DNA from: Octopus vulgaris | Taxonomy: Eukaryota | Length of the DNA: 64,000 bases | NCBI GenBank assembly: GCA_951406725.2 | Contig: OX597815.1 | Coordinates: 97,650,001-97,714,000, forward strand | Direction of reading: 5' to 3' | In this document: positions 1 through 64,000 of the stretch, piece after piece | Position numbering within the stretch: the stretch's first letter is position 1 | Layout: every line of letters begins with the position of its first letter | Made by a program: the position numbers and the translations under genes | Notes under the pieces: generated by a model | Seen by the model: the letters and a program-made list of their open reading frames with translations, nothing else | Databases searched by the model: none | Told to the model about the DNA's origin: nothing

Positions 1-340
1 AATCTATGGACAACTGCTTCGAAACCTCCAGCTTCTGTATCCAGACTATGAACTCATATTCATACTAATAATAATTGGAGCATAGGATTTGTTAGTAAAT
101 GCTTAAAGGAAGATCTTGATAAAGGGGGAATTTCAGAAAGAGAAATTGACTGGCTGATTCGTACATTACAAGTCCAATCTGTGAATGGAACAGCGAGGAT
201 ATGCAAGACTTTTCTCAAGTTCCAAATGTGAATTTGTTTGTATTAACTAGATCCGAAAGATGGAGCTTTGCATCTTTGTTGGAAACCGGCAACTCCCACC
301 TCAGTGGAAGATTTATATCAATTAAAAAATAAAAGAGACA
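1..340 (+). mobile_element. 3' end of a degenerate RLE-type (R4/Dong-like) non-LTR retrotransposon
   Basis: Frameshifted translation resembles an RLE C-terminus (LQLLYPDYELIFILIIIGA.GFVSKCLKEDL...LIRTLQVQSVNGTARICKTFLKF), followed by an A-rich tail and (CATA)n. A homologous copy lies at 54308-54615. Confidence 0.7.
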
Positions 341-359
341 TACATACATACATACATAT

Positions 360-566
360 ATACATATGACCAGACTATCAGGTGTTTTTATACATAGCGA
401 TTCACATTACACCTCGCATGTTTTTGCATTCGAATGATGCCACTCCGTTAACAAATGGACTAGAGGAACGTAAAATGAAGTGCTTTGCACAAGAACTCTG
501 CATACTAGCTGCTCGCAGACCCGAACCACCATCCAGCAATCATTAGTCTAATCACAAAGCCACTTA
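360..566 (-). mobile_element. Degenerate tRNA-derived SINE
   Basis: Reverse strand begins ggtaagtggctttgtgattag...ggttcgggtc and contains a cttgtgcaaagcacttcattttacgttcctctagtcca core, similar to the SINE at 8262. Confidence 0.5.
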
Positions 567-967
567 CCTATGTAAATATATATGCGCGCGTGCATGAGCG
601 TGTGTGCTTGCGCGTGCGCACTTTTGTTCGTCAGCCAAAAAATTAATCTCACATTGTTCTATGATCACTTCGACATTCAACGTGTGGCACAATCTGAACC
701 CGTATACACAATGTCGATTTGATGGTGAGAGAAATCTAATGAAATAATACAAATATAGTTACAAATCATCTGTACATGCTGTATATAGAGATACGCTCTC
801 ACACACACTCACATGCAAAGCTTATATAATTACATAAATTCCAAGATTCACATTTATAGACATTTAACTTTTCAACTTACGCGCATATCGGCACTACATG
901 TTATATATATTTCACCAATATAAAGTAATACTTTTGAACACACTTGCATATATATATATATATATAT

Positions 968-1001
<34 letters not shown>

Positions 1002-1069
1002 ATATATATATATATATAATATCGATATTTAAATACCGATATTATCCTTATTTATAAATATATATACAC

Positions 1070-1103
<34 letters not shown>

Positions 1104-1110
1104 GTATATA

Positions 1111-1144
<34 letters not shown>

Positions 1145-1979
1145 CAGTTCACATTTACAGAAAACATGACGGAGACAGCTGAAGGAATCAAAAACAGCTG
1201 TATTTCATGTCTCGATCCCACAGTCTTTGACAGAAAGACTGAAAGGGCGAAAGATGTAGAGAGAACAAAAGAGAGAGTGAGAGAGAGAGAGAAATATGTG
1301 TAGGAGACTAACAGTTCAACATTATGAAATGAACGTTAAGTACAGGCTGAGTGAAAGGGACGTAATGATGTTGACGCAGCTGAACTAGAGTGCGCAAACG
1401 CGTGTATAGGTAAGAATAATGTGTGTGGGTGTGTATGTGTGTGTGAGGGTGAGCACCTGTGAGTTTGTGTGTGTGTGTGTATGTATATATGTATATATAC
1501 ACACATACATATATACTATCCTTTGCCTTACTTGATACTCTCTTTGCAATTTACATCACTCTCTCAATCTCTTTCTCTCTCACGCTGTCTCTCTTTGTCT
1601 TTCTTTCTTCTCCTTATTTCAAGTAAAAATTTATGCGTATCAGCTTTCTCTGGAATGAGCCCTCACACTCTATCAACTATCTTATTTACCTATTTTATAC
1701 AAGATGAATTCCATGACAATATTTCGATTAACATCCGAATAATTTGTCGTATTTCCAAATCCCTTTGCTTGTTCTCCACCTAAGCACAACTGCCATATTT
1801 AGTGTAGCTTCAGGCATTTATAACTTCTTGCTTCACGCTTCAATCTGAAATTCTTTCTTCTTATTCTCACTACCATAACAACATCGTCTTCCATACACAC
1901 ACACATAGACACACATACACACAATGCAACACATCCAACTCCCACATTAAACATTCACTTCGAATCTTTAAATCTACTA

Positions 1980-2004
1980 TTGCTGCTGTTACTACTACTA
2001 CTAC

Positions 2005-2036
<32 letters not shown>

Positions 2037-2090
2037 ACAACAACAACAACACTACTAACACTACCACTGCCAACACAACACCACCACCAA
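1980..2090. repeat. (CTA)n/(CAA)n/(CAC)n trinucleotide microsatellite
   Basis: Directly visible tandem triplets. Confidence 0.9.
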
Positions 2091-2945
2091 TCTAATGAAA
2101 CAGTCTTCTCTCACACTTCCTCACTCGCTAACGAAAGTGAAAGACTTGTAGAAATAATTGTAATATATTTATTAATATACTTGTTACAATACATGAAGAC
2201 TTATTATGCCTCGTGTTTGTACCATTGATACATTAATGTATAATTATGTGAGTATAATTATGGATATATGCTCACAATTATGCATACATATATCAACTGT
2301 ACATACATGTCTATATATATATATATGGGGTGGGGGTTGTATATATGTGTGTGCGTATGTGGGTTATATGTGTGTGTGTATGTGGGTTATATGTGTGTGT
2401 GCGTGTGTGTGTGTGTATCTGCATGCATAAATGTGTTTATGATATGCACTTGAAGGATAAGTAACTATATGATATTCAGAATTTCATATGCAAGAATATG
2501 TCAATTCGAAAGCAGTACCTTCAAATATACATCAATCAACAGAGGCATATTTGCGTATGCATCATTTCAGGTGTATTTGTACCTGTAGATATTATTACAC
2601 ACAATTTCTATGACACGAATAGAAACGCACACATATTCACGGTACATCTATATATGAGTCATCTTGTATCAGCAAATATCATTCCTAATTTTGGCACCTG
2701 TGTATCAAATAAAAATATGTAAAATAATTGTAATTACTTTGTAGGAAGATTTTTACAAAAGAAAAATCTCTCTCACTCTCTCTCTCTCTCTCTCTCTCGC
2801 ACACTCACATGCTATTTGATAATAGGTTTACAACTACCAGGAAGATTAGTTTTATACTTAGTTTTCTACGTGCATGTATTATCTATATATGTGCACATCA
2901 CATCCACACACATACCCACGTGTTTGTATGTGTGTGTGAGTGTGT

Positions 2946-2992
2946 GTGTCTGATGAAGATATCCCCTATGTTATTGAAACAGTTGTAAGACT
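2946..2992 (+). ncRNA. Minimal hammerhead-ribozyme-like motif with damaged stem I
   Basis: CTGATGA (2950-2956), extra A, GATA..TATT stem II, GAAA (2976-2979), quasi-palindromic CAGTTG stem III and a GTA triplet. The 5' stem I strand is replaced by (TG)n. Confidence 0.45.
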
Positions 2993-3265
2993 ATCTTTCT
3001 CTTTATAAATATCCTAGATATTTCACACTGCCTTAGATTTGTAGTCTCATTTTATTTAACATATACATGCTCACACAAAACCCGCATGTGATTATACACA
3101 CGCACACATAGGCTTAACACATTGGGCTTGCTACACCTATATATTTTAGCCACTACATTTGTATGGAGGTGTGAAGCAACACTGCTACCGATATATACAC
3201 GTGCATATGCATGTTTTTATATACAAACAGTCAGACAGAAATACAGAGTGTTAGACAGACAGACT

Positions 3266-3308
<43 letters not shown>

Positions 3309-4230
3309 GGATGTAGATTTATGAATATGCACGCTTGTATATACATATACATGTGTACACATGTATATGTACACATATACATACATACACATTCATACAT
3401 AGATACATACACACATACATACGTACATATACACATATTTGCAGCCACTCTCATGAAAGTCTCAAAACACAATTAGCTATCGTGATTAATATGTAGTACT
3501 TGAAATTAAATTTACTCATTACAGATGGCCATATGTTTCATATGTGTTGCTTTATACGAGCCTATCGAATGCATGATTTATTTTTTCTGATAATTAATTT
3601 GGAAGTTATAATTCGAAAGGGCTCTTTCTCAATACAATTTGTTTTGAAACAGATGCACATGATGAAATAATCTGATGTTTTCCTCGTTAGAAAGGCTGAA
3701 AAAGGTCTCAGAGATTTGTAGTGGTGATACACGGGACGTGTAACTGAACAAGAGATAATGTGTTCATGGATTTATTTAGTTGTAGAAAAAATAGAATTTA
3801 GTAACGGAAAGTAACTTGGGAGGAAAATGTGAAATTAATGTGCAAGTGAATTTTTTTAATTAATTGTAATTAATTAAAAATTTCCTACCAAGAATTTAGT
3901 AAGAAATTGTAATGTATGAAAAATTATTGGCATCAAATTTGGTGAACTATGTGGAAGGCAGCAAAATAAATTTTACTTTAATGTCGTTGGATGAGAAATA
4001 TGTAAATTTATTTCAAAATCTCAACTTTTTTTTATTTATTGTATTCTTTGTTAAACTTATAACAGCTGAGCTAAGTACTTCACTACTTACAAAATCTCCG
4101 TTAGAGCCCAAATGACCATTACACATGCACACAGACGCACACAAAGGCTCACCTATATTATTGTAGATATGCGTGTCCGTGTAAAGGGGCAAGGAAAAAC
4201 TGAGTAGGGTAATATGTGTGTGTGTGTGTT

Positions 4231-4563
4231 CAGGCGTGGCTGTGTGGTAAGTAGCTTGCATCCCGACCACATGGTTCCAGGTTCAGCTTCCCTACCACAT
4301 AGTTCCTCGTTCAGTCTCACTGTATGTATGAATATATATACCTATGTGAGTGTGTCTTTGTGCCTGTGTTTGTCGCCCTGTCAACGCTTGACAACCGGTG
4401 TGGGTATGTTTATGTCCCCGTAACATAGCGGTTCAGCAAAATAAACCAAGAAAATAAATACTAAGCTTAAAAAATAAATCCTGGGAACGATTTGTTCGAG
4501 TAAAATCCTTGATGGGGGTGCTCCAGCATGGCCGTAGTCAAATGTCTGAAACAAGTAAAAGAA
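4231..4563 (+). mobile_element. tRNA-derived SINE, family A, internally deleted copy
   Basis: gtggctgtgtggtaagtagcttgc...ggttccaggttca head; cgcttgacaaccgg...gctccagcatggccgtagtcaaatg body; matches the copy at 29254. Confidence 0.85.
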
Positions 4564-4730
4564 TATAAAAAAATCAAAGAATATATTCGATTAAAATTTA
4601 GTAGTATTAATAGAATGACTCAAAGTCTGAGAGTCTCGTACGTTGGCACTTACCAAACTAAGTTTGGTAAGTGCCAACGCATGTAATTCTCAGACCTTCA
4701 GTCACGCTGTTACTGCTAATAATTTTTTTT

Positions 4731-4919
4731 TTTACTTGTTTCAGTCATTTAACTGCAGCCATGCTGGAGCACCGCCTTTAGTCGAGCAAATCGACCCCAG
4801 GACTTATTATATCGATCTCTTTTACCGAACCGCTAGATGACGGGGACGAAAACACACCAGCATCGGTTGTCAAGCAATGCTAGGGGGACAAACACAGACA
4901 CACAAACACATACACACAT

Positions 4920-4980
<61 letters not shown>

Positions 4981-5151
4981 CATATATACGACAAGCTTCT
5001 TTCAGTTTCCGTCTACCAAATCCACTCACAAGGCATTGGTCGGCCCGGGGCGATAGCAGAAGACACTTGCCCAAGATGCCACGCAGTGGGACTGAACCCG
5101 GAACCATGTGGTTGGTTAGCAAGCTACATACCACACAGCCACTCCTGCGCC
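4731..5151 (-). mobile_element. tRNA-derived SINE, family A, near full length
   Basis: Reverse complement of the 29254-29706 copy (ggcgcaggagtggctgtgtggt...ggttcagtcccactgcgtggca) with an internal (TA)/(TG) microsatellite. Confidence 0.9.
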
Positions 5152-5250
5152 TATATTCATAAAATATTCATAAAAAATATACATATACTCATATCCTAAG
5201 TACTATTTTTTTCTTGTCTGCATCAGCATACCATAGTGTGAGTGTGTGTA

Positions 5251-5291
<41 letters not shown>

Positions 5292-6102
5292 GTGTGTGCG
5301 TGTGTGTGCGTGTGTGTGTAGTTAAGATTAAGTTTCTTTACTGAACTTACTGATTCAAAATAAACTTATTTAATAATAAATATACTTGTAATGAGAAAGA
5401 AAGTGAGAGAAACGAATTAATGAAATTTGTAACAGAATGAAAAAGATATGTATGAGTGGGAGGAATGTTTAGTCTATGGAACCTTGGTGATAATTCGCGA
5501 CCTATTTCGACCGCATTATACCTCCTCAGCGAAGTAAAATCTACTCGAAATTGTCAGTCATAATCACACACCGGCAAGTAATGGTTATTATTTTGTGCGC
5601 AAATATTTCACTGATTAGAGATATTAATACAAATATGATTCGAAAATATTTTCTCAGAAACGATTTCTGTGTGAAGAAGATATTGTAGTAAAGCAGAACA
5701 ATAAAACGAATGTTTAATCATTTGCAAATAAAGGAGTGACAAGAAAACATGTTCTTCCGCTTTCGTTCCTCTCATTAAACTGTCTCCCTGATGATTTGTA
5801 ATATTGACACATATCAGCTACATTGCCAGTGTAACTAGCAACAAACATAATTCCAACTGAATACCTTCATTTCAAAACAATTTCTATTTCGCTCTTCTAA
5901 TAAACCTATTTCTAATTTTCTTCTTTAATTCTAACACTCGTTCTAATTAATTTCTAAACGCCTACATTTTCATTCTTCCTTCACTTTTATCGATACCTAT
6001 TTCGCTTTCTCGTTCATTCTTTCATTCATTCATTGCTTTATTATACACATATGTTTGTAATAAATAATTTATATTAGTACTTTTCCTATTTCTGTTTTAC
6101 AG

Positions 6103-6283
6103 GTTTGGGTATATGTGGTAGCAGCTTACTTATGCGTCAGTTTTATGCTGTTCGTACTAGCTCGCTTCAGTCCTTATGAATGGTATAACCCACATCCTTG
6201 CAACCCAGATTCTGATGTAGTGGAGAACCAATTTACAATTCTCAACAGCCTCTGGTTTACTGTCAGCTCGTTGATGCGGCAAG
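6103..6283 (+). CDS. Kainate-like ionotropic glutamate receptor, internal exon encoding M1, the M1-M2 loop and the M2 pore loop up to the Q/R site
   Basis: Acceptor tttctgttttacAG (AG 6101-6102) and donor G|gtgact (GT 6284-6285). Translation [61 protein letters not shown] is close to vertebrate GluK2 ([33 protein letters not shown]). 181 nt, ends in phase 1. Confidence 0.96.
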
Positions 6284-6566
6284 GTGACTGTACGTGTTCT
6301 AAGCTACTTTTGCATTTATATCCACAACGGCACATGTACACACTTACACAAAAAACACAAGTGCACGCACATAAGCAATTTCATACACAACAGCTCATAC
6401 ACAGTATATTGACACACTTGTCCATATACAGAATCGCATTCATATCTGTGTGTGTAAGTATACATCTATATACATATGTATATATGTATATATATATATA
6501 TAAGAACGCATATGTACGTGCATATGCATATAAATGAGTGCATATATATATATGTATATATTCATT

Positions 6567-6599
<33 letters not shown>

Positions 6600-6703
6600 A
6601 TTTATCTATATGTATATATATCTATTTATATGTGTGTGCGTATTTATCTATATGTATATATATGTTTGTCTATATATTTATGTGAGAGAGAGAGAGAAAG
6701 CGT

Positions 6704-6760
<57 letters not shown>

Positions 6761-7282
6761 TTTGTGTGTGTGTAAAAAGATTCAATTAGATTCGTCTTTT
6801 AATTTGGAGTTTTCCAAAAGAAGTTTTCTAATATAGATTCTTCATATTTTGCTGCTAGCTTACTGGCGTAAAATTGTGAATATGAAAATAATACTTGTAT
6901 ATAGTGTCTTGTGAATTTACGGAATGAGATCCCATAAAACTCAACACTTTTGATAAAAATAGAGAAGAGAAGGTGTTAAGATATATAAGAGAATTATAAT
7001 TCATGCAGACGATCGTTTTGAACAGCAATATAAAATTCATAGCAAATTCATGGTGTAATAGAATTAATTAGATTACGTTAAATAAATTATGTAACACTGC
7101 ACTCTTCCGTACAAGACGTATAAACTTTTTTTTACATATGACTTGATAAAACAAATACAGAATAGGAACTAGGAGATTCAAATTTATCCTTATGAGAAAG
7201 CAAGATATGTGCGAGTCCAGTTAGGTATTAACTAAAATTAAAGACCATAAGTGTTATTTGAAAATATAAGTGAGAGAGATTT

Positions 7283-8060
7283 TTAGAGACGTTCCTTCCA
7301 TAGATGAGTAAGGAGATTAGAAATTCTAACTCCTGAAGCGCGATGGCATTGTTGGCATCTTTGCGACTGTGCACTGTCGACTCGTTCTGGCACTGGTGTA
7401 GCTTTCAGTGCCAAAATTTGGCACAATTCCTTCCAGGATCTTCCAGTAGCTGAGCTGTTGCAACGAGACGATCTGTTTTTCTGAAACATCGCTGGATTAC
7501 TTCAAGGTCTGCTGTTAATTTTACTCTCTGTTGGGTGAAAATAGCTGGGAGCAGTAGTCTAGGTGGCTGAGGACGAACGTCCTTCAGAGGATCAATATGG
7601 TCTCCTTCTCTGTTTCTGAATGTTCTCAGGATCCATCCAGCAAGTTGTCTGCACTTAGTGGCCGTCTTGGTAATGTATCATCACTCATGTCGATAATCAG
7701 GTCCCTCAGTGATTTAGGCTGTGGCATTGTAATACCCTGTGGACCAGTGCTCACGTTAGTTTTATATCAGTTTTGGACGTTGGTACCGCAGAGCTTGGCA
7801 TTTTTCAGCATTAAACTGCATATTATTGTCCTCAGCCCGTCTGTAAATTGAATCCAATTTTTGCTGCAGGTATGCAACATTGCTGGGCTTCTGTATTTTC
7901 TGCAAGACTTCCGTATCGACTACGTAGCTAGCAAGAGTGGCTATTGAGGCAGCTAGAGGCATATCTCTGCGGCCCACCTCGGAAAGTAGTGGTCCTAAGA
8001 CAGTGCTCTGTGGAACACTGCTCACTATTTTTGTATTCTTTGAGGTGCCTCCGTTGGCTA
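7283..8060 (-). mobile_element. Decayed CR1/L2-type LINE reverse transcriptase fragment
   Basis: VPQSTVLGPLL (for GVPQGSVLGP), SYVVDT (decayed YADD) and LQQKLDSIY...NNMQFNAEKCQALRY thumb motif; contains stops and frameshifts. Confidence 0.85.
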
Positions 8061-8073
8061 CTACTGTCTCACT

Positions 8074-8126
<53 letters not shown>

Positions 8127-8261
8127 ATATATATATACATATATATATATAAATATATTTATATATATTTATATATATTTATATATATATTAATATACAA
8201 ATTTATGTAAATTGATATATATTTATATTTATATATATATATTTATAAATGTATATATATG

Positions 8262-8605
8262 TGAAGGCGCATGGCTCAGTGGTTAGAGCGTCGAGCTTAC
8301 GATCGTCAGGTTGTGAGCTCGAATCCCGGACCGGACTGCATGTTGTGTTCCTGAGCAAGGCACTTTATTTCACGTTGCTCCAGTTCACTCAGCTGTAGAA
8401 ATGAGTTGCAACGTCACTGGTACCAAGCTGTATCGACCTTTGTCTTTCCCTTGGATAACACTGGTGGCGTGGAGAGGGGAGGCTGGTATGCATGGGCGAC
8501 TGCTGGTCTTCCATAAAACAACCTTGCCCGGACTTGTGTCTAGGAGGGTAACTTTCTAGGTGCAATCCCATGGTCATTCATGACCGAAGGGGGTCTTTAC
8601 CCTTT
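8262..8605 (+). mobile_element. tRNA-derived SINE, family B, near full length
   Basis: A box TGGCTCAGTGG, B-box-like GCTCGAATCC, central ttcctgagcaaggcacttt...cactcagctgtagaaatgag core; flanked by TA repeats. Confidence 0.85.
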
Positions 8606-8729
8606 ATATATATATCCGATATTTTGTCGATCGGGTGATCTAGTAGCGCAAATCAGTCGATGTGTTGGTTGAATTGTATATAAAGTTATTAGCATTATCA
8701 TATTGTTCAGGGCTTCCCATCTCAGCTAC

Positions 8730-8776
8730 ATCTGATCGACAAGAGTCAGCAAACTCGAAACATCGATGTTTCAGAT
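8730..8776 (+). ncRNA. Minimal type I hammerhead-ribozyme-like motif with variant core (U3-A8 pair, C4)
   Basis: ATCTGA [stem I], TCGACAA [core], GAGT cagcaa ACTC [stem II], GAAA, CATCGATG [palindromic stem III], T T, predicted cut after 8770, TCAGAT [stem I]. All three stems pair perfectly. Confidence 0.65.
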
Positions 8777-8918
8777 TCCCGAGAGAGGGCGATACTGAAC
8801 GAACGGGGTATTTTCACACCTTTTCACCATAATAGAGAAGTTTTCTCCACGGTAATTGCTGTGTATTTGCCTTTAACAGTTGAAATATGTGACAAATATA
8901 GTTCAATTCACCTGGCTT

Positions 8919-8983
<65 letters not shown>

Positions 8984-9771
8984 AGAGAGTGAAAGATAGA
9001 TAGATAGATATAGTTCATATATATATATGTATGTATGTATATACGTCTACACATATATTTATATATACATGCTTATTTTGATCATTATAGGTGCGTGTAT
9101 GTGTGTATGCGCATGTATTACTTAACTAGTTGGTTTCTAATGCATTCTCACACTACAACGAAAGTTAACTGTTGCACAAAATTAAATTTTGTCATTATAT
9201 ACGATACATCTTCATTTTTTTTCCATATGTATTCCACTTTGCAGCTGTTTATCATAGAATTTAAATTATTATATATTCTAAATATATATCAACTTTAAAT
9301 GTGATAATGTATTTATAAGATATGTCCTTCACACTGTATATAAAAGTAATATTCTATATATGCACCTTATGCCTGAGTTTATCTTGTTCGAAACATAAGT
9401 GCTGAATCAGTTAAGTTACACGATCGAAATTCGTAAACAAAATGCATTTAAAAAATGTGCTTTCTTTCTTTACTCTGCTTTTCCAAATAAGGAATTCTTT
9501 AAATTTTAAAATGGTGTTAAACGTTTTTTTTGCCCCAACTAACGTTAAAACCTTACATGTATTCATGTTGCAAGTATTGAAGTTCCAACGTATTTTGAAA
9601 CAGTTAGATTTTTCTATATATCCTATTGGACCATTGATGACGCTAAGTGTATTTTGGGCAATCGGATACGTAAACTCCTCAAACTGGCTCCTTTAATTTA
9701 AATCAGATAGACTTTAATTAGAATTAGTTTTTGCGTCATATTCTGTTTCGAAACAAGAATATAATATATAA

Positions 9772-9845
<74 letters not shown>

Positions 9846-9850
9846 CATTG

Positions 9851-9904
<54 letters not shown>

Positions 9905-10012
9905 CATGCATAAATATATATGTATATGTATATATGTATGTATGCATATATATATATGTATATGTATATATGTATGTATGCATATATATATATATATACA
10001 TATATATATATG

Positions 10013-10043
<31 letters not shown>

Positions 10044-10178
10044 GTAAGTATGTATGCATATATATATATATATATATATGTGTGTATATATGTATGTATG
10101 CATATATATATATATGTATGTATGCATGTATGCATATATGTATATATATATATATATATATGTATGTATGCATATATG

Positions 10179-10224
<46 letters not shown>

Positions 10225-10400
10225 TATATCAATATAAATAGTGTTAGCGGTTATAGTAACCGATTAAGGGATCGAATATTCGTATAGAGACTCGGTATCT
10301 GTTAGATGTATTATCCCGGGGCAGTGGTGTGCAGGTACACCATAGACGTAGGGTGCAGATAACAACAGGATAAACAAAAGTTTATGAGGAACCAATGCAA

Positions 10401-10848
10401 ATAATTAGAAAATGGAGAAAACCACAGATTAACCAACACATCGATTGGACCACATTTATTACTTATTTTTTTAATACAAAGCATATCATAAAATTGGTGA
10501 CGTAACACATCTAACGGGTGGTACTGATCGGATTGTGAAAATGCTTTTACCTACTGACCCTGTAGCCCCTGATGGTAAATTATTTGCTCTTAAAATATTG
10601 GGCTTCTAGACTATTTGTCTAAGCCATATTTTCTTTCCTTTTCCTTCTTCCCTTTATTTATAATGTATGTTCTTGTTCTTCACTCTGTGGAAGATCCGTT
10701 GCCTTAATTCGAATGCCCTATAAAGATGAAGAACTTTATTCTAGCATTTACGTCACCTATTTTGTTATGCCATGCTTTGTATTAAAAAAATAAGCTATAA
10801 ATGTTGTCCAATCGACGTGTTGGTTAATCTGTGGTCGTCTCCATTTTC

Positions 10849-10855
<7 letters not shown>
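10401..10855. repeat. Imperfect inverted repeat (arms about 10401-10505 and 10748-10855)
   Basis: ataattagaaaatggagaaaaccacagattaaccaacac...ggtgacgtaa is the reverse complement of ttacgtcacc...gtgttggttaatctgtggtcgtctccattttctaattat with scattered mismatches. Confidence 0.9.
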
Positions 10856-10890
<35 letters not shown>

Positions 10891-10895
<5 letters not shown>

Positions 10896-11030
10896 TAAAT
10901 TAGAGATAAAGCCACTATTAGGCAACTAAAACAGTGATAGATATAAACCAAACATAAAGAAAAATAAATATAATCAATATAATATATAATATGAGTTACC
11001 TAATAGTGGTTTTATCTCTAATTTAATTTA
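10891..11030. repeat. 37-bp inverted repeat (10891-10927 / 10994-11030)
   Basis: taaattaaattagagataaagccactattaggcaact versus agttacctaatagtggttttatctctaatttaattta; 2 mismatches. Confidence 0.9.
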
Positions 11031-11096
11031 TATTTATACTGTGAAATTTGATTTAATCCTAAATCTAATTTTTCTTTGTAAGTTTGGATATACTCC

Positions 11097-11164
<68 letters not shown>

Positions 11165-11175
11165 AGGGAAGGAGG

Positions 11176-11239
<64 letters not shown>

Positions 11240-11663
11240 CATAGATAATGTTTCATATCCATCTGTGTAAATATGTATGTGTATGTGCAGGAGTGAATAT
11301 ATGTATATATTTATGGATGCGCATCAATATTCTTGAAAATATATGTATGTCTGTAAGCATTTATGTATTTATATATGTAAGCATACGTTGTTCAAAAAAA
11401 GTCTTTTAAGATCTACATCGGGCAGCTGTCAAATCATTCAAATATTTGTTTACTATACATTTTTATATCCCATTTACCTTACATTACACAAGGAAAAACA
11501 TATAAGTGCAACAGTATTAATCTTATTTAAGATAACGTTATTTACAAGATCTACATGACTGCCGCTTCAGTTAGTACTTTCAAAGAATCTGAATTCCAAA
11601 CGAACGTCTTCGCCATAAAAGTGGATTCAAGGTGTCTGGAGAAAACTTGCATATAATTTAATG

Positions 11664-11712
<49 letters not shown>

Positions 11713-12302
11713 CTCTGGACTTCTGGGGTAAAGAGGACCAGGTCCCTAAAAGCAATCGCAAAAGCAGCTGAAAAAGTTTCCAACAGGATTTAATTCACCA
11801 AGATTGAAAGGAAACATCATAGTGTCTCATCTTCAAGATGTTATAATATCCAAGTCAACCTCGTATTTATGGGGCCTAAAAAACCTGGAAGGTGCAAGGC
11901 ACAATATATATGGGTATCCTGGAGTCATGATCTGGATGCTGCTCAGCCCCATTTGATTGTATGGAGTTAAGGGTCGAAACACTTGCATAAGTGTGTTTTT
12001 CTTTTCTGTTAGAGTTCCTTATTGCATACTTACCTACCTACCTAGTAACATAGGCACACCTCTGCCTATCACTCTCACTCGCTTTCTCTCTTTCTCTCCC
12101 TCTCTCTTTCTCTCTCTCTCTCTCTCTTTCAATATGCATACACATAGATAGACAGACAGGTAGATACATAGATAGATAGATACACACACATACCTACACA
12201 CTTATATGTGTATATATATATATAAATATATATATATATACATATATATATGTATATATATATATATATAAATGTATGTATATTTATATGTATGTATATA
12301 TG

Positions 12303-12367
<65 letters not shown>

Positions 12368-13428
12368 GTGTGTGTGTGTATGTGTGTGTGTGTGTATCTG
12401 TACAAAAATATGTACATATATACATATGCATAAATATATATTTATATACATGTGTATGTGCGAGCGCACATGTCTGTGTGTATACTTACTTCGTTATATA
12501 GTTTGCGTAAATCACAGCTAGCGCAGGACATAACTGCATTTCATACATACTTACATACATGTGTCTGTGTGTGTGTATGTGTGTGTGTGTGTTTATGCGT
12601 GTGTGGGTGTGTGGGGGTGTGTGTATGCGAGTGTGTGTGTGTGAGTGTGTATTCGAGTGTGTGAGTGCGTGTATGTTTGAATGAGAGTATGTGAGACTTC
12701 ACTTCGCGAACGATGCACAGAAAAGAGGCTTTCGTCCTCTCCTAATACGCACACGTTAGTGGCTAGGAAAAGAGAACTCTGATGGATTCTCGGTCTAGGG
12801 AATGCATGCAAAATTCTACTCTCAGTCCGGTGCTGCTTTGTCACTGTTCATTACCATTGCCAACTATTTATTATTATATCAGTATATTCTTTAGTTCTTT
12901 CGTCTATTTTCTCATCTCATGTAAGATCATACTGGAGCAGACACGTCGTGATTATTTCACACACACACACACGCACACATATGTATATATACATAGATAT
13001 ATATATATATATACATATATACACATACTCATATTGGCACATATATGTGTACCCACTGTGAGAGAAAAAGAAAGGCAAAGACAGAGACAGTGAGACAGAG
13101 GAGAAAGTGTAAGGGCCACAGTTAAAGTTGTTTATTATAGATATCGTGTTTCTACACTTTAAATATATTTTGTTTTCTGGAGGTTTTAATTTCTTTCCAA
13201 GAATGCTGTTTATATAATATTTTTAGAAGCTATTCAATCTTCATTATGGCTATAAATGATTGTCATCACCTGAAAATGTCGTATAAATCAAATCTAGCTT
13301 TCACTTTTCTATTCATGTTGTTTCTTCCCAGTTAGCATTATAAATATTTACGAGCAGAAGCACGCATGGCCACATATATTGCTTTCAAACAGATATAGAA
13401 ACATAATCGCACACACATGTATATACAT

Positions 13429-13523
<95 letters not shown>

Positions 13524-13605
13524 GACATATATAGGCATAAATATACTTATAAAACACACATATACATATACATATTTATAAAGATATATACACGTATACA
13601 TAAAC

Positions 13606-13636
<31 letters not shown>

Positions 13637-14524
13637 GGCATATGTGTGTGTGTTTGTGTGTATGCGTGTGTACAAGATATATATATGCGTAAGTGTGTAT
13701 ATGTATGCATGCGTATATCCATACTTCTGACGATGCTTCTTTATGTGTATATTCATAAACTCAGTCACACCATTGTTGATTGTAGCTTGTTTCTAAGTAT
13801 ATATACTTTTTGTGTAAATATGTGTTCAGCTATATATTCCAGTGCGTGCCAGAGGGTGTAATTTCGTCTTTCATGTACACTTCATACTCATTTTCGTAAC
13901 TTGTGGTTTTTCTAGTTTGATAGTGATACATCACTCTCATTCGAAGCTATATTTTTAATATAACAGACTAAATCCAGATACTATACGTTTGTTTTTACTT
14001 TCGCAGCTTTTGACAAATGTATTCAGTGTTGAACAGTTAGCGTAGGACTTAATCCGCTGCACAAAGTGTATATAATTCTTTATGATGAGATAAATATGGA
14101 AATGTAATTGTATATGTGTGAATTGATATAATGTAGTCGTTCTCAGTAAACATGTACATAATGGAGATGCCAATCAATACGTGGAATTCCTAATTACAGA
14201 GAACATACATTAACCCAGCCAGTGTGTCTGCAAATAAATATGTATATGCTCATTTTTGAAATTTATTGATAAAATAAGAAAGAAACCAAGAAAATATTAT
14301 CACTAGAATCAAGCTGCAGGAATTATGGATTTCGAAAATCAAAATGCTGAATATTTTTGACTATGTATTAAGGCAATTTTTATAGGAAAATAACTTATTC
14401 CATTTTATCTGTTTGCATATAGTTGCTTGGTGTATGTATGTATGTAGGTAGGTAGGTATTTAGGTAGGTAGGTAGGTAGGTAGGTAGGTAGATAGGTAGG
14501 TATATGTATGTATATATATACATG

Positions 14525-14576
<52 letters not shown>

Positions 14577-14611
14577 GCATACATATATACATACATATAC
14601 ATATACCTATA

Positions 14612-14671
<60 letters not shown>

Positions 14672-15612
14672 CTTTGAAACATGGATGAACGACTGAACAA
14701 ATTATTCTAGATATGTTGCGGAATGCTGATAATAGGATGTCGACCTACATGCAGTTAAAATGTCTAGCGCATCATTGTATTTCCTCAACCATCACTTCTA
14801 TAATGATAATGTTCTGCTGCATTTAATTATTCTTCAGACACCATCAGTGATTTCGTCTTCGTGAAGCATGTTGGGAGCAAGTGTGTCTGATAGCACCTAC
14901 CACTTTCCGGGTTATTGAGTAAAATCGATGTTTCAGAAATTAATGAAATAATCGGCTCAACTGGAAAATTAATCTCGGTCAAAGGCTTAACTTTGTGGAA
15001 TTTATTAAAAATCAATGGCGCTTTCTACCATCTCCATACCCAGCTGCATATGAATATGCTATATTTAAACAGAATTATTTGTCTCAGTCTTCACATGTGT
15101 AGAATTCATTAACTTTTGCAGAAATTGATTTGCATTGATCAGAACTCAATAAGCATTGGTTCTTGCAGTCAATAATTAATCTTCTGTTTTTTAATGGGTC
15201 AGTAGAACGCACAGTTATTTGTCTTTACAAGATCCAGAGAAACCGCCACCCTGTGCTATTCATTTGCACTTCTGAGTAACCAGAATTCCTACACCAGTTG
15301 TCTTGGCAACCACTAGCATTTAGTAGCTGACAATTGGCGTACACCTATGCCATCAAGTTTTTGGATATTTAATTTCTTGCTTTAGCATTTGTAACTTTGA
15401 CGTGGCCGAAATGTAAATTGCTAGCATAAATTAAATGTTTTCCCCACTACAGACCCAGTTCTCTCAACACCAACATTTCAAAATCTATAGAGAAGATAAG
15501 CATCTCTTTTCACTAAATAAATGTTACCCAAGCTTGTGTCAGAATTTCAAGATATCTTTTTCCTGAAAGTTCATGTACTAATATTTCTTTGCCTTAAAAG
15601 ACAGGAGCTTTC

Positions 15613-15835
<223 letters not shown>

Positions 15836-17681
15836 CTTTCACTGGCCTATATCTGTTGTTTATCTGTTGCGCCAGAAAAGTTTAAATGCAACGCTTCATT
15901 CGTCTGCTGTCAATGCTATTGTTCCCCAAGCCTCTCCACAGTTCATTTCCTGTGTAAAAGGCTAACGTTCATACATATTCTTCTAACAACATATTACATT
16001 TATAAATTTAACACTTCATTACAGCAACTTTAGAAACTCTATACATCCGTTCGGTCAACTAGAAGTTGACAGAACGCAACAGCTAGAGCCTTTTGTAAGT
16101 AGATATCTTCAAAAAACATAGGGCTAAATAATAATAACAACAACAACAATAATTCTAGACTTCCATTGCTTTTACGATCAGATTCGTTGACAAGATCTTT
16201 CTATAGGCTCATGGCCACTAAGTGTTTTAAATAGATTCGGCTACCGTTGCTATACTTCATATTACTTAATGTTGTTGCGCACTAGGTTATCCTTATTTAG
16301 TGGACCTATGATCAGCTGCGTTCCAGATTTGCTCTTTCTGTCTTGTTTTGTTTCAGATAGAGTTTAACCAAGTTCGTATCTTCTAACGTTTATATATTTT
16401 TTAAGTCACTACGTTGCTGTGTGAATGAACTTGTCTGCTATTTCTAAAAGGCATGAACGAACACATAGAACCTTAATCATTGATTGCTTAAGTGTGATTA
16501 ACCATTGATATTCTTTATGTTAGATTTTACCACTGAACTTTGTTGTTGGTCATATCGATGCAAAGTTGTTTGAAACATTTCATGCAACCATTTAAAAAGG
16601 TATATTCAAATATTCTGACAATCAGCCTTTGTATCTATTGAATGAACCAATATTTTCCATAAAATGTAATTCATTGGTTTAATAAATAGACTATTTTTCT
16701 ATTCGTTTTGCTTCTGTTGTTCATAAAACTACTTCAGCTTTTTCATTTTGAAAAGTTGTTGGAAACTACAACACATCTATTGAAAATATCTTTAGGGTTG
16801 AATTAGTTGCCTTTGACCAAATCCAGTGATGTTAATGTATATTTATTGTACAGCTTGGGTACAGGTTTGACTGTGTGGTTAGGAAGTTTAGTTTACTGGC
16901 AAATACCTCCACTTCGATAGCATTGACCACATTGTGTAGCATTTTGGTTAAATATCGTCTTTTACCACAACAGAAATTTCGGCAGAAATTTCTGTGAGTA
17001 GTTTGTTCGATAGAAACTGTATGTACCCTTTGAGATGTCTACTATGTTGAAAACATTCGAGCCGTCTTTCTTTGTTGGGCAGCTGCATTTTTCCTTCTCT
17101 TCTTCCAATCTCAGAGGCATAAAAACAGGCATAGACGCTGTCGTTCCTTCTCTAACAAAAACTTATCTTTCAAGAGCTCTAAAAGTAGTAAAATATCATT
17201 GATACTGCTATTCTCGTGTTTGGCTTTGTGGTAAAAAAAAACAGCCAGTAGTTCAAGAAAAATCCAGAACATAATATATTATTTTCTACTATAATGTAAC
17301 AATTTAGTATAGAAATACTACCATGTATTGAAATCCTTGTAATTTTTAAATGCCTCAATGAATATTTTTGTTTTGGCATTTATCGAACTGCAAATGAGAT
17401 TCTTTCAATACGACTACTTGTTTTTCTTAGTTTAGAGGACAACTACAATTAACTTATTTACTTTTCATCACAAGATCAATATGTTTTTCTAATAATTGAT
17501 TGGTAAAAACATTTTCTACGCTGCTAAGTATCAGGGGATTTCACATTGTCTTTCTATTCAGTTAGTTAACATATGCATATACACACCAAACCAGACTCTC
17601 TCTCCCTCTCTATATATATATGTGTCTGTGTGTGTGTACGTGTGTATAAGCATAGCCATTCAAATATACACATATGCATAA

Positions 17682-17725
<44 letters not shown>

Positions 17726-17792
17726 CACTCACACACACATATATATATAGATAGATATATCAATACATATAGTCTTATGTTTTGTATACTTG

Positions 17793-17831
<39 letters not shown>

Positions 17832-19284
17832 TTGTGTATGTGTGTGTGTAACTCTATACTTTTATGCGAACACACTTTCTCTCTCTATATATATATATAC
17901 ATATATATGTATGTAGGTATGTATGTATTATGTATGTGTGTATGTATGTATGTATGGCAATTTGTGTTGTAAATCTTCATAATTTTCTCTTTCTCTCTCC
18001 CCCCTCTCTCTCTCTCTCTCACTTTCTCAGTATCGATAACAGTGCTTTTGTGCTTTGTTACAGCAAGAAATCTTTCTTACTCTGTATTTGTGGTCTTAGT
18101 TTGTATTCCCCCAGTAAAAAAAAAACTATATTCTCGGTTTAAGAAAATAAAATCGTGCCTAGCTGAATGAAATACTACTGGAAAATATGGTATTTCACTC
18201 AAAATAGCATAACAGAATCCCTCAGAGTATGCTTTTTATTAATTTGTACCTTGGCACACAGATTCCGACATTTCAGAAGAGTAGAGATTAACTAATTTAT
18301 GACCCTGCAAACGATTATCTACTACTATTATGTATTAAAATCGCTGGAGGAAGAACAAAAATCGAACCCTGTATGATTTTTATTGTTTTGATTATATTAT
18401 GAGTATTATTTGAGTAAAAAAATATATAAAACCATCAAAGAAAGAAATTGTATGCAGACGCTCGACCTGCTGGATTTAGCGGCTACATCCCTATCAACCG
18501 TTACTCTAGTTCTACATATTTAAATATGAAGTCCTTGAAAGAAGTCAAAAACAATAGGATGAAATGACAGGAGCACAATTGATGAAATATCAGATCGATC
18601 AAGTATGACCTTGTGGTAAACAATAAAAGCGTTCCAAATCTATTCCAAACTTAGAAATAGAAAATAACGGAACTAATAAACAAGCCACAATTCGTATGAA
18701 AAAATAATAAAACGTAAAAGGTAAAATATCCTTGTGGACAAAAGTGTTGGTACAATCTCCCAAAGGATTTGACTTCTAGGAATGAAAATTGCAATTAATC
18801 CCAACAAGAATAGGAATAAAAACCTAATAAAACGCAATAATGTAATGCACGCAGTCAGAAGCTCAGAACATTTTGTTATATGTCCATGATGTTTTCATAC
18901 ATTGTAATACATTCTACAATTTTATAATGGTACATACATGACGCATTAGGAGCTGTATAAAACATGGATGATTTTCCTCTCTGTTTTCTCCATGAAGACA
19001 TTGCTATTTGTAATCCTTGATTTGCGTATATGTCAAACAAAACAAAGTATTATTAATCTGACGTTGGGAGCAGGTCAGAAGATTGTAAGCTAGTAATTTG
19101 ACGTTATTTTAGATATATTTCGGTTGTTGTTGTTTAACATTTAGCTGATTTAGGGCTAAGCTATAACTACACAGCAACATGTACGAAATACATTGAAAGA
19201 CTACACTATCCAGTTTGTTCTTTCTTTCTTAAGAGAATAACTCATGATTTTTTGAAGATTTGGTCATTACTTCTTGCAGGAATA

Positions 19285-19495
19285 AAGTGGTGAGCTGACA
19301 GAATTGGTAGCACGAGGACAAAATTGTTAGCGGCATCATTTCTAGTTTTACGTTCTAAGTTCAAAGTCACCGAGGTCAACCTTGCCTTTTATCTTTTCGG
19401 GGTCAATAAAATAAAGTACCACTCAAGAATTAGGGTCCACGTATTCGACTAACACCCATCCCTAAAATTACCGGTCTTGTGCCAAAATTTGAAAG
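19285..19495 (+). mobile_element. CORE-type SINE, family C, degenerate
   Basis: gtggtgagctgacagaat head and gaggtcaaccttgccttttatcttttcggggtcaataaaataaagtacca CORE-like domain. Confidence 0.7.
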
Positions 19496-19659
19496 AACTG
19501 CTTCTAGCAAGAGTACTAATACGATATTGCTTGTCATCCTTATTTCACTTACTTTCTCGTGTGAGAAATGATACAAAGGTCGATATAAGCTAATTGTAGA
19601 TTGAGATCGTAGAGAAACGTACTTAACTGCTACAAGCCATCCAGTACAGCTCTTTACCC

Positions 19660-19895
19660 TTTCTTATTGCTTTACTGCCCACAAGGGGCTGCACACAGAG
19701 GGGAAAAACAAGGACAGATAAACGTATTAAGTCGATTATATCGATCCCAGTGCGTACCTGGTAATTATTTAATCGACCCCAAAAGGATGAAAGAAAAATC
19801 GACCTCGGCAGAATTTGAACTCAGAACGTAGCGGCAGATGAAATACCGCTAAGCATTTCGCCTGGCGTGCTAACGTTTCTGCTAGCTCGCCGCCT
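19660..19895 (-). mobile_element. CORE-type SINE, family C
   Basis: Reverse strand ggcggcgagctagcagaaacgttagcacgcc...gagttcaaattctgccgaggtcga...tttcatccttttggggtcgattaaataattaccag. Confidence 0.8.
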
Positions 19896-22493
19896 TAACG
19901 TTTCTGCCACCTCTTTACCGTTTCTGCCAATCTAAGTTCACTAGTAATTACGCTAATTACTAATTAATCAGACGTTCTATTCTACGCGTAAACATTTCAA
20001 AACTACAATATTCTTCACAGCATAATTGGTTTTGAAAATATACATTATGTGACAATAATTTTAAGTTCAGAACCAGAAATATCCGTCCCATTTGCTTAAC
20101 ACTCGTTCTTAGTCTGAAATTATAGACTTCAGTTTATTCAGAGAAATCTGATATTTTCAGAGAGAATCAGTTACAAAGGAATCCTTACAAAATATTTTGT
20201 TCCGTGTTTTAAGATTTCCACGTAACGCAATATTGTTAGCCAGTATAATTTTTTGTTTTTATTTTCATTTTCGTAGTTGTTGTTGTTGTGTTGGTGGTTG
20301 TATATTGAAATAATTTCTTCTCGATGCAGTATTGTAAAAAGAACTTGTCTTCATCTGACCTACTTCCGCTTCCCTTTTTCTATTTCTCCTAATTCTTTCC
20401 TTATTTTTTCTTCTACGTTATTTCATAGTATTTTTTATATTTTCAATGTATTTTTTCTCCTTTTCGAGAACATCAGTAAAGAAATCATGTCAAGATTTGA
20501 AGAATTTCAATAAAACTTTATGGTTTCAGATGCTTACATATCGCTAATGAAAAACACACCAGTACACACACACTGAAAAGATAGACTTTCAAACAATATT
20601 GTATAGATAAAACCGTATCATAAAATTTTTCACACTTAATTATATTTACGCAAATACGCACACATACATACATACATATGTATATATACACACGTGCATC
20701 CATGCACACATACATACATGTACGCACACACATACACACACACACACGAGTATATATGTATATGTATGTGTGTGTATTTGTGTGTATATGTATGTATGTA
20801 TGTATGTATCTATGTATACGTGTATACAGCGTACTTTTTTAGTATGCCAATGCATATGTGTATACGCTTCTATATATTTGTGATTTTGTTTAGGTTTCAT
20901 TATATTTCGTTAAGATAGAAACTATTTTGATGTGTAATTAGAAAATGTGATTAAACTAAGATTCATAAGCTTTTATGTGTGGTCTTTTCACATTTTAAGC
21001 ATATTTGAAAATTACTGTTATTCAATACTATCTATTGGTCTAATCTTTATATTCCCAACACGCTGTTCCCTATGGAATTTATCTATATTATATTTTTTCA
21101 ATGGAATTTTATTTACAATCTAAAACTTTTTATATACTTTAACTACTTTCTCCTATCATTTCCTGATTTTAACATTAAAAACGGTCAATTTCTTGAACTT
21201 AGATCCAATACTTTAAATGATATAAAACAAAATATATTTATTTTTAATTATCATAGTGAGCTAATTTAATCTAGTCTGCCATAAAATATACTTAACAGTA
21301 TAGCTTATTTGTACAGTGATATGTAGTATATTTATATAAGAATATTGATATCTTTATTTAACTTATATTTGCTTTCTATTTAATTTAGTATTCACTTTTA
21401 ATTAACTTACAGTTTAAATGTGTTAATTAATTTTACCATCACAGCGGTCAACGGCAAAATTATTACTACGCCGGGCAAAGTGGTTAGCGACAAGTACCCG
21501 TGGAGCAGTGGAGTCGGTGTAATCGACTAACCCCTGCCCAAAATTTCAGGTCTTGTGCCTATTGTAGAAAAGAATTAATACAACCATTTCGTTGTAACTT
21601 TTGGTGAATTTCCGTTTGTGACCAATATTCGTGCTTCCCTTCCATCGAATAGTCTCGTTGTCTGACTAAATCATTTACAAGAAAATAAATTTACCTCTTA
21701 ATCACGAGCTAAAAACGGAGCTCATTTGCTAGCGTTCCCGTTATCTAGCGGTCCAGCAAAAGGGACGGACGAATATGTGCCAGAATAGTATGAAATAGCA
21801 TAAGTACTGGAGTTCTGTTGTTCGTTTAAAGCCTTGGAAAGCGGTGTCCTAGTCTGGCCGTAGTCCAACTACTGAAGCTAGTAAATGATAAAAGATATAA
21901 AACAGTAAATAATTAACTGCAAACACCGTTTGACAGAACCAATGGAAGTACCACACATTCTTTTGTTCAAATTCAAAATAATCGAAAAATATATATATAT
22001 TTTGGTATATGCGGTTGATGTTCAAATATTTGAAATGGTTAATGATAATATATATGATAACTAGTTCATGAAAGTTATTTTGATATAAGTATATTATATA
22101 GTATTATTTATATATTTATTTTGATACAAGCATGGCATTATATTATAGCAGTGTTTTTAACATCTGCTGTAACTCTTATAATTAGGATCGCAGAAACAAA
22201 TATGTTATATTGATAAGAAAGTAAACAATGAATAAGAAAAAATCTGTGAATATTTAAGATACAAAGCTGATGGGTTATCGAGATATTGTGCAAATGTGTG
22301 TCAGTGTGTGTGTGCGTGTGTATGTGTGTGCTGTTAGGTACGTGTATGTCAATGAATGAATATATGCGTGGGTGTCTATGTTTGGACGTATTTTACATGT
22401 GTATTTTTATGTTGGTGTGTGAGAGAGATTATATATGTACGTATGTATGCTTGTATTTATGTACGTATATATTTGTACACACACACACTCACT

Positions 22494-22568
<75 letters not shown>

Positions 22569-22987
22569 TTACATATATGTGTGTGTGTGTACGTATATAT
22601 ATGTTTGATATTATGTGTCTGTGCATATTGCTATCCGCCTTTATGTGTAGATATTAATTTGTAGTTTTGTGCAGCCTTCTCTGTATATCTATATTAGTCT
22701 GTCCGCACAGGTTTATTTGGGCGGGTGAGGACAGAATATGTTTTACTCCATTATTTATATTTTAATCATTTTATTTCTATTTTGTATATTTTTTCTCCAA
22801 CTGAGAAGATCATTTCAATTCATGGAAAAAATATTTTGCGTACATTCAGTTTTCAAATACTTATTATATTCAGCTACTTCATCTGATTCCATGACCATCA
22901 CTCATTGTATGCTCGTTACCACTACACACACACACATACACATGCATACACGCATCATTACCACTACACACACACATACGTATATAT

Positions 22988-23884
22988 AGTGAGAATTTAC
23001 AAAAAGAACACGAAGACAGGTGTGTAAACAACAAACATATATATTAGTTTAACGTTCGGGAAGTGAGAAAGTCTTTTACGTTTCGAGCCTATGCTCTTCG
23101 ACAGAAAGGAACACAGAAATTAAAAAAAATTAGAGAAAATTGAAAAGGTTTGGTGGCTAGCGATCTATCATGGCGAATGCCGGTCAGAGGGGTCACACAG
23201 GACAGCGAGGCAGGGGATATAATAAAGTAGTGGTGATCCCAAAACGAAGATGCGGTTGTATGTGAGAGCGTGTATGTCCGTATGGAAGAGGGCTGGTGAC
23301 ATTGACGTGTGCGTGTGTGCATGTGTAGGTGTGTGGATGATGGTGTAGGTGCTGGGAAGTGGTCAGTGCTAGTGTTGCAGAATGGTGTGATGTGGTGTGA
23401 TGTATGGTGGTGTGTGGTCTGGTGTTGTGTTGTGTGGTGGTGTGTGTTGTGGTGGTGTGTGGTGTGAGGTGTGTGGTGCGGTGTTGTTGGGTGTGGGAGG
23501 CGAGAGTGGGGAAAGCAAGGATGAAGTCTAAGGGATAGGGTGGGGATGGGATGGGTTGTATAAGGATAGTGGGGTTGGAATGTGTTTGGGTGGGGTAACG
23601 AGGGAGAGGTGCCGATGAAGGGAGAGGGTGGAAGGGAGAACGTGGGTAGGAGTGAAGAGAGAAATAGGTACCAGAGCAAGAACGGGAGGTGGGTGGGAGG
23701 AAGTAGGTTTGAGAGGAAGGGAGGAGAGAGGAGGAAGGTTAGATGAAGAGGGGACGAGAGTTGAGCCCATATGGTGCAAAGCAGCGAATAGAGAAGATTA
23801 ATCCCTGCTCACGACGAAGCCGGGAGTCTGGATGGCCCTGTGCAAGGATAATCCGAACACAGACAGGTGTTGTAAAGGGCGGCC

Positions 23885-23885
<1 letters not shown>
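22988..23885 (-). mobile_element. 5'-truncated Penelope-like element: GIY-YIG endonuclease C-terminus plus terminal repeat with a hammerhead motif
   Basis: Minus strand about 23880-23739 reads HLSVFGLSLH/(frameshift)QGHPDSRLRREQGLIFSIRCFAPYGLNSRPLFI*, matching the PLE pattern R..RE...I..L....P.GLN. A low-complexity tract and a hammerhead-like motif at 23108-23073 follow; both ends abut (TA)n. Confidence 0.8.
23073..23108 (-). ncRNA. Minimal hammerhead-like motif in the PLE terminal repeat (A6 replaced by U)
   Basis: Minus strand CTTT-CTGTCGA-A-GAGC atag GCTC-GAAA-CG-TA-AAAG, with a palindromic ACGT stem III. Confidence 0.55.
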
Positions 23886-23932
<47 letters not shown>

Positions 23933-24115
23933 AAAATGAGATAGGGGGGAGGGTTATGAGTGTAACCTACTATGGGATATCAGTTATCCAATATACTGCC
24001 AGTGAAGTACCCAAAAGGCTAATGCATAAATGCTTACAATTGCAATGCAATTAGTTCATTTATTGTATTAGATGGGCGAAGGTAAAATGTTTTACCTCAA
24101 AATCATAATACAAGT

Positions 24116-24212
24116 TAGAAAATGGAGGAACAGATTCCTTTCAATCATCACCTTACAGATAATACCAATCTGTAAGTTGATGATTGAAAGGAATCTGTTC
24201 CTCCATTTTCTA
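24116..24212. repeat. Near-perfect hairpin with 45-bp arms and a 7-nt loop
   Basis: tagaaaatggaggaacagattcctttcaatcatcaccttacagat - aatacca - atctgtaagttgatgattgaaaggaatctgttcctccattttcta; 44 of 45 positions pair. Confidence 0.95.
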
Positions 24213-24225
24213 TTTGTACATTTAT

Positions 24226-24274
<49 letters not shown>

Positions 24275-24296
24275 GCATATATGTTATGTTTGATTA

Positions 24297-25100
24297 AACG
24301 AGGCTAAAGCACGTAGAGTGAAGCCGCTTGGAAAACTTGACCTTGAACGCATGTGCACTTAGAGTTAATGTTCTGGCTCACTTCCGCAGTTTACAACAGT
24401 GCTTGGAACGAAGGTGTGTAGTGTGTCATCGTCGCTTTCACCATGAGAGATAAAGTTGTCATGGCGATACCTGCTCAGAGACCTACGCAGTGTTGTTGAA
24501 CGTATGTGGAGAGGATTGCATGATCCGCACACAAGCGTACGAGCGTTTCAGACATTTCCAAGATGGCCGAAGAAATGTTGATATTGAAGAATGTTCTAGG
24601 AGACCCGCAACAAGCTGAACTGAGAAAAACATCGCAGATGTATGTGCAGCTGTGTGAGGAAATAGTCGAACCATTATCCGTGTGATATTAAAGGCTGTAC
24701 AGACAAGTTACGTTTCAGTTCACACCATTTTCACTGAAGATTTGGGTATGAGACGTGTGTTTGCCAAGTTTGTACCAAAACTGCTTTTAGCTGACCAAAA
24801 ATACTCTCGGGTTTCAGTTGCACAAGTTCTCCTTGATTTTGTCGAGAACGAAGAAGACTTTCTGAAAACTTTGTGTAGGCCTCTGAGCAGATGTCACCAA
24901 GCTTTTGGCAAAATTTGGGGATTCTCTGCTCAGCTTACTCTGTCATGGTCAATGCGACGATTACACGCGACACACCTTCCTTCCAAGCACTGCTGGAAAC
25001 AGCGGAAGTCAGCCAGAACGTTAAAAATTAGTGTGTATGCACATCAGCGTTCAAGATCAATTTGTGCAAAACGCTTTACTCTTCGTGCTTTAGCTTCGTT
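24297..25100 (+). mobile_element. Internally deleted mariner-type DNA transposon with long imperfect TIRs (about 165 bp)
   Basis: Transposase N-terminal remnant VHTIFTEDLGMRRVFAKFVPKLLLADQKYSRV (WVPHEL-equivalent linker). Ends aacgaggctaaagcacgtagagt... and ...actcttcgtgctttagcttcgtt are inverted copies. Confidence 0.85.
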
Positions 25101-25249
25101 ACTCTGACATATATATATATATATATATATATCGTATCAAGCTAAGAAGTACTCCATAGTTCCAGAATGTTCGACTCGAATCAAATATAGAAAACACTTT
25201 AAATCGTTGTTACCCCGACTACTCCAGCCAAAATCAGTAACAGTCTCAT

Positions 25250-25700
25250 TTTTTCTTTTACAAACAACGAGCGTATACTTTGTCTCCTATTTCGCATAAT
25301 GAATGCCACAAATACCTGGGTATTAATTAAAAAAATATGTATCCTATGAAGGTACTATGAACAAAGTGACCAAGAACATTACACTACTAGACTTAGGAAA
25401 ATATGATATGCATTCATTCATGCAACATTATCTCACAATGCATTTTCAGTACCAGTACTGATATCAACATTTGAGATACTTGAATGGTCTGAAAGAAAAC
25501 CTACTCCATAAACATTAAAACCCGCCAGAAATTGGCGTCAAATGGAAATATCCATAGAAACTGGGAAATCGACAGGCTCTGTCTAAGGTAGAGGCTCAAG
25601 ATTAGTGCAGATAGCCTCCGAGTGTCGTATAATATATCTCAGACTACATTTACTAAACAACAGCAGTGCTAAAAAGCGAAGAAAGCAACGTGTTGCGTGT
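25250..25700 (+). mobile_element. Decayed R4/Dong-like LINE RT thumb fragment
   Basis: Broken translation gives KYLGIN, SHNAFSVPVLISTFEILEWS, NIKTRQKLASNGNIHRNWEIDRL and GRG...ECRII, typical of RLE-clade RT thumb regions. Confidence 0.65.
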
Positions 25701-27806
25701 CAACTGTGACCTCAGGAATTACCTTCTTCCTAACAACATTCCATTTTTCAATACAACCCCAAAATAGCTGGCTGACATACCTTAAAGATAACGTGTATTT
25801 GTAGGTACTTATACATAACATATGAGAGAAAGAGACAATAGACACGGAGGAATTCAGTAACTGTTACAACTATACTGCCGATGACACCAGGTAAACGCAA
25901 AAAGTGAACGTGCTTCAATCGGCATACTAGCCGGTGTACACCAAGTCTAAAATAATTAGGTACTTATATATGTACGTACTGCGTGCATGCATCTCATTTG
26001 CAAGGTACTATTCAAACCAAGAATATGGTGGAAAACACTTTCCCAAAGCGTCATGCAGTGGAACTGATGACGAAGATAAACAGTTATTTATTGTTTTATA
26101 TCTTCAAGTATACTTCTCCTATTGGCTCAGTTCTGAATTCAAATCTTACATTCGGAATTCAAATATACATGCAATTTACTTTAGACCTAATCTGAGACAA
26201 ATAAGCATAATATACTAAAGAGGAATCTATCCAATCGTCTGTGCATCACATTTAATTATTTCATGTTGTACCTATGTTTGGCTTCCATATTTCATAATCG
26301 TGTGATTAAAGAATATAATAAATTGTGTGATTAAAGAATATGATAATTACAAGATGTAGTATATACCATTTGTTCCATACGCGTGTTTGGACATTGTAGC
26401 TGTTTACTTCCCCTTCAGTGGATTTACATATTGCATTTGGATTCAGATCCACAATGGTTTTTCATGATAACATTTTATTACATAATGTTGTTTACCATAT
26501 TCCTTTTGTCTATCATAACCATCAATACTACTAAATACAATATCATCCATACCACTTTGCATGAAGTGGAGTGGAAAATGATGTTCAATATGGAACATTT
26601 AAATTCACCAATAGCAGTAATACATCTAACTGTACACATAGGAAATACTGTATATATGCGTGCATGTGTGTATGCGTATGTGTGTGTATGTGTATGTGTA
26701 TGTGTAAGTGTGTGTGTCTATGTGTATGTATATGCATATGTGTAATGTGCGTTAATTTATATACAAAAACTCGTGAATTTTGCATTGTAATGTGGATTCT
26801 TCAGTCATTTAACTGACGTACCCCTCCAGAGAGAGTGGGAGTACATACTCGTCTATATGAGGATATCATTCGCTTTTCCCTCTAGCTTGCTTTTGATGTT
26901 GCAAAATAATTCTATAAAATATTTCCCATTGTTTCCAGTGATTTTCTGTCTCTCAAATGTTAGCTTCCATTTAAAAATTCTGCATTTTACTATGCAAATA
27001 AAATGCTTTCCATTTCACGTATAGAATATAAATTACAATTGAAATGCCAGTAGGTAAATCTATGTCGGAAAATGTTCTACTATTCCTTGAGGATTGGGGC
27101 GTATTTTTTTTCTTCTTGAAATCCATTGTTCTAAATTTGTCGTAATTGACATTTTCTATTCACTTCTATATTATTTCATATATTTTGCTGTGTAGCGTTT
27201 GGCATCAATCGTTTCTTTTTACTTATAGCCGTCGGTTGGACTCTGCATGTACAATGTTTCTTCTTTCAAAATGTTATAGATATAAAACTGTAATGGCTAC
27301 GTTATCAGTATGCTTGGATCGCAATAGCAGAATGATAGGCTTGCTCCTACGAGGCGCACATCTATCCAATGTTTTCTGCTATGATTTCAACTCGAATTCG
27401 AGAGTAACCTCTGTGGTACTTCACAGGCAATGTATGTAACTGCCTATCCGTCTGTCTATCTGTCTGTCTGCCTGCCAGCCTGCCTGTCTGTCTGTCTGCT
27501 TGTCTGTCTGTCCGTCTATCTATCTATCTATCTATCTATCTATATATATATATATATATATCCATCTATATGCTGCATGTGTGACAAAGGTATATCACCA
27601 ACTACATTTCCTTCATTACAACTCACACCTTGGTATCCTTTCCTTTCTTCGGTCATTTTAGCACACGGTGATCGTTTGAGACACATTTGTTCTTTTCTCT
27701 CGCCATGCTTTATATTCTCGTCGAGTCTTTCTGTAAAAGATCGTATGCTCGAAATGGAAAAGACTTTCCCTTTGATTTTTCCTGAGCGTAAAACTATAAT
27801 ACACTG

Positions 27807-27857
27807 TGTCTTTTTAGCTCGTCTGCGTATTATTTATAACTTTTGCACCATACGTAT

Positions 27858-27928
<71 letters not shown>

Positions 27929-28250
27929 CAGAATGGAGTAGGTAAGATCCGGGCTGCATAAGGTTCGCAGCGAGTGGACCTCAAAAGTGATAAAAATCCA
28001 AGGGAGGTGTATACCACCGGCTACTTTTCAGGGCAAGGATATCTTGATAAAATTAAAGGTTACATTGTTGCAAGGGGGTATATGTTGATGCACATATAGT
28101 ACAAAAGCTATAAACAATACGCAGACGAGCTATAAAGACATGCATGAAGAGTAGCCGATAGTATACACCTCGCTTGGATTTTTGCCACTTCTGAGGTTCC
28201 GCTCTCAATGAAAAACATGTAGCCCGGATCTTACCTACACCATTCCGTAA
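27807..28250. repeat. Interleaved double inverted repeat A-B-A'-B'
   Basis: A (27807-27861) is complementary to A' (28089-28140); B (27926-28030) is complementary to B' (28145-28250). Confidence 0.85.
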
Positions 28251-29253
28251 TTCTTGTATTTGTATTCGCACACCCAGTAACCCCATTCACCTACCGTGGA
28301 ATATGAAAGTAACTTATCCACAACCTTCCGCCTCAATAAACTACTATTGTCCCTGAAAGTTGTTTTTCTATATTTATTATGGATTGCTTGAAGTTAACTT
28401 TCTTTTACTTCCTACACCTCGATCCCTGGATCTTACATTTATACATAAAGATATTTTTAAATATATATATGTGTGTGTGTGTGTTTGTGTGTATTGAATA
28501 GTCAGGATCGTTAGATTGTTGGATACAAGGTTTCATGGTAATTATTCCAAATTTCCCTGTGCACACTTCTACTTCCGTGGCGTCACCATTGTTTGTCATA
28601 ATTTCTGGGTCGATAAACAGCGAACTCGCCAAGGACAGTGTTTTGGCAGAATTGTCAGAGTGTCTAACGTGAAGCTTTCATTTCTATACATTGTAGGTGC
28701 CAAACCTCTGCCAGCACTTTGAAATACCGGTCAAAACGTACTTTTTTTCCTCTTTGAGCTACAGAACAAACACGCACACACACATACAAGCACACACACA
28801 TATGTATATTGTGAAGATGCATTTACGATCGCCAGATCGTGATTTCGATTCCCTGACTGGGTGTAGCGTTGTTTTCTTGATCCAAACGTTTCATTTCATG
28901 TTGCTCTGCTAGCATTTCGTTTCTGACACGTGACATGTGCAGAACCATTACGCGTCGTCTAACGACTGGAATGTTCATTATGTATATATTGTGTAGGTAC
29001 TTAGGGTATTTCCCTTCTGTTTCTAAAAGGGAATTCCTTACATGTTTATTTAACATGTAAAACGTTGTAATTCCTATTAGCAAATGAAACTCCTGTAATG
29101 TTGAATAAATAGCACCAAAATTTTACAATTTCCATACGTGAATGTGTGTATGTGTGTGTGTGTTCGTGTGTGTGTGGTGTGTCTGTGTGTGTGTATGAGT
29201 TTGTGTGTGTGTATGCATGTAATAATTATTTTATATTATACATATTATATACA

Positions 29254-29431
29254 GGCGCAGGAGTGACTGTGTGGTAAGTAGCTTGCTTACCAACCACATG
29301 GTTCCAGATTCAGTTCCACTGCGTGACATCTTGGGCACGTGTCTTCTACTATTGCCTCGAGCCGACCAAAGCCTTGTGAGTGGATTTGGTAGACGGAAAC
29401 TGAAAGAAGCCTGTCGCATATATGTATATAA

Positions 29432-29506
<75 letters not shown>

Positions 29507-29706
29507 GTGTATCTGTGTTTGTTCCCCGAACATCGCTTGACAACCGATGCTGGTGTGTTTAGGCTCCCGTAACTTAGCGGTTCGGTAAAAGATACCGATA
29601 GAATAAGTATTAGGCTTACAAACAGTAAGTCGTGGGGTCGATTTGATTCGACTAAATGCGGTGCTCCAGCATGGCCGCAGTCAAATGACTGTAACAGTAA
29701 AAGAAT
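29254..29706 (+). mobile_element. tRNA-derived SINE, family A, full length
   Basis: ggcgcaggagtgactgtgtggtaagtagcttgcttaccaaccacatggttccagattcagttcc head, internal (TA)(TG) tract, tail ...gcatggccgcagtcaaatgactg...aaaagaata. Confidence 0.92.
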
Positions 29707-32700
29707 ATAAGAATATACACACATTTATGTACGTAAGCTACAGTAGCGAGATTTACTTTTAAAAGGCTTAAATAACATTCTTCTTTCTCTGTTTTATCGG
29801 TGCAGTTGACTTCTACAATTCACTCAATGTTTGCAGTCTTGTTTGTATTTAAGATTGAATTTAAATTTCCGTTACAATATGTGGTATTCTATCTCGCATG
29901 TATATAAGATTGATTGCTGTTTTTTTTTTCTTTCTGTGCTACTTTTTCGTTATGTGTTTTGTTTATTTGTTTCATTATCCTTTGTTATTTTTATTTGATT
30001 TTTTTTTTAAATATCGCATGATTCTAGAAACGGAGCTTTTAGTTTAACCTTGGAAGGAAATATTTGACTCACAAACAGCTTATTTTCTTTTTTTTATTTT
30101 TTTTTTCAAAAATCAACACTCAACAGGAAACTCCATAAATTCCATTTTGGGTAACTTTATTTCTATCATCAATAAGAACTACGCATGAAAGAACAATGAA
30201 ATTCTAACTCAAACATTTTACCATGGTTTTAAAATATAAATATATAGGCCTATATGACAATTATGAATAAAATGTTTTCCTCTTCCATTAGGAGAAATTT
30301 GCACAAGAGTAAGTTAACGTCAAATATATGTATTACTTGAAACATTCACTTTACATAAACTTCATGAACAAAGATTAATGTATTTAACGTTTATATTTGA
30401 TATCCAGAAAACTTTGACGTAAATATATACTTTATCAAACGAAAAATTGCCGTAAAATTTAATTGAAACGGCATTAAAACCTGTAGAAACCTGACCTTAA
30501 ACAAATGACAATCGGGATATGAAAAGCAGCTCCGCTTTGTTTAACAGAAATAAACCGATTGTCCTCGCTGTAAATGTACACATACCCAACTCACGTGCGG
30601 TAAACATTTAATCATTAAACAATAAACACAACAGAGAAAAGAGCGTGATTTGTAAGAACTTGATTTAGCCCGACCAGCAACATTACACTCTATCATTGAA
30701 AATATGCGAATAATATCACTCAAAAATACGGAAAAGTAAGATGGCGGTAGTTTGTAATTTTAAGCTGTGAAACAGTTTTGGAAGCCATTAGGTATTTTGA
30801 AAAATCAACAGTTATTATTAAACATGTCTAAATTAATGCGATTAAATCCGTAATTTGCATATGCCCTCCTTTAGATATAATTATACAAGTTTTCATTAAA
30901 CATACTATGATGAAAAAACAAATAAATATTAAATGATAAAAACAAACAAACGCTAAATGAAATCCCTTCAGTTTTGATTAGCTTGAAAATCCCAAAGTAA
31001 AAAAAAAAAGATTTTTGAACATATTAAATGAAAACTTTCATTTCTAAGAGTTATGATGTTATATACATATTAGGGGACATGTGCATTAGCAACATCGATT
31101 AATAAAGCTATGTTATCAAAAGTGAATCTATCTTAGATCATATTCAACTGTTGTTCTATTACACAGACCTAAATTATACCTAAATTATTAGTACCATGGA
31201 CCTTCCAATTCAATATACATACGGCCTAAAACATCTGCGTGGGAATCAACAAATATCAAATATTCTCAATTTCAAATGTCTTATAAATGGATAGTACATT
31301 GTTTGAAACAGGCCTATTTATATCTCATCATGTTTCAGCATATTTATATTTCAGTTATATGAAGAAAGCATTAGCCCTTGTGAAATGCCTTTAGGTTACT
31401 TATTCAAAAGTAAGAATATGCATTACGTAATCCTAGTGAGGAATACGAAACGATCATATTTAGAGTGTTTTTCTTTAACTGTATCAACAACCGGAAAGAC
31501 TTCATCGATGCATATTTCTTATACATTTTAGCACAGTTTTAATGATTTTCACAGTCTTATGGTACACATAGTAATAAGTACCAGTAACTGGTTCAGGTCA
31601 ATTAATTGAACAATATGTCCAAATTTGTTTTCTTCTCTTTAAATTAATCAATATTGGCTACTTCACTTAATCATTCTCATTGTTAATAATGGTTCAATCA
31701 GCGAGAATCTTGTAGATTGGTTTTGAAAAATAATCGAAACGATTACAGTCAATGATTTTCTTAATACATTACATTAAGAGGCATTACTATTCACTTGCAA
31801 TTATAGTGATTTCAAAGAAAAGATTTACGAAGAATAAGAAAAGGTAAAAAAAAACCCATTCAAACAAAAGCGATTACTTTGCATTCCTTCCCATCGATAC
31901 TGACCGGCATTATAGCAATTCTCGAAGTAACAATAAACGTTAATTTTTCGATAGTTAAAATTTGCCTCTCATTTCCTTTTTCTTTCGTTTCTTCCTTCAA
32001 GAAACTCTTTAGATGTTATGATCTTTGAAAACATTCAACCTTTGCCTCATTTCATAAGATTTTGCACCCTTTCTTCTCTGTAGTTTGTGTCAAGTTGCTC
32101 ATTTTGCATCCAGCTGTATTATTTCCCCATATTTCATTCTTGTTCCATCATTTTGATATTCACTTGTTTATTCTTCATACTTTAATATTTCAATGACATG
32201 GGCAACATCGGTAGAGCGTATGAAAAATATCTTGAGCTATTTGTTACGGTTCGTATCCTACAGTGGTCATTATTGCTTTTCATGTGTCTGTGATTCACTT
32301 AACAGAATATTGCAAAAGTTCTGGTGACCTGGTGTCAAAGTGGACAACTATTACTATTACGATGACACTGACAGGATCGGTAAGCCTTCTCACAAAATTC
32401 CATCTGTTATTTATTGGCAGCTCATTACGTTCTGAGCTCAATTGCAGCGAGGTCGACTTTATCATTCACTTTTCTAAGGTCGAAAAATATTGAACCAGTC
32501 AAGTAAAATGGTTGATATGATTGAAAGTCCCCGTCTTCCTCATTTAAGATCTAGCATTTCATCCTTCCCAGGTCGATGAAATGATGAACTAATCAAGTAC
32601 TAGAAAACTTTCATCCACTACTCATATACTCACAAATTTCCGAACCGGAGCCTGATTGGATTTTTTTTTACTTGTGTGAGAATGTTAGTAGAATTATTGA

Positions 32701-34269
32701 AGCGCTTGTAAATGCCTTACGGTATTTAGTTACATTTCTGTACATTCAGAATGCAGGTTCCACCAAATTTGACTTTGTTTTTCGTTATTCAGGTTTCGAT
32801 CGAATATACCTTTTTACTGGAATCGATAAAATCGATTATATTACTCCACACAACTGTGTAGAATTGAGTCAATGTTAGAAATAAATGTCTTTTTTACAAG
32901 GGTGGTAAGGCAGCCAAATTGGATTTAATTATTTCGGGGTCGATAAAAATGTACCAGTCGAGTATTTGGTGCATTTCTGACTTACAGTATGCACCGGTCG
33001 CATCCTGGATCTTTACCTGATTCAAAAGTGGGATGGGCTGCGTTTGTGTCAATTCTATGTGTATCTACATGCTATAATGCAATCCACGATTCTGAAGGAT
33101 TTATTAATACTGTGTAATTCAGAGAAATATTTCATTTATTTCTTTTTTATATATAATTTAACATCTTTAGAACCGAAGTGATTTTCTTACTTTCATAAGA
33201 TATGCTAGTGTTTTACGTTCTCAGGAGTTTCTTCATTCGAAAGGTGATAGAAATTCAGAGAGTGGAATGTTTGCTAATTTCATTGACATTGGTAATAACG
33301 TCTTGCTTTACGTTTAAGCTTAACGATTTTTGTAAATTGGATGTTAGTAATACCTGATTGCTTAAAAGCAGAAATGCATGCAAAAATATGACGTTTGAAG
33401 TGGGCCTAGTTTACTTTCGCTGACAACATGGAATTAATGAAAGTTCCTAATAATTGCTAAGTTGTTCCATATTGCACTACATAAAAGAAATTCAAGGAAT
33501 TTGAAGAAATAATTCTTAGCTGATAAATGATATGACAAAATATTGCTGCATGTAAGTATGACTTTGAAGTAACTTTATAGTTTATTATTTATCAATCTTA
33601 GACATAATTAGCTGCATTGGTTAAATTGCAACCAAAATAATAATAAAGAAAGAAGCCATGTCATACAAAATGTCACCTGCGACAGAAATATGAATTTTGT
33701 CAAAGAATTAATGTGACGCCGGGCGGAATGCTTTTCTACATTTTACGCGTCTTTGCCGCCTGAGTTCGACTTTCCCTTTCATTCTTTCTGAGTAGATAAA
33801 AAAAAGCTGTAGTTGAACTTTGGAGCCGATATAATCGACTTACGCCCTCCTCCTAAATTGCTGGCCTTGTGTCAAATTCATAACCTCAATTGATCTATAT
33901 GTCACGCTATAATATGTTAAACCCCAACATTTCCCATTAATTTAAAACAATGTAGCTTACTGGAGAAGAAATCACTTTGCCTTCTCACTCACAGTTTCTA
34001 ACGCAATGCAAAAACAAGCAATATCTTGAATGATATCTTTCAAAATTATTGAGATGTGTATGTACCCGATGACTTTATAATGATATTGAAATTGGGTATT
34101 TGTTGACGGAAAATATGAAAAACATGTGTTTAAAATTTTTTAATGCATACATCTATGTATATTTACATATAAAGTCAGTAAGTAAAAGCTAGATAAGCTC
34201 AATTGAGAGAACACGTAGTAGCGCTCGAGACTTTTTCGGGAGAGGCGTTTATTAATCGCAAAACAATAC

Positions 34270-34500
34270 AGTACTCTAACCTCCTTCAAAGTAGTATTGC
34301 TTAACCTCAATGCGTTTGTTGTAGCACTTCAGTCACTTCGTGAATGCCTCATGTCCTTGAAATTGAAGGTATCTAGGGCCTTTGCCACAGCCTTCATCTT
34401 TTCAATGTGTTCAAAACGACTGCCTCTGGGGACCTTTTTCAGCTTGGGAAGCGATCAAATGCTACAGGGAGTAAGGTCTGGATTCTGGGAAGAATGAGGG
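34270..34500 (-). mobile_element. Decayed mariner transposase C-terminal fragment
   Basis: Minus strand PHSSQNPDLTPCSI*SLPKLKKVPRGSRFEHIEKMKAV corresponds to a decayed YSPDLAPCDF.LFPKLK..LRG.RF motif. Confidence 0.7.
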
Positions 34501-34742
34501 ACTGTTTTGCTATATTTGTGTATCTACTACATCAGTACTTGACTGTGTTTGTATGTGTGTATATTGGTGTATATATGTATGTGTGTGCGCGCGCGTGTTT
34601 GTGTGTTCTTATTGTATGTAAATACGAAAGAAAGATATAGACTGAACATCGGAATGAAAGGAAGTGATAGATACCGTTTTTTGCATCTCGAACTCCTTGG
34701 AGGCTTCCCTTTATACTTTAACTTACCTTATATTTTTATTAT

Positions 34743-35116
34743 ATAGTGGTTGTATACTGTCAACTTAACGTGACAGTAAGGGAATTACACCACCGCTGTT
34801 TAGCCCTAGGAAGCATCGACGCTTCCTGTCCGCCTCGACACATTTCCTGTGTCCTTATATATTTACGAAGGGGAGACAAATACCCCCAACAGCTAGGCCT
34901 GCATCTAGAGACACGCATGTTTCAGGGTCTTTGCCCATCATCGGTCTAGAGTAGCAGAGGCCTGCTAGCTGAAGGGTATTTGTCTTCCCTTCGTAAATAT
35001 ATAAGGACACAGGAAATGTGTCGAGGCGGACAGGAAGCGTCGATGCTTCCTAGGGCTAAACAGCGGTGGTGTAATTCCCTTACTGTCACGTTAAGTTGAC
35101 AGTATACAACCACTAT
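34743..35116. repeat. Near-perfect inverted repeat with 143-bp arms (34743-34885 / 34974-35116) and an 88-nt structured spacer
   Basis: Arms compared base by base; only one mismatch seen, a G:T that forms a G-U wobble in the sense RNA. Confidence 0.97.
34904..34950 (-). ncRNA. Minimal type I hammerhead-ribozyme-like motif at the apex of the long hairpin
   Basis: Minus strand TCTAGA-CCGATGA-T-GGG caaaga CCC-T-GAAA-CATGCGTG-TC-TCTAGA. GUC triplet with predicted cut between 34910 and 34909; quasi-palindromic stem III; U4 replaced by C. Confidence 0.65.
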
Positions 35117-36379
35117 GTCGCTCCACCACCGTACATATCTCTATGAGATATTTAGAAATTTAATATTTCTGACTATATTTTTATTGTTTTCTATGATTTT
35201 CTTTTTCTCATTTTCCTTCGTACACTTTCGATGCTTCCAGTTGCCGTTCGTCTTTATTACAGATCTCCTGTAATAAATGATCTGATTTTTATAATCTTTA
35301 TTCGCAATCGAAAATTTTAGAAATACTACTCAAGTGCAGTATGTTAATCTTCAAATATAAGTCTTCTATCAGGGGAAAAACTACCTTCTGTTTATATTCA
35401 TTTGACCTAGCACTAAAGTACACTACGACTTAATTGTAATGACTAGTATGAAAACACGGAACTGGACTTATTCAGCAGAAGCCGTAGTATATTTATCTAA
35501 ATGGTTATTTTTTATCACCTCTTATGTATAATACTGCTATCGACATCCCAGACAGTGTGACTGATAGGATATTTTCATCTCTGAACGAAGAATAATGCGA
35601 AAGTTGATTTGCTCACTTTTCTAATGTATTTTATGTTACGTTTTTTTTATGGATAAACTGTTAACCTTTACTTAGCTCAAGAGATTCATCATAGCGCCAA
35701 GAAACTGCGAACGCTATATTTGTGTACACGTATACATATATATGCATATAAATATGTCTGTGTATATATATATATATATATATATGTTTGCGGACGTTTA
35801 CATGTATATGTGTACATATGTAAATGTATGTGTGTACATGTGTGTGTATGCACGTACATACATAAACGCACACATTTTGTGTCAGATTAATGAAAAGCAA
35901 CACAAAAAAAGTACAAGCCACTGAACAGCAGCATATATCAAAACGGATGGTTTCCCATTCCGTTTAAAGTGCCAAATTATTTCCGAACAAGATGCTCGAA
36001 GTTCGTGCAACGTTTACAAATGTGAGTATAATAATGAAAATGTAAATCTGTAACCCTGGCTTTCGGAAACCAACAAAAAGCAACCTAATCCTATGGGAAT
36101 ATATGATAAATGCTTTCAACAAGCGCAAGCCTAAATACGACATTTTTCTCTTTCTATTAGTCTGTCTCTCTCTCCCCCTCTCTCCCTCTGTCTTTCTCTC
36201 TCACTATCACTCACCGTCCCACTCTCTCATGCAGTGTTTCGAAAACAACTCAAACATGATACACATATAGATATGAAAACCTGAATACACACACAGACAT
36301 ACGAATATACGTATTTGTTTGTGTGTATTTAAATAAATGCATATAAATATATACGCTTGAGCGCACAGGCACTCATATA

Positions 36380-36432
<53 letters not shown>

Positions 36433-37951
36433 TTATTATATATATATATATATATATATATCTTCATGTGTATACATATATGTACTTATATATGTGTATA
36501 TACATATATGCATATATACATGCATGTAAATATGTGTGCGTGTATGATTAGAATACATCTATTTAAATCCACTGAATTAAAATATTTCAATTGATTAGAA
36601 AACATTATGTTCCTATCACATGATGTATGATATATTTTTTACCTTTTAACTATATTATCTCCATGCATTGAGTTCCGCAAACCAAAGCTTTAAACGATTT
36701 AACTAGTTCTGTTCCATGTTACTCTATGTTGATGACGCTTCGCTAAGGAAACTCAGTAAATTTGGAACATGTTCAGATATATATAACTTCAATAGCAAGG
36801 ACCCAACCTTTAATACCATAATTCATTCTTCGTTTATTTAACTTTTCCCACTTGTCACTTTTGTTTGAATTATATTCGTAAATACAAAGGAATTGTTTTC
36901 TCATTACTATTATTAATTCTACTTGTTTACAAAAATAGTTTTGGCACAACTTCAAATGCCGAGGACATTCTTGCGATAAGTTTCAGTCGTACTCTGATAT
37001 AACCATACATAAACTCGTATATATTCCATGTATATGCATCTATATGCATAATATATGTATATATGACTATGCTTTCCTATAAACAAAAACAGTAGAGCGA
37101 ACATAGTTTAGGATGTGTTAACGACTATACAATGACAGTGAAGATAATGCGTCATAGGAGTGAAGTATAGAATGCAAAATAGTGTGGTGGGCGCAGAATA
37201 TGTGTAGCATACTGTAAACCAGAAGAGGCTAAACTAGAGATAAAGTAAGCACACACTAGATATTGATCAATTTTTGAGGAAATCAGTATTTTTCTCTTCA
37301 TGGAAAGCAGGAATGTATCAAATTCCAGTAGAGCATTAATGCTTTACTGCAGCATACAGTGTTACTATTTGAAAATAATTTCTAATCCATATCGTTTTCT
37401 TTTTGAAAAATTAGATTTTTCCGTAGTTGTGGCCCTAATCAATTTTAATTCAATCAAATTCTTCTATAAATACTTCTCATAGTTTCAGTTTGTGTTTTAA
37501 TGGTTGCAGCGTGTTTTATACCATTGTACATTGGTTTATTTCGAATAAACAGAGGGCTCATATAGTCAAGAAAATTCCTATATGATTGAATTGAATAGAA
37601 GTTTATTACTGGTACTTTATTCGTTTCTTAAGTTATAGATGTATGAATAATAAACATACAGTACGGTGACTAATATTATGCATGTGTTTATGGCTTTAGC
37701 AGAATTAATAGCGTAGCGACTATGTGCTTTTTCACTAAGTGCTGGGGAAATGGAAGATAGTAAAACGGAATCATGGGATGAAGATTACCAATGTATCACA
37801 TTATCACCTGATTGAATTTTTGGTCTGAATGCATCTAACTGCTAAACTTTCTGCCAAGAGCCAAACAATATTTGTAACGGCTCTTCTGTAAGTCACCTAG
37901 AAGTCTCACGCAAATAAAATAGAAATACACTAAATATATACTTTAAATATA

Positions 37952-39041
37952 CAGGGGTTATACAAAATAATGGAAACAACTTAAAATTTCAAACAAATTT
38001 ATTTTAATATGGGGTAGGATTGCCTTTGGTAGTAGTTACAGCTTGAATTCTACGAGGTATGGACTAGTACAAAGTTTGAATTGTTTCCAAAGGAATTTTT
38101 GTTCATTCTTCAGCTAAAACAGTCACCCCTTCTTGTAGTGATGAAGCTGGAGGATATCGACTCCTTACTTGTTTTTCTAAAATGCACCATACATATTCCA
38201 TAGTCTTGGCTATTCATTCTGCCATGAAGGGAAACCACTGGGCCGACGGAATTCCAAGATATAACCCCCAACCCACCCCCGATCATCACAGATCCTCCTC
38301 CATGTTTAACAGTTGGAAGAAGATAGTCTGGGTGCAATGCTTCTTTTGGTTGCCTCTGCCCATATACTCGGCCAGTGGTCGGAAATTAGGCAACGGATGA
38401 GTCGTCCAAGAAAATAACACTTTCCCACAGCTGTAGGGACCAATTCTGTAGATTTTTACTCCACTTTAAACGCTTTGCAACGTTTGCTTTTGAACGTGGT
38501 GGTTTTCTGATTGCTGCCCTACCGGGAAATCCGGCTTTCTGCAGCGCCCGGCGAGCAGATTTTGTGGAAACTGTTTTCTCGCGGTAGTCATTGAGCTCCG
38601 CAGTAATTTTGGGAGCTATATTTTTGTGATCCTTTCTGAAAATTCTCGTAAGAGTCCGACAGTCCCTATCTGAAAATCGTGGTTTTCTTCCGGAGTCTTG
38701 TTTCGACAAGGAGGTTTTCTCTCTTTCTCAAAGGCTGTCATTACTTTCGAGACAGTACTTCTTGGTGCACCAAATATTTCGGCTGTTTTCGTTACGCAAG
38801 CGCTGGCCATAAGAGCACAAACAATTTGACCTCTTTGAAAGTCCGACAGATCTCTCATTTTTATGAATTTTAATTACCTTTTTTCTGATGATATCTGAAA
38901 AGAAACAGCAATTTTATCAAAACATATTAAGCAACATTAATGATGAATCAAAAACCATAAAAATAAACAAGCTTTTGGCGGCTTTATAGATATTTGAAAA
39001 TTATGATGCAAGGTGATTCCATTATTTTTGTCCAACTCCTG
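37952..39041 (-). mobile_element. Tc1-like DNA transposon, near full length, with a frameshifted and partly deleted transposase
   Basis: TIRs TA|caggggttatacaaaataatggaa and ttccattatttttgtccaactcctg. Split ORFs MRDLSDFQRGQIV..., SGRKPRFSDRDCRTL...W..VIFLDDS and PTVKHGGGSVMI. Confidence 0.93.
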
Positions 39042-39650
39042 TGTGTAAACTATATATAGAATAGTAATCGAGGCTCAAAACAGTGAATATACTGTCTATT
39101 ACAGCATGGCAATTTGCATATATACATACAGATACACACACACACACACACAAACATATATATATATATATAATAAATGGAAGAATTATTTATAGTTTTT
39201 AAAAGTATTCTCATTGACAAATATTGTCAATGCTACGTCAGTATGATAAAATGGAGCGATATATTCTAAGCGTATACAATTGTATCACTTGATTAAGATA
39301 TGGAAGACAGTTGCAAAAACTTGTCTATCAAATCATTCCGTTTTTAAATTGCCCCATTATTGAATTCTTCCTTTTTCTCCCCTTGTTTTTCTTTCAATAC
39401 AAGGATAGACATACTGGACGCCTAAAAGTCGAAATTTTCATTTTGCTATAACGTAACGAAAACTTAAAGACATGTTGAAGATAAGCAAGAGCATGAACCG
39501 CCAATTAAAAGTTCGGTTCTTTCGCATTCACTCTTACTACTAAACCCCAAAATATATACTCTGTTCTGCTGATGTATTGAGTAGTATATTTTTGGTCATG
39601 TAAATTTATATACTCACACACACATACACACACACATACTTTCACTCATT

Positions 39651-39683
<33 letters not shown>

Positions 39684-42013
39684 GCGTGTGTGTACATATA
39701 TATGTATGTATATACATATATACTCTCTCTCACACACACACACACACACATATACATGTATGTATGTATGTATGTATGTATGTATGTATGTATGTATGTA
39801 TGTATGTATATGTGTGTGTGTGTATTTTACTATTATTGCAATTTCATAGAATCAATTTAATAAATTTGTATGCATGTATTTATGTATTTATATATAAGTT
39901 ACGTGCAGTAACAGAAGCTGTATTAGATTAAATTCTCCGCATTGTACTTCATGAAAACACAACACAGAAATACAAACTAATAGTTGTATTGGTGCAGCGA
40001 TGTGTTTTATGAACGTAATGTGTTAGATAACACAAAAATATATTAGTAGTAGACGAAAATCGTCCAGCAGTCGCGTTGGGTATCTGGATGTGCGTTGTGC
40101 TACTTATGGGGTCATCAGCATCATAAATGCGCTAGCAACTACATACAGATTCAATTTCCGACGCCACTTGTTTAGGAAAGCAGTAATTGAAAAGTCGCTG
40201 ATGTTTCAATATATATATATATATATTATTGATACATTTACATTTTGCTCTCTGTATAGTCATGTTTGTGTGTTTTATATAGATAGTAAATAAGAGAGAT
40301 TAAGAATAATAGCTATCGAAGGCATTGATATTTTGTATACATCGTTTATTAAGCATATACTTCAACTACATGCAAACAATACAGTTATTTCAAACGGAAG
40401 TAAGCAATATATGAAAAACAAACTAGTACTTTTTTATGTTACATATAATTTACATCACATTATTGGAAATTCATGCAATCAATTCAATAAATTTGTCTTT
40501 TTCTTCTTTCTATTAAATCGTGTTTGATTCGATTAATCAAAATAATTTTGTATTTGTGCTATGTTTTCTGTTCTCCTTTAAAGAAATAAGATAAGGAGAA
40601 TCTTAAATCGATTTCATTGAAATTATTCTCTTTCATTTTATCAATTATTGCAACCATTATTAATACAGCTATTAGAATCGAAATTCAACAGTAGTCTTCC
40701 ACAGTACTTCAAAAACATCTTTTGATACTACACTGCATATTTTTCCTTTTCAAACGTTTCATGATACAACATTTTTCAACGAAATAAAATAAAATTGCAG
40801 AAATGTCTGACAACCGACGAATGAAAATTTGTTCGAAAGCAATTTTAGTAATTTATTTCTAATTTTATGATACAATAAACAACTTTGAGATTGTTTTTGT
40901 TTTGCGTGACTATTATACCCACTGAGACCTATATCCTCAATTGAAGACCAATATTTCGGACTTTTTAAATATAATTTGAAATTTATTATGATTCTTACTC
41001 ATACATATAACAATATTTACTACACAGTATTCATTGATACTTAATTCAATTTTCTTTTTAAATCCACATCACACAGAATTTTGCAATAAATATTATCTTG
41101 CATCAGCAGTTTTTTTTTTTCAGTTTTTTTGTGATTTGTTTATACTTAGTAATATTTTGAAATATAAAGTAAATAGTGGTTGTCTTTTAGTATCGCCTAA
41201 ACAGCTACATATAATGTTGCGCATTGTAAGTTTCAATAAGTGATTAGTACATTAGAGGAGTCTTTACTATTGGTATGACCATAATATGTAACCTGAGGAT
41301 AAATACTTGAAGCCAGAGGCTAATTTTCAATATATTTACACGTTGAATATGTTGTAAGTTAGTTTAACTAATGACTATCTTGAAATTCTAAATAAATTGA
41401 ATTGGTGGGTGTAAGTAACGATGCTTGACTTATTGATTCTGAATTGATATATTTTATCACCGATCAGCAACACATCATTTAGCAGCAAGAAGCAAAGTTA
41501 TGCCGACTTTAATTTACTTGTATATTATGAGGTTCTACGATTTCATAAACTGATATGTATTATATTACCAATCAGACAGATCATTTAAGTGGTACCTAGA
41601 TTTAATTTTAAATTCTTGTTTAGCCTGGAGAAATATGGTATGTGCGAAGCGTTCGATATTTGCAGAAATATCTCATTAGTGTTATCACCCAAAGCATTGC
41701 CAACATGAGCAAAAAGAATAAAATGGAATATAGTGCTAACGATTATCATTATAATTGTATCTATAATATTCATCAAAATTTCGTTATTAGTTACCGAACA
41801 AACCAAAAATTACTGTAAATCTTCAATCCAAGAATTGCATAAGTAACCGTTTATATTTAAGTATTCCGATGTACAAAATATAGAAATAAAATCTATTGAA
41901 ACATTATGATGATTTATTTAGCAATATAAATAAAAAGACACATGAATATATACAAACATATACACTGATGGACACACTCACACACACAAACACACACATA
42001 CATACACACACAG

Positions 42014-42066
<53 letters not shown>

Positions 42067-42505
42067 CTTCCATACATACTTTGTGAGCTTCTGGGAACGT
42101 GCTCGTGTTCTTCCAATATTTGCTTTCATTTCAGCGGACAGATGTACACTTGCAAGATATTTTGTAAGTGCTGGTTCGTTGTATTATACAGTGCCGTTGT
42201 GGTTTGTGTATTGTGGCTCTTAGCTAAAATATTTGTTTGTTCTGCATTTTCTCTTGTCCTTCTTGTAAAGTTCTAATCAATAGCCAGCGGGTGTAGGAGT
42301 AATACTAAAGTTTGTGACTATAGGCACTTTTATGTGCGTTTGTAGTTGGGATTATGATAAATTTCTTTTGCATCGGCATGCAGAGTCCGTTAGAGTGTAT
42401 TATGGTGTCATATACGAATATATATATATAAGTATGTGTGTATGTATGTGTGTATGTATATATACATGTAGATACATACATACATTGCTAGCACTGTGTG
42501 CATGT

Positions 42506-42540
<35 letters not shown>

Positions 42541-42822
42541 TAGATTTATATACACGCGCGGGCACGCACATTTATACATATATACAAATACGTTTAGGTA
42601 TATGTTGATAAGTGGGTGGTGAGAGTGTGCGTGTATGTATGCAGAGCTGCAGAGGTACGTATGTGTTCGTAAGCATTTAATATATTTGGCAGAGTTTATT
42701 TATACGTTATAAATTTTTCGCTTGCATGGTTTCGCTCAGAAACTCTCTGTCACCTGAACGAATGCATATCAGCGAGAAACGCGGACAAGCAGCAAAAGCA
42801 AGTCATCATCTTCAAACGAATA

Positions 42823-42861
<39 letters not shown>

Positions 42862-43145
42862 TTGTACACTCTTTCTTACGTATGTTTACGTATAGATATG
42901 TAAGTCTCAGTTTATAAATCCAATAGGCTAACTTTCCAGAGTTTTGTGCATTTTTACATTTGGTTATATCTCATTGTGCATTCGTATGCCCATATATATA
43001 TATAAATATATATATATATATGTGTGTGTGTGTGTATGTGTGTGTTTTGTGTGTGTGTGTGTGTGTGTACGTCTGTGTGTATATATATATGTATGTATAT
43101 ATATATATATATGTGTGTATATATATATGTGTATATATATATATA

Positions 43146-43237
<92 letters not shown>

Positions 43238-44652
43238 CGTATGTGAATATGTGTGCTTGTGTGTGTGTCATTTCTGTGCGTGCATATTTGTACACATGAA
43301 GTTTTAGAAATGAATAAAAGGTTGCATTGCTACACCCCGACCCTGCAGTAAATAAATAAAGTGAATGCTTTATCGTCAAAATAATAACTGCAATGCTGTG
43401 ACATTTCGAATTTTTTTTAACGTATGAAATATAAATAGTCTCTGCCAAGTTAAATTTTGGTAAACTCTGATTTGCCATTTAGTTGCAAATACAAATATTT
43501 TATATGAACCTGTGTGTTATATACATCTCTGTGTATGTGAGTGTGTGTGTGTGTATCATATGTGATTATGTAGCTTGGCATATCTTTTTGTTTCTAAAGT
43601 TATTATGTATACTTCCACAAGTAAATGTGTCTGTGTTTGCGTTATATGTGGCTATGTAACTTGGCATATATTTTTGTTTGTAAGTTTTTTATGTACATTT
43701 GAACAAGTGAATGTGTGTGTGTGTGTGAGAGAAACAGAGAGAGAGAGAGAGAGTGAGAGAGAGAGACAGAGAGAGAAAGAGAGAGACAGACAGATAGACA
43801 AAGAATACTACACTTCCTTTCCTATCTGTTTCGTCATTCAGATAATTCGCAGTATATTAACCATTTCAAAATCGTATTATTGTTAGTTTCGAATTCTACA
43901 TGTTGTTAATATATGCAATTCCTGTTCTACGTGAATGTGCAATATCATCTTAGCATTTAGTTCCATATTTAGCCATCACGTAATTGATGATACTAATACA
44001 AATTTTTCGGATTAAATTGGACAGTTTGCAGAACAAGAAGAAAACACAATTCTTTACCCTAAACTACACACAATCGCTCTCTCTCTCTTTCTCTTTCTCT
44101 CTCTCCCTTTCTCTCTCTCTCTCTCTCTATCTATCTTTCATTCTCTCTCTTGCTCTCACATACATTGGCACGATAGTACATTTTATCAAGCAACAAACAT
44201 GGATTCAAAACAAAATATCTCATCAAAAATACGCTATTTCAACAAATCAAAAACTATCAACTAGATAATGGCCGGGAGATAACAGTTTATTCAAAGTAAC
44301 CGCCCTCACATTCTCCAGAAACCTCAATACGGCTCCATACCAGCTGACTTTTTCTCAACTTCAATTTTCTACAACTTCACTTTATATGTTCTCCAACGCT
44401 GTTGACTGTTCACCAATACATCAAGTGGATTCTGAGAAAAGGAGACATAAAAAATCGTCAAATTTAGCCCGAACACCCTGTATAAGCCTAAAAGATAATG
44501 TGATAACAAGAGAATAATTTATTGTATAAGGGCTTCTATTGATCGAGCTTTATCGAGTTATTTTTATAGATGGAGTAGACAGCCGTTAAGACGGAGAGGG
44601 TTGGATTACAGGATTTTATTGCTTTCTGATTGGTGCTAAGCAGTATATATTA

Positions 44653-44850
44653 TATTGGGTTGTCAGATGAATTCGTTCCTTTCCTTCCACTTATTTTAAT
44701 TTGATTTTTTATCAGCAATTTTAACAAATCAGTCAATAATATATCCTCCTTCATTGTTCACGACTTCTTGCCAACGTTCCACTAGATTGTCAATGCCTTG
44801 AAGGTAGAAATCACCGGGTCTTGACTCGAAGATTTCATCAATACATGGTG
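44653..44850 (-). mobile_element. Mariner 3' end fragment
   Basis: IFESRPGDFYLQGIDNLVERWQEVVNNEGGYIID* followed by a terminal tattgggttgtc... TIR-like sequence next to TA. Confidence 0.8.
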
Positions 44851-45312
44851 TGTGGGGGTTTCTGTATGTTTGTGTGGAAAAAGAGACTAATTCGTTCACC
44901 GAGTATTTATGTGTACACACGAACATGACTGTGTGTGTATGCATTCATATACATATATATATATACATTTATACAGATATATGCATATGCCAGTCCCGTA
45001 CCTTTCACATACACTCAAATACTAACTTGGCGCTGCTTCACCATGGTTACATTCAAGCGGCTGTAACCATTATAAGGCTCCTTCTGCGTGGTCATTTGAT
45101 GAATATGAACTCAAAAACAAATCTCTCTTGCATCGTTAGTGACCATCCTCAAAATTAGAAGGGCATTTCTTCGAGTTTTGATGGGAGTAAACGCAAGCAG
45201 CAGCAAGAAGCAGCAAGAAGCATATAGAAATAACATATTGTAGACTTAATAAGCTTTTCTATTTGCTTTTCTTCTCGATGCTCTTTTCCTACCGTTTTGT
45301 ATTCTATTTCAG

Positions 45313-45530
45313 GCTGCGAATTCTCTCCGAGAGCTATTTCTACAAGACTAGTCAGTGGTACGTGGTGGTTTTTCACACTGATCATGATATCGTCCTACAC
45401 TGCCAATCTGGCCGCTTTTCTCACTGTGGAGCGGATGACTTCACCCATTGAGCGAGCAGATGACCTAGCTAAACAAAGTGATATAAAATACGGCACTTTA
45501 TATGGTGGATCAACAATGACTTTTTTCAAG
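45313..45530 (+). CDS. Kainate-like iGluR internal exon: M2-M3 linker, M3 gate and start of the S2 ligand-binding lobe
   Basis: Acceptor attctatttcAG and donor AAG|gtaagt. The first 2 nt complete GGC (Gly) with the phase-1 G of the previous exon. Translation [72 protein letters not shown] includes the invariant SYTANLAAF and the kainate-type GSTMTFFK. Confidence 0.97.
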
Positions 45531-45653
45531 GTAAGTTCACTGAGCTTTTATATTGTTAGGACTTTTATGTCGCTATAAAAATGTAGATTTATTTCGAATG
45601 TCTCTGGAATAAAAAGACACGCACACCCTCACTCTCCTTCTTTTCTTTGCTCA

Positions 45654-45703
<50 letters not shown>

Positions 45704-46434
45704 ATCTCTCCCTTTCTCTGTCTCTTTCCTACTTTCTGTTCAATTCTAACACACTTGAATAATACAATACATGGTATTCTGCTTAATGTTTATGTCATGC
45801 AAATATGCTGTAGATATATTCAGTCATGAATCAAAATAGATTTATGATTTTTAATAACATTTCTTTTGGAATAACAAGCATTGTCATTTTATAAAGCGGA
45901 CTTCCAATGTTACAAAATTGCATTCAAACGCTAATATATCAACTTGTCTCTAGTTCAACACCCTAGCAAATCAGGAAACGATGTGTTCTTTGGCTTAAAA
46001 TTTTATCTTTCAAATGCTTATTTATGTATGCTTGAATTATATTGTAATGTCCACATACTATTGGCATAATTATTCTGCGTTATGTTGTGTTCAATATGAT
46101 TTAATAAAATATTCACAGAATATGAAGTTAAATTACATTTATTATAGTCAGAATTTGCAATTTCTCTGCCAGTATATAAACAACTAGAAAGAATTCAATG
46201 TTTGAAGATATACGCTGCAAACGAAATGATAAGTAGAGGTGAAACTAAAATCTGTAGTTAGCTAGTTACACATGTAAAAACTGCTACGTATGGGTACGGA
46301 TTTGAATTCATTGATGAATATATATATATAGATCAATAAATGGTGAGGTTGTGTTAACCGCACGTGGAGAAATGATAAGCAAGGACAAATTGTACTTTCA
46401 ATTTAGCATTCTGCCTTTTTACAATTTTTCCTTG

Positions 46435-46545
<111 letters not shown>

Positions 46546-46664
46546 ATATACATACATACATACATAAATACATACATACATAAATACATACATACATACA
46601 TACATACATACATACATACATACATACATAAATACGTACATACATACATACATACAATATCTAC

Positions 46665-48790
46665 TTCGTTAACAAGGTTACCATTGATTTCATGCCCAAC
46701 AATTCTTAACAATTATCAGCCCCGTTATATTGGGACGTTGCTACTCGTCTCCATCTTGCATGAGAATGCAGCGAAGCTACACGAGGCTGTATGGGATTGA
46801 GGAATAAACAAGTAAATGTACACATTACGGGAAACAACACCCGATATCTCTCTTCCATTAGTTCTGGTCGCATTCATATTTATAATATAGATATGAATAC
46901 ACATTCATATGCAAATGTACATTCGTGCAGAATATCCATGCAGAATATGTACGCACACACTTACACACACATACAAGCACACACACACACACATACAAGC
47001 ACACACACACACACACACATACACGCACACACACACACACATATATATATATGCATTTAGTTCGTGTCAGTTTGTCCCCACATTATTGTGGAGATTCGCA
47101 TGATTTTTACGCCAAATTTGGTCCATGGATTTGTATATTCATTCGTTTGTGTCTTGATGGGTTTGTGCATATCTTGTGATGTGATGAATGTGTTTAATTC
47201 ACACATAGGTGTATAATAATGGATTTCATCTTAAGGTTAGGGGGATATGTGTCTTTTATGCGTAATATTTATATGATGCATAAACTTGATGTTCAGAGAG
47301 AAACTTATCCAGGTTGGGGATGCTGGAAAATTTGGTGAAGGGTCATCCTTGAACTTTCGATGTGTGACTTCTTCCTTATGCATGCAGTGGAAGAAAGTTT
47401 CACCCATAATATTTAAATCGTTCACTGTTCATGTTATGATGTTTAAGTTTTCGCTGATGCAAATCCCGCATTTTGCTGCACTTTATATTTGCCGGCCGTA
47501 GCTGTAATACGCCAGTATATCTTGAAGTTATTCATGACCATCTCTTTTAAATGCCCATATCATGCTAGATAACATAGTGTGTGTATTTTGTTGTTTTCAA
47601 TGAAAGAAGCCGAATACTGCTAATATCCATCTTTGAAGATGCTTCCCGCCATTTCTATATCGGGTTTTGTTATTCTCTTCAAATGCATAATGTTGGCCTT
47701 ACACGTGAGTTGTTTCTTCAAGGAACAGCTATCCGGGGACCTAAAATTACAGGTCTTTTACGGGATATTATTTTTAACGTGACTGAATATAATTGACACT
47801 ATATGGGGATAAAATTGTAAATAACTTTAACCATATGTCTGCCGAAGACATTGTGGTATTTATGCGGGGGAGGAAAGAGGTTATCTTTGAGTTTTAGGCC
47901 ATGCTAGTGGCTGTGTTCATACTATACGAGGGATTCTACTATAAGAGTTTCCTCTGCCTGTGCGTCTTCTTAGTCCATCTACGTTTGATTCAGTATAATT
48001 TATACTACTCTTATAGTCAAATCTTTCTAATGCAGCATTGTAGTTTATGCAGCCTTTTTGAGGGTAGATTTATCAGCACACATAATGGAAACGCGCCTGC
48101 TATATACAGCGGCGAGACTTTTGAGTGCTTTATAACAAAAATGGACACGATATCGATAAGATAAGAAGAAAATTGTGCAAAATATTTATCCAACTAAACC
48201 TAAGAACTAAAATTAATACTAACTTTAAAGAAGATAATTTTCTAGACATGAACATGAGCCTCAATACAGGAAAATTTTTACCGTGCCACAAAACAAATAA
48301 AGAGAACTCATATATTGCCAAAGAACCTAACCACCAATCGGAAAACAATTCGTTAATGACATTAACAATTCCATTAATTAACAACTCTATCGAAGACGTT
48401 TTAGGTCAAAATATGTGAAATGTATGTGACGCACAGTAATTATGTGCACATAGGTGCAAATGGGAACAGTTATGCGCACCCTCAAACGCAAACAAAATGC
48501 ATGACGCAGGTATGTGTGTGTGTGTGTGTGTGTGTGTGCCAGAGTGTGGGGGCCAGTGTGTACACATTCTACATGGATATTCTGCATGGATGTACATGAG
48601 CTTATACATAGGTATTCATATTTATGATTATAAATTTGAACGTGATCAGAAATGATGCAGAGAAAACAATTAGGAGTTGTTTCCCTTGATCTGTATAATC
48701 AGTTATTTTATCCAAACTTCTCCACGCCTCGTCGGAGGCTGGATAATTGCTGATATTGCTCGACATGAAACTAATACTAGCCTTGTTAAT
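46665..48790. mobile_element. Decayed Penelope-like element(s) in inverted arrangement
   Basis: Minus strand about 47830-47250 carries a GIY-YIG remnant (CNFRSPDSCSL..KANI...FKDGY*QYSASF...LSSMIWAFK...CGICISE). Plus strand about 48125-48400 carries an RT C-terminus (DKIRRKLCKIF...NFLDMNMSLNTGKFLPCHKTN...YIAKEPNH). Outer segments about 46665-47100 and 48400-48790 are diverged inverted copies. Confidence 0.75.
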
Positions 48791-48880
48791 TTTAAAATAA
48801 AGAATATTTATTCAATAAAGCGGTGTTGAGCACACATTCCCACATTCTCATATTAGCGTGCATACGTTTGTGTGTATGTG

Positions 48881-48927
<47 letters not shown>

Positions 48928-48961
48928 GATGGGTGTATATATATATATGTATATATATATG

Positions 48962-48994
<33 letters not shown>

Positions 48995-49044
48995 GTATAT
49001 ATATATATACATATATATATATATAGGTATATATATGGGGGTGT

Positions 49045-49250
49045 ATATTTGTGTGTCTGTGTATGTCCTCCACCATCGCTTGACAACCGATGCTGGAGGG
49101 TTTACGTTCCCGTAACTTAACGGTTCGACAAGAGACAACGATAGAATAATTACCAGGCATACAAAGAATAAGTCCTGGGGAGTTGATTTGTTCGATTGAA
49201 AACGGTGGTCCAGCATGAATGCAGTCAAATGACTAAAACACATAAAAGAA
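49045..49250 (+). mobile_element. SINE family A, 3' half
   Basis: catcgcttgacaaccgatgctgg...cccgtaacttaacggttcg...ccagcatgaatgcagtcaaatgact. Confidence 0.8.
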
Positions 49251-49268
49251 AAATATATGAATATATAT

Positions 49269-49380
<112 letters not shown>

Positions 49381-49386
49381 TAGATA

Positions 49387-49486
49387 TATAAATTATACAA
49401 TTTTATATGGAGATTGTTAACTTATGTGTATATATATATATATATATATAAGTTAACAATCTCCATATAAAATTGTATAATTTATA
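49387..49486. repeat. Perfect 39-bp inverted repeat around a (TA)n spacer
   Basis: tataaattatacaattttatatggagattgttaacttat / ataagttaacaatctccatataaaattgtataatttata. Confidence 0.93.
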
Positions 49487-49508
49487 AATCTATATCTATG
49501 TGTGTGTG

Positions 49509-49550
<42 letters not shown>

Positions 49551-49742
49551 TGTATATATATATATATATGTATGTATATATACATATATATATGTGTATG
49601 TATATATATATGTATATATCTGTCTGTGTATATATATATATATATGTGTGTGTGTGTATATATGTGTATATATACATATGTATATGTATATATGTATACG
49701 TATATATATATATATACATATGAATATATGTGTGTGTATATG

Positions 49743-49794
<52 letters not shown>

Positions 49795-50063
49795 CAAAAA
49801 TAAATGTACGTGTATGTATCTATGTATGCATATCATTGCGATCCAATGACGTAAATTGTCAGTAAGTGGATAATAGTCTTAGGATTAAAATCTTTGATAT
49901 CAAATAACTTATTTTATTAATACACAAATAAAATGAAAGCTATTCTATTTATATATAGCAAAGTATGTGTATTTTAATTTCTACAATGATAAAATCAATT
50001 CTGTCCGAATCACTCACAATCGTACACGAAACCGCTTGGAAAAAATAATACTCCACAACATTT

Positions 50064-50110
<47 letters not shown>

Positions 50111-50734
50111 CAGCCAATTCAGAAATATTGATTTCAGTTTCTTCTTTCTTTTTTTCAATCGTCAGAAATAGATATGAAATAAGTTATGAAATACTGTATT
50201 CTATAAAAAATAATAAGTTAAAGTTTTAGTGGGTTTGTAAGAATGTAATAAATTGAAAGCCGTGCTAGCTTGAAGAGAAGTAAAAGTCTGCAGAAGACAT
50301 TGTAGAAAGAAATTCGGGTGTGTGACATTATATATGAAGGAGAGTGAGATAATCAAATGAGCGACATGTGAAGGGCTTACAACATTCAATTGTAAAATAA
50401 TAAATATGCAAATGGTTTGTCAGTTTAAATATTTTAAGCCCAATGAATGGGTAGAACACATGTAGTTGCATGTGTATTCCACTTAATAACACAAGCATCC
50501 TGAGCTACTCTTCACTTGCAATTTACAAAATATAAGATGCATTCAGATATCTGAATCATTCTTGAGATACAGTGCGACACAGGGTGACTTGTACCGCTCG
50601 TGATAGTACCGTTGAAATAGTAATAAGATGTAAGTAAGATATTGTTTTGTTTAATATCATTACAATTTAATATTTTTATAGGCGTAGTTAAAACTACGCC
50701 TATAAAAATTTGCATTCAAATTCCTTGGCTCAGT

Positions 50735-51025
50735 TCTCTCCTACTCCAGCTCTGAGCTCTCCAAAAATTTATGAGTGGATTTGGTAGATAGAAATTGAAA
50801 GAAGCCCGCCATATATATATGTATATGTCTGTCAATCTGATTGTCCCCCACCACTGCTTAACAATCAGTGTTGGTTTATTTACGTTCTCGTAAGTTTGCA
50901 TTTCGCCATAAGAGACCGATACAATAAATATCAGGCTTAAAAAGTAATTACAGAGGTCGATATTTTTGGTTAAAACCCTTAAAGGCGGTGCCCCAGCATG
51001 GCCACAACCCAATGACTGCAACAAA
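50735..51025 (+). mobile_element. SINE family A, 5'-truncated and diverged
   Basis: gagtggatttggtagatagaaattgaaagaagcccg...ggcggtgccccagcatggccac. Confidence 0.8.
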
Positions 51026-51492
51026 TAAATTATATATTTTATATTTTTATCTTTTATATCATACTAACTCTTTTGAACAAGTCAACAATCCGGTTTCTTT
51101 ACAGTATTTTCAAATGGGATTATTTCCTGTTAACTCAAGTGTAAAGAATTATAATGTTCAATGATTTTTGTTTTCCGTAAACACTCTTTTCCCAAATAAT
51201 AATCATAAAAGAACTTTCAAACGATCATATAAAATTGTAAACACAGACTTAAAGAAATTTAATCAGTTATGTATCTCTTCGGGTAGGGTTTCTCAATTAT
51301 TATATCAGACGTTGTTTTTTTTTTTTACAGCCTCATAGTGTATATATACAATACAAAAGACTAACATTATTTCACAACAAAATAGGTTAAATATAAACAT
51401 CCTCTCTAACAATGTAGCCTTTCTACAACTGATGATAATAATTTTGAAGGTCGGTCAACACATTTCCACCTTATTTTATACATCTCAAAATA

Positions 51493-51934
51493 CAGGGTGC
51501 CAGAGAATTGGCTATCTATATATATATCAGTAAAATTGGAGAATTTGTAAGTTTAGTTTTATTGCTGTTGGATTCCGCTAATCTGTCCACGAGAGATGTG
51601 TGTTTTTTGGGGGTCTTTTGGTGGGTGTTTGTTTTGTGTTGTTTTGCTTTCATTGGCTGAAAACATTTTCTCTACTCCATCTCCCGGATGGAATTGAACT
51701 TGAAGAAGGCTTTCAGTTAGCAGTTGCTGGAGATAACTCCTGGAATGCTTCAAAAAGTGTTTCGCAGCGCTGAGTATAGATTTTAAATTTTTAAGGGCAC
51801 ATGTCGAAAATTATCAATAAAGTCTTGATGTAATGTTCATAAATCTATTTGTTTTACATAAAATTCGGCTAGTTGTTTGTTTTTTAAATTTACCTGATTC
51901 CACTGAAATAGACACTTAATTCTGGGACACTCTG
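51493..51934. mobile_element. Probable non-autonomous Tc1/mariner-type element
   Basis: Imperfect TIRs TA|cagggtgccagagaatt ... aattctgggacactctg|TA with TA flanks. Confidence 0.5.
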
Positions 51935-52135
51935 TAACTGCGATTTAATTGTTGTAATGACTTAATCATGATAGACAATACCGATAGTTTTGTCTTCAAA
52001 TTGTGATTTAACATGGATTTCTTATATACAATGTAAAATAACTGCCATTCGACTGAGGGGAGGCTGGGGCACTATCTTCAAGGGTTGAGTCAAACACTTT
52101 AACCCAAGTATATTTTTTACAGATGTCTCATACTT

Positions 52136-52190
<55 letters not shown>

Positions 52191-52405
52191 TTATATATAT
52201 ATCGATTTCGGTACTAGCAAGGGGAAGTGGCTGACCTCCCGTGTCCGAAGATTATACTGGACACGGGTTCGTGTGTCACATAGTTAGCTAGAGGCGATAA
52301 CTATTAATATCCAGTACCGATGCCGTAGTCTTCTCCTTTAGAGAGACTTAGAAATATAAATATTTCTATTTTATATATATATATCTGTGTATGAATGTAT
52401 GTATG

Positions 52406-52459
<54 letters not shown>

Positions 52460-52460
<1 letters not shown>

Positions 52461-52838
52461 TCTTTTACTCGTTTACTCATTCACACATTTGACTGCGGTT
52501 ATGCTGGATCACCGCCTTTAGTCGAAGAAAACTACCCCGAGACTTAATCTTTGTAAGCTTATTACTTATTCTATTGGACACTTTTGCCGAACCGCTAAGT
52601 TACGGGGACGTTAACACACCAGCATCAGTTTTCAAGCGATAGTGGGGGAACAAATACAGACACACACACATACATACGTATAAATACATATATATACAAC
52701 GGGCTTCTTTCAGTTTCCGTCTACCAAATCCACTCAAAAGGCTTTGCTCGGCCTGAGGCTGTAGTAGAAGGCACTTGACCAAGAGGTCACGGAAACCATG
52801 TGATAATGAAACAAGCTTCTTGCCACACAACCACTCCA
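52460..52838 (-). mobile_element. SINE family A
   Basis: Reverse complement of the family A body (tttcagtttccgtctaccaaatccactc; gccgaaccgctaagttacggggacg). Confidence 0.85.
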
Positions 52839-53167
52839 ACTTTAATTGTAAAAATCGACACTGCTTAACAAAACAATCGCAGTGCAAGCACATGAAAGTT
52901 TGTTTACAAAAACAACTATGAACTAATTATAGTTTTTAAATCTCAGTGAAAAAAAAAGCAGGTTGATGTGTTGGTGAAATCGGTAGCACACCTTGGATGC
53001 GTGAACAAAGAGTCCCACGCGTACGTGAAAACCATTTTTTTTTCTGTCGAGGGCTTATATGCCCCATTATTAGAGTCATTGCGCGGTGATCGCTATAATC
53101 TTTAAGCTTATAAAGCTTATTATTTACAGTAATGTAAAAATCGACACTGCTTAACGAAACCATCGCA

Positions 53168-53206
<39 letters not shown>

Positions 53207-53589
53207 GCTTGATAAGTGCTAACGCACGCAACACGAAGGCCTTGAGTTACTCCGTTTCTGCTGCTAGATATTTATATGTGAGTGTGTACTTGTCTGTCTC
53301 TTTGTGTGTGCGTGTGTGTGTGTGTTCGAGTGCGTGTGTTTGACAACATACAGTTGAGTAAAATAAGCCGTCAAAACAATCATATTTTTTCTGCAATATC
53401 TTTTCAAACTTCTTTATTACAGGGAATAATATAACCAACTGGATATTGCATATTTCATAATTATATTACAACACCTGAATGTGACACATTAGATTTACTG
53501 AAAATTGCTATGTAATTGAGCTGTTTGTTACCATGTTATATGTATGCTTCTCATTTCTGTCGTTTATATTCATGTATTTTTCTTTGCAG

Positions 53590-53815
53590 ACCTCTAAAAT
53601 TCCAATATTTCAAAGAATGTGGCACGTAATGGATTCTACAGATCCAAGCGTGTTTGTTAATTCCTCTCAAGAGGGTATTGACCGTGTTCTAAAGGGTAAC
53701 TACGCCTACCTGGGTGAGTCGGCAATTATCGACTACAACGTGCAAAGAAACTGTGAACTTATGCAGGTGGGTGGGCGTCTAGACTCTAAGGGATACGGGA
53801 TCGCAACCCCTAGAG
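53590..53815 (+). CDS. Kainate-like iGluR internal exon: S2 ligand-binding lobe
   Basis: Acceptor tttttctttgcAG, phase 0 matching the previous exon; donor G|gtatgt. Translation [76 protein letters not shown]. Confidence 0.96.
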
Positions 53816-54257
53816 GTATGTTTTTCTTTACAATTTTATAATTTTATTGTATACGTTCATTTATATCATATTTCATAATCAAAAAAAAAATAATCGTATC
53901 TATTTTACGAACGTCCACATTTATCGTCCTAATTATCAATCAGGACAAACTTATAAACATCACTCTCTATATATATCTTTATCTCTCTCTCCCTCTCTCT
54001 CCCTCTCTCTGGCCCTCTCAACAGTCCTTCAGTGAAGAGGTTATTATAAGAGAGGGTCATTGAGACGATTCAATATTGGTTTATTCATTGAAGGTTCGAC
54101 GCTACACAACTTTCCGTTGGAACTGCATTGATTACCTAATCAAAGACATGTATCTCTGTCTTGTTATCCAGTTAACATTTTGATAATATAAGTTCGTGCA
54201 TATCAATATATCTATATCTCTATTGTCATCTATCTTGCTAGCTGGCTGTTTTTTCTG

Positions 54258-54307
<50 letters not shown>

Positions 54308-54310
<3 letters not shown>

Positions 54311-54615
54311 CCAGACCATGAATTCATATACATACCAATAATATTTGGAGCACAAGGTTTTGTTAGTAAATGCTTAAGGGAGAATCTGGATAAACTGGGA
54401 TTTCTAGAAAGAGAAGTTAACCGGCTGATTCGTACATTAAGTCCACTCTCTGAGTTGAACAGTAAAAATATGCATGACCTTTCTGAAGTTTCAAATATGA
54501 ATTTGTCTGTGTTAAGTACATCCCAAAGATGAAGGCTTGTATCTTTGTTGAAAACCGGTTCCCTCTTCAGTGGAAGATATATAATAATAAAAACATAGAA
54601 GATACAAGCATACAT
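54308..54615 (+). mobile_element. R4/Dong-like RLE LINE 3' end, same family as 1-340
   Basis: tatccagaccatgaattcatatacataccaataatatttggagcacaagg...gtggaagat aligns by eye with 38-312 and starts immediately after (TACA)n. Confidence 0.75.
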
Positions 54616-54617
54616 AA

Positions 54618-54776
54618 TTAGGGTCCAGGGATATGTAACACACTGCTTAAATACCAGTGTTAAGTAATTAGGCTTCTCAAACCCAGAAAGGAGAATGCTA
54701 ATTCGAAGTCTACAGACTCAATCCATCATTGGAACTGTAAACATCTGTAAACGTTTCCACAAGTTTATCATTTAAA
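54618..54776 (+). mobile_element. Second RLE LINE C-terminal fragment, diverged subfamily
   Basis: GYVTHCLNTSVK*LGFSNPERRMLIRSLQTQSIIGTVNICKRFHKFII*. Confidence 0.65.
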
Positions 54777-54780
54777 TATA

Positions 54781-55305
54781 CAGGGGTTGGAAAAAATAAT
54801 GGAAACACCGTAAAATTTCAAACAAATTTAGGACACCCTTTGGCAGTAATTACAGATTGAATTCTACGAGGTATGAACTCGTACAAAGTTTTAATTGTTT
54901 CTAAAAGAATTTTTGTCCATTCTTCTGCTAAAACAGTCGCCAGTTCTTGTAATGATGATGACTCCTTACTTGCTTTTCTAAAATTCACCATAAATATTCA
55001 ATAATATTGAGATCTGGGGACTGTGGTGGCCAGATATGATGTTCAACTGCACTAAAATGTTCCTCGTGCCATTCAGTAACAACTTTAGCTGTGTGAATTG
55101 GTGCATTATCATCCTGAAAGTTTGCATTTCCCTCCGGAAACAGGTCCACAAACATCGGAAGAAATTTGATCAGATATAATGCTTCAATAGTCTTCAATAT
55201 TAATTCTGCCATGAATGAAAACAATTGGGCCGGCGGATTTCGAAGATATAGCCCCGTAGATCATCACGGATCTTCCTCCGTTTTTAACAGTTGGAAGAAG
55301 AGATA
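54781..55305 (-). mobile_element. Truncated Tc1-like copy, same family as 37952
   Basis: TA|caggggttggaaaaaataatggaaacac TIR and [12 protein letters not shown]...[15 protein letters not shown] (DD34E catalytic region). Confidence 0.92.
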
Positions 55306-55314
55306 ATTGACTTT

Positions 55315-55575
55315 ACAAAACCAAATGATGAAAAAGTCAATATGAGAGCTATAGAGAAAACGGTAAAATAGCTATTGAGTTACAAAGACAACAGAAAATG
55401 CGAGTAAAATGTAATCCTATAGTTATAGGTGTTTTAAGAGCTATCCCTAAAGATTTGAACAAATTGATAGAGGAAATAGGCATAAAACCTAGCATAGTAC
55501 TACTTTAGATAACAGTGTTATTAGAGACCGACAGGAGGCTTGTCGGTATCTAAGGTTACTTATTGTAGCCCGCCG
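55315..55575 (+). mobile_element. R4/Dong-like RLE C-terminal fragment
   Basis: AIELQRQQKMRVKCNPIVIGVLRAIPKDLNKLIEEIGIKPSIVLL*ITVLLET. Confidence 0.65.
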
Positions 55576-56205
55576 TAAGGAATATTTTTTCCAACAATTT
55601 AATCTGTTGGGCGTATCCGAAGTAATAACAATATAGTGTAAATATTTATTGCTTTTACTGGTTTTCGCGTACACTGATAATCAGGAAACTCGGAGTGTGA
55701 GTATGCAATGAATGACGCACAAAATTCAAAGAACTGAGAGTTGCAACACAAAATCAAATTTTATGAAAGACTGATCACACAAAATCAAACTGAAGACAAG
55801 TCAATCAATCGGTCGACCTCTATCATTATGTATGTTTCAAATATAATAGCTTTCGTTTTTTTGCTACAAGAAACTTAGTGTTAGTTGTTGATTGGTCAGT
55901 AAATCTAGGAATTTGTGTTTCTGATCTAATATCCAATACTTATTGCATTTCCAGAACTTCGGCGAAATCAATAAATAAGCAATTCAAAAACATTATAAAA
56001 GAATTTTATTATTTTGTCGTGTATCAAGAACAATATATGATCTCACAAAACTTATAGCTGTTTGAAGTTCGAGAGAAAGTTTATTTCTATTTCTATATTT
56101 TTATTAGCAAGTCTTACAACACAAGTAAAATGAAAAAGTAACTTCAGTTTAATCGAATTTATCGTTTTACAAGTAAATATATTTGGGAATTTATGTAATA
56201 TTGCG

Positions 56206-56285
<80 letters not shown>

Positions 56286-56347
56286 CAGACAGACAGACAT
56301 GGATATATATATTGATATATATATTATGTACATATAGATTGTTATTT

Positions 56348-56545
56348 TATTCTTTTACTTCACTCAGTCATTTGTCTGCGGCCATGCTTGAGCACCGCCT
56401 TTAGTCGAGGAAATAGACCCCAGGATTTATTCTTTTGTTCTCTTTTGTTGAAGCGTTAAGTTACGGGGACGTAAAGGCACCACCATCGGTTGTCAAGCGA
56501 TGATGGAGGGACAAACACAGAAACACAAACATATACAAACACACA
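56348..56545 (-). mobile_element. SINE family A, 3' half
   Basis: cagtcatttgtctgcggccatgcttgagcaccgcctttagtcga...catcggttgtcaagcgatg. Confidence 0.82.
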
Positions 56546-56653
56546 TCTATGCACTGACTCCTGTCATTTAAGAAGTCATGCAACCACTCTCCAATTTCCT
56601 AGTTATGCCGAGTCTCCATAGTTTGTGACATATCAACACATGATATTTAGATA

Positions 56654-57573
56654 TCATGTTGTAACAGATACAAATGAGAATGACAGCCCCACGATTGACC
56701 AAGAGTCGGGAGTCGAGAATCAATCAAACCCACTTAACACAGAAATGACCTTGGACATCAGTACATGATATTTAAATGCAGAGAATTGCTCTGCATTTAA
56801 ATTGATGTAATGATTGCGGCGGATATGTTGTTGCACATAACGATATTTCCTTTTCAAATCATCATACAGCAGTGCGAGGCTAGGTTTTTCATCATATGTA
56901 GCACATTTCTATCGCTTTTTTATGCTGGTCTTTTCCTTCCTCAACTGTTTCATTTTCCTGATCCTCCTGTTTGGTCCACACTTTCCTTTCGCTAATCAGA
57001 TACTCTCTTTCACTCCAAATAATTCCTTTCCTGTATCGTAAATTGAGTTTGTTAATTTTCCCAGTTTCTCTCCTGCAGAGCCTGTCATTTTGTAAAGAGC
57101 TCGACATACCTTGTTTCCAAACTCTCTATATTTCCCTTTCCCATTATCAGTCATTTTAATCTGTCATTTTGATAAAATATCGGTCGGTTTCCTCCGAGTA
57201 CTATCTGATGCACCAGTTTCATAATTTGCAGTTTCCTGACGGGAAGAGGTATTTGCTGTAACATTTATCGATCTGCTGTAATTTGAGTCCGGAGATGATT
57301 TGCTACCTGTTTTACGATCCGATCAGATGATCCACACTGCTCTGTCATCTTCTCATAAGTATTTTCCTGATGCATCTTCAAGCCATACACAGTTGCAAAG
57401 GTGCTACAGCACAGCTTGCATCCAAAGTTATTCGCCCTTCGTTCGCTGTTCGAATGAATAGCCGTAGTCATATCGAAGGCCATTTCCGTGTTAACTGTAT
57501 TTGATTGATTCTCGACCCCTGCCTCTCGGTCAATCGTGGGGCTGTCATTCTCATTCGTATTTGTTACAACATA
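56654..57573. mobile_element. LINE-like 5' fragment with a zinc-finger remnant bracketed by an inverted repeat of about 105 bp
   Basis: Arms at about 56654-56760 and 57470-57573 (gagaatgacagccccacgattgacc / ggtcaatcgtggggctgtcattctc). The minus-strand ORF 57483-57265 contains CKLCCSTFATVYGLKMHQ, which is C2H2-like. Confidence 0.55.
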
Positions 57574-60500
57574 TTACAAAGGCGAGAAATGCAAGTCCGC
57601 CAGTCTTTCCTGGTGTCGATAGTCTTTCCTATTGTCCACTCGTCCTTCCGAGTCGTCCTCTTGTCTTCCCAAGATGCCTAACCGTCTTTCTGGTCTGTCA
57701 ATGGCTACCTTCCTCAAGGTCTTAGATGTCTTGCAAACAACTTGCATATGCAAGTGCTACCAGTCGAGAACTCCGCATACTGGAAACCAGCAAGTATATG
57801 GGGTCATCAGGAGAGAATGCGCGCGGTTTCGGAGCCTACCTCTTGACAGCATCAATTGTTCGTAAATACCAAACTGTTTCTGTAAAGATACTGTAAAGAT
57901 ACTTCCAAAAGAACTATGAACGAGCCTATCTCTCCTATTCGTTTAATTTCGTATGCCAGTGTAAAATGCAGCACTTTGGAGATAATCTACATAGTTATTT
58001 TAACGCTGTTACCTAGAGATTAGAGATGCAATATTTGGACAAGTTCCAAGTAAATACTTTTGCAATTATTCCAAATGTTCAATAAGCTTTGCGCAACTAG
58101 GATGCTAATTTCAGAATAACGGATTGTAAAGTTATTAAATTCACTGTCAAGTGTCATATATCTTAATGCCCAGCTACTGAACCCTCAGCAAGTAATTAAC
58201 CTTCCGTGGATTTGCTTCGTAGGCGATGCAGAGCAACGCTTTAGTGAAAAATGATTTCAGCGTTTTGAATGGTTTCCTGTTTGCGTAATAACAAAACATT
58301 TAAGTCGGGAATTTTTCTCTGGAACAGTGTGGTATATATATTTTTTGTGGGGTGGGGACAGTAACATAACTGCTGCATTTAGTTTATTCGTATATGGTAT
58401 TTAGGACTTAGTGAAGTGCATGCACGTCTTAGCATACTTTTAGTATCTCTTATACAGTACATCACATCTGTTGATTGCATATTTTTCTGTACGATAAATG
58501 AAATTTTGAATATCAAAGGTATTCACTTAGTAGTCGTTTATCATTCTCCACTTTATATTGCAAATGACAACTAAAGTAACGCATCGACCTGCCAAAATTT
58601 CACTTTGGTCTATTCAAAACCACCTAAAACGGCCACAGTACTGTTTTGTCGGCATCCTTTCAATGTTTGAATTGTGAAGGTCTTTGCAGAATGAGAAATA
58701 TATAATTCTAAATCTTGTCCTGAACTTTTACAAGTCTAATAACTTGTCCTGTACTTTTTCAGATTTAAAATCTTAAGAATATTATCTCCCTTGCTCGCAG
58801 TTTCCCATCTAATCCATGTTTTTTTACACGCTCTGCTATTATTGTAAGTAATAATGTGTTAATGTGTCCATTAGCGGTGTCGTTGATAATTTTTTCCTTA
58901 CCCCAATGATACCGGTGACATATTTTAAAAGTCCCTTATAGAACTATGCTCATAAAAAAGTACAGAACTATACCGTCAAATTCGAGAGACAAATACTCAT
59001 AATTTTTTTTCTTTTAAAACTTCATTGCATGAGATTGATACCATGATATTCTTTGAATTGAGCTCTATCATTTAAGCTTCGTTAAAATATAGTTTGTTCT
59101 TAAAATAAATTATACTTACATCCAATTTTTTTGCTTTTTTTCATATTTTACATCACCAACTTTTATACAATTTTTTGTTGCTTGGAGCTAAATCTATGAC
59201 AATATCCATGTTTTCTTCTATCATTGAAGCTATGATAAACACATTTTGCTTTTGAAATAACAAAAAGTTATTTAGATCTAAACTTGATTAGTGGCGTTAC
59301 TTACTCTCCTATAACGTTGCTACAAATTTTGATGTAAACTTTTTTCTACTGGACCAAATCTCAATCGTTTTATGCCAAAATATAGCTATATACCAGTTCT
59401 TTTCAAAAGTATTAACGGTTTTCAATTTGGTTATGAACTGAATTAGCGACAAACTCTGAAAATGCTACTTTTGAGTAAATTGCGACCTTAAGAATATTAT
59501 TCAACTACTACCGTAATTGAATGATAAATACGAGCCAGCAAAACTAGTATATACACGCAGATATATCAACTATCCGTGTTTGTTAGGCATGATCGTTGTT
59601 AGGAAGTAACTAGCATAAGAACAGTGTGGCATCATATTTGTGACTTCTATGCGAAATTCATTCAAACAACGTACAGAATATATTAAAAGTCATAGTTTCT
59701 AATTTACGCGTATCTTTTTCAAACGTCCGGACGAAACTCTTGAATTTATCTTTCTGGGTGCAACTCATTTTATCGTCCTACGAAGAATGAAGGGTAGACT
59801 CCACCTCGTTCTCATTCGAATTTAAAACAAAAAGTAGTGCAAGAGGTTACCGAGAGGCATATTGTTTTCCTGTCTGGGACAGGCAATCCTTAAAATAAAG
59901 AGTAAATCTCACAATTGCTGCATTCAATTATTTTTCACTAAATTATAAATTTCCCTATAAAACGGTCAATGCTATGATGACTAAATACTCCTTAGCTAAA
60001 TCCCAGATGAGTTGACAATATTTCATGACGTTTGTGTATTCTAAAGTTGAAATTTAATTTATAGAATCTAAATGGAAACATTCAACATATCTGAAGGAAC
60101 GTCTATGCGAATACTTATAAAAATATTAATATATTTTCGAAAATCAAGCAGAGCTGTTGCTTCTCATAATTTAATTAGTATTTTACCATTGTATTACGAT
60201 TCAGCTGATTCTGTTTTTCTTCTTTTAATGTTTATCAGGAAATGGCTTTCCTGCTTTACGAAGCACTATATTTTCCTTCGGGGTAAACAAAAGATATAAT
60301 TTTCCACACTTTCAAACTGCAATTTTCTGTTCTAGCATTCATGTCATCTTTTGTCTATTTACGGGTGAATATTTCCAGATTATGTCTAATACAAGAAAAA
60401 TGTTGCCTAACATAATTTAAACATTTGTTCGGTTTCATAAAATAAGATATGTTGAGCAAAACCTTCTAGTACTCTGTGTATAATCGTCACAGCTGACAAG

Positions 60501-60749
60501 TCGTTAATGTGTCTTCGCCGAATGATCAATGTTTCAACTTCGAAGAGCATTCTTATGGCTGATATTGTGCAAATTGTATTGTCAAATGCAATCAATGTTG
60601 TCGCCCAAAGCACTTGATAAAGAAAATTTTCCAGTACCCCCTAAAGATAGCTATGAATGTCGGAATTTAGCACATTATGAATGAATATGAATTGTATTAG
60701 TCTTTTGTCTCATGTTGTGAAAAAAGAAATACATCATATTTCTCATATT

Positions 60750-60945
60750 CCTTTCTACTATAGAAAGTAGAGAAGGTGATAGTCGATTACATCGATGCCA
60801 GAGCTTTACTGGTACTTATTTTATCTACCTCGAAAGGATGAAAGACAAAGTCGACCTCAGCGGAATTTGAACTTGAACGTAATGATGAACAAAATATCGC
60901 TGAGCATTTTGCCGGGCGTGTTAACGATCTTGCCAGCTCGGCACC
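60750..60945 (-). mobile_element. CORE-type SINE, family C
   Basis: actggtacttattttatctacctcgaaaggatgaaagacaaagtcgacctcagcggaatttgaac...ttttgccgggcgtgttaacgat. Confidence 0.78.
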
Positions 60946-61465
60946 CTAATCAGGTTTCTCATACGAACTATGGGAGTACATATAAGACACGTTCCAGTTT
61001 ATTTTTTCTCTAATAATCCAGTAAATTCTTCAGCTCAAATGTTACTAGAGAGACAAAGAGGAGATAAGGAATGAGAGAATGATAAAAAATTCGATAAAAC
61101 GTGAATGTTAGAAATACATCACCTCAACCTATTTTACCATTTTAGGAATTACGTCATTTTTCAAGAAACAACGGAAGCAGTAGTTTAACAGAAAAAGTAG
61201 AGTGTCGACTAAACTGCCTAATAATATTTTGTTTCTAAGTTTCTTGTCCTAATTTCAAATATCATCGATATCGAATTTTTTGCATCCATCCTATGTCCGA
61301 TTCAATGAGCACAAACTTTGTAAAAGAATGTATTCGATCGACTGTCGTCCTCCTCCTTCTCCTCTATATATTGTGCAATTATAAGAAATCAATATTAACG
61401 AAACAAAACTCACATGTAACACCTCTCCGTTCTGATCTGTTAGATCTGACAGTAAGTATGTTCTT

Positions 61466-61517
<52 letters not shown>

Positions 61518-61768
61518 AAGAAATCAATCATGAGTAAATTTATAACATTTTTTGAAATTTAAACACAAACTACAAAGGAAACACATACAGCATGTTAAGA
61601 ATTGCACATAACAGTATGGCAGTATGATGCTTCAAAAAGTAATGTTTATCATCCTAGCTTGTATGAGAAATGAATAAAAAAAATATGGAGACTGTATTTG
61701 GCTTTGTAACTATATTTTGACGATGGGCGTGGAGAATTTAATTATTAAATTTCAATGTAGAATTTTAC

Positions 61769-61803
<35 letters not shown>

Positions 61804-64000
61804 TACCAGTTAAGCAGCACGTTCACTCAGACAGGAAAAATTGGTATTTTTGTTGATTTTGTTCGACTCCATCACATACTCAAAAGGGTAGACTTCTCAA
61901 CAAAGACTTTCGAAGCATAGTTATCACGTTCTTCAGAAGTCATATACCTTGGACTTCAGTAAAAGAAAAAAGGTGTATACTTTTAAAGACGTTTGGTGCT
62001 ACTTGAGAGAGTGTTCACTAAAATTTTACAAGGACGAGCTATGTTGACGAAGACTCCTTCGTTCCACATCATTGATGTTCTTAAGGAAGGTAGCTAGGCA
62101 TTGCTGATTCTTAGGGACGGTAGGTAACTATAGCTGACTTTATCATTCAAGATCATTTTCAAAAAATGTATTACGTTATGGTAGTTTTAGAATATATATT
62201 TGGTAATAAAACCTGCGTGTAAAAAAAATCGGAATAAAGATTCTGTAAGGAATACAAGCAAAATATAGCTGGATATAATGGACTGAAGAAGGACAGATTG
62301 TTACTTTCCCACTAGTTTCTCTACTTATCAAGAAACTGTACGTCATTCTTCAGTCAGTCTATTTCTACTTATATTGTTCTGTTTTTTTCTTGGAATTAAG
62401 AATATACAGATATTCATGATAGATATTTAAAGGTGGCTTAAAAGTCAGAAATGGCATTTGTGAAGCTGTATACCATTATAGAGTTTAGCCCGAGGGACAT
62501 AATTTACGTGGCGCGAAATAAATTCTTACCATATTCAATAATAAAAGCATAATATTATAAGGAGTCATTAATAAATTTAAATTTATAAATATGATAAAAT
62601 AGATTAAGCTACAGAGAAAATGTTTTGTTTTGTGTAATTAACATCTAGAAGAGAGGGGATGTTTGGAAATGAGATATGAACATATTGATTTAAGTGTCTC
62701 ATCTAAACAGGTGTATGGTTAAGCTGAATTGTTTCAAAATAATACAAAAAAATAGACATTTCAATACAGAAATTTACAGACAACAACACATCAGCTAGTT
62801 AAGCAGAGCTCGAAGGATATCTCGATCGATAGACATGGTTAATGTTGTTTTGGCATGTTCGACTGGACTGCCCTAACAACAAACGCATTCTAATCACAGC
62901 CATAACGGCTTTCAGGAACTATGTTACCTTCGACTACATTAACCAATGCATAATGCTTTAAAGCCGTTTAGCATGACTGAAGAGGGATTTGTTAAAAGAT
63001 TGCTTTTAAATTAAATTAATACATCTCATTAATTAAACAGAAAGGGCAGATTAATGAGGTACAGCTAAAATGTATTGAAGCACTAAGGATTAATTCAAAT
63101 CTATAGATGTACGAAATACATAAAATCTGGAATATGAAGACAGTGTTGCTTCAAGCATCTTCCTGAATTAATTTGGATTAAAGAGGTAAAATGGCAATAT
63201 TGAACTATTAATCAAGGAGGTTAGAATATTGGAGTAAGAAAATATTAATAAAGGAATTTAATCAAAAACGTTGTGTGAATATTTTTTTAAGAAGACATCA
63301 CAAATAAGGGACATAAAGCATATACGTGGCAGTAGAAGATTAGTACATATTTATTAAGGAGTTGTAATGACATGTATTAAAACAACTTTGATTAATTTAA
63401 ATCTAGGAGTGTGCGTCACGCAGAATACAAGGCAGTCGAGCAAAATTTAATGATTTTTGCATATCTCCCTTTCGTTTATTTTTTTTTCGGAAACGGTTTG
63501 GTGTATTGGTGAACAGCCAACGACGTTGGTGAGCATAAAGAGTAAAATTGTTAATGTCAAACACTTAATTAATGTGGAGGACTAGAGGCTATCTGAACAT
63601 TGGAAAAGAGTTGCTTGTATCATGATGATTCCAAATGTATCAAGTTGCCGACATCATGACTACTCACAATGCTTGTGAACAATGTAAAGGCTGTAAAACG
63701 TGAAGTGGATAACTGCAACGGAAAATATGAAGCCAGCAAGAAAGGACACGGCAGACGTTCTGACTTCGTTCGCACGCTGGGCTCTTCCCTACATATATGA
63801 ACAGGGCCTTAGACCCACTTCAGACGGCTAAATGAAACTGCTGTAGACTATGGTGAAATCCTGACAGAAGAGGGTTGCTGCTAGATGACCATATATGTGA
63901 CAGGAGGATTCGGCTCCTTACCATATCTCTGGAAAGAGTCAGAAGTGGTTGTAACAGCATTTCCAGAACTTCACCAGCCCCAATTTCTTGCCTCATAATT

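Follow-up and report, generated by a model that had tools for sequence, protein, structure and literature searches.

The Q/R site of the ionotropic glutamate receptors is the textbook case of recoding by RNA editing. In cephalopods, the animals best known for recoding, one might look for editing at this site, but an octopus gene of this family does not leave its arginine to editing. How a kainate-type receptor came to carry that residue in its DNA, and with what effect on the channel, is the question raised by a window of 64,000 nucleotides of Octopus vulgaris DNA; the codon also bears on whether edits become fixed in the genome, a matter debated for coleoids. An earlier note, made from the letters alone, had reported LMRQG pore codons with a G at position 6278. 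The same letters are read here: 6271-6285 is TTG ATG CGG CAA GGT, with the Q/R-site codon CGG at 6277..6279 of the forward strand (Arg625 in the numbering of the octopus protein P0002, equivalent to Q621 of GluK2).

Three exons of the gene lie in the window, and these, like the features below unless stated otherwise, are on the forward strand. The first (6103..6289), which follows the acceptor tttacag and lies within the 6101-6290 covered by RNA contigs, encodes M1, the M1-M2 loop, the pore helix M2 and the filter (VWVY to LMRQGD, plus the first base of a Cys codon). An intron of 39 kb (6290..45312, from the genome search) separates it from a second exon (45313..45530; RNA contig junction and protein match), whose product comprises CEFSPR, M3 including SYTANLAAF and the beginning of S2, and a third exon contributes part of the S2 ligand-binding lobe (53590..53815; protein match). 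Together they encode 210 residues, identical to octopod 'kainate 2-like' proteins of Octopus sinensis, O. bimaculoides, O. vulgaris and Argonauta hians; the gene as a whole extends over about 0.8 Mb of contig C2. Its introns also hold open reading frame fragments, on the reverse strand at 38113-38873, 54988-55260 and 7408-8124, which we take to be remnants resembling Tc1/mariner transposase and LINE reverse transcriptase.

The earlier assignment to a cephalopod kainate-like receptor is borne out both by this identity and by the structural comparisons. In P0002, Pfam domains and alignment give an ATD, a ligand-binding domain, M1-M2-M3-M4 and SYTANLAAF, which is the kainate-type architecture. 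The pore exon by itself matches Pfam Lig_chan, and its gap-free alignment to GluK2 563-623 puts the arginine on the Q/R glutamine Q621 (E 5e-29, against 2e-13 for the best AMPA-type chain), and for the whole protein GluK2 is the closest among solved structures (E 3e-266), with a two-residue gap at an insertion described below. By these alignments the product is nearer to GluK than to GluA sequences; the kainate/AMPA boundary rests on them, the 48-row tree having included a single, long-branched AMPA-like row. The Arg and the Glu that contact the ligand in receptors of this type align with those of GluK2; gating by glutamate or kainate is a putative property of the octopus protein.

Four sequencing runs of 24 were compared, two of DNA (X9 and X11) and two probably of RNA, and their contigs, in which rare variants would be invisible, had no letter other than CGG at 6277-6279. 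One of the DNA runs, X11, comes from another organism, with 16 listed base differences elsewhere in 501 nt. RQG is also present in the genome-derived protein models of all four named octopods, in accord with the two additional DNA runs, and an assembly artefact is excluded for the octopod CGG. A related concern is that CGG might belong to one of two mutually exclusive Q/R exons. Tandem R and Q copies of the pore do exist in arthropod homologues: among 97 kainate-type models (P0152-P0248), most of them from insects and crustaceans and one from a spider, 71 contain the pore stretch twice, with Arg in the first copy and Gln in the next, in a search that favours duplicated stretches. These twin stretches, which are of two sequence types (FLRQG/LLRQG, and LMRQG in bees and wasps), are probably alternative exons. 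In the octopus there is a single pore-exon match on the window's contig, and no second, Gln-coding pore exon was detected in the Arg gene, the 39-kb intron included, by searches whose counts are floors. Arthropods and octopus thus share a genomic kainate-type Arg, but the arthropod genes hold both states in one gene whereas the octopus has separate paralogues, each state on its own, with one pore exon in the Arg gene. That CGG reflects either an error of assembly or polishing or one half of an exon pair is hardly credible. The arthropod sequences also qualify the earlier statement that invertebrate subunits mostly carry Gln, which stands for the sampled molluscs but understates how common genomic Arg is, as far as a biased, mostly arthropod sample can tell.

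The splice junction downstream of the codon differs from the one first proposed. The earlier note had placed the intron directly after the first base of the glycine codon (6283|6284), and this did not survive comparison with RNA: contigs X15 and X17 both match through 6290, then continue into the exon at 45313, and their loose ends define a donor six nucleotides further on, GTACGT at 6290..6295 (junction 6289|GTACGT). The hexamer GTGACT at 6284..6289 is the ancestral donor, now exonic; according to the RNA contigs and the protein match it codes for Asp-Cys after the glycine at Q/R+2. This 6-nt, 3' shift yields RQG-DC-CEFSPR, with two added residues at the end of the selectivity filter, where gastropods and bivalves have QQG-CEIAPR and GluK2 has QQG-SELMPK. 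The G|GT position is ancestral, being kept in a Gln paralogue of the same genome (L003) and in many Gln homologues, and the intron after QQG in vertebrate GluK2, GluK1 and GluA2 occupies it too; the octopus differs from these by the shifted donor and the Asp-Cys. A crude comparison with the donor consensus does not explain the choice of site (6/9 positions for the unused site, 5/9 for the used one), but a G at +5 is found only in the used donor. The shift could have been caused by a G-to-C change at +5 of a donor reading GTGAGT, the form present in the Gln locus L009.

Arginine and insertion travel together. The insertion is present in 8/8 named octopod models that include the pore and in all 12 transcripts of a bobtail-squid-like cluster, and it is accompanied by Arg in three Octopus species, in Argonauta and in each of the 12 transcripts. 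Among parsed motifs, a G-to-P spacer of six residues goes with Arg in 21/21 proteins, and the four-residue spacer is found in 191 Gln proteins; the exceptions are three Gln proteins with other lengths and one Arg protein with the standard length. The insertion is a natural experiment on a filter loop that has a near-invariant length in the kainate proteins examined.

Outside this group the site is overwhelmingly glutamine. Among the best 120 of 944 homologue matches, 117 have Gln and three have Arg, namely the octopus protein, the squid-like P0003 and a marmoset GRIK2 entry (P0089) that probably derives from edited mRNA; within the same 120, the named non-cephalopod mollusc proteins, including those of a chiton and of Solemya, are Gln in 40 of 40. 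Of 80 metagenome loci, 68 yielded a total of 69 motifs, none of them with Arg; their Gln codons are CAG in 59/69 and CAA in 10/69. In the trees (a quick one of 48 rows and a careful one of 16), the Arg rows form one clade (support 100/100) inside an otherwise Gln mollusc clade (99/98), which excludes the chiton and includes Aplysia GluR7; the non-cephalopod members of this molluscan kainate clade read QQG-CEIAP or QQG-SDIAP. Since the Arg clade is nested among Gln molluscs and every other sampled mollusc has Gln, Arg is derived in molluscs, which answers the earlier question of whether it might be ancestral there. The polarity at the codon is likewise from A to G, with Gln in all outgroups. 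The Arg clade has a long stem (0.30) and short tips (0.037 and 0.014), a shape consistent with rapid early change and later constraint.

The squid-like cluster, about 93% identical to Octopus over its full length, consists of transcripts, so that the Arg codon is observed in DNA for octopods and in RNA for squids. A short-protein search (59 matches, best 85% identity) and the metagenome scan (80 loci) yielded no non-octopod cephalopod DNA for the pore exon, and the searches identified no Nautilus sequence. By eye, P0003 matches the first 400 nt of the probe RNA for Grik2-4 of Euprymna berryi (PMC12240821, supplement 4), which is why the cluster is called squid-like.

Arg is one of several states in the octopus genome, where at least eight pore-exon matches comprise one Arg, four Gln and three Trp. 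The Trp codons (TGG) lie in three iGluR-like genes (L006, L007 and L008), two of them near-identical neighbours on contig C6. One of the Gln genes, L003 on contig C21, has CAG, belongs to the same mollusc clade as the Arg gene and keeps the ancestral donor. A sister relationship between this paralogue and the Arg clade was not recovered in the tree, and an AU test fails to reject it (p=0.116). One of the N-terminal exons of the C21 gene agrees with Euprymna Grik2-2, as judged by eye, along a stretch of about 16 residues. According to the available text of PMC12240821 (section 11), Grik2-2 and Grik2-4 are paralogues specific to cephalopods whose expression patterns in the optic lobe complement each other, and Grik2-4 is a marker of dopaminergic cells in the outer granule layer. 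On these by-eye peptide matches the octopus Arg gene is likely orthologous to Grik2-4, known in Euprymna from its expression, and the C21 gene to Grik2-2. Should expression indeed be complementary, the partner of the Arg subunit must be another subunit or itself. One structural difference was also noted: at window 6103 the coding sequence of the Arg gene is interrupted by an intron, with PLSIE before it and VWVY after it, that is absent from the C21 paralogue and from P0004, a possible intron gain (L095 versus L089).

The explanation that we favour, and consider probable, is that the genomic Q/R arginine and the 6-nt donor shift were fixed together in one of two sister genes, and that the result is a subunit with predicted low Ca2+ permeability and freedom from polyamine block. 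Both changes would likely have been fixed in a common ancestor of octopods and squids, the Arg of squids being then presumably genomic as well. The choice of paralogue, as for teleost gria2, might determine the Q/R state of a neuron, and ADAR would tune pore positions adjoining the Q/R site. CGG could have arisen by direct mutation or via an edited stage; the data cannot tell these routes apart, and direct mutation needs no extra step.

The edited route, in which an early coleoid edited CAG to CIG and the genome subsequently acquired the G, leads to the same end state as our preferred explanation and differs from it in history alone. CGG is indeed the codon of the edited form, and it has the same position and resulting codon as in vertebrate GluK2, GluK1 and GluA2, where ADAR2 edits the site; on the other hand, CAG to CGG is an ordinary one-step transition, and Gln can become Arg by a single base change in just two ways, of which this is one. 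An ADAR-edited Q/R site pairs a genomic CAG with an exon-intron duplex. Here the DNA has CGG, which makes the Arg unregulated, unlike in vertebrates, and window 1-16300 contained no intronic pairing partner above shuffles (best -32.3 kcal/mol, with 37 of 40 shuffles as good or better); such a duplex need not survive after assimilation. Fold scans around the codon likewise gave nothing above shuffles, inverted repeats being swamped by AT microsatellites. In the predicted fold of the exon, a long hairpin at 6142-6188 takes in the codons for FSPYEWY and for the last part of M1; the exon as a whole is no stabler than its shuffles (z 0.83).

The squid-like transcripts speak in favour of the edited route. 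Across the 12, 11 of 13 variable columns are of A-to-G type, against 16 among the 54 differences that are fixed between octopod and squid (p=4e-4), allelic or species differences being a possible source of the variation. Four such columns fall in or near the pore (P0003, P0131-P0141): I/V at Q/R-5, E/G at Q/R+6, I/M just before SYTANLAAF (edited state in 8/12) and E/G in the M3-S2 linker (10/12). The squid-like transcript is thus probably edited near the Q/R site, and for that reason assimilation keeps a modest probability. A squid ORF annotated as GRIK2, which may be this or another paralogue, has 63 recoding sites (PMC4384741, in the available text). Within the same exon, the codon five upstream of the Arg offers a candidate assimilated edit: Val620 (GTC, 6262..6264) is Ile in 15 of 16 outgroup proteins, Ile or Val in a 6:6 ratio in the squid-like transcripts and Val in 4/4 octopod proteins. 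Val at 620 is also found in Nucella, however, so the swap is not diagnostic. The adjacent Ser621 (AGC, 6265..6267), at a conserved pore-helix position, is octopod-specific, with Gly in the other aligned proteins; A-to-I editing could turn it back to Gly, and two RNA contigs show the genomic base.

Several results weigh against an edited past. Neither CAG nor a partly edited state was found in any sampled orthologue of the Arg clade (octopod models and squid-like transcripts). On the stem of the Arg lineage, changes of A-to-G type are not in significant excess (8/50, against 60/556 in other lineages, p=0.25), nor are they in the membrane region (2/5 against 5/60, p=0.09). In addition, A-to-G fixation at strongly edited coleoid sites has been reported as suppressed, according to the available part of PMC8382921. 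Overall, the proposal of the earlier note that this is a former editing site, assimilated into the genome, is unsupported by these comparisons without being refuted, and we regard it as possible but unlikely.

A variant of this idea would confine genomic Arg to octopods, with decapodiforms keeping a CAG that is edited to nearly 100%, like mammalian GluA2. All of the squid-like evidence comes from transcripts, 12/12 of them Arg, of which 8-10 carry the edited form at other sites; but not one of the 12 contigs has Gln. This variant is very improbable; if true, it would be direct proof of assimilation. For squid GRIKs, PMC9068888 as available gives only a Tyr/Cys site as conserved and edited, and neither the supplements of PMC8382921 nor one supplement file of PMC9068888 contained GRIK matches. 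We found no description of a cephalopod Q/R arginine or of the insertion in the literature, in which 'Q/R' is unsearchable as a term and Supplementary Fig. 11 of Albertin 2022 (GRIK editing) may show it.

What would such a subunit do? Arginine at the Q/R site dominates permeation whatever the charge at +4. Edited GluK2 homomers conduct very little; therefore the octopus Arg subunit should work in heteromers, or else the added Asp should matter. Residues Q621 to E625 line the filter of GluK2 (PMC11599716, in the part available), and blockers are described as acting on receptors with Gln rather than Arg at the site that sets Ca2+ permeability. On the strength of these vertebrate data, the octopus subunit is predicted to have low Ca2+ permeability and to escape polyamine block. 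The insertion complicates the analogy, in that it places Asp at +3 and moves the Glu from +4 to +6. In GluR6, an acidic residue at either +3 or +6 restores polyamine block to an E594Q mutant, and the loop is solvent-exposed and tolerant (PMC2217257, as available). By analogy the insertion is probably tolerated, and it may make the cytoplasmic mouth more negative.

It is conceivable that the Asp-Cys does more, offsetting or redirecting the effect of Arg so that the channel is unlike edited GluK2, for example with a larger cation conductance as a homomer. That Arg and insertion always occur together in octopods and squid-like transcripts would fit, as would a mouth that, from the GluR6 results, may carry two effective negative charges with acids at +3 and +6; the +6 Glu is moreover Gly in 2/12 squid-like transcripts. 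Set against this are the dominance of the Q/R arginine and the tolerance of the exposed GluR6 loop, in which the insertion may be neutral, and we consider such an offset rather unlikely. In the AlphaFold model most of the pore loop scores below 50 in pLDDT, so that the model says nothing on the geometry of this loop. A low-Ca2+, unblocked subunit, as in our preferred explanation, predicts that in cephalopod visual circuits cells using the Arg paralogue have linear, Ca2+-poor kainate currents, and those using the Gln paralogue rectifying, Ca2+-permeable ones.

Genomic Arg at the Q/R site is already known in fish and arthropods, so the surprise of the octopus gene is limited. Teleost gria2-beta and hagfish GluA2 encode it in DNA (PMC3553965, PMC8659423), and gria2-beta resembles the octopus gene in that the fixed Arg is in one of two duplicates. 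These receptors differ in being of the AMPA class, and the available text of the two reports mentions no insertion. In teleosts the sister copy is still edited, which makes an edited ancestor plausible there; none has been shown for octopus. A fuller scenario joins the strands above: coleoids would have built a switch between Ca2+-permeable and -impermeable kainate receptors by duplication, fixing a once-edited Arg in one copy together with the acidic residue from the donor shift, this copy marking distinct optic-lobe neurons (Grik2-4, outer granule layer), with ADAR still tuning nearby positions and octopods fixing Ile620Val as well. Taken whole, this chain is speculative and we think it doubtful.

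Finally, we noted vertebrate-like GRIK pore exons that read on into the intron: P0273 and P0287, two NCBI records from long contigs, have Arg at the site, and the near-identical P0296 has Gln. These may represent genomic Arg in a vertebrate kainate gene.

Follow-up and report, generated by a model that had tools for sequence, protein, structure and literature searches.

HH9 and HH10, the ultraconserved intronic hammerhead ribozymes of amniotes, are conserved single-copy motifs. The octopus motif described here resembles them in being a type I hammerhead on the sense strand of a neural gene, within a large intron; unlike them, it is one of hundreds of copies of a repeat and shows private signs of decay.

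Closer relatives are found among mobile elements. Non-LTR retrozymes are short, ORF-less units with a GC content below 45% and one type I hammerhead per unit, which are arranged head-to-tail, pair strongly with themselves as circles and occur mostly as monomeric dispersed copies (PMC7229834; bioRxiv 10.64898/2026.07.22.740005); their copies are often intronic, about 43% of them in Xenopus (bioRxiv 10.64898/2026.07.22.740005). The hammerheads of the pLTRs of Penelope-like elements (PLEs) are mostly single genomic motifs, with opposite-strand neighbours 100–700 bp apart, and the commonest form consists of single, truncated PLE ends (PMC4209133). They depend on dimers and have low in vitro activity (PMC4209133; PMC6765202), being slow and, as single motifs, without detectable cleavage (PMC4209133). 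Those of the Schistosoma Cercyon PLEs are type I, with a palindromic stem III predicted to be dimeric and a U3-A8 pair (PMC4209133, Fig. S3, S. mansoni 4), and U3-A8 occurs in about 1,300 Schistosoma PLE motifs (PMC4209133). PLE insertions are recognized by an optional tail of 30–40 bp, partial tandems, an inverted 5' copy and a bias for (TA)n (PMC8557442 and its preprint), the tail extending between two start points of reverse transcription (PMC11167929). Hammerhead mutants left insertion by a PLE protein in vitro unaffected (PMC11167929), which counts against a needed role of cleavage.

Some departures from the canonical core are also on record: U3-A8 is a natural covariation that is active in vitro (PMC3088659, section 8), and U4C is a viroid variant with considerably lower in vitro activity that still allows infectivity (PMC3088659). 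GUU triplets are cleavable (PMC9217987) and are also found in PLE hammerheads (PMC4209133, Fig. S3 text).

From the comparisons below, we consider it very probable that the octopus motif is the hammerhead of an ancient, decayed copy of a protein-free 340-bp repeat, likely spread by PLE enzymes, and that the motif, by prediction, cleaves the receptor pre-mRNA barely if at all. As an intronic repeat copy, the locus itself is of little weight; the family is a clean example of retrozyme-like units joined to the chemistry by which PLEs insert, with its two priming sites, (TA)n targets, tail and inverted 5' piece.

The motif and its host intron

The window, that is, the whole 64-kb stretch of DNA that was analysed, belongs to a microsatellite-rich genome of 2.8 Gb in about 30 large contigs. 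The features to which we refer are:

6103..6283, + strand: pore-loop exon of an iGluR-type receptor gene, Pfam Lig_chan positions 4-58
6284..45312, + strand: 39-kb intron carrying the repeat copy, with GT/AG ends; the next exon resumes Lig_chan at 59
8605-8615: shorter (TA)n on the 5' side of the window copy
8615..8922, + strand: copy (308 bp) of the 340-bp ORF-less head-to-tail repeat unit, 86.9% identical to the family consensus
8705..8710, + strand: distal helix remnant, 5' arm, pairing with 8795-8800 over 6 bp
8730..8776, + strand: minimal type I hammerhead, with stem I formed by 8730-8735 and 8771-8776 (6/6 Watson-Crick)
8736..8742, + strand: core positions 3-9 (U3, C4, A8), common to the family and not private
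8743..8756, + strand: stem II, 8743-8746 with 8753-8756 (4 bp), and its 6-nt loop
8757-8759, + strand: G12-A13-A14
8757..8772, + strand: 16-nt perfect palindrome arising from the private C17U (sequence; cofold)
8760-8769, + strand: palindromic stem III, 10 nt
8770, + strand: U17, the cut-site nucleotide, in a GUU triplet
8795..8800, + strand: distal helix remnant, 3' arm, pairing with 8705-8710
8922..8960: (TA)n microsatellite bordering the copy on its 3' side, the usual landing site of the family
34740-35115, - strand: 375-bp inverted repeat with a type I hammerhead of C3-C4-G8 core (core at 34944)

The exon for Lig_chan 4-58 and the downstream exon, which begins at 45313 and covers Lig_chan 59-113, flank the motif, which is therefore intronic and in the sense orientation. 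This bears out its placement in the initial annotation, on the sense strand 2.4 kb past the pore exon, and puts it 2.4 kb into the 39-kb intron.

Stems I and II and the palindromic stem III, which that annotation had read from the letters, were all found at their positions, as were its UCGACAA core (U3, C4, A8) and GUU triplet, and the observation of a hammerhead-derived motif is confirmed as real. The motif has the three helices, the Watson-Crick 3-8 pair, G5, A6, A9, G12-A14, A15.1-U16.1 and H17 that characterize a type I hammerhead, and has C at position 4, where this class has U. When a descriptor allowing any paired 3-8 combination was used, 8730-8776 was the sole 6/6 stem I match in the window, and none was obtained in 30 dinucleotide shuffles (0/30). 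Folded on its own, 8690-8810 does not stand out (z -1.47), and Rfam at its gathering threshold gave no matches in the window, hammerhead models included. The additional gttcag/ctgaac pairing, which had been proposed to extend helix I, is present over 6 bp and is the remnant of a much longer family helix, which in the consensus comprises 11 bp plus a second long helix.

Core states in the family and in other hammerhead repeats

A first look with the 241 bp around the motif gave 794 candidates genome-wide. The 40 that were scored are 79–85% identical to the window stretch (the window's own excepted), the closest paralogues reaching 84–85%, and the 64-kb window holds no second copy of the family. 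The analysis covered about 50 copies out of several hundred. Segments covering 8732-8771 were aligned from 47 distinct loci, of which 44 yielded a total of 50 segments (that of the window among them), with five duplicate loci dropped and 17 further loci chosen by an exact stem II-III pattern.

U3 is found in 47 of the 50 aligned segments and A8 in 49, with joint 3-8 states of UA in 46, CA in three, UG in one and CG in none. C4 is the majority state of the family (33/50), and C17 is present in 44/50. An independent search of the genome, in which positions 3, 4, 7 and 8 of the pattern could hold any letter, returned 43 matches, and none for the reversed control; counted by hand, and partly the same copies as in the alignment, these have U3 in 41, A8 in 41 and C3 together with G8 in none, while position 4 is C in 32, U in nine and A in two. 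The stem I pair 8734/8772 is C-G in 28/50 segments and G-C in 15/50, which amounts to one subfamily split. Contigs from four DNA runs of two organisms gave the same family profile, with C17 dominant.

The initial annotation had read U3-A8 as a compensatory double change suggesting retained function, and had proposed covariation over genomic copies as a check. That check was negative: U3-A8 is family-wide, and C3-G8 occurs in 0/50 segments and 0/43 pattern matches. A sister subfamily with canonical C3-G8 was likewise not found among these segments and matches, in which the three or four C3 copies retain A8. Since U3-A8 is fixed across the family, the pair came with the insertion and is not specific to this locus. 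What survives of the earlier claim is that U3-A8 is a natural active form (PMC3088659; PMC4209133); retained function at the locus does not follow, as the state is family-wide, so that the earlier interpretation as a whole is partly supported. We infer that what the U3-A8 pair and the swapped stem I pair reflect is selection on the source RNA of the element and not on this locus.

We also considered whether the U4 copies might be a selected reversion, and rejected this: at the CpG that includes position 4, C-to-T changes number 13 and G-to-A changes 3 of 31. The other CpGs of the family show 2–8 (C-to-T) and 2–6 (G-to-A) such changes, so the CpG at position 4 is higher but of the same kind. 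Judged from these counts, CpG decay would suffice to explain the U4 copies, short of proof.

C4 had been noted as a feature shared with the motif at 34.9 kb. It is indeed present there, and in all 11 other aligned loci of that family, but it does not indicate kinship: the hammerhead at 34.9 kb lies on the antisense strand, in a separate, younger family (1,397 candidates, 93–100% identity), and the two families show no similarity. A third family, of minimal hammerheads, has 8,450 exact pattern matches with C4 versus 3,628 with T; one member is:

L072, near 3252, - strand: minimal-hammerhead family member (the family is absent from the window)

Three unrelated families of hammerhead repeats in this genome thus have C4 as their majority state. 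Whether C4, usually deemed damaging, is the working, lineage-wide state of the PLE hammerheads of this animal, missed by CUGANGA descriptors, is in our judgement evenly balanced. Cores with a C4 majority would be missed by standard hammerhead descriptors. The variants U3-A8 and U4C are known singly (PMC3088659), whereas here the consensus of a multicopy animal repeat combines them. Neither this combination nor an octopus hammerhead repeat was found in the literature searched, a weak negative, as the literature on small PLE hammerhead variants may already describe C4.

The 12,078 exact matches of the minimal-hammerhead family would by themselves give 0.17 expected per 39 kb; with more than 12,000 matches from one family, no special explanation is required for the presence of a hammerhead in an intron of 39 kb. 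Two further matches are recorded as observations. At positions 201 and 668 (- strand) of locus L004, two same-strand hammerheads with canonical cores lie 467 bp apart, possibly a tandem retrozyme of yet another family. In the window, a relaxed scan returned a weak minimal-hammerhead-like match with U3-A8 at 40779 (- strand), which may be due to chance.

Insertion anatomy of the 340-bp unit

The family consensus has a period of 340 bp, in that the sequence beyond the 3' end leads back to the start of the unit. The unit contains no ORF and has a GC content of 39%; its fold as a circle is strong (z -7.6, 0/100 shuffles), and copies are 85–95% identical to the consensus (48/49 loci scored). It thus has the make-up of a non-LTR retrozyme unit, being short (within about 170–400 nt), ORF-less and low in GC, with one type I hammerhead and head-to-tail arrangement, and it shares with the published retrozymes the strong self-pairing as a circle and the mostly monomeric dispersed copies (PMC7229834; bioRxiv 10.64898/2026.07.22.740005). 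Unlike them, it has the U3, C4, A8 core, a conspicuous PLE-type tail and inverted 5' pieces.

These last features are the marks of PLE insertion. Of 48 copies, 41 have their 3' end at one of two points 37 nt apart, 23 at the first and 18 at the farther one, and most of these ends enter (TA)n (17/23 at the first end and 15/18 at the second; 32/41 in total). An inverted piece is present on the 5' side of 26/48 copies. The family therefore shows the 37-nt tail, the two 3' ends, the partial tandems, the inverted 5' piece and the (TA)n bias. The window copy itself begins close to where the 37-nt tail finishes, and stops at the first of the two 3' ends.

No autonomous PLE, with an ORF for reverse transcriptase (RT) and GIY-YIG between pLTRs, was found in or between copies. 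Two direct copies 2.7 kb apart were tried as the remains of an autonomous parent, and proved to be separate insertions with no ORF between them. An intact young PLE, found via a neighbouring fragment, was also tried as parent:

L098, G000:C2:45343000-45352000: intact young PLE with RT, CX4CX2C linker and GIY-YIG

Its domains were recognized with E-values of 2.8e-8 (RVT_1) and 3.2e-4 (GIY-YIG, just under the curated cut-off), and it has 22,854 candidates genome-wide, the top matches being 96–99% identical at the amino acid level. The element has an upstream ORF of 411 aa, a tandem period of 4,386 bp and an inverted 5' piece; elements of this type have two 3' ends 34 nt apart and (TA)n, and their hammerhead is U3-A8 in 27/29 loci. 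As a parent it was rejected, since its anatomy is alike but no sequence is shared (best E 0.46). Without shared sequence, the intact PLE shows the mechanism and is not demonstrated as the mobiliser of the 340-bp unit.

These results bear on whether the 340-bp unit is only the pLTR of an unfound autonomous PLE, with the copies as its truncated ends. Such single ends are, as mentioned, the commonest form of PLE hammerhead (PMC4209133), and the examined copies are about 50 of several hundred. However, past the tail the sequence reaches the hammerhead and the start of the unit within 340 bp, where the intact PLE runs from its tail into an ORF; moreover, no long 5' extension of the unit is shared in 30 loci, and the two direct copies have no ORF between them. 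We thus judge this explanation very unlikely. With the PLE hammerheads, Cercyon included, the octopus unit has in common the type I form, a palindromic stem III predicted to act in a dimer, the U3-A8 pair, motifs that are mostly single in the genome and opposite-strand neighbours at 100–700 bp. It differs from the Cercyon PLE hammerheads in not being joined to an RT-endonuclease ORF, in its longer stem III palindrome (10 nt) and in its 6-bp stem I with a long distal extension. The octopus C4 is a further difference from PLE hammerheads, a term search of the Fig. S3 text of PMC4209133 having returned no core C4.

For the protein-free repeat, we propose that in source transcripts with two units the 10-nt palindromic stems III would pair to form a dimeric ribozyme, which would cut after C17 and release unit-length RNA, possibly circular, like that of animal retrozymes (PMC7229834). 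A PLE protein with reverse transcriptase and GIY-YIG domains might then act in trans, as has been proposed for non-LTR retrozymes (bioRxiv 10.64898/2026.07.22.740005), priming at one of the two sites 37 nt apart and inserting the cDNA into (TA)n. Consistent with the first step, both subfamily consensuses have the active dimeric hammerhead as their two-strand minimum-energy fold, in which stem III forms between the molecules over 10 bp and the core stays unpaired, whereas their active-monomer fold is rare (about 2e-4). We infer the dimer substrate and the circle, because two same-strand hammerheads in tandem units were found at none of 52 loci, a sample of the family; in this respect the octopus family, as sampled, is again unlike the retrozymes.

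A copy of the family was also seen within a segmental duplication, in which loci L054 and L055 (G000:C29) are 94–97% identical over about 7 kb, inverted and 1.07 Mb apart.

State of the window copy and predicted cleavage

The window copy probably entered the intron before two related species split, and would have drifted since. Contigs of a second organism (runs X6, record 26, and X10, record 11) match 8706-8800 with 3 differences in 95 nt, which is far closer than any scored paralogue in the window's own genome (84–85%), and have, some 140 nt upstream, an inverted piece that is missing from the window. The match is likely to represent an orthologous insertion, as judged from the sequences. 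If so, the insertion predates the split of the two species; it gives no measure of selection.

The copy differs from its subfamily consensus at 11/111 positions, and these changes mostly break distal pairs, none being compensatory; an A-to-G change at 8749, in the stem II loop region, is also private. Its predicted fold energy is -29.9 kcal/mol, versus -52.0 kcal/mol for the subfamily consensus, and it ranks 32nd of 50 segments, some of the lower-ranked ones being truncated. The private letters are not assembly errors, since contigs of three runs match them: that of X4 is identical to the window over 8642-8827, a stretch that includes the predicted cut (which is uninformative on cleavage), that of X2 covers 8756-8913, and X3, which may itself be the source, agrees with the window letters. 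None of the contigs is on record as RNA, and for X4 this would be a guess. Absent rows for 8736 and 8741 in the contig tables were not counted, as known variation at 8737 is likewise unlisted. Taken together, the private changes look like decay.

At the cut site, C17U completes the 16-nt palindrome 8757-8772, so that the site is predicted to be buried and able to pair with A14; drift would thus have broken the distal helix and let the cut site pair. U17 alone would not be disabling, as GUU occurs in published PLE hammerheads (PMC4209133). For the dimer of the window minimal motif, an inactive duplex (-32.1) is predicted to be more stable than the active dimer (-27.9), the opposite of the order predicted for the consensus. 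The predicted share of the active-monomer fold is about 2e-4, a figure for secondary structure only; ViennaRNA disregards tertiary core contacts. A designed self-lock, in which the U3-C4 core pairs with the stem III palindrome, was considered as well: the helix is predicted, but the idea was rejected as a property specific to this variant because the active-monomer share is equally low with U4 or with a canonical core (1–2e-4).

Could a passenger that is not under selection nevertheless still cleave a minor fraction of the receptor pre-mRNA, acting as a monomer whose stem III has 3 bp? The copy has kept stems I-III and every core position, the long intron carries it in the sense orientation, U3-A8 allows activity in vitro (PMC3088659) and GUU is cleavable (PMC9217987). 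On the other hand, U4C considerably lowers activity in vitro (PMC3088659), single PLE motifs are without detectable cleavage and PLE hammerheads are slow (PMC4209133), and to the low predicted active-monomer share is added the C17U change, which lengthens the competing palindrome. We therefore regard such residual cutting as unlikely.

The initial annotation had gone further, suggesting that the motif could cut the receptor pre-mRNA during transcription, and a co-opted intronic ribozyme of this kind would affect processing. All 40 constrained positions of the minimal hammerhead are unchanged in the window copy, for which P is about 0.008 at an 11% background, uncorrected for the motif having been chosen for looking intact; and the second-organism match suggests that the insertion has persisted in two species. 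Against co-option, the core state is inherited and not locus-specific, equally intact segments with the better C17 exist (2/31, both keeping it), and the cut site and distal helix have decayed. Furthermore, no neutral yardstick places the 3/95 differences below background, hammerhead repeats are very common in this genome (as the 12,078 matches of one other family attest) and intronic retrozyme copies are common elsewhere, as in Xenopus (bioRxiv 10.64898/2026.07.22.740005). Co-option is in our estimation very unlikely; if true, it would be an independent invertebrate case, in which a mobile-element hammerhead with a doubly variant U3-C4-A8 core had been recruited in a neural gene.

Some observations on the surroundings may be added. 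Directly upstream of the copy lies a tRNA-like, SINE-type repeat (8244-8604, + strand; A- and B-box-like motifs judged by eye), with a weak second match at 28823-28906. Read-through from it into the motif was considered and rejected, as a T4 run at 8622 precedes the motif. A broken, reverse-transcriptase-like LINE fragment, judged from translated stretches, occupies 7300-8060 on the - strand. Finally, near its end (6268-6283, + strand) the pore exon codes in the genome for Arg (codon CGG), at a position that would correspond to the vertebrate Q/R editing site; Arg at this position would predict a Ca2+-poor subunit without editing.

Follow-up and report, generated by a model that had tools for sequence, protein, structure and literature searches.

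A probable Penelope-type fold-back insertion of a hammerhead-motif repeat in an octopus glutamate receptor intron, and Tx1-like LINEs located at repeats of this kind

The analyzed stretch of the Octopus vulgaris genome (the window; 64,000 nt, contig OX597815.1, positions 97,650,001 to 97,714,000) contains part of an AMPA/kainate-like ionotropic glutamate receptor gene on the plus strand (receptor matches at E ~1e-31). The M1-M2 (pore) exon is located at 6103..6283 (+; Pfam Lig_chan, E 1.5e-15; limits inferred from AG/GT) and the M3 exon with the motif SYTANLAAF at 45313..45530 (+; matches to AMPA/kainate receptors, approximate limits). The intron of ~39 kb between these two exons harbors the hairpin element described here. 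A repeat search over the whole window was swamped by microsatellites. Two frames at 38080-38873 and 24658-25107 resemble remnants of Tc1/mariner transposases by eye, and a fragment at 23739-23966 (-) is similar, also by eye, to the C-terminus of the abundant Penelope-like element (PLE) ORF in locus L042.

The first-pass annotation had described two arms of 143 bp with a single mismatch, and this holds: 142 of the 143 positions of 34743-34885 and 34974-35116 are complementary, the lone mismatch being G34873/T34986. The predicted folds of both strands have energies near -317 to -319 kcal/mol, with z scores of -37 and -40, a stability that was matched by none of 100 shuffled sequences. Since the window aligns with positions ~64-297 (-) and 153-351 (+) of a repeat unit, the element reaches 35172. 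Its span of 34741-35172 thus exceeds the limits given by the first-pass annotation, which had overlooked a one-sided tail. It consists of a sense copy of the unit at 34741..34974 (-; unit positions ~64-297, BLAST to L027:2038-2389), which has a short 3' terminus and carries the hammerhead, and an inverted, 5'-truncated second copy at 34974..35172 (+; unit positions 153-351, BLAST to the same unit) with a long 3' terminus. The tail of ~55 nt at 35117..35172 (+) forms the end of this second copy, and its last 26 nt have 417 exact matches in the genome. An AT-rich target-site duplication of 12 bp flanks the element on the left (34729..34740) and, in identical form, on the right (35174..35185).

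Misassembly as the source of the perfect palindrome has a negligible probability. The whole element is not spanned by any short-read contig, but contigs with the unique left and the unique right junction are present in the DNA runs X1, X2 and X4, which bear three organism labels, and an empty-site joint is absent among the joints listed (21 further joints lie beyond these). Moreover, the arms of many older fold-backs of the family have diverged. The description of the insertion as young is partly supported: an arm identity of 99.3% is the highest among 22 fold-backs compared, but both junctions occur under three organism labels. Read depth over the element was thousands of times the flank depth, a ratio that does not represent a copy number.

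At the apex of the hairpin, the previously proposed type I hammerhead on the minus strand (34904..34950) was confirmed as a motif by helix order, core, GAAA and GUC. Helix I is formed by 34950-34945 paired with 34909-34904. It is followed by the core CCGAUGA (34944-34938), a helix II of 3 bp and the GAAA at 34923-34920. Helix III is self-complementary and the GUC triplet sets the predicted cleavage site at 34910/34909. All three helices occur in type I order around the conserved core with one deviation, a C instead of the canonical U at core position 4 (U4C). A hammerhead descriptor gave two matches in the window, of which this one alone is on the minus strand. A search with Rfam models did not recover it, as no hammerhead family was reported at this site even at E<=10. 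No hammerhead was found among the best 150 of 249 Rfam matches over the window, and the hammerheads of sister families were likewise missed at the gathering score.

The core variant is typical for the family, with C4 being present in 74 of 85 cores. In 17 motifs of this family and its sister families, positions N3 and N8 covary (8 C-G, 7 U-A, 2 U-G, no C-A) and helix II is paired in 51/51 cells. Altogether 68/68 cells are paired and double changes occur in 3/4 pairs. Helix I was judged by eye and is not intact in some copies. The 17 motifs were selected by the core pattern, and copies that are related do not count as independent; the invariance of the core bases is therefore partly by construction, and the covariation shows selection on the class of motifs rather than activity of this copy. 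The minimum-energy fold of the monomer is another structure, from which the hammerhead fold differs by +4.5 kcal/mol. Pairing of helix III with a second copy was calculated as 10 bp and -12.5 kcal/mol, and such an intermolecular helix would be as expected for a dimer-type motif. The unpaired base before helix II, G10.1-C11.1 and the palindromic helix III are shared with the PLE hammerheads described in PMC4209133, as are U3-A8 variants, which occur here in sister families. The majority of U4C cores, the helix II of only 3 bp and the long extended helix I differ from the forms presented there. According to the available text of PMC3088659, U4C lowers activity in vitro and still allows viroid infectivity. 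Weak cleavage is documented for metazoan PLE hammerheads (PMC4209133), and insertion in vitro still took place with ribozyme mutants in the experiments described in PMC11167929. The hammerhead of this family would probably cut tandem transcripts as a dimer, and likely weakly.

For identification of further copies we searched the octopus genome itself (2.8 Gb); 40 of 2,639 candidates were scored, yielding 89 matches. The exact 33-mer of the core has 86 genomic matches, the reversed controls of this sequence and of the terminal 26-mer have 0, and at least 24 loci match the entire fold-back. The hairpin thus belongs to a short non-coding repeat that is present in hundreds of copies. Its natural full unit measures 352 nt (L027:2038-2389) and contains no long ORF. 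Once 10 duplicates among 115 loci had been removed, scoring covered 198 pieces of the unit. Their 3' ends are concentrated at positions 349-352 (100 pieces) and 289-298 (64 pieces), and their 5' ends are scattered. In the 80 insertions that retain the exact core, inversion was seen in 33, a tandem arrangement in 28, both in 12 and a single piece in 31. The proposed rod-shaped element did not stand, because what moves is the 352-nt monomer, and the 143-bp duplex arises secondarily when it inserts; 47 of the 80 insertions are not inverted. Two complete units lie head-to-tail in L107, each with its hammerhead, and the sequence common to copies after position 352 equals unit position 1. The native unit already holds an imperfect stem around the hammerhead (z -6.7), and the pivot of the window fold-back is in register with this stem. 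Units of ~366 nt in tandem were also seen for a sister family in L196 and L198, with a second hammerhead-like pattern per unit.

The ends of the inverted insertions are strikingly regular. From 51 such insertions, 16 were unclassifiable and dropped, and 34 of the remaining 35 have one short and one long end, leaving the tail of ~55 nt on one side only (p~1e-9). PLE insertions are characterized by partial tandems, inverted 5'-truncated copies, a one-sided tail and a (TA)n bias (PMC8557442, as far as its text is available), and it was reported that the PLE cuts both strands, with two start sites of reverse transcription defining the tail (PMC11167929, likewise). One-sided tails together with inversion are this published signature, and a retrozyme-type, non-autonomous derivative of a PLE is therefore most likely. 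The family shares 5' truncation, partial tandems, inverted 5'-truncated partners, AT-rich targets and a hammerhead within the repeat with endonuclease-positive PLEs, as presented in these two sources (PMC8557442, PMC11167929). In contrast to these, the unit has no ORF, an owner PLE was not found among the fetched loci, and the tail is longer, ~55 nt compared to 30-40 nt.

Accordingly worded for the window copy, a PLE protein would have cut both strands of AT-rich DNA, and two cDNAs would have begun at two sites of the RNA, at unit positions ~297 and ~352. These cDNAs would then have been joined in the middle of the element, in register with the unit stem at the base of hammerhead helix I, and the near-perfect palindrome would result from this joining in register. 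The joining step, with both cDNAs coming from the same type of RNA, is suggested by the ends of the copies.

A MITE or fold-back DNA transposon with terminal inverted repeats of 143 bp would also place long inverted arms next to TA and recur as a complete fold-back at the 24 or more loci mentioned above. This origin is extremely unlikely, as fixed symmetric terminal inverted repeats were not found in the family: the ends are asymmetric, the tail is one-sided, pivots vary among loci, tandems occur, most copies are not inverted and the duplication has 12 bp. A second explanation takes the copy as the truncated 3' end (pseudo-LTR) of a protein-coding PLE and not as a self-contained non-coding monomer. 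The insertion architecture would be identical, 31 of the 80 insertions are single pieces, and PLE hammerheads mostly occur as solitary truncated copies in the material described by PMC4209133. However, the sequence shared beyond position 352 is again the start of the unit, L107 contains complete head-to-tail units, and no fetched copy continues into a shared PLE ORF. Flank clustering of the fetched copies gave no shared PLE-type continuation and no autonomous PLE with this terminal repeat, and none of the fetched loci showed the unit joined to an ORF with RT and GIY-YIG between repeats. A partner PLE was not found via L080 or by one tblastn search with four loci read, and the single abundant PLE that was checked carries a different hammerhead. 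L080:2806-3588 (-) contains a GIY-YIG fragment of a PLE in the TA tract of the unit, which looks like a later insertion. We consider the pseudo-LTR origin unlikely. The missing link to a PLE ORF and the complete tandem units make a retrozyme-type monomer the best fit.

Animal non-LTR retrozymes, which are PLE-derived by hypothesis, are likewise non-coding tandem monomers with one type I hammerhead, according to the accessible parts of PMC7761336 and bioRxiv 10.64898/2026.07.22.740005. With 352 nt the unit is longer than the ~150-300 nt stated there, and it differs from these retrozymes in occurring mostly as dispersed monomers and fold-backs. The earlier view of the hairpin as a PLE fold-back product or a ribozyme-bearing non-coding retroelement agrees with the architecture of the family. 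Taken together, the hairpin is probably the insertion of a ~352-nt hammerhead repeat of the retrozyme type, likely copied in trans by a PLE, with the fold-back likely born during insertion.

It had further been suggested that the host pre-mRNA presents a long duplex in the intron after the pore exon. The duplex is indeed predicted on the sense strand, but a link to the pore exon was not found. Co-option of the hairpin for regulation of the glutamate receptor pre-mRNA, as an ADAR or Dicer substrate or in the control of splicing, could draw on this 143-bp duplex, on the highest arm identity of the 22 fold-backs and on the junctions common to three DNA runs. Against it, the hairpin is paired with itself, 33 of the 80 family insertions are inverted as well, and the pore exon is 28.5 kb and the next exon 10.1 kb away. 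In addition, the Q/R codon at 6277-6279 (+) is CGG (Arg) in the genome. CGG is the codon that is made by editing at the Q/R site of vertebrate GluA2. As it is already genomic here, an editing partner is unneeded. Co-option is thus very unlikely, and a role of the hairpin in editing or regulating the receptor gene found no support. Editing of the duplex itself is plausible and would be common to many fold-backs of the family. No RNA runs carrying the element were listed; run X12, whose RNA type is a guess, contains five family-like contigs that are not specific for this locus. The host pre-mRNA carries solely the antisense of the hammerhead at 34904-34950. A second hammerhead motif of another family is located at 8730-8776 (+), with U3-A8, C4 and a palindromic helix III. 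It is in sense orientation within the intron that also harbors the hairpin, and the pre-mRNA would therefore contain it.

The window copy contains no LINE, and junctions between LINEs and the repeat were found at other genomic loci. Two types were distinguished. Type A has 5.4 kb, a zinc knuckle in ORF1 and an APE-RT ORF2, and type B has 1.6 kb and ORF1 only. Both have their 3' ends at position 61/62 of the unit, which is ~33 nt upstream of the core, with duplications of 15-20 bp; over all LINEs at hammerhead targets the duplications range from 10-22 bp. When type A loci were collected by their own 3' end, a hammerhead repeat followed directly in 17/30 (15 times this repeat, 2 times others), a count that includes the query and one duplicated pair. 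For type B this was the case in 23/30 (13 this repeat, including the query, and 10 others), and two further B loci form a stack with A, with one duplication in between.

As a second approach LINE copies were picked by RT similarity, and 40 of 150 matches were fetched. A hammerhead core is present 29-38 nt downstream in 22 of these 40, compared to a background of 31/11,620 (0.27%) for the core pattern at that distance. This share exceeds the >20% of copies which, in the text available of PMC4494074, defines target preference. The nearer LINE clades account for 21/28 copies with a hammerhead, and the others are four stacks, two starts of U2 snRNA genes and one broken end. The distant clade has a hammerhead in 1/12 and none in 11/12. 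L208, L210 and L211 of this distant clade have a common target repeat of another kind, in which no hammerhead was detected. Head-to-tail LINE arrays with a long open ORF2 and a period of ~5.3 kb were observed in G000 at C9:59207143-59250096, C2:73044753-73067335 and C5:29181923-29203752; the two junctions read contain a short spacer only.

The LINEs have an ORF1 zinc knuckle, an ORF2 with APE, RT and a zinc-binding domain, and an RT of the L1 group. We take these to be Tx1-clade traits, and the label Tx1-like used here relies on this assumption. The closest solved relative of the ORF2 is human L1 ORF2p (E 1e-62; R2 1e-25), and no named Tx1 reference was among the RT matches. Target-specific LINEs of the Tx1 clade include Tx1L in Tx1D, Tx1-Mar in Mariner-N4 and Keno in U2, and the octopus LINEs are similar to those described in PMC4494074 in the ORF1 CCHC knuckle, the APE-RT ORF2, stacking at one site, and the use of other mobile elements and U2 as targets. 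They differ in their target, a hammerhead repeat, which they follow through families that are only 57-78% alike. A hammerhead or PLE target of Tx1 LINEs was not found in the literature searched, outside of which lie Repbase and subscription journals, and a term search of the available text of the octopus repeat paper PMC13282606 returned no such target.

The hammerhead targets comprise this repeat and several divergent families. Targets 57-78% alike (shuffled sequences 51-53%) hold LINEs which are 72-99% alike, for example 73%/99% and 60%/89%. The truncated LINEs L136 and L129 have the duplication and the target on both sides. Near-identical LINEs in different targets, the two-sided targets of L136/L129 and the greater divergence of targets than of LINEs in most pairs indicate independent insertion. 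That LINE and repeat diverged together from a single ancestral composite is disfavoured by the same excess of target divergence, bearing in mind that resolution of the LINE tree within clades is poor. L136/L129 and the stacks separated by one duplication speak against hitchhiking as the sole cause. Hitchhiking does occur, in L118/L123 and L175, and the truncated copies L121, L134 and L154 beside this repeat have no upstream target. In the inverted pairs L118 and L123 a LINE end is present on either arm, and a short unit end is combined with a long one. From these ends we infer that some composites of LINE and repeat were recopied by PLE machinery. Two LINEs (L178:6145-6338 and L183:6164-6357) are located at the first bases of U2 snRNA genes, and their 5' ends retain a short piece resembling the hammerhead-repeat target. 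These data point to Tx1-like LINEs inserting site-specifically at hammerhead repeats.

The frequent physical linkage would also fit a repeat that is mobilized by the LINE as a SINE-like partner. This is highly improbable, since the LINE interrupts the unit with a duplication of its own, also inserts in U2 genes and unrelated sites, and is found upstream of only about 7/86 core copies. It is possible, though rather doubtful, that the LINE lineage is a specialist parasite of hammerhead repeats which uses the ribozyme: read-through RNA would be cut ~65 nt past the tail-less 3' end, and the defined end would pair with the next target. If so, near-identical LINEs could track different ribozyme families, switch to U2 upon a match of the first bases, and be carried along when PLE machinery copies the repeats.

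The hairpin itself is likely ordinary PLE-type debris, an insertion scar of a known kind. The repeat probably represents a new retrozyme-type family, in which a non-coding monomer moves by PLE-type insertion. Its one-sided tails in 34 of 35 insertions are a clean genomic fit to the model of two starts and cuts in both strands, which was obtained in vitro with a lizard PLE. Targeting by LINEs would add a target class for Tx1-like elements, a known habit with a new variant of target. It may also serve as a test of what purpose PLE hammerheads fulfil, and of whether 3' read-through RNA steers the insertion of LINEs.
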